Shown: positions 1-64,000 of the stretch, piece after piece
Layout: each line of letters begins with the position of its first letter
How positions within the stretch are numbered: the first letter of the stretch is position 1
Source of the DNA: Bugula neritina
Lineage: Eukaryota > Animalia > Bryozoa
Direction of reading: 5' to 3'
DNA length: 64,000 nt
Assembly (NCBI GenBank): GCA_964035545.1
Contig: OZ037765.1
Location: 3,978,698-4,042,697 of the forward strand
Position numbers and translations under genes: made by a program
The notes under the pieces: generated by a model
Database searches by the model: none
What the model was told of the DNA's origin: nothing
What the model saw: only the letters and a program-made list of their open reading frames with translations

Positions 1-790
1 TACTATGAAGTATAGTACTAGTAGTAACACAATAACTTGTGGTTGTAGTTATACACCTACACTTACAGTGAGTGTAATATTAAGTCTAATAGTAATAGTC
101 ATAGCCCATGGGCATAGCCATCAGTATCACTATGTATTAGACTTAATCTGAAAATAACTAAAACTTAGTATTAGTAATAGTTTTATGGATTAGTCTAACA
201 CTAACGTGTATTGGACTGAAACTGAAAATGACTACAACTATCACTATTAGTATTAGACTAATCTATATTACTAATACTACTAATACATTTTCAGTTTCAA
301 TCCAATACATGTTAACATATAGCACTATTACCTATCACCTATGTTAATTTATGGCTGTATTACTATGTAATAGTAATAGTAATATATAGTATATGTAATA
401 ATTAATTATAATTATGATACAATAGAAAGTCTGCTTGAGCTGAACTTGGATGGTTTTTGTTTCATGTCTGATTTATAGTAAGTGAACGATTATTTATATG
501 CCTAGTCATTAGTCTTTTACTGAAAATAATATTAAATAATATAATATAGGTACATATAGTTAAATATATATAATACATAGTGATAATATATGAACTATCT
601 ACTTATCTATTTCTACAGTATATCATTCGGAGCACATTTGAAAATAACAAAGGGGCTGATAGGTTGCAGTGCTTTTACATTTAATGTAATTAGCTTTACT
701 TTTTTATTCGTGTTGAAAATCTTCATATGTTTTTCTAGGTTGGGTTATAAACTGAGACACTATTGTTAGTGGCTCTAATATTCTGGTGAA

Positions 791-3700
791 ATGGTGCTGC
801 TGAAGTTGCAAGTAGCTGTATTTGTGTTAGCAACTGTTGATGGTGAGTGACTTCTTGATTATTATTTTAGCTGCAGTTCAATAATTTCTAACTGTAGGTT
901 TGATTAATTGTGCAAATACATATTTTAATGTAGTTGACTGTATTCAGCACAGCATTCTATATATAAAAGCTGATGCTGATGTGAATACTTATGCCAAATA
1001 AACTGCCTTCAATGATAGCCTTACATCACTTACATCATAATTTTGCTGGTTGATAAGACATACAGCTGCCTGTTATAGACATTACTGCTAGTTCCCTATA
1101 ATACAAGAATGTCTCTAACTTCCTCTTACTATTCATTATGTTCTTGTTTGTTTAGTAAATGGCACACTTGATATACCCTTTGTTGAACGTATTTCAGCAT
1201 ACACTCAATCCTTTCATTTGCTAGCTGCAGTATTGTGAGCTGCTCCCTTCATATTGTGTAGTCAATAAAACTGCATTTGATAATTTATTCACTGGAACTA
1301 TTTTAGCAATCTTTTCTTTTTACTTCCCTCTTGAAGTTTCTTCGAGAAATCAGTTCTTTGTTATGGATTATATATGCACTCAAAATTTGAATTTTTTGTG
1401 AAGATGTTAAATGTATTTAATTGACCGCCATTCAAGTATGAGTATTTTTTCTAAGAATAGAGCTCAGTGAAAAGTATGTGATTTGTTAGTTAAATTTATT
1501 CTCACTATAAACAAGCAATTTTGTCATTTGCTATTTGCAGCAACAGTACTACTTCTCTCTTTAAATCTGTTCAAGAACCTAACCATTAAAAGCTTTCTAT
1601 TTAAATTTATTGAAGTAAGAATATTGTCACTTTGATAGCTTAGCCATGTTTGCTGAGAATAGTAGAAACTAGAGAGAAATCTCGATAACTGAATTTAGAG
1701 GTTGACTCCTCAACTTAGGAAAGTCCTTTAGTATTTTGAGTTTCTTAGCTTCTTTGTTGTAAATCCAGGGTAATAATATATTACCATCAGTAAACTAAGA
1801 TCTCCCACACTCTTGTTTTTTGTTTGTCTGGAGAATTCTTATGGAGAAGCATTGTCTATTTGTATTTTTACTATGTTTTATGTTAAACAAAACTTTACCT
1901 TATTGTTCCAATTTTTAGCTTTAACCTGTGACTGGACATCAGGTGTGGGTAGACTAGATCCTTACATAACATCTGGTAGTATAAAGACTCTCTCTGTAAC
2001 CAGTGAAGATGAGTGTAGAGCTCAGTGTATGCAGCAGACATCATTTATATGTGCCTCAATAAACTACAGAGCTGATGATGGAGACTGTCAACTGTTAGCA
2101 GAGAATACTCAGACTGCTACTATTAGTAGTTCTGATAGTCTGTGGAGATACTCTGTTAGACCAGACTGCGCTGGTGAGTATAGAATAATATTGAAGTTTA
2201 GATGAAAGTGCAGACTAGTTATATACTAGACTATTACTCTAAATTCTAAAATTTAATCGATGAGCTCCCAATCTCCAGTGATCTGGGTACAACGGAAAAT
2301 TTTGAGGGGAATTCTCTGTTCATTCACAATAATTATTATTCATGTTTTCTCAATAATTTGTATATAATTTACTATACCATGCACATTAACACCATAATAT
2401 TACACATTGACTTGGAGGTGGTACTTGAAACTTTAGTGTGATTGAAGAAGGTACATAGGCTAAATAGTTTTAGAACCAGTGCTTTAGATGGTGAAAAAGG
2501 AATTGTGGGTAATTAATATTTTACTAGTATATAATTTCTATGATTTCCTCAATTTTTTTAAAGTTTAAGTTATTTTCTGTCATTGCCACAGAGTAGGCTA
2601 AATGAGTTATTATATACTGCACATAATATGTTGCTTTGTTTTCTAATTTAACTGGCTAAAGCTAGAGTTGAAATTATAAATAGAAATAACTTTTATCTGA
2701 TGCAGTATAATATGCAGTCCGGAAAGTTGTGAAATATACGCAGTGTATAAGATATTTTATGCAAATGCAATGGGAAATTGGTTCTAACAAATGTGAGACA
2801 GGCCTATGTCTAACTTTAAGGAAAGGCAACCATAAAATTCACAGCAAGTTTTTGCACTAGTTGAAGAGTAATTACTAGTAATTGATTTTTTTTCATCTTT
2901 GCTTATCTATTTGTAAGTGTAATTCTTCCCTTGTTTTTCTTCTGTTCTGTGACACCAAGCATCTAACAAGCAATTATTATTTGTTCTGGAAGTTTCCTAA
3001 CAATTTACAATGATTAGCTCCAAGAATGTGCCAAGTGAAAGCCTGTTTTCAAATTTGTTTGTTGGAGCCTCACGTTCTGTAAAACTTGAATATTAAAGTT
3101 CTTATTTGACAACTTCGTCTAACATTTGCCCAATTTTGGAGACTTTGCTTCATTAATATTTTCTCACCAGGTGTATTCTTTAAATATAAGAGTTTGCATG
3201 GTGGTTGCAAGCTCCTGCAGTTGTGTAATTTACTTTTACTAATTATGTTTTTAGTCACTGTAAGCTTACATATTGTATTTTTCACAGGAATATGGCAGCC
3301 ATGGACAGCTACTAGAGGTTACTATCTAAACATTGGAGTACAGAAGTACAACCAGAAAAGTACATCAGACCTCAGAGACTGTATGAGTTTCTGTTTACAA
3401 GATGAAGACATCAGTTATAACTGTAGTTCTATAGTGAAGTCAGTGAGTGGAGATCAATGTGAGATTATCAACAAGAGATCAGATGATGCTGGAGTGACAT
3501 CAGATCAGCATACAGACTACCAGTACTTTAACCTCCCTCTCTGGTATTCAGGTATGTGCAAATATTTTTGATATTTGATTTGTTTAGGAGCTATATTTAA
3601 CTAATACTTTATGTTATTAACATCAAAGCAATTTAAATTTTCCTTCTTTCAATATAACTAATGAAGCTGCACATGTATCGTTCAATAGAAATTTATATAT

Positions 3701-6700
3701 ATCTAGTATGTCGAGAATACAAGAGGAGGGGTTATGGCCCTTCGCATCATAAAATTAAATAGAGTAGTGTGTGAATTCTACTACTAGATAGACTAACCAT
3801 ATGTGAAAAGTCTAAGTCACAGAATGTATTATTGTAAAGTATTATTTTATCACAACAGCTGAAATTGAAACTCTAATATTTACCTTTACAATATTTGATA
3901 TATGTTATTTGGAACTTCACTTTTAGTAGAGTTATTTATTAGCTAAGAAGAGATCATATTCTGTTTTAATTTATGGAAAGTTAGGTTTGTATGTGACGTG
4001 AAAATACTTCACGAGACTAGTCACCTTGAATACATGGTCAGAGATTCTCTGATATAGCATCTGCTTTTCTTTCTGTCTAGTTTTATATTCATTATATTTT
4101 AATATTTTATTCTAGTTTTTGTTCTTCAGATAACTCTGACAGTACAACCAACACAGAGATAAAAAATTATGGATCAGCTGGAACTGCTTTCATATTACTC
4201 TTCAACTACAAGATAGAAGCAGACGGATATTTAGTTGGCTGGAAGTATATGATTGGTCATTCTACTGACTACTGTGACTCATACGCTGCTATCTGGAGAC
4301 AGACAGGAGAAGGTAACTCTGCTGTATTCAATCTGATTACAGAAACTTTACTCACACCTGAAGATACATCTACAGGAGGAATCAGATTTCAGTTTGTACA
4401 GAACTCCACAGAAGTAGTTAGAAAAGGAGACTTTCTTGCTCTGTATGTAGAAGACTTGAGTAAGTCTGGTTGTAGGGGTAACCTCGTCTCATTTATACCA
4501 AGTAGGTCAGGAGATCCTCCTGCATATATACGTAGTAGGAATCCTAACAGAGACAGAGTAGACAGACTCACACCTTCAGATGTTTTCACACAAACTCGAG
4601 GAGTAGCACTGAGAGTCTACATAGCAGGTAATTATATTCCGCTGATGTAATGAGCTGTTGTGCGTTGACTAATAACTACTGCACAGCTGTAGCTGTTTTT
4701 AGTCTGTTTTGATGTAAATTTTGCTCACAATTGACCATCTCTCAGCTACTTGTGCTCATTATTTGTAATCAGCAGCTGGGTATGGAGATTATTTCATTGC
4801 AGCTGTTTAAATGCGGATTAATCTTGTGCTTCCAGGCCTGGAAGTGCGACCCAAAATGAGTAACAAGCTGTAGACTACAGTGAATTGATAGCGAATGCTG
4901 CCACTTGTTCTCTCTAGTATATAGTATACGGTTTTGATGAATATCACAGCTATTCATACTCGGCAGCTGTTGGGATCATATCACAATTGCTATTATAACA
5001 TACTTTTCTGTACACAATGTTATTTTTCTGTCGGAGGAAAGCAGTAATCAAAGTTTAGTTGATAGAGCTTTAAGTTTTTTATTTACACTGAAAGTTGATG
5101 TGGTTAAAAGGTTCCTACTTCCAGCTGCATTTTCAAACTGCTTGAAACCAAAACTCCAAGTCTTCCAATTGCAAGCAAACCAAGTGTTTATAGCAGTTAG
5201 AAACACTTTATATTTATTTGTAAATACTTGTATTATTTATCTAATTACACTCAGTAGTTTTGTGTTTCTTATGAGTTCTGATTTTGTTTGATGCCTTTGC
5301 AGTAATTCTTCTTACAAAACCTGTTGACCCATAGAGGCTCATTTTTTCTGTGCGTTATGAGTCACTAAAGATTTATGATATGCTTGCTTATTCAGTTATT
5401 TATTGAGTTTTGCTTTTATTCTATCCATATTTAAATGTCGGTCCAAAGCTGTATCATTTTACATAAACTAGTAGTCTACGCATTATCTTTTTAATATTTT
5501 CTGCCATATTGTAGCTTTTTAATATAGTGTTTGCAAAAAGATGTTTTTAATTACTCGTCCTGTAAACATACTTCCTAGGAAAATTTTAAGTTGTTGGTGC
5601 CAGAGTTGGCCATTTCTTCTCAAAGGTGTGTAAAAAAAAACTGCCCGAAAAAAATTCTGTTCAATTCAAATTTAAATATGTATTTTTTTTTTCAAGTTTG
5701 CCATATAAAATACTTGTAAGCGTGGAGAATAGTCAGCTGTTCACTACTCTAAATGTTGACAGGAAATTTATTTCTAGTAGTACTTGCAACAATTTCTAGT
5801 ATTTAATATCAGTTCACTTAGATTTTAGGAAAAATAGAAATTGTACTAGCTTTTTAGTGGTATATCTTGAAAGTTATTTAGTTTTAAATGAAAGTTTGGA
5901 ATGAAGTCAAAATATTTTTATTGTTTGAGAAATCTGAAATCACAATGAATGTATAACTCTAAAACATGGGAGATTATTATTCACAGTTATTTTATATGTT
6001 TTAGAAATTCTAAAGCTGTCTGGAGACCCAGTATCTTCTCACACAGATGTGTCACCAGGAGAAGTAAGAATTACATGGGAATTCCCAGCTACTGTACCCA
6101 ATCAGGAGCTCACAACTACTCATTTTAAAATAGAATGTTCAGACAACTCCAACTTCAACACAATAATAAGCTCTAAATTAGTTTCTATAGACTCCAGAGA
6201 GACTGTGATTAGTAATCTGAATATACAACAACCTTATTATGCTAGAGTATCTACTGTGAGGAATTATAATGGTGAAGAGTTAATACAAGATGTCTCTACA
6301 ATCAGCTCTCTATTCTGTGCAGGTATGAGTATTTGTCGAAAAATGTATAAAATATAACTGGCTATAATGTATTGTCCACAATTCAAGTTAATTAGGGTAC
6401 TTGATTTGCTAAAGTTATTGATTCGACTCAACTTGATTTGAAAAATTGGATTTCAACTTAGCTCTGACTTTTAGTCATTAATATATCCTGAATTATGTTC
6501 CCTGTATCTCAAATTTTAGTTTCTGTTACATCTACTAATACTATGGTGATACTCTATATTATTCTATTGAGATCATATTATAACTAACTAATTATGTAAC
6601 TATATTCCCGTATGTCATAGAAAGAGGTAAATTAACACCTGGAGATGTTATCATAACAGAAAGTGAAATTCTGAAACCAGAAGAAGATAGAATGTTTACT

Positions 6701-9700
6701 GTGTCTGTACCTTCACTAGTAAGTTTATATTTTTATCTTTTTATTTATATTTTGCTTAGGAATATAATATATTAATGTAGAAAGATATTTTGAGTAGTGT
6801 TGCTAGTACTTATGAATACAGAGTAGGAATAGAACCTGTATTTATCTGGTAGGTCTGTTCTACACCAGCTTTCCTGTTCATAGTTTATTTACATCAATAT
6901 TGAATATACTCAGCAGTAAACTTCTGCTAAATTAATTAATTAACTTAATTATTTAAACTTATTCACTTGTAACAGGAAGCTGATGACTGTGTATCCAGTG
7001 TTACATTAACTTATGGAAGTGGACAATTATCCAATCAGATAAAGACAGGACCATGGACTTTCACTAAACAGCAAGGTGTGACCTTTGAACTGGTTATTAA
7101 AGTAGTACTACTAGATGGACATGAGAATATAATATGGCAAGAAGGATACACAACTAGTAAAGGTGAGTAGAAGTTGTTATTTCAAGTATGTATAGTGTCA
7201 TGTGGAGATAACTCTACTTTTGTTGATTACCTATATTGTGTGTGTGTTTCTTGTATTAGGAAGATGTGGGCCATATTACTCTGTTCTGTGCTGATAGGGG
7301 GGGGGGGACAAACCCTGTAACAGCTGCTGTACACTAACATACTATATTTGTAGCACCCAACTCACCAGAAGGGCTGACGGTTGACACCAGAACTTCTACT
7401 TCAGTTACCATCTCCTGGTCTTCAGTAGATTATTCAGATAAGATCTACTCTATTCAACAGTATCAGGTGGGTGCTAGAGCATGATAGGTAGTCAGCTTTT
7501 TAATTTGCTGTCAAATGTAACGTCAGGTTTTAAATTCATGGAATATCATTAGATTGTAGTGGAACTATCAATACAATGCTAAAGATATTTAAAACATAGG
7601 TCAAAGTAACTGGCTATTTTTATATGTAATCTTTAACATAAGCTATTATTATGGAATCCAATTTTTTACAGAATGTAGATTCTTTCTAAATCTTTCAATA
7701 TGAGTAAGAATTTCGTAGTTTATGGGTTGTATCATACACGTGCCCCTGCAAGTTACCAGGCATCTAATATTTCCTTATTAAAATTGAGTTGTGTTGAATT
7801 ACAAGGCTGCTGTCACATTTATATCATTAATATCTCTAGTTATATAACCAATAATTACTGACCATATTTATTGCAGTTTTGACACCTAGAATAAAAAATT
7901 GTTACAAAATCTATATTTTTCTTACAATTAGATTTTACTGCAGGTTCTTTTTTTCCTTTTTCTTATAGGTTGAACTTACAATTATGCAAAGGCCAGAAGT
8001 TAAATTCAGCTTTTAAACTTCGGTTTTAGATGCCAAGTTAACTTACTAAACTTTGTGGGGGCGTGGCTCTATGCTCCATAACTTACCTGCATATTACCTT
8101 GTTTAACCTGATAATCACCTCTGCAGCATTGTACACAATATTCGGCGTAGTTCACTCTGTATTATATGCTCATTATTATAATTAAGGGCGTTAAGTATCA
8201 GCTTGCTGGTGGCTGAATCCCTCTATGATATTTATTTAGATAAAATGTTACAAGAAAGGGCATCTTGATATATTTTAGAGTAAAAGTTGTGCTGATAATT
8301 TTGTGAAAATTACCAGGCGTATACTACTTTATTTAACATCATAATTTCCCATGCAAGTTGTGCTCCTGGTTTACTAGTCCTCGTTCATTCCTTACACAGT
8401 AATATATCCTTGGCATTCCCATTATTTTTAGATTATTCTCCTGCGATAAGAATGTGCTTTTTCCTATTCAAATTTGTTTAAGGAGGGTATCTCCCTATAT
8501 AAAGATATTTGATACAAAAATTGGAATGATATTTGCTTTATATAATACTGTTGTAATGTACAATCACCGGTTACAGGTAACATGCATCACAACCAACAAC
8601 ACCTTTAATGATAGCACGACAGTAAACTCAGTGAGTTACTATAACACACCTGACTCTTCTACCACCTCTCTAACTATAGAATCACTCTATAGTCAAGTAG
8701 AATACAACTGTACAGTTAAAGCTCTTCTGTCTGAAAATGAGTTTGGAGAAAGTTCTAGAGAAGTTGTGTTCTGGACTAAACCTGAAGGTAGGTAACTTTA
8801 AAGCCACAAAACTTTGGAAAGATTTCAATGCAGTTTTTAACTTTTGGCCCAACATATTTCGGTTTTGACAGCCAGTGTTAGAAACCGATTTTTTAGCAAG
8901 AGCTGCAAAAACATTTCAATGCAGTTTATTTTAACTTTTGGCCCAATACATATGGGTTTTGATAGCTAGTGTTAAAAACATATTCAATAGTCTGCAAAAG
9001 CTTTAGTTAGTTGGGAGAAGATGTCATTAGTTATCAATATAACCAATAAACAATAATTATGTTATTTTAGAGCCAGTGTTGACATACAGCAATGACACTG
9101 ACATAGCCACCCCAACAGAGGAAACCATTACAGTACCTCTACCAAACATCACTTCATCTGGATATGACTCCATGGTTATTGTTGTTGAAAAGTTGTCATC
9201 CAGGAAAAAGAGATCCATTACTGTAGATAGCATAGACAATGTGACTGTTTATATAACAGCATCATTTCCTGTTACCAACTACTCATCCTCACTTAGTGTT
9301 GGTGATAACCAGACATATGGTGGATACTGGAACAGACCTCTAGGCAACCAATACTCATATCACATTGCTGTTGGATTCAAGGCTAAGACTGAAGATGATG
9401 TTTTAAAGCTTACCACTATTCCTGGTGCAGAGTCTGTAAGATGTAAGTGTGTGGCTAAGCATGATGCTCGACTTTCATTTTGTGTTCAGATTTTTAGTTG
9501 CGGTTTCAGTTGAATTAGAGATCAGTTTGCTCACTTGTCTCTGTATATTGAGAAAGCATGAAGAGATCATTTACTCATATACAGTGACAGGAGCTCCTCC
9601 TAGCGATAGAACTACTGTAGCAGCAACACAGGAACCGAGGAGCATGCAGAGAGGAATTATTGGGGGTGTCGTAGGAGGACTGACAGCCCTGGTTATAGTG

Positions 9701-12700
9701 GTGGTGGTAGTGGTTGTAGTTATGAAGAGACGTAAGAAGTAAGCAAATTGTATGTGTAGAACTGTTTCTGTTAATAACGTAATAATATGTTGAATATATA
9801 TTAGTATCTGTTACATTTTAGCTCGGGTTCTGAAGATCCTAAACCCTCCTCACCTTCTCACCTCCGCCGACCTCTCTCGGAGAAACCTGGCAGTAAGTAA
9901 TACTATAGTTATTCTGTGTAGCTTTGTGGATACACTTCAGATTGTAAAGGGCTTGTTTTTGATTATAATAGGACTATACGAGTATCTACATGGTAACCCA
10001 CGAAGCCATCGGAAAACTCGAATCGAATGACTGAATGTCATTGATAGTTCTTGGTTACCATTGCAGCTATTTTTATACTATACCTCTGCATTATTAAAGC
10101 TGATGAGTCACGTGAAAATAATTGAAATTTAAAAAATGATTAAATATTTCTAAACATGGAACAGTAATTTAGTTTAAAATTTTTCTTTTTGTTTGTTGAC
10201 AAATTGTTACGGCAGTTTTAGACGACTTATCAAAAAGAAATCTTTTAGCATCTACAGCTTTATAATATACAGTTTACAGTAGTTTTCTCTTCTTAAAAGC
10301 TGAATTAACAAGTCAATATGCAGCAACTGGGAAAAGTTAAATGAGGATTTTCATTGAATGATTATCTTAACTGTTTATAGCTTTTTACGAAAGTAGAATC
10401 ACGATTTATAAACTTGTTTTGAATTCTTTTGTTCTCAGGATTTACGATTGTACACCATTATTGTATGTTTATCTGTCCTATAGAAGCCCCTAAGCCTGTA
10501 GGTAGTACTGCACCTTCTTCTACAGTACCTGAAGCTACGACCCTTGTCAGGGAGAATAACAGTGCTGAGGGGTCACATGGTCAACATACAGACAACACGT
10601 ATGAGAATACAGCTAAACTAAGTCCAGCTGCATCACGGCCTCTGCTTATTCCACAACTTCACTCAATTATCAGTGCGGAAATCAGCACCTTCCAGAAAGA
10701 CTCTTTCAAAGAAGAGTTTTTGGTTAGTTTTTAGAATTTTTGAACTTATAATCTCTTAATATATAATTTATGGTGTCCGATAAAAATTGCACAGGAAAAA
10801 AGGGCACAGGTGGCAAAGTAGGTAAAACTGGCGCATTTTCAATATCAAACTCAGGGCTTTAGAATGGGGGTTCGTGCTATGAATTGGGGGTTTGGGGTTG
10901 TAGGATTAGGGTTTGAGGTTTGAGAAAATTGAACATCAGTGTGCCAACGTTACCTACTTTCCATTTGTGCCATTATTATCTAAAGTGATATTTTAGGGCT
11001 AGATAGTTTGTATTAAGGCCTGGCCTCACGCCCATGATAATCACACAAAATTCGTGTGAATATTTTTGTGAGTTATCCTCTCGTTGTGACCAGCCACACA
11101 CTCGTCGGACAAAACACATAATAAATAGTCCGCGAATGAGTCTTGCACGAGATACAAACAGCAGAAAATTGCTAGACACAGAAACGTTGTAAAAATGAAG
11201 TAATCACTGTTGTTGAAGTTTTTTAACCAATCAAATGGTGCTCATAGTCAATTGCGATTTTTTGTCCATTGTTTTCGATGGGCGCACCCAGCGAACAAGA
11301 TTTCGTTTGAATTCCCTGAAATTTGATCGTAAGTTTATGTTTTCGTGTCAAGTAGATGATTTCGTGTGATTCTCACAAGTGTGTGGCCAGGCCCTACTTT
11401 ACTCATTAGTTAGCAGAACCTGTAGCTGATGGATGGCATAACTTAGTTAATTATCTTCCAATAAAATTGAATATTTTCAGCTAATCAAAGCTCCTGCTCT
11501 GCCTTGTAAAGTTGGCCGGCTGCCAGAAAATGCAAAGAGAAACAGATTCAAGAATATCATTGCAGGTAACATTTGGAGAAGAAAAGCTGTAATATTCAGA
11601 GTAGAAAACCGTTTATTCCTAAAATTCTGAAAGTTTAGTTTAATTTGTGAGTTTCTAAAGAATTTTTGTGCATACAAATGTGAAGGTCATGTGAAGGTGA
11701 CATGCTGGGTTAACAGTCATTTGCACAATGACATCATAGTATCCAAATACTATCTATTAGTAGTAAAGTATATATTTCATACTTGTAATATAGTATGTAT
11801 TTAATACTTGTAATATACTATATATTTCATACTTGTAATATACTACATATTTTATACTTGTAATATACTACATATTTCATACTTGTAATATACTATATAT
11901 TTCATACTTGTGATATACTATATATTTCATACTTGTAATACACTGTATATTTCATACTTATAATATACTATATGTTTCATACTTGTTATATACTATATAT
12001 TTCATACTTGTAGTATTGTAATATTTTTAGCCGATGAAACTCGAGTAAAGCTGAAGGTGGATGAGTATGACTCAGACTATGCCAATGCCAACTACATTCA
12101 AGTACGTTACTATTCATTAGATACTCTTTCCAGCATTTGTTGAAACACCCTTTGTTTTTTTAACAGCAACTGAAGCGCATTTGCTACATGAAATTTTTCT
12201 TATTTATATTTTCTCAAATGTCTCAAAATTGTACTTTAGTAAAAATCTGCAAACATTTAGCTTGGAACTCAATTCAATTCATTGTCTTTCCTAGTTATTA
12301 ATAATTTGCCATTTTTATTCAATTTTATTTATTTATTATTAGTAATACTAATCATATATAATCTTTATCAGGCTATCATTCTGAACTATATATTTTAGGA
12401 TTATCATGGGCGTCAAAGGTTCATTGCCTGTCAAGGTACTCATTACAATTACCACTACTATGTATCTTTTATGTCTTACATATGTGCGTGCGCGTGTTGA
12501 TGTACATATAATATGATAGTTATGGCTTATAGATACATATAATTTTCATATGACTAAAATACTTATTGTTGTGATTTTGTTTACTGTTTGTTGTTGAGAT
12601 TATCATATGATTGATATTTTGTTACAGCTGCTCACCTGTTACTAAAAAGTGTCCAATGGTAAAGCTGTATTCATGTTTCCTTGTTGTTACCAGTGCTGCT

Positions 12701-13646
12701 ATTGGTTACTATTTATTAGATTGCTAGTTGGTCTGCTATCCTCTGTGCAGTTACTATACTCTCTTACTGTGTTAATAATCCAACAATTAATATTAAGAGA
12801 TTTCAACTGAGACATCAATGTGACTATGATCTCTATTATTCCTGTTTTTGATATTTTCAGTGAATTTAGTATGTTGTGTATGTGTCTACTTGTTTGGGGT
12901 ACATTCAACTAGCACACTTGCCTTGTACATTCCAGTGGTTAGCCATGTATGTAATGCTTTTGTGTATCTCCTGACTTGGTGTAATGTAGTTCAGTGTTCA
13001 TGAAAAATAATATACTTTTCTTCAGAAAAGTATGTTATTTTTAGAATTAAATGTTGCAATGATTTATTAGTGATTATTACCTTTTAACTATCTGATTATC
13101 ATCAGCAATAAGTTGTATACAAAATTACCGCATCTTATCTAGTCATAACTAGTCTCTCTCTTGTGTAAGGTGAGAGCTCCTAACAGCTTTCACTGATCAT
13201 AAAATGCTTAGAAATCAATTCGATAAACCTGGACTTTATTCAAGTGATTTTACTTAAAATAATTTAAGATATTCCTAATATATTGCAGGACCAAATGATG
13301 CGACCCTGGAAGACATGTGGAGACTAATCCATGACTCCGGTACTTCCACTATAGTGATGCTGACTAACCCAGTAGAGGCGACAAAGGTTGGACTTCCTGT
13401 ACAGTCTGCTCTGTGTTTTGTGAATTTATCAACAGTTAGTTGTTGGTAATTGTATGTCTCGTATTTGTAGAAAAAGTGTTCAGTTTACTGGCCTGACAGC
13501 AGCCAAGTTGGTGTGACCTTTGGAAAGTTCAAGGTCACTCTGATAGAGGAACAGATGTTTGCCGAATATGTAGTAAGAAAACTTAAGTATACTTTCAATA
13601 AGGTGAGTCAGACTACTACTACTAGTAGTACTGCTACTACTACTAG

Positions 13647-13730
<84 letters not shown>

Positions 13731-13753
13731 CACTACTACTACCACTACCACTG

Positions 13754-13785
<32 letters not shown>

Positions 13786-13831
13786 GCTGCTACTACTGCT
13801 ACTACTACTATTACTAGTACTACCACTGCTG

Positions 13832-13889
<58 letters not shown>

Positions 13890-16800
13890 GTTTGGTCAAA
13901 ATGATATATATTCCTATCAAATAACACTCGCACTAAAAAATATTTTGGTGATTCAGGTTTCTCGACAAATAAAGCAGTTCCATTTCACTCAGTGGCCTGA
14001 CCACGGAGTTCCAACCACCTCAGGACTTCTCAGTTTCCGACACAGAGTCAAGCAAGACATGTCTGCTAGCTATAAGCCTGCTATTATCCACTGCAGGTAG
14101 GTTGTATCTGCTAGCTATAAGTCTGCTATTATCCACTGCAGGTAGGTTGTATCTGCTAGCTATAAGTCTGCTATTATCCACTGCAGGTAGGTTGTATCTG
14201 CTAGCTGTAAGCCTGCTATTATCCACTGCAGGTAGGTTGTATCTGTTAGCTATAAGTCTGCTATTATCCACTGCAGTATATACATCTGTTCATACCTTCT
14301 AAACAAGAGTGGGATACTTGTAGCGCTGGTGTGGGAAGAACTGGTACATTCATAGGACTGGATATTCTTATAGAAGAAGGTAAGACAACTACTGCTGGTG
14401 GACAAGATGGAACTGTAGATGTGATGAAATGTGTGTATAATATGAGACTTAACAGAACACAGATGGTTCAGACTCACGTATGTATTATCACTCTTATTAT
14501 TATGTCTTACTCTGTTATAAGTATATGTTTGGTGTGATTTTAATGATATAATGATATAATGTATAAGTTATATTTTGCCCTTTTGTTCTTATCAATGTAA
14601 TCTGTATTCTACCAACTGATTCATGTATAATATGCAGTATATCAGTATTTCACTCTATATTTTATGGTTCATATTCTAGGAGCAATACTCTTTCCTCTAT
14701 GAAATAATCGCCGAGGCTTTGGACTGTGGAGATACTTCCATCGTCTGCTCCCAATTCTCTGAAACATTACAGAAAATGCGTCAAGTTAGTCTTTTCTCCT
14801 TCTATTTCAAACATCACATTTTCATGAAAATATACTTCTTATTTTTACGATGTTTTGTTCTTTCTATATGCTCATATCTAGCACCCTTCACTCTGTTGGT
14901 AATGAATGAATATTATTGGTTGTTAGAGACCTGCTAGAGGTCAGAGGTCAGTGTTAGAGCAACAGTTCAGGATGGTCAACGCAGCAACAGCTTCTTCTAA
15001 GCCTCGTCAGTTAATAAGTCCAAACGCAGTTTCCAAAGAAAATGTTGAGAAAAATAGAGATGATACAGTTTTACCCAGTAGGTTCTATGTATCTGGTGTT
15101 TTTTCATCTTCTGTAGTTTTAATGTTTACACTCTGTAAAATTGAGTTATGCGATTTAATAGGGGAAAGCAATCATTTTATTCTACACTATGTCTCAATAG
15201 ACGGTTTTCTCTTCTTTATGTTACAAGTTATTTTCCCATTTTCGATTCCATGTCTCTTTGATTCAATCAATTAATCCAAGCCCATGTTGTGACCAAGTAG
15301 TGTCTATGTAGTCATCACATTGTGTCTTACAGCTGAAAGAAACAGTGTCCTGCTACCATACATTAGTGACTCACGTAATGGCTACATCAATGCAGTCTAC
15401 TGTGATGTAAGTTGAATATCTCTTCTCAATGTGAATGACTTTCCAGCAGATGGCACTGTGCATTCTGTTTGAATAATGGCGCTTTAAAGCTAGTGAATAA
15501 TATACATAATGTATGTAACTCTGTACACAGGGCTACCAGAACAGAAGGGGGTTTATTGTGACTCAGACTCCTTTGACAGATACAGCTGAAGACTTCTGGC
15601 ATATGACAGTAGACAACAAGTGCCCTGTTATAGTTTATCTGAATGACTGTCTGGTATGTAGATACCATTTGTGTAGTCCTCAGCCCTATCTGTCTCATGT
15701 GCTTTAAATTATTCAGCTACTTTTGATTGCGGACCGTTACGAAAAAAGCTGTAATGGTCCGCACACCAAATTAGCTGAATAAATAGGAAAAACATGGGAA
15801 ATCAAGCAAAATTAAAGCAAACTTATTATTTAGGTGTATTTATTGATATTTTACTAGTTTTGGGCAAAAACCCATGTTCATTAGCAACTTAATTGTGAAA
15901 AGTAGCTAAAAACTGGAGATTTCCAGTGTGTACTAAATTAAGTAAAATGACCCATATACACTTGACTGTGATAGACAACTCCTATGTGGTTTCACTTTAG
16001 AATGAGAAAGTCTATTGGCCGACCAATGGAGGTGAGAAGTTTCAGTTTGGTAAAGTAAGCATAGAGAATACATATTCTCAGGAAATACTGAATATGGAGA
16101 CAGGAGGTGGTGTGGAGACTGAGTTGACGTGTACCCATGGCAATGTAAGAGATGGGACAATTTATTTACTTGAAGTTACTTCATAACACAATGATGGTGT
16201 TTGAACGGATTATTAATTTTGTAACTTAGAATCAGACTATATTTCTTTTTTCATGAATTCATAATAATTATTATGACTTATGGTTAACTAATTGGTTAAC
16301 TCATTGGTATAGAATGTAGTTAGTATACTAAGGCATCATCAAGTAGACATTTGCAGCTTATTTCTGTGCATCAGAACTACCTGGTGACTTCAGTGCTTCG
16401 GAAGACCGATGGTCTGTCAAATAAAGTAACAAAAAATTTATCAAGTCATAGACTTTAAAAATAATAATTGGTGGACTTTTGACAATAATAATAGACGCTA
16501 GACGAAACACTTAGAATCAAGTTGTGCTTGATTCTGGTCAGATATTCAGCCTAAAAATGACATTTGATAATTCATAACTGTGGGAGACCGTCTTTAATAA
16601 TATGCTGCTTTGCTGGTGCATTGACTTATTTGGTTTATTGATATGAATTGTGAATATCTATGGTATTACTGCTAATATATATTGTGATACTACTATATAG
16701 GTAATGCACATAACAGCTCTGTTTTGACCAACATTTTAATGATTTGTGAACTTTTTGTAGACCAGCCATGAAGTTACTCTGTTAGAAGTGAAGATTGCTG

Positions 16801-18010
16801 ATGGTAGACTACTTTCAACCAATCAGCTTACAGCTCTCTGTAATAAACTAGAGAAGTATACAACTGCAGGTCATCCCCCCATTACAGTACAGTGTCTGTA
16901 AGTTACCTTCCCCCCTCCCTCCTCCTATCAGCAGCATATCTGTGATATTTGTAAACTCTAATATGACTCTAATATATGCATAATTTCAACCTGTGATCTT
17001 ATGAAAGCAGTTTTGTAAAATTATTATATTCAGTTTGGAATTATCATCACTTGTCTGTCAAAAGATATGAATACAGAGTAATTATCCTCCCTGTGTTGTA
17101 GTAATGGTAGTAGACTGAGTGGTATTCTAGTGATAGCCATGAATCTCTACCTCAGAGCTCGTATGGAACAGGAAGTTGATGTTGTTTTGGAGGTGAAACT
17201 GGCTCGTAGAAGTAGACCTCAGTTTATAGCTGACTCGGTAAGTTCTCTACTCATCACACAGTCTCTATGAACATACTCTCTCTTTATTTTACTTTATAAA
17301 GACTCGATCTGTGAATATACTAGTGAGAAACTACAGTGTTTGCTAATTGGGTTGTGGTCAATCACTTATGAATGTATTTAATTACAATTACATGAGAATT
17401 TGTCAATTGCAATTACAATTATAATTACAGTTGAAATAAATGTGCTTAATTACAATTACATTGTAATTGTAATTAATTACAATTACTTTTGTTGTCACAG
17501 GAGACAAATAAAAGTTATACAATCTCACTTCTGGGGTCCAACTACCCCGGGCAATTTTTACAACGGAAAACTTTCCTTGTTCTCAACAGTAACGAATAGG
17601 GTGATAAATTTGACATAAAATTAATCTGAACTTTTTATTAAACAGTAGGCAAGGCAGGAAAAATATAAATCTCATAGGATTTTCAAATTTAAAGTAATTG
17701 CTATATAATTATAAAGTAATTGTAAAATTTAATTACATTAGCAATGTAATTAATTACAATTACATTTTTATACATAAATTACAAATTTCATGCAATTACT
17801 TAAAAAATGTAATTAATTACAACCAATTACAATTGCAAATTACAATTACTCCAACCTTGCTGCTAAATATATTATTTTAATATCTTCATTGTGAAATATA
17901 AAATTGCATATACTTATTAAAATTCAATGTTTTAGGAGTCGTTTGACCTTCTCTATGAATTTGTGTCCTCTTATCTCTCTGACTTTAATGATTACTCCAA
18001 CTTCCGCTAG
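791..18010 (+). CDS. Receptor-type protein tyrosine phosphatase, tandem copy 1 (PAN-PAN-unknown-FN3-like-TM-PTP D1-PTP D2), ~1497 aa, 28 coding exons
   Basis: Manually spliced GT-AG exons: 791-842 (signal peptide MVLLKLQVAVFVLATVD), 1919-2173, 3288-3551, 4130-4627, 6005-6322, 6621-6718, 6976-7162, 7354-7466, 8577-8787, 9071-9442, 9585-9738 (TM), 9822-9892, 10484-10722, 11481-11565, 12031-12101, 12399-12435, 13289-13386, 13471-13602, 13957-14096, 14324-14477, 14680-14784, 14927-15077, 15333-15406, 15531-15653, 16001-16144, 16761-16897, 17102-17237, 17936-18010. Phases are consistent and the total is 4494 nt. D1 motifs: NRFKNI, DYANANYI, FIACQGP, IVMLT, KCSVYWP, WPDHGVP, HCSAGVGRTG, QTHEQY. D2 motifs: YINA, FIVTQTP, DFW, QCLNGSRLSG. 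Ends DYSNFR*. Confidence 0.9.
10771..10980. mobile_element. Non-autonomous inverted-repeat element with internal GGGTTT/AGGGTT-like repeats (also at ~42078-42285 and ~60811-61010)
   Basis: ggcacaggtggcaaagtaggtaa...ttacctactttccatttgtgcc inverted arms; present in all three copies. Confidence 0.55.
11017..11393. mobile_element. MITE, PIF/Harbinger-like termini (also at ~42323-42680 and ~61050-61427)
   Basis: GGCCTGGCCTCAC...GTGTGGCCAGGCC terminal inverted repeats with subterminal aatcacacaaaatt/atttcgtgtgatt; TA(A)-type flanks. Confidence 0.7.
11771..12012. repeat. 25-bp minisatellite (~10 units) just upstream of the exon 15 acceptor
   Basis: Unit tatatttcatacttgtaatatacta; only about 1-2 units in copies 2 and 3. 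Confidence 0.9.
13612..13886. repeat. (ACT)n microsatellite in intron 18 (shorter ACT/GCT version at ~44737-45000 in copy 2)
   Basis: Directly visible; starts about 9 nt after the exon 18 donor. Confidence 0.95.
14061..14276 (+). repeat. 45-bp minisatellite duplicating the exon 19 end and 5' splice site (4 intronic units plus a partial exonic unit)
   Basis: Unit gtaggttgtatctgctagctataagtctgctattatccactgcag; intronic units 14097-14276. Confidence 0.95.
17348..17859. mobile_element. hAT-like MITE in intron 27, copy 1 only
   Basis: Termini tgggttgtggtcaat...attactccaaccttg with subterminal AATTAC arrays. Degenerate 8-bp TSD ttgctaat/ctgctaaa; the empty site ttgctaaa is in copy 2 (~48826). Confidence 0.7.
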
Positions 18011-18390
18011 AACTTGGCTCTCATCTGCAGCTGTAGGAAGATTTTATCTGATGGATTTACACTACACTATGTCTTCTAGACACACATGCTACTTTTTTCC
18101 ATATTTTGCAAAGTTTGTTATTCAATATTAATACTTTAGGTAATATTTTTGATATTATAAAATGTATTTTTTGATTTCTATTATATTTCTTAGCAAAGTT
18201 AATTATTCAATAGCAATGCTTTATTAAGTAATATTTTTGATATTATAAATTTATGTATTTTTTTATTTCCATTATATTTCTTAGCATATCACGTATGCAA
18301 AGAAACTCTTTTATGCTATTTCTATTTCATAGTTTAATGTAAATTTTGATTTTTGTATTTATCTATTGATGTTTCTAAGTGATTCGATCA

Positions 18391-18396
18391 AATAAA
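18391..18396 (+). terminator. Candidate polyadenylation signal of copy 1
   Basis: AATAAA about 380 nt after the stop; conserved at the equivalent position after copy 2 (~49262). The region is AT-rich, so this is weak evidence. Confidence 0.4.
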
Positions 18397-19469
18397 TTAA
18401 AATGTGATAATGAAACCATCTAAAACTTAAAATGAAAAATGCAGTTAGCAGTGCCTATAATGCTATCTGTCAGCTAAAATTAAGTTGGTGCTACTTTAAA
18501 TTTATTTTATACATCCCTTATCACAATCGGACACAGCTTACACTTTAAATTATCAGTTCAAGCTCATAGCATATTATTTGCCTTTTCTGGCAGCAATTTG
18601 TTTAGATCATTTAATTCTTGCATTTTGAAATTTCACAAGCTTTCCTAAGTTATCTCAATGTTAAGGAGTCATGACTACTCATACAGATATTCCAACCTTT
18701 CTCCCTGACTTACTCCAACTTTCATAACTAATCTATCATCTCAACCAATGAGGAAGCATGATGTGTATTTGTTGGTCATCACATGAGTCCAAAACACGAA
18801 TTCTCCCCATATTGTATATTTTATGATAATGATACAGTTCACAAGACAGTGTTGGCCAGAGACCTGGCACAACGAAGCTGTAATTAACATACTATTCCCA
18901 ACAAATGAGAGACACTACTACTTGCAAATTTAGTAGCTTGTTTTTAAATATTTATATTATTTGAGGAGTTTCAAGATGTAATTTGCTAGCAGTTTCTACA
19001 TTTCATTTTACAGCAAGATGCTCTACATCTAAATAACTATGCAAACTGTAAACACTGCAAACTATTGGTGTTTTATATTCAGTAGTTGTTGATTTACCTC
19101 AGATGCTATACCTGCTTGCAGTATATTAAATTTAGACCCAAACCAAATTACAAGCAGTCTTATTTAACAAAGAGTCACTGTGTTCATACATTGCAAGTAG
19201 TCTTGATCTGCAAAGACTTACTGTGTTCACATCAGCTAAGACCCACACATATAATTTCATGCAGCAAATAATAGCATTCAATGCATAAATTATTACAACT
19301 TGTTTATCAAGATAAGTATCGTCCATGCCTGCAGTATTTTGTTACTTCCATGAAATACTAATTAATAATAAAGGGTCCAAATTTCTTAAATATAAAACAA
19401 AAATGGTGCAAATATTGTTTTTGTTTCATAAACATGTGGTATGCAAACCTTGGCTTATTATTTATAGAC

Positions 19470-19660
19470 TCTATACTTTCTAGTCTATGACTGTGCGCAA
19501 ACTAGTGGGCGTGGTTTAGCCTAACGCTACCTTGGCCCAGTACTCGTTATTTTTATGTTGCGTAGGAATTTAATTCGCGCACGCTCGTAAAAGTTACAGC
19601 GTGCCAAATGCATCATTTTTTTAAATAAGACCGTCTGCATCCCCTCCCCAAAGCGATTTA
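19470..19660. promoter_or_regulatory. Putative promoter/5' region of the repeat unit (upstream of copy 2; duplicate at ~50310-50500 upstream of copy 3)
   Basis: Locally CpG-rich (tgcgc, gggcgtgg GC box, ttcgcgcacgctcg) in AT-rich intergenic DNA and near-identical in both intergenic copies. The ATG exon is preceded by a splice acceptor (ttttctag at 731-738), implying an upstream non-coding exon. Confidence 0.3.
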
Positions 19661-20223
19661 TTAAGCCTTCGACATTTTCAAAGAAATGCCATCATCATCA
19701 TGGGCTTATGGTTCGTTAGTTTCGAAAAGGCATTGAACTAAAACGTCCTTTTCTTTCAATCATCAATGATAGGCTATAGGTTAACAATAACTATTACTTT
19801 TGAAAAGTCTTAGCCTATTACTCAGGGCAGTCTCCGAAAGATAATATTCATTTTCAAAATAATCTTAGTGAAAGGTAGCCAGTTTTGAAAGTAGACAAAT
19901 TAGAATTAAATGACACTCACACTGGCAAAGCTTGAAGTTTATAAATAATCAATTAATTCAAGTTTCAAAGTGACTGACACTGGACAGAAATACAAGTACG
20001 CATAAATATTGTAATTAATATTATCATTTATTTATAACTTGTATGATATCCATATGATATTCAACATTTAGATAACGGCTAAAACTAAAAGTAACTCACT
20101 CACTAGGACTCAGTGGGACTAATTCTAATAGCAATACCAAATACTAATGAAGTAATATAATACTTAATACTAATAGTAATACTAATACTCTGTTCATAGG
20201 CATCCACATACTTATAGTGATAA

Positions 20224-20529
20224 TGTTATGTTTTTCAGATTTAGGGTTTATATGCTATCCAGAGAGTCTATTTATCTAGTATAGAACTGCACCAGGCTAA
20301 GTCGAGTGAACGAGTATATTTTATACACAACTATACATCATAAAAACACGATACATTATTTCTAACAAGTTACACATCCAATCTATTTCACACTCTAGCT
20401 TCGACTGAGTTAGCAGCGGGAAACTACAATTGCTGCTAACTATCAACTACGCTAATTGGCTATCCATTGTTCCGGGTCAATTACGCGACCCTACATGTTG
20501 TGCTGCTGGTAGTTCCACGAACCACCACA
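20224..20529 (-). repeat. 3' LTR of gypsy element 1
   Basis: Direct repeat of 27414-27719; next to the purine-rich tract GGTGGGGGCGG on the minus strand. Confidence 0.95.
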
Positions 20530-20810
20530 CCGCCCCCACCAGCAGAAAGCCATCTTTCTGATATATATATAAAAAAAAACATTCAATAGTAATTGCATAC
20601 ATCAGTGGACAAAAATAATACATAATATACAGGAAGAGACATAATAATACACAGATTCGTTATAACGATCCGTTGCATACAATTGGCCAGCTGTAGATAG
20701 ACGAGGAATACTAGCTAGCTGTGGTATTAGACAAGAAATAACCTGTCTAGCAGTTAAGCATTTGCACGAGTTTGGTTCTTCACCAAATGTGGAGTATTCT
20801 GGGTAGCATA

Positions 20811-21598
20811 CTAGAGTCCTTGTTGGGCACGCCGGTGCTTGGCTTGGCATGTACGCAGTTTCCGTTTCATACGGCATACGGATCCCTTCAGCTGGAAGAG
20901 TCCTGTGGTAGTGTTGAGTAGATCTGGCGCCAGCTGGGTGAACTCTTCTTGTAATCGTAGGAGGCGTTCTTCTACTGTAGCTAGTCGTACTGGGTCTGGG
21001 GACGGTGTCCGTCTGCGGCGTAAGGGTGGACTGGGGGACCTGGTCCGTCTCTTCGCCGGGGTAGGGGAGATCTCTCCTTCTTCTGGATATGTAGTTTCCT
21101 CGGGGGTGTAGGTAATTGGAGGGCGGTCAGACACCAACGGGGATTGTTGGCGGGCGTTGTCTAATACACGTTGGAACCCCGAGGATAGAACGGCTAGTAG
21201 CATGGCCTTCTTTACCAGAGGTCGTATATATGTGAGGAACTCCGGGTACAGCTTAGCGTCGACCACATAGTTTTCTCCAGGGAAACAGCCCACCGCTCTG
21301 TGTCTGGTGACGGGGTAGGGATACACATCATTGTACCCGCAGGGGCAGAAGGTCAGTAGGAGATGAGCATTGACGTGTAGTTTAAGGGAGCGGTGAGAGG
21401 CGCAATCTTCACCACAGATCTGGCATCTCGTCCGTCCTCTGGACCCCCAGGCTGTTTCTATTTCTTCTTCGGTTTGTGGAGACACCCACCGCCAACGGCG
21501 GCGTAGTGGCTCAGGCCGGTCACCACTAGCATAGTCCTCCGGATACGGAGCGGGAAGTGTTCTATCCCGTACCCTGGTTGTAGCGGGTCGAGTGTAAT
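20811..21598 (-). CDS. ORF3 of gypsy element 1: C2H2/C2HC zinc fingers, Arg/Ser-Pro tract and coiled coil; predicted exon 2 of a spliced mRNA (exon 1 = 27382-27340)
   Basis: Open frame with no ATG near its 5' end. Contains C-x2-C-x12-H-x3-H and C-x-C-x12-H-x4-C. TACTAAC branch point (21624-21618) and TTTTTCAG acceptor (AG at 21600-21599); in frame with the AAG|GTGAGC donor in gag. Confidence 0.7.
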
Positions 21599-21911
21599 CT
21601 GAAAAAGTTTCAACAGTGTTAGTACAGTACACTGCTGTGTTGTCAGCTTGAACAGCTTGGCAACTCCTAATTCAGTTACCTCGTAGAGATTAATGATAGT
21701 GAATAGTCAGATAGAACCGTATTGCAATGAGATTATAAAATTCTCTAAGTCAAACTGAGTTCTTACTACGGTATTTCACTAACCTATCTCCAGCTCGATT
21801 GACTCAGTGAGTCAGAGCTGAGCGATGCCATCTAGTTTCGTATTAAGATATAGTTAACTCACCCCACGATCTGTTGTCGTAAAACATACTGAATATGTGA
21901 AATGGTTTGAA

Positions 21912-24900
21912 CTACTGCTTAGAAACACGTCTACTCTTGACTGCATCAGCGTATGAAAAGATCGAGCAACGTGGTTGGGGTGCGTGATTAAGACTTTGTG
22001 CACCCGGCGGATGAATTTTGTTTCTACTTCCGCCGATACAAAAGTTGATATTTCCGTGGTGTTGACAACTCCCACATTTGCTCGATTCTTTTCTCGTACG
22101 GTTTTCCCCTAGACTTTCATGTGTGCCGCTTTTAACGCAGTCACATACGAAGTCCTTCAAGTATGCGGGGGGTTGCCTCGTACGCTGTCCCCTTTCTAGG
22201 GGGGGTGACATGCTTGCCGGTTCGTTAGTAGGGGCCTCTAATGGCGTCTCTACTTCACCGTCAGCAGTCACCTCTTCTTGTTCTCCGGATGGAGCCCCTC
22301 CCTCCGTGGGGGTTTGCACTTCCGGAACCGGCTCGGTTTCTGGAAGTGATGGAATTAGACTTGGCGGTGGCGGACTCGCTTCTGTTGCCAAAAGCTGTCG
22401 CTCCTCTCTCACCAAGTTTTCTTCCCGCGGTATGACCACTTCGTATTCAGGTCCATGCCGCCGTCGCCCGCGCGTTGTTGTCTGCCTCCTGGGCTCTAAC
22501 AACGGGGGGGCTTCTCCCACTCCGCCGGGGCTAGCCCAATACGGTTTCAAGCGAGACTCATTCTGGATAGACACCTGTCCTGAGCGCTCAATCTTGTACG
22601 TATGATTGGGCATAGCCTCGACGACCACGTAGGGGCCTACGAACTTAGGCTTCAGCTTATCAGCCTGTCCGCGGCGCCTACGGTAATTGACCATCCACAC
22701 CTTATCTCCTCTTTGATAGAGGGGTGGTTCATCGGAATCTTCGTGCCGCACCTTCCACTGCTGTTGACGCAGTATCTCGTGTGCGGCCTTCATCCGTTCC
22801 ACTAGTTCACTGGCATACTCGTGAACTGAGTTATCTTGCTCTGGAACGTGATAGGTGAGATGGTCAGGGACACGAGTCTCTCTCCCGAGCATCAAGAGGT
22901 TTGGGGTCTCACCAGAACTGGTGTGTGGGGTGCTACGGTATGCACGCATGACTTGCGGCAACACCGTATCCCATTCCTCTTGACCTCGTCCAAGGAGGAG
23001 ACTCCGGAGCGCATCACCTAGCATCCGGTTGTTGCGCTCCACCACCCCGTTACCTTGAGGGTGGTAGGGGGTGGTCCTGCTCTGATTTACTCCCCAGAGG
23101 TGGCAAAGGTCGCTCATCAGTTGAGACTGGAATTGAGCGCCTTGATCAGAGTGTATCTGTTCGGGAAGCCCAAAATAACAGAATACGTGTTGGTCTAGTG
23201 CCCTGGCCACTGTTGGGGCTGATGCATCTGGGATAGCCAGAGCATCCGCCCACCTAGTAAAGTGGTCGGTTAGTACTAGGATCCAATTATTGCCTCTGGG
23301 GGTCAGGGGCATGGGTCCTACCAGGTCTACAGCGACTACTTGCCAGGGCCTACCAGCATATAGCCTCCGCCGTCCTGCTTCACCAGGGGGGCGGCTATGC
23401 TTACTGGCCTGGCAGATCTCACACTGTTTGACTCTGAGCCGGACGTCACGCTCCATCTGCGGCCAATACCACCGGAGTCGTAATTTGGACATCACTCGCT
23501 TGACCCCTGCGTGGGCCTGCTTGTGAGTATCCCAAATCAACTCACGGCGGATGGCTGTGGGGCAGACTACCCTCTTCCTTTCCGGGTGTCTGCCGCTGGC
23601 AGCTAGAGAGATGGTTAGCAACCCATCCTGCCCGATCCGCAGCGAGTCCCAACGCTGACAGTATAGCCGGAACTCGGCGCATCCCTGTCTTATGCGTTCC
23701 TCGCTGGGTCGTCGCCCTTCCCTTTTGGCCCGGTAGATGTCTGCCACGACTCCAGGCAGCTCTTCTTGGAGCTTCTTCAGCTCTCGAACATTACCGGCCA
23801 GTACAGGGTTGGCGCGGAGGTTTTGTACATCCTCCGGGGACTCATCAACTCTTTGCCTGAGTTGACCTTGATCCCAGTCAAACGGTGCTCCGTGATGAGC
23901 CAGCGTCTCCAACTCGCATCGTGGGGGACCTCCATCCCTCCTCTCGATGTTGAGACACTGTTTGCAACCTCCGTCAGGTCGGCGACTCAACCCATCCGCA
24001 TTGCTGTGTCTCTTGCCCGGTCGGTGTTCGATCCGGTACGAGAATTCAGCTAGGATTTCGAGCCACCGGGCGACCTGACTAGAGGGCTCTGCTCTCCTGC
24101 ACAACCAGATCAGCGAGGCATGATCCGTACGCAGCCGGAACTTCCTGCCATATAGGTATGGTCTGAAGTGCTTCACTGACTTGATTACTGCCAGCAGCTC
24201 CTTGCGGGTAGTGCAGTAATTTCGTTCAGCGGGAGAGAGAGACTTGCTGTAGTAGGCTACTACTACCTCTCGGCCTTCCTGCACTTGCGACAGCACAGCG
24301 CCAACATTCTGGTCACTGGCGTCCGTGTCTAGGATGTACTCCAGAGTGGGGTCTGGGTAGGCCAAGATGGGCGCCGTTAGGAGGCAGCCCTTGAGGCGGT
24401 CGAACGCTTCTTGTTCGACTAGAGTCCACTGCCACGTCACTCCCTTTGCGGTAAGCCGGTTTAACGGCTGGGCTATGCCCGCAAAGTCTGGTATGTATTG
24501 CCTGTAATACCCTACCAGCCCCAAGAAAGCCCGGAGTCCGGTCAAGTCTTGAGGGGTGACCCAGTCTTCTACTGCCCGTACCTTTTCGGGATCCGTTGCC
24601 ACGCCGTTTCGACCGACAACGTGCCCCAGGTACTTGACCTCCGGCTGCAACAGAGCGCACTTGGAAGGTTTGAGCTTAAGACCGGCACCTCGGAGTCTCT
24701 CGAAAACCTCCTGCAGACGACTGACATGTGTCTCGAAGTCTGGAGAGATTACGATGACATCATCGAGGTAGACCAGCAGTGTCTTCCAATGGAGTCCGCT
24801 AAGGACTTGTTCCATCAGCCTCTGGAAGGTGGCTGGGGCGGAGGTTAACCCGAAGGGCAGCACCTTCCACTTCCACAAACCGTCCCGTGTGATAAACGCC

Positions 24901-26480
24901 GCTTTCTCTTGGGCGTCGGGACTCAGAGGAACCTGCCAATAGCCGCTTAGCAAGTCTAACGTACTGAAGTACTTGCTGCCGGCTAGGGCGTCCAATGACT
25001 CGTCAATACGAGGTAGAGGGTAGGCGTCCTGTATGGTTACGCTATTGAGTTTGCGGTAGTCCACACAGAACCGCCAACTGCCGTCTTTCTTCCGGACCAG
25101 TACGACTGGCGAGCTCCACGCACTATGGGCGGGCTCTATCAGTCCCCGGTCCAGAAGATCCCGTACTTGTCGGCTAACCTTCTCTTTCTCCGGCCCCAGC
25201 CTGCGTGTGGGCTGCCAGACAGGGACTGTCCCTGCAGTCAGCGGTATTTCGTGTCTGACAATTCCAGTCAGTCCCACGTCATGCTCTCCGCTGCTGAACA
25301 CATCACCGTAGTCGCGTAGTAACTTGGCCATAGCCTGGCGCTCTCTGTTACTCGCGCAGCCGTTACTGGCCGTCTCGTATAACTCCCGGAGATGTGTTGG
25401 GACTGCCCCTCGTCCTTGAATAGGGTGTCGAGGGAGTGCCTCTGTCGCATCACCCAGCGACGGGCCTACGTCTCCCTCTTGAACAGAGTGAAAACGGCCC
25501 AGCATCGACCCAGCCGGGAGCTTGATAGGCTCGGTAAAGGGGTTGACGCACTGCACTAAGATCTCCCCTTGCTCAGTCAGCTGGTTCAGACTGCTGGCAA
25601 GTTGGATCTTTTCGTGCGCGCCTTCAACCACCCCGAGTCCAGAGATCCGGCTACTATTCACCCTGCAGTGAATGGTAGCCCGGGAGCGGCCTGGTATGGT
25701 ACGGTTGCGTACCACTTGCACACCTCCCACTAAAGGGCAGCCGAACTTGTCGACGCAGGCGAGTTCCCGCCCGGACATCATCATTGCGGATCTGCTAAAA
25801 TCTATGTGACATCCGTGCCGTTTAAGGAACGGCATCCCGAGGATAGCATCCTCCTTGAGCTGACTGACGATGAACGTCTCTTGGATCGTTTGATCGCGGA
25901 CTCGTCCCGTCAGCTCAATTATACCATAGAAGGGAAGGCACGACCCGTCAGCTAGGGTGCCGTATTCCCCTTCGTATGCTTCCATCTCGCCCCTGACCCT
26001 AGCACTGAGGGTGTCGAAGAGTTGGCGGCTTAAGAGGTTTGTGGTACAGCCCGAATCAATGAGAAAAGTAACAGCTTTGCCTTCCAGTTTACCGGGCAAG
26101 AAATAGCTGTTCCCATGGGGCTGTACCTGAACTCTCCCTTCAGGCCTTACTCTCGCAGGGAGTACCTCCCTCGCTTTGGGTCGCGAAGGAGGTCTCTTGG
26201 GGCGGTGACGGGTAGGCCTCGGGGGTGCCGAGGCTAGATCCTCAGCTACCTTTGTGTGCTCCCATCCAGATTCTTGGACTTGCAGCCCTGTGAATCTGTT
26301 GTGAAGGGGCATAGAAAAGGCAGCCGCGGGGCGAAGCCCCTTGCTGGTCCGTCGTGGCTGTTGCCACTGTTGGTTGCCAGTACGCGGTACCCGTCTGGGT
26401 GACCTGCGTTTCTTCTTCCCTAGAGGTTTCATCGTCGGCCCGCGGAAGGTGGGAACATCTGCGGGCCGCGGTAGTTTAAC
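21912..26480 (-). CDS. pol: Pol (protease-RT-RNase H-integrase), probably translated by -1 frameshift from gag
   Basis: FLIDSGC protease; RFCVDYRKLN, LPFGL and YLDD RT; LDTDAS and RTDH RNase H; H-x3-H...CEIC plus DDE integrase; GPY motif. The ORF overlaps the gag end in the -1 frame. Confidence 0.95.
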   Translation of the reverse strand, partial: VKLPRPADVPTFRGPTMKPLGKKKRRSPRRVPRTGNQQWQQPRRTSKGLRPAAAFSMPLHNRFTGLQVQESGWEHTKVAEDLASAPPRPTRHRPKRPPSRPKAREVLPARVRPEGRVQVQPHGNSYFLPGKLEGKAVTFLIDSGCTTNLLSRQLFDTLSARVRGEMEAYEGEYGTLADGSCLPFYGIIELTGRVRDQTIQETFIVSQLKEDAILGMPFLKRHGCHIDFSRSAMMMSGRELACVDKFGCPLVGGVQVVRNRTIPGRSRATIHCRVNSSRISGLGVVEGAHEKIQLASSLNQLTEQGEILVQCVNPFTEPIKLPAGSMLGRFHSVQEGDVGPSLGDATEALPRHPIQGRGAVPTHLRELYETASNGCASNRERQAMAKLLRDYGDVFSSGEHDVGLTGIVRHEIPLTAGTVPVWQPTRRLGPEKEKVSRQVRDLLDRGLIEPAHSAWSSPVVLVRKKDGSWRFCVDYRKLNSVTIQDAYPLPRIDESLDALAGSKYFSTLDLLSGYWQVPLSPDAQEKAAFITRDGLWKWKVLPFGLTSAPATFQRLMEQVLSGLHWKTLLVYLDDVIVISPDFETHVSRLQEVFERLRGAGLKLKPSKCALLQPEVKYLGHVVGRNGVATDPEKVRAVEDWVTPQDLTGLRAFLGLVGYYRQYIPDFAGIAQPLNRLTAKGVTWQWTLVEQEAFDRLKGCLLTAPILAYPDPTLEYILDTDASDQNVGAVLSQVQEGREVVVAYYSKSLSPAERNYCTTRKELLAVIKSVKHFRPYLYGRKFRLRTDHASLIWLCRRAEPSSQVARWLEILAEFSYRIEHRPGKRHSNADGLSRRPDGGCKQCLNIERRDGGPPRCELETLAHHGAPFDWDQGQLRQRVDESPEDVQNLRANPVLAGNVRELKKLQEELPGVVADIYRAKREGRRPSEERIRQGCAEFRLYCQRWDSLRIGQDGLLTISLAASGRHPERKRVVCPTAIRRELIWDTHKQAHAGVKRVMSKLRLRWYWPQMERDVRLRVKQCEICQASKHSRPPGEAGRRRLYAGRPWQVVAVDLVGPMPLTPRGNNWILVLTDHFTRWADALAIPDASAPTVARALDQHVFCYFGLPEQIHSDQGAQFQSQLMSDLCHLWGVNQSRTTPYHPQGNGVVERNNRMLGDALRSLLLGRGQEEWDTVLPQVMRAYRSTPHTSSGETPNLLMLGRETRVPDHLTYHVPEQDNSVHEYASELVERMKAAHEILRQQQWKVRHEDSDEPPLYQRGDKVWMVNYRRRRGQADKLKPKFVGPYVVVEAMPNHTYKIERSGQVSIQNESRLKPYWASPGGVGEAPPLLEPRRQTTTRGRRRHGPEYEVVIPREENLVREERQLLATEASPPPPSLIPSLPETEPVPEVQTPTEGGAPSGEQEEVTADGEVETPLEAPTNEPASMSPPLERGQRTRQPPAYLKDFVCDCVKSGTHESLGENRTRKESSKCGSCQHHGNINFCIGGSRNKIHPPGAQSLNHAPQPRCSIFSYADAVKSRRVSKQ

Positions 26481-27382
26481 CCCTGATTTAGGAAGGGACA
26501 ATATCGGCGGAAATGTCCTTGATTTCCGCACTCCCAGCAAAAACTGACTGTTTCTCCCTGTGGCGGCGCCGATGGCCGCATGGGCTCAGGGGCGGTACTC
26601 ACTGGGTTTTGTGGTGTCAGTGTTGCTATCAGCTTGGCTAGCATGTCCGTCAGTTGAGTGACTTTTGATGCCGTCGCCAACTGGGACACGGCAGCCGCGG
26701 CGGGGGTTTCCTCCCCTTGTCCCGCGGCCGTGTCTGCGCAGTCTATCTCCACTTGGCGGGAGCTTCCGCGACTTTTATGCATTTGGTTAGCTAGGAGGTA
26801 AGCTTCCCCCTCAGTCAGAGCATCTTCAACGGTGGTGACTCCCCTAGCTAGAAACTGGTGGTGGAGACCCAGATCGTCGACAGATGCTATGAAAGCGTCG
26901 AGGGTGTACCTCTCGCGGTTGACTGGGGGCAAGTCGCTGTACGCGATCTGTGCCAGCTTCATGACCGCGGCGGCATGCTCCCGCAGCGGGGTGCGGGGAT
27001 CACGCCGCAACCTCTGTAATCGGGCCCTGGCATCTGTAGCCGAGAGGCCAAAGCGGGCCCGCAGAGAAGCAAAGATATTATCAATGTCTACGCCCAGCCC
27101 ATAGGGCTTGGCTTTGTCCATCAATGCCATTCTAAGCTTCAGCAGGGCCACCCTAGGGGGCCACTGAGCGACGTCCATTACGTCGCTAAACTCTTGAATA
27201 AATTGTTCCACCTCCTCTTCACCCGTGAAGGTGGGCGCCTTTAACCTGTAGCGGTCTTCAGCTAGTTCTCGCGGAACCCTTCGCTCTTCTACTACATGGT
27301 TAACAGGCATTGTCTCTACAGCATTGTCTCTACGCTCACCTTCGATTGCCGGTGGTTGGATTTCAGCATTGTCAGTCTCCAT
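26429..27382 (-). CDS. gag: Gag (317 aa) with CCHC zinc knuckle
   Basis: ATG just after the PBS; APTFTGEEEVEQFI capsid-like start; CWECGNQGHFRRYC knuckle. Confidence 0.92.
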   Translation of the reverse strand: METDNAEIQPPAIEGERRDNAVETMPVNHVVEERRVPRELAEDRYRLKAPTFTGEEEVEQFIQEFSDVMDVAQWPPRVALLKLRMALMDKAKPYGLGVDIDNIFASLRARFGLSATDARARLQRLRRDPRTPLREHAAAVMKLAQIAYSDLPPVNRERYTLDAFIASVDDLGLHHQFLARGVTTVEDALTEGEAYLLANQMHKSRGSSRQVEIDCADTAAGQGEETPAAAAVSQLATASKVTQLTDMLAKLIATLTPQNPVSTAPEPMRPSAPPQGETVSFCWECGNQGHFRRYCPFLNQGLNYRGPQMFPPSAGRR

Positions 27383-27394
27383 CTTGGATGCACT

Positions 27395-27412
27395 ATCCCA
27401 CCGCTGCCACCA
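27395..27412 (-). promoter_or_regulatory. Primer binding site, tRNA-Leu type
   Basis: Minus strand TGGTGGCAGCGGTGGGAT, 1 nt from the LTR. Complementary to the 3' end (AUCCCACCGCUGCCACCA) that I recall for animal tRNA-Leu(AAG/TAG). Confidence 0.8.
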
Positions 27413-27413
27413 C

Positions 27414-27719
27414 TGTTATGTTTTTCAGATTTAGGGTTGATATGCTATCCAGAGAGTCTATTTATCTAGTATAGAACTGCACCAGGCTAAGTCGAGTGAA
27501 CGAGTATATTTTATACACAACTATACATCATAAAAACACGATACATTATTTCTAACAAGTTACACATCCAATCTATTTCACACTCTAGCTTCGACTGAGT
27601 TAGCAGCGGGAAACTACAATTGCTGCTAACTATCAACTACGCTAATTGGCTATCCATTGTTCCGGGTCAATTACGCGACCCTACATGTTGTGCTGCTGGT
27701 AGTTCCACGAACCACCACA
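27414..27719 (-). repeat. 5' LTR of gypsy element 1
   Basis: Direct repeat of 20224-20529; next to the PBS. Confidence 0.95.
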
Positions 27720-28532
27720 ATAATACTATGGAGTATAGTACTAGTAGTAACACAATAACTTGTGGTTGTAGTTATACACCTACACTTACAGTGAGTGTAA
27801 TATTAAGTCTAATAGTAATAGTCATAGCCCATGGGCATAGCCATCAGTATCACTATGTTTTAGACTTAGTCTGAAAATAACTATAACTTAATATTAGTAA
27901 TAGTTTTATGGATTAGTCTAACACTAACATGTATTGGACTGAAACTGAAAATGACTACAACTATCACTATTAGTATTAGACTAATCTATATTACTAATAC
28001 TACTAATACATTTTCAATTTCAATCCAATACATGTTAACTAGCACTATTACCTATACCTATGTTAATTTATGGCTGTATTACTATGTAATAGTAATAGTA
28101 ATATATAGTATATGTAATAATTAATTTTAATTTTGATACAATAGAAAGTCTGTTTTAACTGAACTTGGATGGTTTTTGTTTCATGTCTGATTTATAGTAA
28201 GTGAACGATTATTTATATGCCTAGTCAGTAGTCTTTTACTGAAAATAATATAAAATAATATAATATAGGTACATATAGTTAAATATATATAATACATAGT
28301 GATAATAGATGAACTATATTTAGTGCAATATTACTAGTATGGGCTATCTATTTCTACAGTATCTCACTAGGAGCACATTAGAAAACAACAAAGGGGCTGA
28401 TGGGTTGCAGTGCTTTTTCATGTAGTGTAATTAGCTTTACTTTTTTTATTCGTGTTGAAACTCTTCATATGTATTTCTAGGTTGGGTTATAAACTGAGAC
28501 ACTATCGTTAGTTGCTCTAATATTCTGGTGAA

Positions 28533-31500
28533 ATGGTGCTGCTGAAGTTGCAAGTAGCTGTATTTGTGTTAGCAACTGTTGATGGTGAGTGACTTCTTGA
28601 TTATTATTTCAGCTGCAGTTCAATAATTTCTAACTGTAGGTTTGATTAATTGTGCAAATGCATGTTTTAATGCAGTTGACTGTATTCAGCACAGCATTCT
28701 ATATATAAAAGCTGTTGCTGATATGAATATTTATGTCAAATGAACTGCCTAAGTGATGACTTTTTCAACCACACTTACATCATAACTGTGCTGGTTGATA
28801 AGACATACAGCTACCTGTTATAGACATTACTGCTAGTTCCCTGTAATACATGAATGTCTCTAACTTCCTCTTACTATTCATTATATTCTTGTTTGTTTAG
28901 TAAATGGAACACTTAATATACCCTTTGTTGAACGTATTTCAGCATACACTCAATCCTTTCATTTGCTAGCTGCAGTATCGTGAGCTGCTCCCTTCATATT
29001 GTGTAGTCAATAAAACTGCATTTGATAATTTATTCACTGGAACTATTTTAGCAATCTTTTCTTTTTACTTCCCTCTTGAAGTTTTTTCGAGAAATCAGTT
29101 CTTTGTTATGGATTATATATGCACTCAGAATTTTAATTTTTTGTGAAAATGCTAAATGTATGTAATCGACCACCATTCAAGTATGAGTATTTTTTCCAAG
29201 AATAGAGCTCAGTGAAAAGTATGTGATTTGTTAGTTAATTTATTCTCACTATAAACAAGCAATTTTGTCATTTGCTATTTGCAGCAAAAGTAGTACTTCT
29301 CTCTTTAAATCTATTCAAGAACCTAACCATTAAAAGCTTTCTATTTAAATTTATTGAAGTAAGAATATTGTCACTTTGATAGCTTAGCCATGTTTGCTGA
29401 GATTAGTAGAAACTAGAGAGAAATCTTGATAACTGAATTTAGAGATTGACTCCTCAACTTAGGAAAGTCCTTTAGTATTTTGAGTTTCTTAGCTTCTTTG
29501 TTGTAAATCCAGGGTAATAATATATTACCATCAGTAAACTAAGATCTCCCACACTCTTGTTTTTTTGTTTGTCTGGAGAATTCTTATGGGGAAGCTTTGT
29601 CTATCTGTATTTCTACTATGTTTTATTTTAAACAAAACTTTACCTTTACTGTTTCAATTTTCAGCTTTAACCTGTGACTGGACATCAGGTGTGGGTAGAC
29701 AAGATCCTCACATAACATTTGGTAGCATAAAGACTCTCTCTGTAAACAGTGAAGATGAGTGTAGAGCTCAGTGTATGCAGCAGACATCATTTATATGTGC
29801 CTCAATAAACTACAGAACTGATGATGGAAACTGTCAACTGTTAGCAGAGAATACTCAGACTGCTACTAGTAGTTCTGATAGTCAGTGGAGATACTCTGTA
29901 AGACCAGACTGTGCTGGTGAGTATAAAGTGATATTGAAGTTTGGATGAAAGTGTAGAGTAGTTATACTAGACTATTACTCTAAAATGTAATCCAGAAACT
30001 CCCAATCTCCAGTGATTTGGGTACTAGGAAAAAATTAAGGGAAATACTTTGTTCATGCACAATTATTCATATTTTTTTCAATAACTTGTATACAATTTGC
30101 TGTACCGTGCACAATAATGCCCTAATATAAGGCATTGACATAGGAGGTGCCCAGGTGGTACTTGAAATCTTAGTGTCATTGAATAAGGTACACGGGCTAA
30201 ATAGTTTTAGAACCAGTGCTTTAGAGTTTAGATGGTAGAAAATAAATTGTGGATTTAATCATTTTTACCTAGTATATAATTTCTATGATTCCCTCACATT
30301 TTTCACAAGCTTATTCTTATTCTATGATTCTCTCCCGCTATTCTTGCCAAGTCATGTAGGTGTCTTTTCCTACTGCATGTATGTAGGATTTTTAGTTTAA
30401 ATTAATGACTGAAATTAGAAATGAAATTATAAAACAAACTTTCATTTCATACAATATAATATACAGTCAGTAAGGTTGAAAAATGTGAGCGTAGTTAAAT
30501 ATATTTTTGTAGATAAGTCTTGCAAATTTTAAGCGGGCTCTGTCGAACTTTAAAGAGAGGCAACCATAAAATTAGTAGCAAGTTTCTGTTTTAATTGTAT
30601 TGCTGAGAAGTAACTATTAATTATTTTGTAGTAGTTGTAATGTTGAAGAGGAATTTATTTTTTCTTTCTCTTTGCTTCTGCTTTTTCCAAGTAGTAGGCC
30701 TAAAGTGCAATATTTGCAGTTTTTCTCTTAATATGTACCACACCACATATTTCTTGAAATTAAAATATTACAACTTTATTTTTAGGGATTAGCTCTAAGA
30801 GTGTGACAAGAGAAAACCTGTTCTTTTATTTCTTTATTAAAGCCACATGTACTTTGAAACGTAAAATCCTTACTAACTATTTTTCAAACTTCTGCCCTTA
30901 GCTCTAACTTATTATATGATTCCTTATTAATGTTTCTTCACCTAGTTATTAAATATTAGCATTTGTTTTGATAGTTGATAGTTGCTGCAGTTGTGTAGCT
31001 TTATTTTTACTTATCATTCATTTGTCACTATAAGCTTAAATATTATTTTACAGGAATATGGCAGCCATGGACAGCTACTAGAGGTAGCTATTTAAACAGT
31101 GGAGTAGTAAAGTCAAAAAATAAAAGCACATCAGTCCTTAGAGACTGTATGAGTTTCTGTTTAGAAGATGAAGACATCAGTTATAACTGTAGTTCAATAG
31201 TGAAGTCAGTGAGTGGAGATCAATGTGAGATTGTCAACAAGAGATCAGATGATACCGGAGTGACACCAGAAAAACATACAGACTACCAGTACTTTAACCT
31301 CCCACTCTGGTATTCAGGTATGAGTGAAACTTTTGATTTTTAATTTGTGTATAAGTTATATTTAAACTAATACTAATATTATTTTATATTAATAATATTG
31401 AAAAAGCTAGTTTTTTTATCATTTCAATATAACCAATGAAACTGCACATGTATAGTTTAATAAAGATGTATATTGTTTATTGAAAGTAAGTTTACCAAGA

Positions 31501-34500
31501 TACCCTTCAAATGATGAACTTGAATACAGTAGCGTGTAAATCAAACCTATACTCCTCTACTAAAATACAAGAACCATGTGAAAAGTTTTACTTGTCTAGC
31601 AAAGTATTGTTGAACATCATTTTCATTTGTGAAATGACATCAGCTGATTGACGAAACTGCAACCTAAAGATTCAGATTTTAACTACTTTGAAAATGAAAA
31701 CTTAGATATTTACCTTTACTATATTTAGTATAATTTATGTTAAATTTGAGTTTCACTTCTGGTGGAGTTGTTTATTGATAATGTTATATTTACTGAGGTA
31801 TATTTCCAATTGAATAAAACCACGCTGGTATGCGCAGCGTTACAATTAACAAAAACCGGATATACAATATTGAATAAATGGGCGGAGCCAAAATATAACA
31901 GATTCTCCCTTTACAAAGCTTGACTTACAAAACATTTAAGAAACAAAACAAGTAATAAATTCAAAGTAAGACAGAAAGAAATGAAAGAACAATGTAACTG
32001 TAAAATAATAAAATTGAAAGTATTATAAGTCTAACAGTACTCTTGGCTTACGTATCCTATTTGAACGCCTTGGCTCTGGAGGTGTGGCGACAGGTGCTGA
32101 AGGTGTACTCACAGTTGCAGGAGTTTGAAGACTATCAGGACGAGGCTCCATGTGCTCAGAGGTTGGACCTGTTTGAGGTGCAGAGACTGGCGGCAAGTGG
32201 CTTAATGAAGAAGGTGTGTTCCTAGAAATTAAATCACATGGCACACCGGTAAATGGCTGAACACTGATATCTAAAGGAGTGGTTTCATTTTGGTCATTAG
32301 CTATTTTCGCTTCTCGGTGCTTGAGTTGGTCTACATGGCGTTTCCATTTCTTTTCTCCTACCTGTACGAAATAACACAACGGGCCAACCTGGTCAATTAT
32401 TACCCCCTTTTTCCATTTAACAGCTCCAAAGTAACACCTCACCCAAACATCTGAGCCTATGTCAAATTCACGGTGTATAGCTATGAGACCTGCATCATGT
32501 AGTTTTGATGTTATGTCAGGCTTTAAGCAATCAAGCCTTGTTCTCAATGTTCGACCAAGCATTAAAGTTGCAGGGCTCTCACCAGTAGTTGAGTGAGGAG
32601 CATTACAATAAGCCAACAAAAACCTGTCTAACCGATACTGTAAATATAAACCTTGAGAGGCCCTTAGAGCACTTTTGACTGTTTGTACAAACCGCTCTGC
32701 TAAACCATTAGTGGCTGGATGATAGGGTGCACTTTTCTTATGCTTGATGCTCAAATGTGCCAAAAAGGCTTCAAACTCTTCACTACAAAATTGTGGTCCA
32801 TTGTCACTGACCAGCTCCATAGGCACACCCCATCTAGCAAAGATTGGCCTAAGCATGTTTATAGTACTTTGGGAGGAGGTAGATTTTGTAACACACACTT
32901 CAGGCCACTTAGAATACGAATCCACCACTACTAGTAACATGTGACCTTCTACAGGACCAGCATAGTCAATGTGAATGCGCTGATATGGTCGAGTTGTGGG
33001 TAGCCATGGGTGTGTATTAACTGCTTTAGGGTCATTACTCATAGACATGCATGAATCGCAAGACCTGCTAGTTGCTTCAATATCTTTGTCTAAGCCTGGC
33101 CACCACATAAATGACCTTGCTACAGATTTCATTTTACATATACCTAAATGCTCAACATGCAATTCCTTTAACAGAGGGTTTTGGAGAGAACGTGGGATGA
33201 CTACTCGATTTCCCCACATAACTACTCCTGACATGATAGATAGCTCATTTCTCCTAGCAAAGAAAGGGTTCAGATCCCAGTCGGCCTCACACAATTTTTG
33301 AGGCCAGCCCTCTCTCACTAGTCTGAATACCCTACATAGTGTTGGGTCTTTAGCAGTGAGCTTAGCCACCTGTAAGGAAGTGATAGGAAGTCCAAGATTG
33401 TCAACTTTAAAAATAAATGCATGGGGTTCTTCATTCAATTCACTAGCAGCTACTGAATCAGGATACCGGGAAAGAAAATCTGCCCTATTATCTTTGCTTC
33501 TGCGCCACTCAACGGTGTAATCATATCCTGAAAGCTTTAAAGCCCACCTTTGAATACGCTCTGCTGTCATAACCGGAAGCCCCCTCTCTGGGGCAAATAT
33601 TCTACTTAGAGCCTGATTGTCCGTCACTAGAGTAAACTTTCGCCCATATAAGAAATGCCTGAATTCTTCTAACCCAAAAACAACAGCCAAACCTTCTCGC
33701 TCTATTTGTGGATACAAAACCTGCGCAGATGTTAATTTTCGAGATGCAAATTGTATGGGGCGTTCTACATCATCAATAACTTGTGAAAGAACTGCTGCTA
33801 TGCCTACTCTTGAGGCATCACACGTTAGTTTCACAGGCAAGTTTGGATTAAAGTGAACTAGCAGCTTATTTTCTCTCAATAAGTTTTTAGATTTTTCAAA
33901 AGCATTCTGGGCCGTCTTATCCCAAACAAATTTAGCATTGGCCTTAAGCAAAGCATTCAAAGGGGCAACAGTCGCAGCAAGGTTGGGCAAGTAACGCCTG
34001 TAAAAATTCAGTAGGCCCACATAAGATCTCACTTTCGATTTATCCTTAGGTGCCTCAGTTTCAAGGATGCTATCTAACTTGGCAGGAATTGGCCTAATGC
34101 CCTCACCATTAATTATGTGACCAAGATATTTCACTTCTGGCTTCAGAAAAGAACATTTTGAGTGCTTTAATTTCAAACCATGTTCCTTTATACGTTTGAA
34201 AACCAACTCTAGCCTATGGTTATGTTCCTCTACAGTTCGCCCTGCAACCAATATGTCATCATAATATATATGAACACCCTCTATACCATTAAGCACATGT
34301 TCTATGGCATTTTGCCACAAGGACGGAGCAGTCTTGATACCATACGGCAGTCTGTTATACTGATACAAGCCTCTATGGGTGACCAGTGTTAGCAACTCTT
34401 TGGATGACTCATGAATGACCATCTGATTATATGCTTGGGCAAAATCTAAGTTTGAGAAATATTTGTTTCCTGCTAAATCACACAGAATATTTTCCATGTT

Positions 34501-37500
34501 TATTTGAGGTGGTGCTACTTCCTTAAGAAGAGGGTTGACTGTCGACTTAAAATCACCGCAAGGTCTGACCGAGCCGTCAGGTTTGGGGATAAAGAGTAAG
34601 CTAGTGGACCAGCTACTGTGTTCAACAGGTGTCAAAATTCCTTCATTAATTAGCCTATCAAGCTCCTTATCTACTACAGACTGAAGTGCAATAGGCACTC
34701 TGTAAGGTTTAGAGCATTTGGGGGTAGCGCCATCAACCAACTCAAGCTTAACTGGTGAACCTTTTAGCAAACCTTGACCTTTAAAAATATCAGGGTACGC
34801 AGCCAGCAATCGTTCAATGCCATTTACCGATGAACTTACCACACTCTTTATGGCTTGCCAATTAATTTGCAACTCTCCCAGCCAGTCTCTCCCCAACAGG
34901 GCAAACTTTGATGCACCAAGCACATGAAGCCACATCCGTTTAGTCTGGCCAAAATGTTTGACATTCACTTCCATTTTACCTTCACAATTCACCACATCTC
35001 CAGTGAAGCTACAAAATTTTACATTAGAAGGTGAAAGTTTTACATTGCTAAAATGTTTCTGATACAGAGAATAGGGAATTAATGAGACTGAAGCACCAGT
35101 GTCGATTTCCATATTGACATTAGCATCATTAATTTGCAAAGTAACAGAATATGGATTAGATAAATTAGATTTTTCTGCCAAAAGAGTGCTAGCTATTCCA
35201 ATATTAGCCATGTCTGATGATAAATCACTTTCATATGAATGTACAGGATGATATTGTTGAGCAATATTTGTTTGAATTCTCTCTCCATTACACATGGGTT
35301 TAATGTGTCCTCTTTTCCCACAAGAGTGGCAATTAGCATCTTTAGACCTGCATCTAGCTGGATGATGACCTCTACCACATCTCCAACATTTTGTGTTATA
35401 ATTACTGTTAGAATACTTAGCTGCGGGTAATGGCGGTCCCAGGCGTGGGGCTGTGTGACTGTTGGAGGCCTGGGACCTTGAAGCATGAGGACCTCTGTTG
35501 GTGGGTTGTCTTTCCGAATAGACTGCATTCACAGGTTCTGATGGCAGTGCTTGTTTAGCCATAGCACTTGACTGGTAATCGTCCATTTGCTTCGCTAAAG
35601 TCACAGCATTATCCCATGTCAGAGTTGTGCCTTCTCTTATCAATGCTTGTCTGATTGTGTCAGACCTGACACCAGCCACAAGCCTGTTCCGTAGCTTTTG
35701 TTTTAACTGTTCAGTGGGTCCGAAATTGCAGTGTGTAGACAGTGCTTTGAGAGCCAGAATAAAGTCAGACACTGACTCAGTAGGTGATTGCGTTCTGGTA
35801 TCAAATACATACGCTTCTGCTACCTCATTCTTAGCTCCAAAATGATTGTCAAACAGCTCCAGCAAGCCAGTATAATCCATTTCGTTGATCGATGTAGGGG
35901 CTGATAAGCTCACTAATAGGCTCACAGCTTCACTCCCAAGCATAGCAATAAAAGCTGCTTTTCGCTTTTCATTTTCATTAATATCATTCACTATTAGCCA
36001 TGACGTAAATCTGGTCTTATAAGTAGACCAATCTTCTGTGTCCTGCTTGAATTCACTTATGTTGTCCACGGGCATAGTTAGAGAAAAATATTGAGTTCAA
36101 AATAATAAAAATAAAGACCATCAATCGTCGCCAGCTTGTTATATTTACTGAGGTATATTTCCAATTGAATAAAACCACGCTGGTATGCGCAGCGTTACAA
36201 CTAACAAAAACCGGATATACAATATTGAATAAATGGGCGGAGCCAAAATATAACAGATAATAGTACTTAACTAGTAAAAAGATTTATTTTATAGTGGTAT
36301 GTAACTGGTGAAAAAATTGAACTTTCTGTATTTCTAATATTTTATGCAATTTGTGTGATTTGCAAATAATCAGACAACTTGTTACCTCAAATATATGTTC
36401 TGAGAATTTTCTCTAATTCAGCACCTGCTTTGCTTCTGTTTGGTTTTATATAAACTATATTTTGTATTTTTCAGATAACTCTGACAGTACAACCAACACA
36501 AGAATAATAAATTATGGTTCAGCTGGATATGCTTTCATGTTACTCTTCAACTATAAGATAGAAGCAGACGGATATTTAGTTGGCTGGAAGTATATGATTG
36601 GTCATTCTACTAACTACTGTGACTCATATGCTGCTATCTGGAGACAGACAGGAGAAGGTAACTCTGCTGTATTCAATCTGATTACAGAAACTTTACTCAC
36701 ACCTGAAGATGCATCTACAGGAGGAATCAGATTCCAGTTTGTACAGAACTCTACAGAAGTAGTTAGAAAAGGAGACTTTCTTGCTCTGTATGTAGAAGAC
36801 TTGAGTAAATCTGGCTGTGGTAACCTCGTCTCATTTAGACCAAGTGTGTCACCGGATCCTTTTGCTTATATACGTTATCCAGCTAATCATAGCAGAGACA
36901 GAGTAGACAGACTCACAGCTTCAAATGTTATACAAGAACGTAGAGGAGTAGCACTGAGAGCTTACATAGCAGGTGATTATATTACACTGGTGCAATGCCC
37001 TGTCTCGATTGTTTCTAATAAATAATGCACAACAAATAAATGTGGCTATTTCATGTCTGTTTGTATGCACATTTTACTCATAGTTAAACTAAGTTGCAAA
37101 TTTATTTAGCCACTTTCACTAAATTGATAGCAAGGAATGTCAAATGATTTGTAGCGTATGCCTAATTAAGCCTTATCTAAACTAGGCTTTGCTCATTCTA
37201 ATTGACTACCATGTTCTAGTTTGAGTTTACCGCCGAACAAAATTATGCTATAGAGTATAAAATATGTGTTTTTGTATTTACATAGCTCTGTCAACAGAAC
37301 ACAAAAATATATTTTTAATCTGTAATCAACATAATCAATAATTTTCAAACTAGGCTTTTATCTAATTTTTAGCAGTTTATATCTTTGTCTAAATTTTTCT
37401 GCTGTGTACTGTATCTAACAAACCTTAGTTATATGTGTGAAACCTGCATTCATTACACCACTTGACATTTTTTGAATAACTGTAAAAGAATGAAAATTAT

Positions 37501-40500
37501 ATTTTCATGCTGATTGTTTAATCTTTTTAGAAATTCTGAAGCTGTCTGGAGACCCAGTATCTTCTCACACAGATGTGTCATCAGGAGAAATCAGAATTAC
37601 ATGGAAATTTCCAGCTACTGTACCCAATCAGGAGCTCACAACTACTCATTTTAAAATAGAATGTTCTGACAACTCCAACTTCAACACAATAATAAACTCT
37701 AAATTAGTTTCTATAGACTCCAGAGAGACTGTGATTAGTAATCTGAATATACAAAAACCTCACTATGCTAGAGTATCTACTGTGAGGAATTATAATGGTG
37801 AAGAGTTAATACAAGATGTCTATACAGTCAGCTCTCTATTCTGCGCAGGTGTGGTTGCTGGACTAGTAACAATGTGTATAAAATTAAACCCTTAATTAAA
37901 ATATTTACATTATTCGTTGAAATATTCAGAGTTATGTTCCCTGTTTCTCAAATGTAGGTTTCTGTCACTTCTACTAATACTATGGTGATATTCTATATTA
38001 TTGTACTGAGATCATATTATAACTAACTAATTATGTAACTATATTCCCGTATGTTATAGAAAGAGGTAAATTAACACCTGGAGAAGTTATCATAACAGAA
38101 AGGGGGATTCTGAAACCAGGAGAAGGGAGAATGATCACTGTGTCTGTACCTTCACTAGTAAGTTTATATTTATATCTTTATTTATAATTTCCTTAAAAAT
38201 ATATATTGATGTGGAAAAATATTTTGAGTAGTGTTGCTAATAGTTGTGTGCTACGGAATAGGAATAGAACCTGTATTTATCTGGTAGGTCTGTTCCACAC
38301 CAGCTTTCTTCATCATAATCATAATTAATTTACAATTTAATAAAGCGATTCACATCAATATTGAATATACTCTCAAGTCAAAACAGCAAACTTCTGCTAA
38401 ATTCTTTAATTAAATTAACCCTCAAATTATTTAAACTTATTCACTGTAACAGGAAGCTGATGACTGTGTATCCAGTGTTACATTAACTTATGGAAATGGA
38501 CAATTATCCAATCAGAGAAAGACAGGTCCATGGACTTTCACTAAACAGCAAGGTGTGACCTTTGAACTGGTTATTAAAGTAGAACTACGAGATGGATATG
38601 AGAATATAATATGGCGAGAAGATTACACAACTAGTAAAAGTGAGTAAAAGTTATTATTTCAAGTATGTATAGTGTCATGTGGAGATAACTTTGTTCTTGT
38701 TGATCACTTATATTGTGTGTGTGTTTCTTGTATTGGGAATGTGTGAGCCATTGTACTCTGTTCTGTGCTGATGGGGGAGACAAACCCTGTAACAGCTGCT
38801 GTACACTAACATATTATATTTGTAGTCCCCAACTCACCAGATGGACTGACAGTTGACACCAGAACTTCTACTTCAGTTACCATCTCCTGGTCTCCAGTAG
38901 TTTATACAGATAAGATCTACTCTATTCAACAGTATCAGGTGAGTATTATAACCATGAAATATCTCACTACTAATAGAATGCTAAGGATACTTAAAACATA
39001 GGCTAAAACTAACTGGTTGTTTTTATCTGTAATTTTCAACATTATGAAATTCGAGTTTCTTACAGGATGTAGGTTATTTCTATATCTTTCAATATGTGTA
39101 CAAATTCCGTAGCTTATGGGTTGTATCATACATGTGCCTCTGGAAGTTAGCAGGCATCTAATATTTCCTTGGTAAAATTGAGTTGTGTTGAATTACAAGG
39201 CTGCTGTCACGTTTATACTATTCATATCCATAGTTATATAATCATTAATTACTGACCATTTTGTGTGATTTTGACACCTAGAATAAAAATTTGTCACAGA
39301 ATCTTTTTTTTTCTTACAATTACATTTTACTGCAAGTTTTGTTTTTTCCCTGGCTTATAGGTTCAATTTACATTTATTCATAAGCCAGAAGTTAAATTCA
39401 GCTCTGAAACTTTTATTTTAGATGCCAAGTTAACTTACTAAACTTTATGGGGGCGTGGCTCTATGCTCCATAACTTACCTGCATATTACGTTGTTTAACC
39501 TGATAATCACCTCTGTAGTGATATTGGTACAAAGTAGTTCACTCTTTATAATATGCTCATTTTCATGATTAAGTATTAGCTTGCTGCTGGCTGAATATAT
39601 CTGGGATATTTATTTAGACTAAACCATTCTTGTTGTCACAAGACAAAGGAGCTTTTGATAATATGGGATGCATTTCGAGGTAGAAGTTGTGCTTATATTT
39701 TTGTGAAAGTTACCAGACGTATACTACTTTATTTAACTTCATAATTTTCCATGCAAGTTGTGCTCCTAGTTTACTAGTCCTCATTCATTCCTTACACAGT
39801 AATATATCCTTGGCATTCCCATTCTTTTTAGATTCTTCTTCATTATAAAAATGTGCTTTCTCCTGTGCAAATTTGTTTAAGGAGGGTATCTCCCAATATA
39901 AAGATATTTGATACAAAAATGAAAATGATATTTGCTCTATATAATACTGTTGTAATGTACAATCACCGGTTACAGGTAACATGCATAACAACCAACAACA
40001 CCTTTAATGATAGTGTGACAGTGAACTCAGAGAGTTACTATAACACACCTGACTCTTCTACCACCTCTCTAACTATAGAATCACTCTATAGTCAAGTAGA
40101 ATACAGCTGTACAGTTAAAGCTCTTCTGTCTGAAAATGAGTTTGGAGAAAGTTCTAGAGAAGTTGTGTTCTGGACTAAACCTGAAGGTAAATGATTTTAA
40201 AGTCACGAAGCTGCAGTTTGGTTTAACCTATGGCCAAATACATTTGGTTTTTAATAACTAGTGTTGAAACACATTAAATAGTCTGCAAAAGCTTAGAAGA
40301 TGCCATTAGTTATTAAAATAACCAATAAAAATGTTTTACTTTAGAGCCAATGTTGACATACAGCAATGATGGCAATAATACAGTAAATCCATCAGAGGAA
40401 ACCATCACAGTACCTCTACCAAACATCACTTTATCTGATGATATTCTGAAAGGATATGACTCCATGGTTATTGTTGTTGAAAAGCTGTCATCCAGGAAAA

Positions 40501-43500
40501 AGAGATCCATTACTGTAGATAGAATAGACAATGTGACTGTTTATATAACAGCATCATTTCCTGTTACCAACTATTCATCCTCACTTAGTGTTGGTGATAA
40601 CCAGACATATGGTGGATACTGGAACAGACCTCTAGACAACCAATACTCTTATCACATTGCTGTTGGATTCAAGGCTAAGACTGAAGCTGATGTTTTGAAG
40701 TTTACCACTATTCCTGGTGTAGAGTCTGTAAGATGTGAGTGTGTGACTGAGCGTTGTGCTCGACTTCAATGTTTGTTCAGATTTTTAGTTCAGGTTTCAG
40801 TTGAATTAGCGATCAGTGTGCTCACTTGTCTCTGTATATTGAGATAGCATGAAGAGAACGTTTACTCATGTGTATATTATACAGTGAAAGGAGCTCCTCC
40901 TAGCAGTAGAACTACTGAGATAAGCACAGCACCAACACAGAAACCGGGAAATATGGGAGGAGTTATTGGGGGTGTCGTAGGAGGACTCACAGCTTTGGTT
41001 ATAGTGATGGTGGTAGTGGCTGTAGTTATGAAGAGGCGTAAGAAGTAAGCAACTTGCATGTGTAGAACTGTTTCTGTTAATAACGAAATAATATGTTGAA
41101 TATATATTAGTATTTGTTACATTTTAGCTCGGGTTCTGAAGATCCTAAACCTTCCTCATCTTCTCACCTCCGCCGACCTGTCTCAGAGAAACCTGGCAGT
41201 AAGTAATACTGTAGTTATTCTGTGTAGCTTTGTGGGTACACTTCAGATAGTAAAAAGCTTGTTTCTAATTATAAAGAGACTATATAAGTATCTACATGGT
41301 AACCCACGGAGCCATCGGAAAACTCGAATCGAATGACTGAATGTCATTGATAGTTCTTGGTTACCATTGCAGCTATTTTCATACTATACCTCTGCATTAT
41401 TAAAGCTGATGAGTCACGTGAAAATAATTGAAATTTAAAAAATGATTAAATATTTCTAAACATGGAACAGTAATTTAGTTTAAAATTTTTCTTTTTGTTT
41501 GTTGACAAATTGTTACTGCAGTTTTGGACGACTTATCAAACAGAAATCTTTTAGCATCTACAGCTTCATAATATACAGTTTACAGTAGTTTTCTCTTCTT
41601 AAAAGCTGAATTAACAAGTTAATATGCAGCAACTGGGAAAAGTTAAATTAGGATTTTCATTGAATGATTATCTTAACTATTTATAGCTTTTTACAAGAGT
41701 AGAATCACGATTTATAAATTTGTTTTGAATTTTTTTGTTCTCAGGATTTACGATTGTACACCATTATTGTATGTTTATCTGTCTTATAGAAGCCCCTAAG
41801 CCTATAAGTAGTACTGCACCTTCTTCTACAATACCTGAAGCCACAACTCTTGTCAGGGAGAATAACAGTGCTGAGGGGTCACATGATCAACATACAGACA
41901 ACACGTATGAGAATACAGCTAAACTAAGTCCAGCTGCATCACGGCCTCTGCTCATTCCACAACTTCACTCACTTATCAGTGCGGAAATCAGCACCTTCCA
42001 TAAAGACTCTTTCAAAGAAGAGTTTTTGGTTAGTTTTTAGAATTATTGAACTTATAATCTCTTGATATATAATTTATGGTGTCCGATAAAAATTGCACAG
42101 GAACAAAGGGCACAGGTGGCAAAGTAGGTATAACTGGCGCATTTTCAATATCAAACTCATGGCTTTAGAATGAGGGTTTGTGCTATGAATTGGGGGTTTG
42201 GGGTTGTAGGATTAGGGTTTGAGGTTTGAGAAAATTGAACATCAGTGTGCCAACGTTACCTACTTTCCATTTGTGCCATTATTATCTAAAGTGATATTTT
42301 AGGGCTAGATAGTTTGTATTAAGGCCTGGTCTCACTCCCATGATAATCACAAAAAATTCGTGTGAATATTGTCGTGAGTTATCCTCTCGTTGTGACCAGC
42401 CACACACTCGTCGGACGAAACACATAATAAATAGTCCAAGAATGAGTCTTGCACGAGATACAAACAGCAGAAAATTGCCAGACACAGAAACGTGATAGAA
42501 ATGAAATAATCACAGTTGTTGAAGTTTTGTTAACCAATCAAATGGTGCTCATCGTCAATTGCGATTTTTTGTTCATTGTTTTTGATGGGTGCACCCAGCA
42601 AACCCGATTTCGTTTGAATTCCCTGAAATTTGATCGTAAGTTTGTGTTTTCGTGTCAAGTAGAAGATTTCATGTGATTCTCACCAGTGTGTGGCCAGGCC
42701 CTACTTTACTCATCAGTTAACTTAGTTTAATTATTTTCCAATAAAATTGAATATTTTTCAGCAAATCAAAGCTCCTGCTCTGCCTTGTAAAGTTGGCCGG
42801 CTGCCAGAAAATGTGAAGAGAAACAGATTCAAGAATATCATTGCAGGTAACATTTGGAGAAGAAAAGCTGCTTGTTTCTAAAATTCTAAAAGTTTAATTT
42901 AATTTGTGAGTTTGTAAAGAATTTTTGTGCATACAAATGTGAAGGTCATGTGAAGGTGACATGCTGGATTACGAGTTTCTACAAAATATTTGCACAATGA
43001 CATCATACTATCTTAATGCTATCTATTTGTACAAGGGTATGTATTATAAATTTCATACTTGTAATATAGGATATGTTTCACAACTAAAATCCTCTCCTAA
43101 ATATTCAACTCTCACTTATTTTTAGCCGATGAAACTCGAGTAAAGCTGAAGGTGGATGAGTATGACTCAGACTATGTCAATGCCAACTACATTCAAGTAT
43201 GTCACCATTTATTGGATACTCTTTCCAGCAATTGTTGAGACGCCCTTTGTTTTTTCAATAGCAACTAAAGTGCATTGGCTACGTGATTGTTGATTCAGAT
43301 GTGGTAGTGATGGAAATGGTTCTTATTTATATTGGCTCAAATGTTTCAAAGTTGTACTTTAGTAAAAATAAGCAAACATGTAGCTTGGAAATCAATTCAA
43401 TTCATTGTCTTCAATAGTTATTATTAATTTGCCATCTTTATTCCATTTTATCTATCTAGTCTTAGAAATACTGATCATACAGCATTATAATATTTATTAG

Positions 43501-46500
43501 ATAATAATTCTGAACTATATATTTTAGGATTATCATGGACGTCAGAAGTTCATTGCCTGTCAAGGTACTCATTACAATTACCACTACTATGTATCTTTTT
43601 TATGCCTTATATATGTGTTGATGTACATATGATATGATAATTATAGCTTATAGAAACATATAATTTCCATATGACTAGAATGACTTATTGCTGTGATTTT
43701 GTTTACTGAGCTTTATTTTGTTGAGATTATCATATGATTGATATTTTATTACAGCTACTCACCTGTTACTCAAAAGTAGTCCAATGGTAAAGCTGCATTC
43801 ATGTTTCCTTGTTGTTACCAGTGCTGCTATTGGTTACTATCTATTAGATTGCTAGTTGGTCTGCTATCCTCTGTCCAGTTACTATCCTCTGTTATTGTTT
43901 TAAAAATCCAACAATTAATATTAAGAGATTTCAATGGAGACATCAATGTGACTATGATCTCTATTATTCCTGTGTTTAATTTGTATAGTGAATCTAGTAT
44001 GTTGTGTTTGTGTCTACTTGTTTGCGGTACATTCAACTAGCACATTTGCCTTGTACATTCCTGTAGTCAGCCATATAATGTAATGCTTTTGTGTATCTCC
44101 TGACTTGGTGTAGTTCAGTGTTCATGAAATATAATTTTATCTTTCTTCTTCAGAATTAAAATGTTGCAATGATTTATTTGTGATTATTACCTTTTAATTA
44201 TCTGATTATCATCAACAATAAGTGGTATATTATGTTACTGCATCTTATTTAGTCATAACTAGCTGTAGGTCTCTCTCTTGTGTAGAGTGAGAGCTCCTAA
44301 CAGCTTTCACTGATTATAAAATGCTTAGAAATCAGGCACAATGCCTGGCAAAGTGTTGACTTTAAAATTTGTTTGCTTTGAAATAAATTTAGGATAAATT
44401 CCCAATATTGCAGGACCAAATGATGCGACTCTGGAAGACATGTGGAGACTAATCCATGACTCCGGTACTTCCACTATAGTGATGCTGACTAACCCAGTGG
44501 AGGCTACAAAGGTTGGACTTCCTGTACAGTCTGCTCTGTGTTGTGTGAAATTATCAACTGTTGGTTGTTGGTAATTGTATGTCTTGTGTTTGTAGAAAAA
44601 GTGTTCAGTTTACTGGCCTGACAGCAGCCAAGTTAGTGTGACCTTTGGCAAGTTCAAGGTCACTCTGATAGAGGAGCAGATGTTTGCGGAATATGTTGTC
44701 AGAAAACTTAAGTATACTTTCAACAAGGTGAGTCATATTACTACTACTACTAGTAGTACTACTGCTACTATTGCTGCTACTACTACTACTAGTACTACTA
44801 CTGCTACTACTGCTACTGCTAGTACTGCTACTGCTGCTGCTGCTGCTACTACTACTTCGTTTGATCAAAATGATATATATTCCCATCTAATAACACTGCT
44901 GCTACTGCTGCTGCTGCTGCTACTGCTGCTACTACTGCTACTTCTATTTCCACTAGTATATATTCCCATCTACTGCTGCTACTGCTGCTACTGCTACTAA
45001 TAGTAATGGTGTATCTTCCCATCTAATAACACTCATACTGAGAGATATTTTGGTGATTCAGGTTTCTCGACAAGTAAAGCAGTTCCATTTCACTCAGTGG
45101 CCTGACCACGGAGTTCCAACCACCTCAGGACTTCTCAGTTTCCGACACAGAGTCAAGCAAGACATGTCTGCTAGCTATAAGCCTGCTATTATCCACTGCA
45201 GGTAGGTTGTATCTGCTAGCTATAAGCCTGCTATTATCCACTGCAGGTAGGTTGTATCTGCTAGCTATAAGTCCGCTAATATCCACTGCAGGTAGGTTGT
45301 ATCTGTTAGCTATAAGTCTGCTATTATCCACTGCAGATAGGTTGTATCTACTAGCTATAAGTATGCTATTATCCACTGCAGGTAGGTTGTATCTGCTAGC
45401 TATAAGTCTGCTATTATCTACTGCAGATAGGTTGTATCTACTAGCTATAAGTATGCTATTATCCACTGCAGGTAGGTTGTATCTGGTAGCTATAAGTCTG
45501 GTATTATTCACTGCAGGTAGGCTGTATCTGTTAGCTATAAGTCTGCTATTATTCACTGCAGGTAGGTTGTATCTGCTAGCTATAAGTCTGCTATTATCCA
45601 CTGCAGTATACACATCTGTTTATATATCCTATACACAAGAGTGGGATACTTGTAGTGCTGGTGTGGGAAGAACTGGTACATTCATAGGACTGGATATTCT
45701 TATAGAAGAAGGTAAGACAACTACTGCTGGTGGACAAGATGGAACTGTTGATGTGATAAAATGTGTGTATAATATGAGACTTAACAGGACACAGATGGTT
45801 CAGACCCACGTATGTATTATCACTCTTATTATTATGTTTTGCCTTTTTATAAGTATATGTTTGGTGTGATTTTATTGATATAATTATATAATGTAAAAGT
45901 TATATTTTGCCCTTTTGTTCTCATCAATGTAATCTGTAATCTACCAACTGATTAATGTATAATATACAGTATATCAGTATTTCACTGTATTCTATGGTTC
46001 ATATTCTAGGAGCAATACTCTTTCCTCTATGAAATAGTCGCCGAGGCTTTAGACTGTGGAGATACTTCCATCGTCTGCTCTCAATTCTCTGAAACATTAC
46101 AGAAAATGCGTCAAGTTTGTCTTTTCTAATTCTATTTCAAACGTATCACATTTTTTTCAAATACTTCTTATTTCTACGATGTTTTGTTCTTTATATATAA
46201 TCATATTTGGCACCCTTCACTCTTTTGGTAATGAATAGATATTATTGGTTGTTAGAGACCTGCTAGAGGTCAGAGGTCAGTGTTAGAGCAACAGTTCAGG
46301 ATGGTCAACGCAGCAACAGCTTCTTCTAAGCCTCGTCAGTTAATAAGTCCAAACGCAGTTTCTAAAGAGAATGTTGAGAAGAATAGAGATGAGACAGTTT
46401 TACCCAGTAGGTTCTTGGTGTCTGGTGTTTTTTCATCTTCTGTAGTTTTAATGTTTATACTCTGTAAAATTAAGTTATGCGATCCAATAGGGGAAAGCAA

Positions 46501-48970
46501 TCATTTTATTCTACACTATATTCCAATAGACAGTTTTTCTCTTTATGTTACAAGTTATTTTCCCATTTTTGATTGCATGTTTCTTTAATTCAATCAATTA
46601 AAGCAAAGCCCATATTGTGACCAAGTAGTGTCTATGTAGTCATCACACTGTATCTTACAGCTGAAAGAAACAGTGTCCTGCTACCATACATTAGTGACTC
46701 ACGTAATGGCTACATCAACGCAGTCTACTGTGATGTAAGTTAAATCTCTTTTCTCAATGTGAATGACTTTCCAGCACAAGCTACTATGCATTCTGTTTGA
46801 ATAGTAGTGCTTTAAAGCAAGTGAATACTATACAGTATGTATGTAACTCTGTACACAGGGCTACCAGAACAGAAGGGGGTTTATTGTGACTCAGACTCCT
46901 TTGACAGATACAGCTGAAGACTTCTGGCATATGACAGTAGACAACAAGTGCCCTGTTATAGTGTACCTGAATGACTGTCTGGTATGTAGATATACCATGT
47001 GTGTAGCCCTTCAGCACTATATGTCTCATGTGCTTTAAATTATTCAGCTACTTTTGATTGCGGACCGTTACGAAAAAGTCGTAATGGTCCACACACCAAA
47101 TTAGCTGAATAAATAGGGAAAAACATGGGAAATCAAGCAAAATTAAAACGAACTTTTATTATTTAGGTGTGTTTATTGATATTTTACTAGTTTTGGGCAA
47201 AAACCATGTTCATTAGCAGCTTTATTGTGAAAAATAGTTGAAAACTAGAGATTTCCAGTGTTGTACCAAATTAAGTAAAATGACACATATGCACTTGACA
47301 GTGAGAGAAAACTCCTATGTGGTTTCACTTTAGAATGAGAAAGTCTATATATTCTACTTCAAAATTGTTACTAAGGATGTATTACAATTTGAGAATATAC
47401 AAACATACACTTGACAGTGAGAGACAACTCCTATGTGGTTTCACTTTAGAATGAGAAAGTCTATTGGCCGACCCATTGAACTAATTATAGTTTCAGTTCA
47501 GTGGGCCGACCAATGGAGGTGAGAAGTTTCAGTTTGGTAAAGTGAGCATAGAGAATACATATTCTCAGGAAATACTGAATATGGAGACAGGAGGTGGTGT
47601 GGAGACAGAGTTGACGTGTATTCATGGAAATGTAAGAGATGGGACAATTTATTTACTTGACGTTACTTTATAACACAATTATGGTGTTTGAACAGATTAT
47701 TGATTATGTAACTTAGAATCAGACTATATTTCTTTTTTCATTAATTCATAATATTATGACTTATGGTTAATTAATTGGTTGGATACATATATAAGTATAG
47801 AATGTAGTTAGTATACTAAGGCATCATCAAGTAGACATTTGCCGCCTATTTCTGTGCATCAAAACTAACTGGTGTAACACTGACTTCAGTGCATGGGAAG
47901 ACCGTTGGTCTGTCAAATAAAGTAACCAAAAATTTTATTAAGTTATAGACTTTAAAAATAATAGGCGCTGGACGAAACAATCAGAATCAAGTTGTGCTTG
48001 ATTCTGGTCAGATGTTTAGGCCCAAAAACGGCATTTGTTAATTCATAACTGTGGGAGACCGTCTTTAATGATATACTGTTTTGCTGGTGCATTGACTTAT
48101 TTGGTTTATTGTTATGAATTGTGAATATATGTGGTATTACTGCTCGTGTATATTGTGATGCTACTATATAGATAATGCACAGAACAGCTCTGTTTTATCT
48201 GACCAACATTTTATTGATTTGGGGACTTTCTGTAGACCAGCCATGAAGTTACTCTGTTGGAAGTGAAGATTGCTGATGGTAAACTACTCTCAACCAATCA
48301 GCTTACAGCTCTCTGTAATAAACTAGAGAAGTATACAACTGCAGGTCATCCCCCCATTACAGTACAGTGTCTGTAAGTTACCTTCACACCTCACCCCCTC
48401 CTATCAGCAGCATATCTGTGATATTTGTAAACTCTAATATGACTCTAATATATGCACAATTTTAACCTGTGTTTTTATTTATGAAAACTGTTTTGTCAAT
48501 TTATTATATTTAGTTTGGAATTATCATCACTTGTCTGTTAAAGGATATGAATACAGAGTAATTATACTCACTGTGTTGTAGTAATGGTAGTAGACTGAGT
48601 GGTATTCTAGTGATAGCCATGAATCTCTACCTCAGAGCTCGTATGGAACAGGAAGTTGATGTTGTTTTGGAGGTGAAACTGGCTCGTAGAAGTAGACCTC
48701 AGTTTATAGCTGACTCGGTAAGTTCTCTACTTATCACACAGTCTCTCTGAACATATTCTCTTTATATTACTTTATGGAGACTCAGTCTGTGAATAGACCA
48801 AATGTTTGGTGAGACACTACAGTGTTTGCTAAATATATAATATTTTCATCCTGAAATATAAAATTGCATTTACTCATTATAATTCAATGTTGTAGGAGTC
48901 GTTTGACCTTCTCTATGAATTTGTGTCCTCTTATCTCTCTGACTTTAATGATTACTCCAACTTCCGCTAG
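28533..48970 (+). CDS. Receptor-type PTP, tandem copy 2; D2 exon 25 disrupted (truncated, rescued by a cryptic acceptor, or incipient pseudogene)
   Basis: Exons 28533-28584, 29665-29916, 31054-31317, 36475-36972, 37531-37848, 38060-38157, 38453-38639, 38826-38938, 39976-40186, 40345-40734, 40885-41044, 41128-41198, 41790-42028, 42762-42846, 43126-43196, 43528-43564, 44414-44511, 44596-44727, 45062-45201, 45656-45809, 46010-46114, 46256-46406, 46661-46734, 46859-46981, 47450-47631, 48236-48372, 48582-48717, 48896-48970. All are colinear with copy 1. Exon 25 has a 38-bp insertion giving NEKVYWPTH-stop. Confidence 0.85.
31782..36255 (-). mobile_element. Full-length Ty3/gypsy (Mag-like) LTR retrotransposon in intron 3 of PTP copy 2
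   Basis: 119-bp LTRs 31782-31900 and 36137-36255 (1 mismatch; 10-bp terminal inverted repeats TGTTATATTT...AAATATAACA). 5-bp TSD GATAA (31777-31781/36256-36260). PBS TGGCGACGA; PPT AAAGGGAGAA. Confidence 0.96.
32023..36075 (-). CDS. gag-pol: Single gag-pol polyprotein (1350 aa)
   Basis: Two CCHC knuckles (CWRCGRGHHPARC, CHSCGKRGHIKPMC), IDTGAS protease, YYDD RT, TCDAS RNase H, HHCC plus DDE integrase (RIHIDYAGP, SDNGPQF, GLAER). No internal stop. Confidence 0.95.
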   Translation of the reverse strand: MPVDNISEFKQDTEDWSTYKTRFTSWLIVNDINENEKRKAAFIAMLGSEAVSLLVSLSAPTSINEMDYTGLLELFDNHFGAKNEVAEAYVFDTRTQSPTESVSDFILALKALSTHCNFGPTEQLKQKLRNRLVAGVRSDTIRQALIREGTTLTWDNAVTLAKQMDDYQSSAMAKQALPSEPVNAVYSERQPTNRGPHASRSQASNSHTAPRLGPPLPAAKYSNSNYNTKCWRCGRGHHPARCRSKDANCHSCGKRGHIKPMCNGERIQTNIAQQYHPVHSYESDLSSDMANIGIASTLLAEKSNLSNPYSVTLQINDANVNMEIDTGASVSLIPYSLYQKHFSNVKLSPSNVKFCSFTGDVVNCEGKMEVNVKHFGQTKRMWLHVLGASKFALLGRDWLGELQINWQAIKSVVSSSVNGIERLLAAYPDIFKGQGLLKGSPVKLELVDGATPKCSKPYRVPIALQSVVDKELDRLINEGILTPVEHSSWSTSLLFIPKPDGSVRPCGDFKSTVNPLLKEVAPPQINMENILCDLAGNKYFSNLDFAQAYNQMVIHESSKELLTLVTHRGLYQYNRLPYGIKTAPSLWQNAIEHVLNGIEGVHIYYDDILVAGRTVEEHNHRLELVFKRIKEHGLKLKHSKCSFLKPEVKYLGHIINGEGIRPIPAKLDSILETEAPKDKSKVRSYVGLLNFYRRYLPNLAATVAPLNALLKANAKFVWDKTAQNAFEKSKNLLRENKLLVHFNPNLPVKLTCDASRVGIAAVLSQVIDDVERPIQFASRKLTSAQVLYPQIEREGLAVVFGLEEFRHFLYGRKFTLVTDNQALSRIFAPERGLPVMTAERIQRWALKLSGYDYTVEWRRSKDNRADFLSRYPDSVAASELNEEPHAFIFKVDNLGLPITSLQVAKLTAKDPTLCRVFRLVREGWPQKLCEADWDLNPFFARRNELSIMSGVVMWGNRVVIPRSLQNPLLKELHVEHLGICKMKSVARSFMWWPGLDKDIEATSRSCDSCMSMSNDPKAVNTHPWLPTTRPYQRIHIDYAGPVEGHMLLVVVDSYSKWPEVCVTKSTSSQSTINMLRPIFARWGVPMELVSDNGPQFCSEEFEAFLAHLSIKHKKSAPYHPATNGLAERFVQTVKSALRASQGLYLQYRLDRFLLAYCNAPHSTTGESPATLMLGRTLRTRLDCLKPDITSKLHDAGLIAIHREFDIGSDVWVRCYFGAVKWKKGVIIDQVGPLCYFVQVGEKKWKRHVDQLKHREAKIANDQNETTPLDISVQPFTGVPCDLISRNTPSSLSHLPPVSAPQTGPTSEHMEPRPDSLQTPATVSTPSAPVATPPEPRRSNRIRKPRVLLDL
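45166..45606 (+). repeat. Same 45-bp minisatellite in copy 2 (9 intronic units)
   Basis: 45202-45606 = 405 bp; two units have GT changed to AT at the donor. Confidence 0.95.
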
Positions 48971-51882
48971 AACTTGGCTCACATCTGCAGCTGTAGGAAG
49001 ATCTTGTCTGATGGATTTACACTGCACTATGTCTACTATACACATATGCACCTTTTTTCCATATTTTGCAAAGTTATTTTTCAATATTAATGCTTTATTT
49101 GGGAATATTTTTGATATTATAAAATGTATTTTTTTATTTCCGTTATATTTCTTAGCCTATCACCTATGCAAGGAAGTTCTTTCATGCTATTTCTATTTTA
49201 TAGTTTATTGTAAATTTTGATTTTTGTATTTATCTATTGATGTTTCTAAGTGATTCGATCAAATAAATTAAAATGTGATAATGAAACCATCTAAAACTTG
49301 AAATAAAAAATGCAGTTAGCAGTGCCTATAATGCTATCTGTCAGCTAAAATTAAGTTGGTGCTACTTTAAATTTATTTTATACATCCCTTATCACAATCG
49401 GACACAGCATACACTTTAACTTATCAGTTCAAGCTCATAGCATATTATTTGCCTTTTCTGGCAGCAATTTGTTTAGATCATCTTATTCTAGCATCTTGAA
49501 ACTTCACAAGCTTTCCTAAGTTACCTCAATGTTAAGCAGTCATACAAATATTTCAACCTTTCTCCCTGACTTACCCCGACTTTCACAACTAATCTATCAT
49601 CTCAACCAATGAGGAAGCATGATGTGTGTTGGTCATCACTTGAGTCCAAAACATGAATTTCACCACATTGTTTATTTCATGATTATAATAGAGTTCACTA
49701 GAAAGTGTTGGCTGAAGATCTGGCACAGTGCAGCTCTAATCAGCATACTATTCCCAACAAAAGAGAGCCACTACTACCTGCAAACCCAGTAGTTTGTTTT
49801 CAAATATTCATATTAATTGAGGAGTTTCAAAATGTAATTTGGTGACAATTTCTATATTTTATTTTACAGCAAGGTGCTATACATCTAAATAACTCTGCAA
49901 ACTGTAAACACTGCAAACTATTGGTGTTTTATATTCAGTAGTTGTTAACCCACCTGAGATGCTATACCTGCTTGCAGTATACTAAATTTAGGCCCAAGCA
50001 GTCTTATTTGACAAACAGTCACTGTGTTTATATTACAAGTAGTCTTGATCGGCAAAGACTTACTGTGTTCACATCAGCTAAGACCCACACATATAATTTC
50101 ATGCAGCAAATAATAGCATTCAATGCATAAATTATTACAACTTGTTTATCAAGATAAGTATCGTCCATGCCTGCAGTATTTTGTTACTTACATGAAATAC
50201 TAATTATTAATAAAGGGTCCAAATTTCTTAAATGTAAAACAAAAATGGTGCAAATATTGTTTTTGTTTCATAAACATGTGGTATGCAAACCTTGGCTTAT
50301 TATTTATAGACTCTATACTTTCTAGTCTATGACTGTGCGCAAACTAGTGGGCGTGGTTTAGCCTAACGCTACCTTGGCCCAGTACTCGTTATTTTTATGT
50401 TGCGTAGGAATTTAATTCGCGCACGCTCGTAAAAGTTACAGCGTGCCAAATGGATCATTTTTTTAAATAAGACCGTCTGCATCCCCTCCCCAGAGCGATT
50501 TATTAAGCCTTCGACATTTTCAAAGAAATGCCATCATCATCATCATGGGCTTATGGTTCGTTAGTTTCGAAAAGGCATTAAACTAAAACGTCCTTTTCTT
50601 TCAATCATCAATGATAGGCTATAGGTTAACAATAACTATTACTTTTGAAAAGTCTTAGCCTATTACTCAGGGCAGTCTCCGAAAGATAATATTCATTTTC
50701 AAAATAATCTTAGTGAAAGGTAGCCAGTTTTGAAAGTAGACGAATTAGAATTAAATGACACTCACACTGGCAAAGCTTGAAGTTTATAAATAATCAATTA
50801 ATTCGAGTTTTAAAGCGACTGACACTGGGCAGAAATACAAGTACGCATAAATATTGTAATTAATATTATCATTTATTTATAACTTGTATGATATCCATAT
50901 TGATATTCAACATTTAGATAACGGCTAAAACTAAAAGTAACTCACTCACTAGGACTCAGTGAGAATAATTCTAATAGCAATACCAAATACTAATGAAGTA
51001 ATATAATACTTAATACTAATAGTAATACTAATACTATGTTCATAGGCATCCACATACTTATAGTGATAATACTATGAAGTATAGTACTAGTAGTAAAACA
51101 ATAACTTGTGGTTGTAGTTATACACCTACACTTACAGTGAGTGTAATATTAAGTCTAATAGTAATAGTCATAGCCCATAGGCATAGCCATCAGTATCACT
51201 ATGTATTAGACTTAATCTGAAAATAACTATAACTTAGTATTAGTAATAGTTTTATGGATTAGTCTAACACTAACATGTATTGGGCTGAAACTGAAAATGA
51301 CTACAACTATTACTATTAGTATTAGACTAATCTATATTACTAATACTACTAATACATTTTCAGTTTCAATCCAATACATGTTAACTAGCACTATTACCTA
51401 TCACCTATGTTAATTTATGGCTGTATTACTATGTAATAGTAATAGTAATATATAGTATATGTAATAATTAATTATAATTATGATACAATAGAAAGTCTGC
51501 TTTAACTGAACTTGGATGGTTTTTGTTTCATGTCTGATTTATAGTAAGTGAACGATTATTTATATGCCTAGTCATTAGTCTTTTACTGAAAATAATATTA
51601 AATAATATAATATAGGTACATATAGTTAAATATATATAATACATAGTGATAGTATGTAAACTATATTTAGTGCAATATTACTAGTATGGGCTATCTATTT
51701 CTACAGTATCTCACTAGGAGCACATTCGAAAATAACAAAGGGGCTGATAAATTGCAGTGCTTTTTCGTGTAATTTAATTAGCTTTACTTTTTTTTATTCG
51801 TGTTGAAACTGTTAACATATATATTTCTAGGTTGGGTTATAAACTGAGACACTATTGTTAGTGGCTCTAATATTCTGGTGAA

Positions 51883-54800
51883 ATGGTGCTGCTGAAGTTG
51901 CAAGTAGCTGTATTTGTGTTAGCAACTGTTGATGGTAAGTGACTTCTTGATTATTATTTCAGCTGCAGTTCAATAATTTCTAACTGTAGGTTTGATTAAT
52001 TGTGCAAATGCATGTTTTAATGCAGTTGACTGTATTCAGCACAGCATTCTATATATAAAAGCTGATGCTGATATGAATATTTATGCCAAATAAACTGCCT
52101 TCAATGATAGCCTTACATCACTTACATCATAACTTTGCTGGTTGATAAGACATACAGCTGCCTGTTGTAGACATTACTGCTAGTCCCCTGTAATACAAGA
52201 ATGTCTCAAACTTCCTCTTACTATTCATTATATTCTTGTTTGTTTAGTAAATGGAACACTTAATATACCCTTTGTTGAACGTATTTTAGCATACACTCAA
52301 TCCTTTCATTTGCTAGCTGCAGTATCGTGAGCTGCTCCCTTCATATTGTGTAGTCAATAAAACTGCATTTGATAATTTATTCACTGGAACTATTTTAGCA
52401 ATCTTTTCTTTTTACTTCCCTCTTGAAGTTTCTTCCAGAAATCAGTTCTTTGTTATGGATTATATATGCAATCAGAATTTTAATTTGTTGTGAAAATGCT
52501 AAATGTATGTAATTGACCACCATTCAAGTATGAGTATTTTTTCTAAGAATAGAGCTCAGTGAAAAGTATGTGCTTTGTTAGTTAAATGTATTCTCACTAT
52601 AAACAAGCGATTTTGTCATTTGCTATTTGCAGCAAAAGTACTACTTCTCTCTTTAAATCTATTCAAGAACCTAACCATTAAAAGCTTTCTATTTAAATTT
52701 ATTGAAGTAAGAATATTGTCACTTTGATAGCTTAGCCATGTTTGCTGAGAATAGTAGAAACTAGAGAGAAATCTCGATAACTGAATTTAGAGATTGACTC
52801 CTCAACTTAAGAAAGTCCTTTAGTATTTTGAGTTTCTTAGCTTCTTTGTTGTAAATCCAGGGTAATAATTTATTACCATCAGTAAACTAAGATCTCCCAC
52901 ACTCTTGTTTTTTGTTTGTCTGGAGAATTCTTATGGAGAAGCATTGTCTATCTGTATTTTTACTATGTTTTATTTTAAACAAAACTTTACCTTCACTGTT
53001 TCAATTTTCAGCTTTAACCTGTGACTGGACATCAGGTGTAGGTAAACTAGAACCTTACATAACATCTGGTAGCATAAAGACACTCTCTGTAACCAATGAA
53101 GATGAGTGTAGAGCTCAGTGTATGCAGCAGACATCATTTATATGTGCCTCAATAAACTACAGAACTGATGATGGAAACTGTCAACTGTTAGCAGAGAATA
53201 CTCAGACTGCTATTATTAGTAGTTCTGATAGTCTGTGGAGATACTCTGTTAGACCAGACTGTGCTGGTGAGTATAAAATAATATTGAAGTTTGGATGAAA
53301 GTGTAGAGTAGATATATTAGACTAGACTGTAAAGTTTAATCCAGAAGCTCCCAATCTCCAGTGATTTGAGTACTAGGGAAAAGTTTGAGGGGAATACTCT
53401 GTTCATTCACAATAACTATTATTCATGTTTTTTCAATAATTTGTTTGTAATTTGCTATACCATGCACATTAACACCATAATATTCCGCATTAACTTGGAG
53501 GTGGTACTTCAAACTTTAGTGTGATTGAATAAGGTACATAGGCTAAATAGTTTTAGAACCAGTGCTTTAGATGGTGGGAAATGAATTGTGGGTAATTAAT
53601 ATTTTACTAGTATGTAATTTCTATGATTTCCTCGAATTTTTTTACAGTTTAAGTTCTTTTCTGTCATTGCCACAGAGTAAATGAGTTATTATATACTGCA
53701 CATATGTTGCTTTGTTTTCTAATTTAACTGACTAAAGCTAGAGTTGAAATTAAAGATAGAAATAACTTTTATCTGGTGCAGTATAATATGCAGTCAGCAA
53801 AGTTGAGAAATATACACAGTATATAATATATTTTTGCAAATTCAGTGGAGAATTTGTCCTAACAAATGTGAGACAGGCTTATGTCTAACTTTTAGGTTAG
53901 GCAACCATAAAATTCACAGTAATTCTTTGCAGTAGTTGAAGAGTAGTTACTGGTAATTGATTTTTTTCATCTTTGCTTATCCATTTGTAAATGTAATTCT
54001 TCCCTTTTTTTTCTTCTGTTCTGTGACATCAAGCATCGAACAAGCAATTATTATTTGTTCTGGAAGTTTCTCGACATGCAATTTACAATGATTAGCTCCA
54101 AGGATGTGCCAAATTAAAACCTGTTTTCAAATTTGTTTGTTGGAGCCTCATGTTCTGTAAAACTTAAAACTTAAAATGTTAAAAGTCTTATTCAGCTAAT
54201 TTGTCTTAAATTTTGCCTAATTTTGAAGACTTTGCTTTATTAATGTTATTTCACCAGGTATATTCATTAACTGAATATGTTAGCTTGGTGGCTGCTAGCC
54301 CCCCTCCCCCCCAATTATTTGTTTGTCACTGCAAGCTTAAATATTGTATTTCACAGGAATCTGGCAGCCATGGACAGCTACTAGAGGTGACTATCTACAA
54401 AATGGAGTACAGAAGTACAGCCAGACAAGTACATCAGACCTCAGAAACTGTATGAGTTTCTGTTTACAAGATGAAGACATCAGTTATAACTGTAGTTCTA
54501 TAGTGAAGTCAGTGAGTGGAGATCAATGTGAGATTGTCAACAAGAGATCAGATGATGCTGGAGTGACACCAGATAGAAATAAAGACTATCAGTATTTTAA
54601 CCTCCCTCTCTGGTATTCAGGTATGAGTGAAACCCTTAATTTTTAATTTGTATACAAGCTCTATTTAAGTAATACTTTATAGTTTATGTTATTAAAATCA
54701 AAGCAACTTACTTTTTTGACATTTGAATATAACTAATGAAGCTGTAGATGAGTAGTGTAATAGAAATGTATGTATGAATCTAATATATTGAGAATATATG

Positions 54801-57800
54801 GAGAGAGGTAATGGCCTTGATAAACTTGAATAAATCAACTGCATATCCTACTACTAGATACACTAACCGTGTGAAAAGTTTTACTTGTGTAGCAAAGTTT
54901 TGTGAAGTATTATTTTAATTGTGAAACAACAGCTGATTAATGCAATTGCAATAATAAGTTTCAAAATTAAATTGCCTTGAAAATGAAAATTTGGATATTT
55001 ACCTTTACAATATTTAACATATTGTACGTTTGATGGAATTTCACTTTAGTTAGAGTTAATAGTAATTATAACAGCAGAGGTATAAACGCAACTAGTAAAC
55101 TTTCCAAGTTTCTAATATTTTGTACTCTGAAAAATTTTCACGGTGCAACATTTTGTTTCTGTTTAGTTTTATACATATTATATATTTTTGTTATGTAGAT
55201 AACTCTGACAGTACAACCAACACAAACATATTAAATTATGGATCAGCTGGAACAGCTTTTATTTTATTCTTCAACTATAAGATAGAAGCAGACGGATATT
55301 TAGTTGGCTGGAAGTATATGATTGGTCATTCTACTGACTACTGTGACTCATATGCTGCTATCTGGAGACAGACAGGAGAAGGTAACTCTGCTGTATTCAA
55401 TCTGATTACAGAAACTCTACTCACACCTGAAGATGCATCTACAGGAGGAATCAGATTCCAGTTTGTACAGAACTCTACAAAAGTAGTTAAAAAAGGAGAT
55501 TTTCTTGCTCTGTATTTGGAATACGAGATGAAATCTGATTGTAAAGGTAACCTCGTCTCATATAGACCAAGTGTGTCACCTGATCCTTTAGCTTATATAC
55601 GTTTTCCAGCTAATCATAACAGAGACAGAGTAGACAGACTCACAGCTTTAGATGTTATACAAGAACGTAGAGGAGTAGCACTGAGAGCCCACATAGCAGG
55701 TGATTATAATACACTGGTGCGATGCCCTGTCTCGATTGTTTCTAATAAATAATGCACAACAAATAAATATGGCTATTTCATGTCTGTTTGTATGCACATT
55801 TTACTCATAGTTAAACTAAGTTGCAAACTTCTTTAGCTACTTTCACTGAATTGATAGCAAGGAATGTCAAATGATTTGTAGCGTATGCCTAATCCTTATC
55901 CAAACTAGGCTTTGCTCATTCTAATTGACTACCATGTTCTAGTTTGAGTTTACAGCCAAACACAATTATGCTATAGAGTATAAAATATGTGTTTTTATAT
56001 TTACATAGCTCTGTCAACACAACACAAAAATATTTTTTTAATCTGTAATCAACATAATCAATAATTTTTAGCAGTTTATATCTTTGTCTAAATTTTTCTG
56101 CTGTGTACTGTATTTAACAAGTTTTATGTGTGAAACCTGCATTCATTACACTACTTGACATTTTTTGAATAACTGTAAAGGAATGAGAATTATATTTTCA
56201 TGCTATTTGCTTAATCTTTTTAGAAATACCAAAGCTGTCTGGAGACCCAGAATCTTCTCACACAGATGTGTCACCAGGAGAAATCAGAATTACATGGGAA
56301 TTTCCAGCTACTGCACCCAATCAGGAGCTCACAACTACTCATTTTAAAATAGAATGTTTACACAACTCCAACTTCAACACAATAATAAGCTCTAAATTAG
56401 TTTCTATAGACTACAGAGAGACTGTAATTAGTAATCTGAGTATACAACAACCTTACTATGCTAGAGTATCTACTGTGAGGAATTATAATGGTGAAGAGTT
56501 AATACAAGATATCTATACAGTCAACTCTCTATTCTGCGCAGGTGTGGTTGCTGGACTAGTAACAATGTGTATAAAATTAAACCCTTAATTAAATTATTTA
56601 CATTATTCGTTGAAATATTCAGAGTTATGTTCCCTGTTTCTCAAATATAGGTTTCTGTCACTTCTACTAATACTATGGTGATACTCTATATTATTGTATT
56701 GAGATCATATTATAACTAACTAATTATGTAACTATATTCCCATATGTTATAGAAAGAGGTAAATTAACACCTGGAGAAGTTATCATAACAGAAAGGGGGA
56801 TTCTGAAACCAGAAGAAGAGAGAATAATCACTGTGTCTGTACCTTCACTAGTGAGTCTATATTTATATTTTTTTTTATATTTTCCTTAAAAATATATATA
56901 TATGTAGAAAGATATTTTGAGTAGTGTTGCTAATAGTTGTGTGCTACGGAATAAGAATAAAACCTGTATTTATCTGGTAGGTCTGTTTCACACCAGCTTT
57001 GCTCATCATAAGCATAGTTAATTTACAATTTAATAAAGCGATTCACATCAATATTGAATATACTCTCAAGTCAAAACAGCAAACTTCTGCTAAATTCTTT
57101 AATTAAATTAACCCTCAAATTATTTAAACTTATTCACTATAATAACAGGAAGCTGATGACTGTGTATCCAGTGTTACATTAACTTATGAAAGTGGACAAT
57201 TATCCAATCAGAGAAAGGAAGGACCATGGACTTTCACTATACAGCAAGGTGTGACCTTTGAACTGACTATTAAAGTAGCACTACTAGATGGATATGAGAA
57301 TATAATATGGCAGGAAACATACACAACTATTAAAGGTAGGTAGAAGTTGTTATTTCAAGTGTGTATAGTGTCATGTGGAGATAACTTTACTTTTGTTGAT
57401 TATATTGTGTGTTTCTTGTATTGCGAAGGTGTGGGCCATTGTACTTTGTTCTGTGCTGATGAGGGGACAAACCCTGTAACAGCTGCTGTACACCAACATA
57501 TTATATTTGTAGCCCCCAACCCACCAGATGTACTGACAGTTGACACCAGAACTTCTACTTCAGTTACCATCTCCTGGTCTCCAGTAGTTTATACGGATAA
57601 GATCTACTCCATTCAACATTATCAGGTGGGTATTATAACCATGAAATATCTCACTATTAATATAATGCTAAGGATACTTAAAACATATGCCAAAACTAAA
57701 TGGCTATCCCTATCCGTAATTTTCAACATTACGAAATTCGATTTTCTTACAGGTTATTTTTATATCTTCCGTGGCTTATAGGTTGTATCATACACGTGCC

Positions 57801-60800
57801 TCTGTAAGTTACCAAGCATCTAATATTTCCTTGTTAAAATTGAGTTGTGTTGAATTACAAGGTTGCTGTCAGGTTTATATTATTCATATCCATAGTTATA
57901 TAATCAATAATAATTGACCATATTTTTTGTAGTTTTGACACCTAGCATAAACAGTTGTTACAGAGTCTACACTTTTCTTACAATTATATTTTTCTGCAGG
58001 TTCTTTTTCTTCTTTTGCTTATAGGTTGAATTTACAATTATGCAAAGGCCAGAAGTTAAATTCAGCTTTTAAACTTTGATTTTAGATGCCAAGTTAACTT
58101 ACTATACTTTTTGGGGGCGTGACTCTATGCTCTATAACTTACCTGCATATTACGTTGTTTAACCTGATAATCACCTCTGTAGCATTGTACACAGTAGAGC
58201 CAGCAGTTCACTCCTTACTATATGCTCATTATTATGGTTAAGGGCGCTAAGTATCAGCTTGTTTGTGGCTGAATCCCTCTATGATATTTATTTAGATAAA
58301 ATGTTACAAGAAAGGGCATCTTGATATATTTTGGAGTAGAAGTTGTGCTTATATTTTTGTGAAAGTTACCAGGCGTATACTACTTTATTTAATTTCATAA
58401 TTTTCCATGCAAGTTGTGCTCCTGGTTTACTAGTCCTCGTTCATTCCTTACACAGTGATATATCCTTGGCAGTCCCATTCTTTTTAGATTCTTCTTCTGC
58501 GATAAAAATGTGCTTTCTCCTGTGCAAATTTGTTTAAGGAGGGTATCTCCCAATATAAAGATATTTGATACAAAAATGAGAATGATATTTGCTCTATATA
58601 ATACTGTTGTAATGTACAATCACCGGTTACAGGTAACATGCATCACAACCAACAACACCTTTAATGATGGTGTGACAGTAAACTCAGTGAGTTACTATAA
58701 CACACCTGACTCTTCTACCACCTCTCTAACTATAGAATCACTCTATAGTCAAGTAGAATACAGCTGTACAGTTAAAGCTCTTCTGTCTGAAAATGAGTTT
58801 GGAAAAAGTTCTAGAGAAGTTGTGTTCTGGACTAAACCCGAAGGTAGGTAACTTTAAAGCCACAAGACTTTGGAAAGATTTCAATGCAGTTTTTAACTTT
58901 TGGCCCAACATATTTCGGTTTTGATAGCCAGTGTTAGAAACCGATTTTTCAGCAAGAGCTGCAAAAACATTTCAATGCAGTTTATTTTAACTTTTGGCCC
59001 AATACATATGGGTTTTGATAGCTAGTGTTAAAAACATATTCAATAGTCTGCAAAAGCTTTAGTTTGTTGGGAGAAGATGTCATTAGTTATCAATATAACC
59101 AATAAACAATGTGTTATTTTAGAGCCAGTGTTGACATACAGCAATGACACCGACATAGCCACCCCAACAGAGGAAACCATTACAGTACCTTTACCAAACA
59201 TCACTTCATCTGGATATGACTCCATGGTTATTGTTGTTGAAAAGTTGTCATCCAGGAAAAAGAGATTCATTACTGTAGATAGAATAGACAATGTGAATGT
59301 TTATATAACAGCATCATTTCCTGTTACCAACTTCTCATCCTCACTTAGTGTTGGTGATAACCAGACATATGGTGGTTACTGGAACAGACCTCTAGACAAC
59401 CAATACTCATACCATATTGCTGTAGGATTCAAGGCTAAGACTGAAGATGATATTTTAAAGTTTACAACTATTCCTGGTGCAGAGTCTGTAAGATGTAAGT
59501 GTGTGGCTATGCATAATGCTCGACTTTCATTTTGTGTTCAGATTTTTAGTTGCGGTTTCAGTTGAATTAAAGATCAGTGTGCTCACTTGTCTCTGTATAT
59601 TGAGATAGCATGAAGAGATCATCTACTCATGTATATATTATACAGTGAAAGGAGCTCCTCCTAGAACTACTGTAGCAGCAACACAGAAACCGGGGAGCAT
59701 GCAGGGAGGAATTATTGGGGGTGTCGTAGGAGGACTTATAGCTCTGGTTGTAGTGGTGGTGGTAGTGGCTGTAGTTATGAAGAGACGTAAGAAGTAAGTA
59801 ACTTGTAGAACTGTTTCTGTTAATAACGAAATATTATGTTGAATATATATATTAGTATTTGTTACATTTTAGCTCGGGTTCTGAAGATCCTAAACCCTCC
59901 TCATCTTCTCACCTCCGCCAACCTCTCTCAGAGAAACCTGGCAGTAAGTATTACTGTAGTGTAGCTTTGTGAATACACTTCAGATTGTAAAAAGGCTTGT
60001 TTTTGATTATAATAGGACTATATGAGTATCTACATGGTAACCCACGGAGCCATCGGAAAACTCAAATCGAATGACTGAATGTCATTGATAGTTCTTGGTT
60101 ACCATTGCTTCTATTTTTATACTATACCTCTGCATTATTAAAGCTGATGAGTCACGTAAAAATAATTGAAATTAAAAAATGATTAAATATTTCTAAACAT
60201 GGAACAATAATTTAGTTTAAAATTTTTCTTTTTGTTTGTTGACAAATTGTTACTGCAGTTTTGAACAACTTATCAAACAGAAATCTTTTAGCATCTACAG
60301 CTTCATAATATACAGTTTACAGTAGTTTTCTCTTCTTAAAAACTGAATTAACAAGTCAATATACAGCAACTGGGAACAGTTAAATTAGGATTTTCATTGA
60401 ATGATCATCCTAACCGTTTATAGCTTTTTTTCAAGGTTAGAATCCTGATTCTTAATTTTGTTTTGATTTTTTTCTCATAATCTATAATTGTACACCACTG
60501 CTGTATGTTTGTCTGTTTTATAGAAGCCTCTAAGCCTATAAGTAGTACTGCACCTTCTTCTACAGTACCTGAAGCCACAACCCTTGTCAGGGAGAATAAC
60601 AGTGCTGAGGGGTCACATGATCAACATACAGACAACATGTATGAGAATACAGCTAAACTAAGTCCAGCTGCATCACGACCTCTGCTCATTCCACAACTTC
60701 ACTCAATTATCAGTGCGGAAATCAGCACCTTCCAGAAAGACTCTTTCAAAGAAGAGTTTTTGGTTAGTTTTTAGAATTATTGAACTTATAAACTCTTGAT

Positions 60801-62301
60801 ATATAATTTATGGTGTCCGATAAAAATTGCACAGGTAAAAAGGGCACAGGTGGCAAAGTAGGTAAAAATGGCGCATTTTCAATATCATACTTAGGGCTTT
60901 AGAGTGGGGGTTTGTGCTATGGATTGGTAGTTTACAGTTGAAGGATTGGGGTTTGAGAAAATTTAGCATCAGTTTGTCATCGTTACCTACTTTCCATTTG
61001 TGCCATTATTACCTATAGTGATATTTTAGGGCTAGATAGTTTGTGTTAAGGCTTGGCCTCACGTCCATGATAATCACATAAAATCTGTGTGAATATTGTC
61101 GTGAGTTATCCTCTCGTTGTGACCAGCCACACACTCGTCGGACGAAACACATAATAAATAGTCCGAGAATGAGTCTTGAACGAGATACAAACAGCAGAAA
61201 ATTACCAGACACAGAAATGTGGTAGAAATGAAATAGTCACTGTTGTTAAAGTTTTGTTAACCAATCAAATGGTGCTCATCGTCAATTGCGATTTTTTGTC
61301 CATTGTTCTCGATGGGCGCACCCAGCGAACAAGATTTCGTTTGAATTCCCTGAAATTTGATCGTAAGTTTGTGTTTTCGTGTCAAGTAGATGATTTCGTG
61401 TGATTCTCACAAGTGTGTGGCCAGGCCCTACTTTACTCATCAGTTAAAAGAGCCTGTAGCTGGTAGATGGCATAACTTAGTTAATTATTGAAATTAATAA
61501 AATTGAATATTTTTCAGCAAATCAAAGCTCCTGCTCTGCCTTGTAAAGTTGGCCGGCTGCCAGAAAATGCAAAGCGAAACAGATTCAAGAATATCATTGC
61601 AGGTAACATTTGGAGAAGAAAAGCTGCTTGTTTCTAAAATTCTAAAAGTTTAGTTTAATTTGTGAGTTTCTAAAGAATTTTTGTGCATACAAATGTGAAG
61701 GTCATGTGAAGGTGACATGCTGGATTACGAGTTTCTACAAAATATTTGCACAATAACACCATACTATCTAAATGCTATGTATTTGTAAAAGGGTATGTAT
61801 TATAAATTTCATACTTGTAATATACTATATATTTCATACTTGTAATATTGTAATATTTTTAGCTGATGAAACACGAGTGAAGCTGAAGGTGGATGAGTAT
61901 GACTCAGACTATGTCAATGCCAACTACATTCAAGTATGTCATCATTTATTGGATACTCTTTCCAGCAATTGTTGAGACGCCCTTTGTTTTTTCAATAGCA
62001 ACTAAAGTGCATTGGCTACGTAATTGTCGATTCAGATGTGGCAGTGATGAAATTTTCTTATTCATATTTGCTCAAAATTGTCTCAAAATTGTACTTTCGT
62101 AAAAATCTGCAAACATGTGGCTTGGAAATCAATTCAATTCATTGTCTTCAATAGTTATTAATAATTTGTCATCTTTATTCCATTTTATCTATCTAGTCTT
62201 AGTAATACTGATCATACAGCGTTATAATATTTATTAGAATATTATTCTGAATTATATATTTTAGGATTATCATGGACGTCAGAAGTTCATTGCCTGTCAA
62301 G
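51883..62301 (+). CDS. Receptor-type PTP, tandem copy 3 (partial; continues past the window end)
   Basis: Exons 51883-51934, 53012-53266, 54357-54620, 55199-55699, 56224-56541, 56753-56850, 57149-57335, 57513-57625, 58633-58843, 59123-59494, 59646-59793, 59873-59943, 60524-60762, 61518-61602, 61863-61933, 62265-62301. Same phases as copy 1; the window ends in intron 16. Confidence 0.87.
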
Positions 62302-62442
62302 GTACTTATATTACTATTATTATGTCTTATATATTTGATGTGTGCAATCGTGCGTGTTGTATATGATGTATATATAATATGATAATTATGGCTTCAAAAT
62401 ACATATAGTATAATATAATTTTCATATGGCTATAATATTTAT

Positions 62443-62497
<55 letters not shown>

Positions 62498-62607
62498 TCT
62501 ATAATTAAAAATGAATCAAAAGAACTGAATATTTCGAAAAATAGAGTATTTATATTTGGTACTAATACAATTTTGGATATAAAAATAAATTTAGATCTTC
62601 ATTTATT

Positions 62608-62652
62608 GACTACAATATTGTTTCACGTAGTGCGAGCTACGATCATCAGGTC
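62608..62652 (-). ncRNA. Second hammerhead ribozyme copy (inverted pLTR)
   Basis: Reverse complement of 63494-63538 with one change in the stem II loop. Confidence 0.83.
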
Positions 62653-62746
62653 GTTGTGTGTACGCTTGAGTGATTTTGTTTTGGAATTAGTATTGTTAGT
62701 GTATTACTACGCTGGAATGTTTTAACTAGCGTCTGTTAAGTGCATA

Positions 62747-63424
62747 TTGTGGTACAACCCACCTTTCAGTTCAACAGTAAAAACCAAAATAGGGAAGAAA
62801 TTTCTTCAAATCATCAACAAATGCTTTCCACCATCCAACCAACTAAGTAAAATTTTCAATAGGAAAACCATAAAAATTAGCTATTCATGCATGCCCAACA
62901 TAAAAAATATTATTGATGGCTCGAACCATCACAAACTTAAAACCACACACACCCCTACTACCGCTACTAAACTAAATAACACACAATGTAACTGCAAACA
63001 ACCTTCCCACTGTCCATTAAATGGTAAATGCTTATACAAAGACGTAATATACCAAGCAACTGTAACAAGACATGATAATAATTCCAGCCATTCATACATA
63101 GGACTCTGTTCGACTGCCTTCAAAACCAGATTCAATAACCACAAAGCCTCTTTCCTACATGCAGATAAAGCCAACAGCACGCAACTCAGCAGACACATCT
63201 GGAATTTAAAAGACAACAACACGAAATTCAGCTTAAAATGGAATATTTTAAAGATTTGCAAATCATACTCAAACCTAACCAACAGATGTAACTTATGCAA
63301 CTATGAGAAGTATATTATTTTAAAACAACCGGAATTATCTTCCCTCAACAAACGAAAAGAGCTTTCCACCACATGTAGACATAAACGCAAATTTTTACTT
63401 GCGCACTTAACAGACGCTAGTTAA
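62747..63424 (+). pseudogene. C-terminal fragment of the Penelope ORF (GIY-YIG endonuclease domain)
   Basis: WYNPPFS...SYSCMPN...CNC-x5-CPLNGKC...VIYQA...YIG...FKTRFNNH...CNLCNYEK...CRH. The RT core is missing. Confidence 0.88.
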
Positions 63425-63493
63425 AACATTCCAGCGTAGTAATACACTAACAATACTAATTTCAAAACAAAATTACTCAAGCGTACACACAAC

Positions 63494-63538
63494 GACCTGA
63501 TGATCGTAGCTCACACTACGTGAAACAATATTGTAGTC
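63494..63538 (+). ncRNA. Minimal type I hammerhead ribozyme (Penelope pLTR)
   Basis: gac-CTGATGA-t-cgtag(ctcaca)ctacg-t-GAAA-caatatt-GTA-gtc: catalytic core, stem II, palindromic stem III (ACAATATTGT), GUA cleavage triplet and a 3-bp stem I, followed by AATAAA. Confidence 0.85.
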
Positions 63539-63587
63539 AATAAATGAAGATCTAAATTTATTTTTATATCCAAAATTGTATTAGTAC

Positions 63588-63704
<117 letters not shown>

Positions 63705-64000
63705 CTGATGACTAGAATACTTATTGCTATGATTTTGTTTACTGAGCTCTATTCTGCTGAGATTATCATATGATTGATATTTTGTTACAGCTGCTCACCT
63801 GTTACTCAAAAGTGTCCAATGGTAAAGCTGCATTCATGTTTCCTTGTTGTTATCAGTGCTGCTATTGGTTACTATCTATTAGATTGCTAGTTGGTCTGCT
63901 ATCCTCTGTCCAGTTATTATCCTCTGTTATTGTGTTAATAATCCAACAATTGATATTAAGAGATTTCAATTGAGATATCAATGTGACTATGATCTCTATT

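Follow-up and report, generated by a model that had tools for sequence, protein, structure and literature searches.

A predicted zinc-finger/coiled-coil gene, very likely spliced from the gag start, in a young Ty3/gypsy element of Bugula neritina

Introduction

Regulatory accessory genes are regarded as a hallmark of complex retroviruses, and the env gene of retroviruses and errantiviruses is made from a spliced subgenomic RNA. Among animal gypsy elements, the only tested case found in a literature search of a 3' non-env ORF reached by splicing from gag-frame exons is CERV, from the C. elegans Ty3/gypsy element Cer1, which is required for gRNA export (PMC10309623). CERV is a 517 aa protein encoded by 5 exons, with a Gag-derived N-terminal zipper, a C4-type loop, and a G-protein-like domain, and it has no homologs beyond nematodes (PMC10309623). 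Bdelloid LTR elements carry non-env ORF3s of the GDSL, DEDDy, CC, and TM types (PMC5408684), and in plants, additional ORFs such as Grande gene23 and that of Retand lie 3' of pol (PMC7264820).

The element described here lies in a 64,000-nt stretch of Bugula neritina DNA (hereafter the window). As in CERV, a gag-frame exon is very likely joined to a 3' non-env ORF (ORF3), judging by predicted signals and a sister protein, P0023. Unlike CERV, the ORF3 product is a 276-aa protein from 2 exons whose leader is 14 aa long, and it carries C2H2 and C2HC fingers and a C-terminal coiled coil. In a comparison with CERV as published, no counterpart of its G-protein-like domain was recognised, size, ligand pattern, and models all differ, and no shared fold or homology was found. 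ORF3 resembles errantivirus and retroviral env in position and expression route and differs in having no signal peptide, TM anchor, or listed fusion-protein match. Like the bdelloid ORF3s, it is a non-env gene, probably captured, in the ORF3 slot of an animal LTR element, whereas those are enzymes or membrane proteins, and the word "zinc" is absent from the main text of their description (PMC5408684). The plant additional ORFs and the fungal brtn are likewise accessory, partly nuclear, and located 3' of pol, and regulation has been proposed as their role, but they are mostly antisense, driven by their own promoter, and unspliced to gag.

Results

Element architecture and predicted splice

The host element is a Ty3/gypsy element of 7,496 bp, with the PR-RT-RH-IN order, LTRs, polypurine tract, target site duplication (TSD, 4 bp), and primer-binding site, which we take to be of the tRNA-Leu type (Table 1). 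The 306-bp LTRs differ by 1 mismatch, and an empty paralogous insertion site is present in the window at 51066-51069. The gypsy element is young.

Table 1. Features of the gypsy element and of ORF3, with positions in the window.
Feature	Position	Strand	Remarks
TSD, 5' side	27720..27723	.	4 bp; flanks overlap by 4 bp on empty paralog 51066-51069
5' LTR	27414..27719	-	306 bp, TG...CA; TATAAAA at 27515
U3 inverted repeat	27598..27631	-	10-bp perfect, 14-nt spacer; 1/500 shuffles equally long
Primer-binding site	27395..27412	-	from sequence
gag ORF	26429..27382	-	317 aa, one CCHC knuckle
Exon 1, coding part	27340..27382	-	first 14 codons of gag + 1 nt; leader shared with sister protein P0023
Splice donor AG/GTGAG	27335..27341	-	encodes Gag E-G-E; sole occurrence in element
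Predicted intron	21599..27339	-	5,741 nt
pol ORF	21912..26585	-	PR, RT, RH, IN, SH3; -1 frame relative to gag
Predicted intron-only RNA hairpin	21791..21820	-	candidate response element; z -2.45
Predicted 9-bp hairpin enclosing branch point	21611..21637	-	pair probability >=0.9, three contexts
Branch point TACTAAC	21618..21624	-	
Pyrimidine tract and splice acceptor CAG/AT	21597..21607	-	
ORF3 coding exon 2	20811..21598	-	788 nt including stop
Finger 1, C2H2	21363..21425	-	classical spacing
Finger 2, C-x-C-x12-H-x4-C	21285..21347	-	C2HC-like
Basic Arg/Ser/Pro tract	21009..21053	-	subfamily-specific
C-terminal heptad coiled coil	20823..20987	-	basic end; best-conserved region
Polypurine tract	20530..20540	-	G-rich
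3' LTR	20224..20529	-	
TSD, 3' side	20220..20223	.	4 bp

The gag ATG lies at 27382, the donor GAAG/GTGAG is cut at 27340/27339, and the acceptor, TTTTTCAG/AT, is cut at 21599/21598. Since both exon ends are in phase 1, the joined exons (43+788 = 831 nt) give a product of 276 aa plus stop. The ORF3 frame is open from 21671 to 20811, and its first Met is reached only 132 residues past the acceptor. The first-pass annotation had reported near-identical LTRs, an intact same-strand ORF in the space separating pol from the 3' LTR, lacking an ATG close to its start, and a donor, branch point, and acceptor giving an in-frame 276-aa join, and all of these were found where it had placed them. On the 7.5-kb sense strand, AG/GTRAG occurs a single time, as the donor; the acceptor, likewise, is the one place where TACTAAC precedes a pyrimidine run and CAG. 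In 20,000 Markov simulations of a 352-nt segment, chance yielded the strict acceptor pattern in 0.17% and the loose pattern in 4.9%. The 27340/21598 joint was absent among the joints listed (15 of 64 for run X1, 15 of 18 for run X2); the 20 contigs of run X1 are of low depth and leave the acceptor-side bin 21582-21783 uncovered, and contigs as such can demonstrate presence, not absence.

Sister sequences at the splice sites

One of the 141 ORF3-family proteins, P0023, carries the joined Gag-leader/ORF3 form, as protein sequence only. It belongs to a sister subfamily (53% identity to the window ORF3), and at 5,320 nt its contig falls short of the 6,572 nt that run from ATG to stop in the window element. 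Residues 1-14 of P0023 are identical (14/14) to the N-terminus of the Gag homolog P0138, and 22 of 120 Gag homologs match this leader at 11 or more of the 14 positions. From residue 15 onward P0023 continues with D-H-T-R, which the acceptor encodes; unspliced sisters have S/L-D-H-T at this point.

The donor site is reached by 51 of the 120 Gag homologs, which keep E-G-E in 45/50, 45/51, and 51/51 cases; the neighboring positions 10-13 and 17-21 are variable, but E-G-E is not alone in being conserved in the Gag N-terminus, as R38 (29/29) and E39 (28/29) show. At the acceptor, S or L precedes D/G in 32 of 37 pattern matches, as the AG/ boundary demands, one of the 32 (P0260) being a chance match elsewhere in its protein. 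Further upstream, 10 homologs read V-Y..L-H-C against 2 with V-Y.T-N, and in the window, the other frame has H-C flanked by stops; judged from these peptides, the sisters appear to keep the DNA upstream of the acceptor and not its reading frame. Searches for sister-copy DNA returned no match in metagenome, viral, or genome contigs, and tblastn of phages was also empty. ORF3 is very likely expressed by splicing from the gag start.

The ORF3 protein

The ORF3 product is predicted to be a nuclear zinc-finger/coiled-coil protein. It represents a multi-member family with 140 close homologs in which the coiled coil is kept, and a chance ORF was rejected on this family-wide conservation. Each of the eight Cys/His ligands is kept in at least 91% of aligned close homologs (ligands 1-4 in 89/90, 86/93, 91/100, and 96/102; ligands 5-8 in 101/103, 97/103, 105/106, and 127/131). 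By mean column identity, the coiled coil stands at 0.88 and the fingers at 0.76-0.81, against 0.45 for the linker, and 4/4 ORF3 variants listed in run X2 are synonymous.

Finger 1 conforms to C-x2-C-x3-F-x5-L-x2-H-x3-H, with the ligands and the L conserved. At its F position the close family has C, R, or L; of 44 distant homologs, 25 keep the F and 36 the L. Bases are read through helix positions -1, +3, and +6 of a finger, which here are S, A, and L (74/74, 47/74, and 72/74); Arg occupies +2 and +5, and the inter-finger linker is hydrophobic, 5 residues long, and without TGEKP. In linker and -1/+3/+6 residues, ORF3 departs from classical C2H2 DNA-binding arrays.

Both Cys/His patterns of the first-pass annotation (C-x2-C-x12-H-x3-H and C-x-C-x12-H-x4-C) and its coiled coil stand, and the ligands that it had singled out are those conserved among sisters. 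Its basic tract, presumably similar to a bipartite NLS, does not characterise the close family: just 1 of 84 close homologs has the Arg/Ser tract ahead of the coiled coil, although half of the long distant homologs (14 of 28) carry a basic tract of some form. A bZIP was rejected, the tract being Pro-rich, coil in the model, and absent in 83 of 84 close homologs, with GCN4 matched at E 0.19. The absence of a signal peptide or TM anchor, as first annotated, agrees with a peak 19-residue hydropathy of 1.24, this judgment being made by hydropathy scan only. Together with the P0023 junction and the ligand conservation, the missing TM segment supports the original proposal of a spliced, conserved non-env accessory ORF.

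No good nuclear export signal was found in ORF3, which has two loose NES-like matches, one within finger 1. Homodimer prediction scored 0.08 against a mark of 0.32. Foldseek retrieved no match at E <= 0.001 from PDB and viral structures, and all Pfam matches, including finger 1, fell below cut-off. The best Z in a VIA fold search was 6.2, confined to the long helix and matching generic coiled coil; for the finger domain folded alone (pLDDT 61), it was 3.5.

A profile search reached 117 clusters, among them bryozoan gene models (XP_067940964.1, XP_067944745.1, KAF6037488.1, and KAF6040923.1), which are uncharacterised C2H2 genes. These share a homologous double-finger domain with ORF3 (E 6e-33 to 7e-5, cluster representatives) and, in some, the coiled-coil end, but are annotated as cellular genes, and some have a doubled domain. 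The named distant homologs are such bryozoan models, two labelled C2H2-domain proteins, and psi-K-x-E motifs are present. Since the domain tree, a quick one, is unrooted with 29 of 57 branches open, the direction of capture is not readable from it.

Discussion

Our preferred reading, at a probability of roughly 0.4, is that ORF3 encodes a CERV/Rev-like regulator of the element's unspliced RNA. The strong splice signals would make spliced RNA the default, and the hairpin over the branch point may damp splicing; the ORF3 protein would oligomerise through its coiled coil and bind an intron-only RNA structure, which would help the full-length RNA to be exported or to persist. An RNA-level role is favored by the S/A/L and Arg residues of the finger helix, which are poor for sequence-specific DNA reading, by the predicted hairpins at the intron 3' end, and by CERV, a gypsy gene of equal layout needed for gRNA export. 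One sister peptide (P0025) shows both arms of the intron-only hairpin when read across frames, and 17 of 1000 shuffles were as stable as the branch-point hairpin. Against this reading stand the want of a good export signal, the lack of a structural link to CERV, and the modest hairpins (z about -2.3 to -2.5), which fall outside the 12 best of 186 element windows.

With a somewhat lower probability, the same spliced gene could encode instead a dimeric DNA- or chromatin-binding transcription regulator that would target the LTR, whether as transactivator, as anti-silencer, or as self-repressor, and was probably captured from a host C2H2 family. The bryozoan C2H2 gene models of equal layout with psi-K-x-E motifs, and the matches of the wide profile to fingers of SALL3/4, ZBTB48, and HIC2 (E 6e-6 at best; GCN4 weakly), fit a transcription factor at least equally well. 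The classical spacing of finger 1 and weak Foldseek matches, mostly to DNA-bound C2H2 arrays (best E 0.26), point the same way, as does the perfect inverted repeat in U3, a candidate dimeric-factor site or RNA stem. This is countered by the hydrophobic +6 residue, the presence of just two fingers, the short linker, and the prolines that part the basic tract, itself rare in the close family, from the zipper.

An unlikely alternative makes the spliced protein an adaptor that targets integration, tethers to a host complex, or blocks a host silencing factor with its coiled coil; atypical zinc fingers often bind proteins and the coiled coil is the best-conserved region, but no search pointed to a partner and the coiled-coil matches are generic. 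It is quite improbable that ORF3, though a real gene, owes most of its translation to an internal Met or a separate transcript, with the Gag-leader splice minor. Among 33 homologs covering the acceptor, 30 carry a Met ahead of finger 1, and in 19 a Met stands immediately before the acceptor, so an internal start is also possible there; against it, the window copy has no such Met, P0023 carries the Gag leader despite also having an internal Met, and both splice sites are conserved. That ORF3 is a decayed env or a small fusogen is largely refuted: an env remnant was rejected on the missing TM segment (a hydropathy of 1.6 is reached by 6 of 64 homologs in the close group and 3 of 52 in the distant one), the protein begins with the acidic Gag leader rather than a signal peptide, and its Cys/His spacing is of zinc-finger type. 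The ORF3 matches listed from Pfam, Foldseek, and profile searches include no F- or gB-type fusion protein.

More broadly, and rather doubtfully, the element may represent an animal gypsy class, widespread and as yet undescribed, with an independently evolved circuit of the complex-retrovirus type, in which a host-exchanged zinc-finger gene is spliced to the Gag start, structured intron signals set the balance of spliced and unspliced RNA, and the spliced RNA also undergoes reverse transcription and integration. A literature search (Repbase and Dfam outside its scope) found no description of the ORF3 family; the CERV precedent makes the architecture less novel and leaves the novelty of the protein family unaffected. 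A second, apparently unrelated family that relies on a gag-leader splice would show repeated origins of such control in retrotransposons. ORF3 offers a small protein with defined RNA and DNA sites for studying the export of intron-containing RNA or the evasion of silencing, and it connects a mobile gene with uncharacterised bryozoan zinc-finger genes, through capture or domestication.

Element structure and genomic setting

The Ty3/gypsy element is bounded by LTRs of 306 bp each, with one mismatch between the pair, and a paralogous site lacking the insertion confirms its 4 bp TSD. Gag is open (317 aa), as is the pol frame, which spans 1,557 codons and contains PR, RT, RH, IN, and SH3 domains. 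The surrounding host DNA forms a tandem triplication that also has internal tandem repeats, and the element is inserted in one copy only. A G-TTA-AAC heptamer near the end of gag is followed by a GC-rich stem, which together we take to be the likely -1 frameshift signal for gag-pol. The conserved-looking spacer of ~110 aa between protease and RT has no Pfam match and is, we presume, possibly a degenerate dUTPase-like fold. In pol, an in-frame one-codon indel separates the window copy from most contigs of sequencing run X2, and contig depth summed over pol was ~3x that over gag and ORF3, perhaps owing to related families sharing pol.

Coordinates of the element, its predicted signals, and host features (window positions)
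Feature	Position	Strand	Remark
Ty3/gypsy element	20224-27719	minus	
Predicted gag donor	27340/27339		
Predicted ORF3 acceptor	21599/21598		
Predicted intron	21599-27339		
Branch-point hairpin	21611-21637		predicted
Second hairpin	21791-21820		predicted
Upper stem of second hairpin	21801-21815	minus	
Most stable RNA window	23000-23079	minus	
Protease-RT spacer	about 25450-25800	minus	
G-TTA-AAC heptamer	26474-26480	minus	
Empty paralogous site	51066-51069		
PAN-domain exon	29538-29948		in triplicated host region
Host tandem triplication	1-19000, 27720-51000, 51000-64000		

Evidence for the probable splicing of ORF3 to gag

[quoted passage not shown] AG/GTRAG occurs a single time in the element, as does TACTAAC with a pyrimidine run and then CAG after it; in simulations of the acceptor segment, the strict acceptor pattern arose by chance in 0.17% and the loose pattern in 4.9%.

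The strongest evidence for the splice is P0023, a sister ORF3 protein and the only one among 141 proteins to have the joined form. Residues 1-14 of P0023 are identical (14/14) to the N-terminus of the Gag homolog P0138, and residue 15 starts the acceptor-encoded D-H-T-R, where unspliced sisters have S/L-D-H-T. Other JGI calls in the homolog set begin at Val and run through the intron end, suggesting that the JGI gene caller ignores introns, and in the P0023 contig DNA the two joined parts presumably lie side by side. This contig is 5,320 nt long, compared with an ATG-to-stop span of 6,572 nt in the window element. Since a spliced transcript would reach only ~1.5 kb, the contig most likely carries a genomic insertion of reverse-transcribed spliced RNA, suggesting a non-autonomous derivative with the accessory gene alone that arose from a retrotransposed spliced copy.

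The donor-coding E-G-E is exact in 40 of 51 Gag N-termini of differing lengths, with the third position kept in all 51; other Gag residues nearby are equally conserved. At the acceptor, S/L precedes D/G in 32 of 37 pattern matches (1 of the 32 by chance), and the DNA upstream is common to sisters but in different frames, as expected of an intron end. The 27340/21598 junction was not seen among the joints listed for runs X1 (15 of 64) and X2 (15 of 18), which are uninformative on the splice.

The branch point lies inside a predicted 9-bp hairpin whose pairing begins at the branch A (pair probability of 0.9 or more; equally stable shuffles 17/1000). Judging from codons, the V-Y and H-C residues of 10 sister peptides would be compatible with both arms being kept and the loop being one base longer. 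A second predicted hairpin (z -2.45) is confined to the intron, and both of its arms are matched across frames in one sister peptide; its upper stem holds two inverted TGACTCA sites, which we take to be AP-1-like. When the element's 186 windows are ranked by stability, neither hairpin comes in the top 12. The most stable window (z -6.9, mononucleotide shuffle) lies within integrase-coding sequence and is another candidate cis element.

Conservation and predicted structure of the ORF3 protein

Of 1,364 candidates, a single-sequence search picked out 72 as ORF3 homologs; searching with a profile gave 134 (120 of the 134 listed). The Cys/His ligands, for which conservation had been put forward as a check, are indeed conserved, with each of the eight kept in 91-99% of the homologs that cover it. 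Column identity averages 0.88 for the coiled coil, 0.76 and 0.81 for the fingers, and 0.45 for the linker (140/140 homologs aligned for both sets of figures). Among variants listed for run X2, 4/4 in ORF3 were synonymous versus 23/35 tested in pol, although these numbers are small. A full HMMER scan yielded 117 clusters at E <=0.001. Aligning 42 close and distant members shows five invariant ligands and a further two with conservation of at least 90%; the spacing of the last ligand of finger 2 is variable. When 20 distant representatives were looked up, the four organism-named clusters were all bryozoan (Watersipora subatra, Bugula neritina), which makes a bryozoan or a related animal a plausible host. 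The distant relatives P0275/P0369, P0316, and P0376 have the double-finger domain in two tandem copies, P0275/P0369 and P0376 among them being gene models from bryozoans.

The AlphaFold model (mean pLDDT 70.8, pTM 0.41) shows a helix, finger 1, finger 2 (predicted poorly), two helices, a linker that is disordered, and a C-terminal helix of 53 residues. Fold searches gave no significant match; the wide profile matched fingers of the classical C2H2 type in SALL and ZBTB proteins, with a best E of 6e-6. The basic tract described in the first-pass annotation held up in part: among close homologs its Arg/Ser form is restricted to this subfamily (1/84), while a basic tract is present in 14/28 long distant homologs.

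Possible function of ORF3

The likeness of the ORF3 gene to CERV, the spliced non-env gene of the C. elegans Ty3/gypsy element Cer1, lies in its predicted layout. We tentatively favor a CERV/Rev-like role for the product (probability roughly 0.4), and we infer every functional step as follows. Optimal splice signals would strip gag-pol from most transcripts, the hairpin would dampen the acceptor, and the spliced product would feed back to favor full-length RNA.

Nearly as likely, though still doubtful, is that the protein acts as a DNA-level regulator, a reading favored by a finger of classical type, the coiled coil, the host-like bryozoan relatives, and a 10-bp perfect inverted repeat in U3 (matched by 1/500 shuffles). 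In the helix of finger 1, S, A, and L occupy the positions that usually read bases, with Arg at +2 and +5, a pattern that suits backbone, RNA, or protein binding over sequence-specific DNA reading. An adaptor function is unlikely.

Against the splice, an in-frame Met lies close to the acceptor in many sisters, and 30/33 have one before finger 1. In the window copy, ORF3 does lack an ATG near its start, as had been claimed, with the first Met after the acceptor at residue 132, beyond both fingers. Production of ORF3 by internal initiation is quite improbable, and splicing to the gag start is highly probable. An env identity is very unlikely given the missing TM-grade hydrophobic stretch: the maximum hydropathy of 1.24 is below TM grade, in agreement with the earlier call of no convincing TM anchor, and 1.6 is reached by 6/64 close and 3/52 distant homologs.

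In the literature, non-env ORF3s are listed for bdelloids (PMC5408684), additional ORFs for plants (PMC7264820), and unspliced sORFs are covered for MDG1 elements (PMC11952523); no mention of such a gene was found in the available portions of PMC13524379 or PMC8556966. Literature searches of main texts found no description of the ORF3 family, and ORF3 may already be annotated but undiscussed in Repbase, Dfam, or GyDB. The zinc-finger/coiled-coil family is apparently undescribed, and ORF3 is a real, conserved, non-env accessory gene that is very likely spliced.
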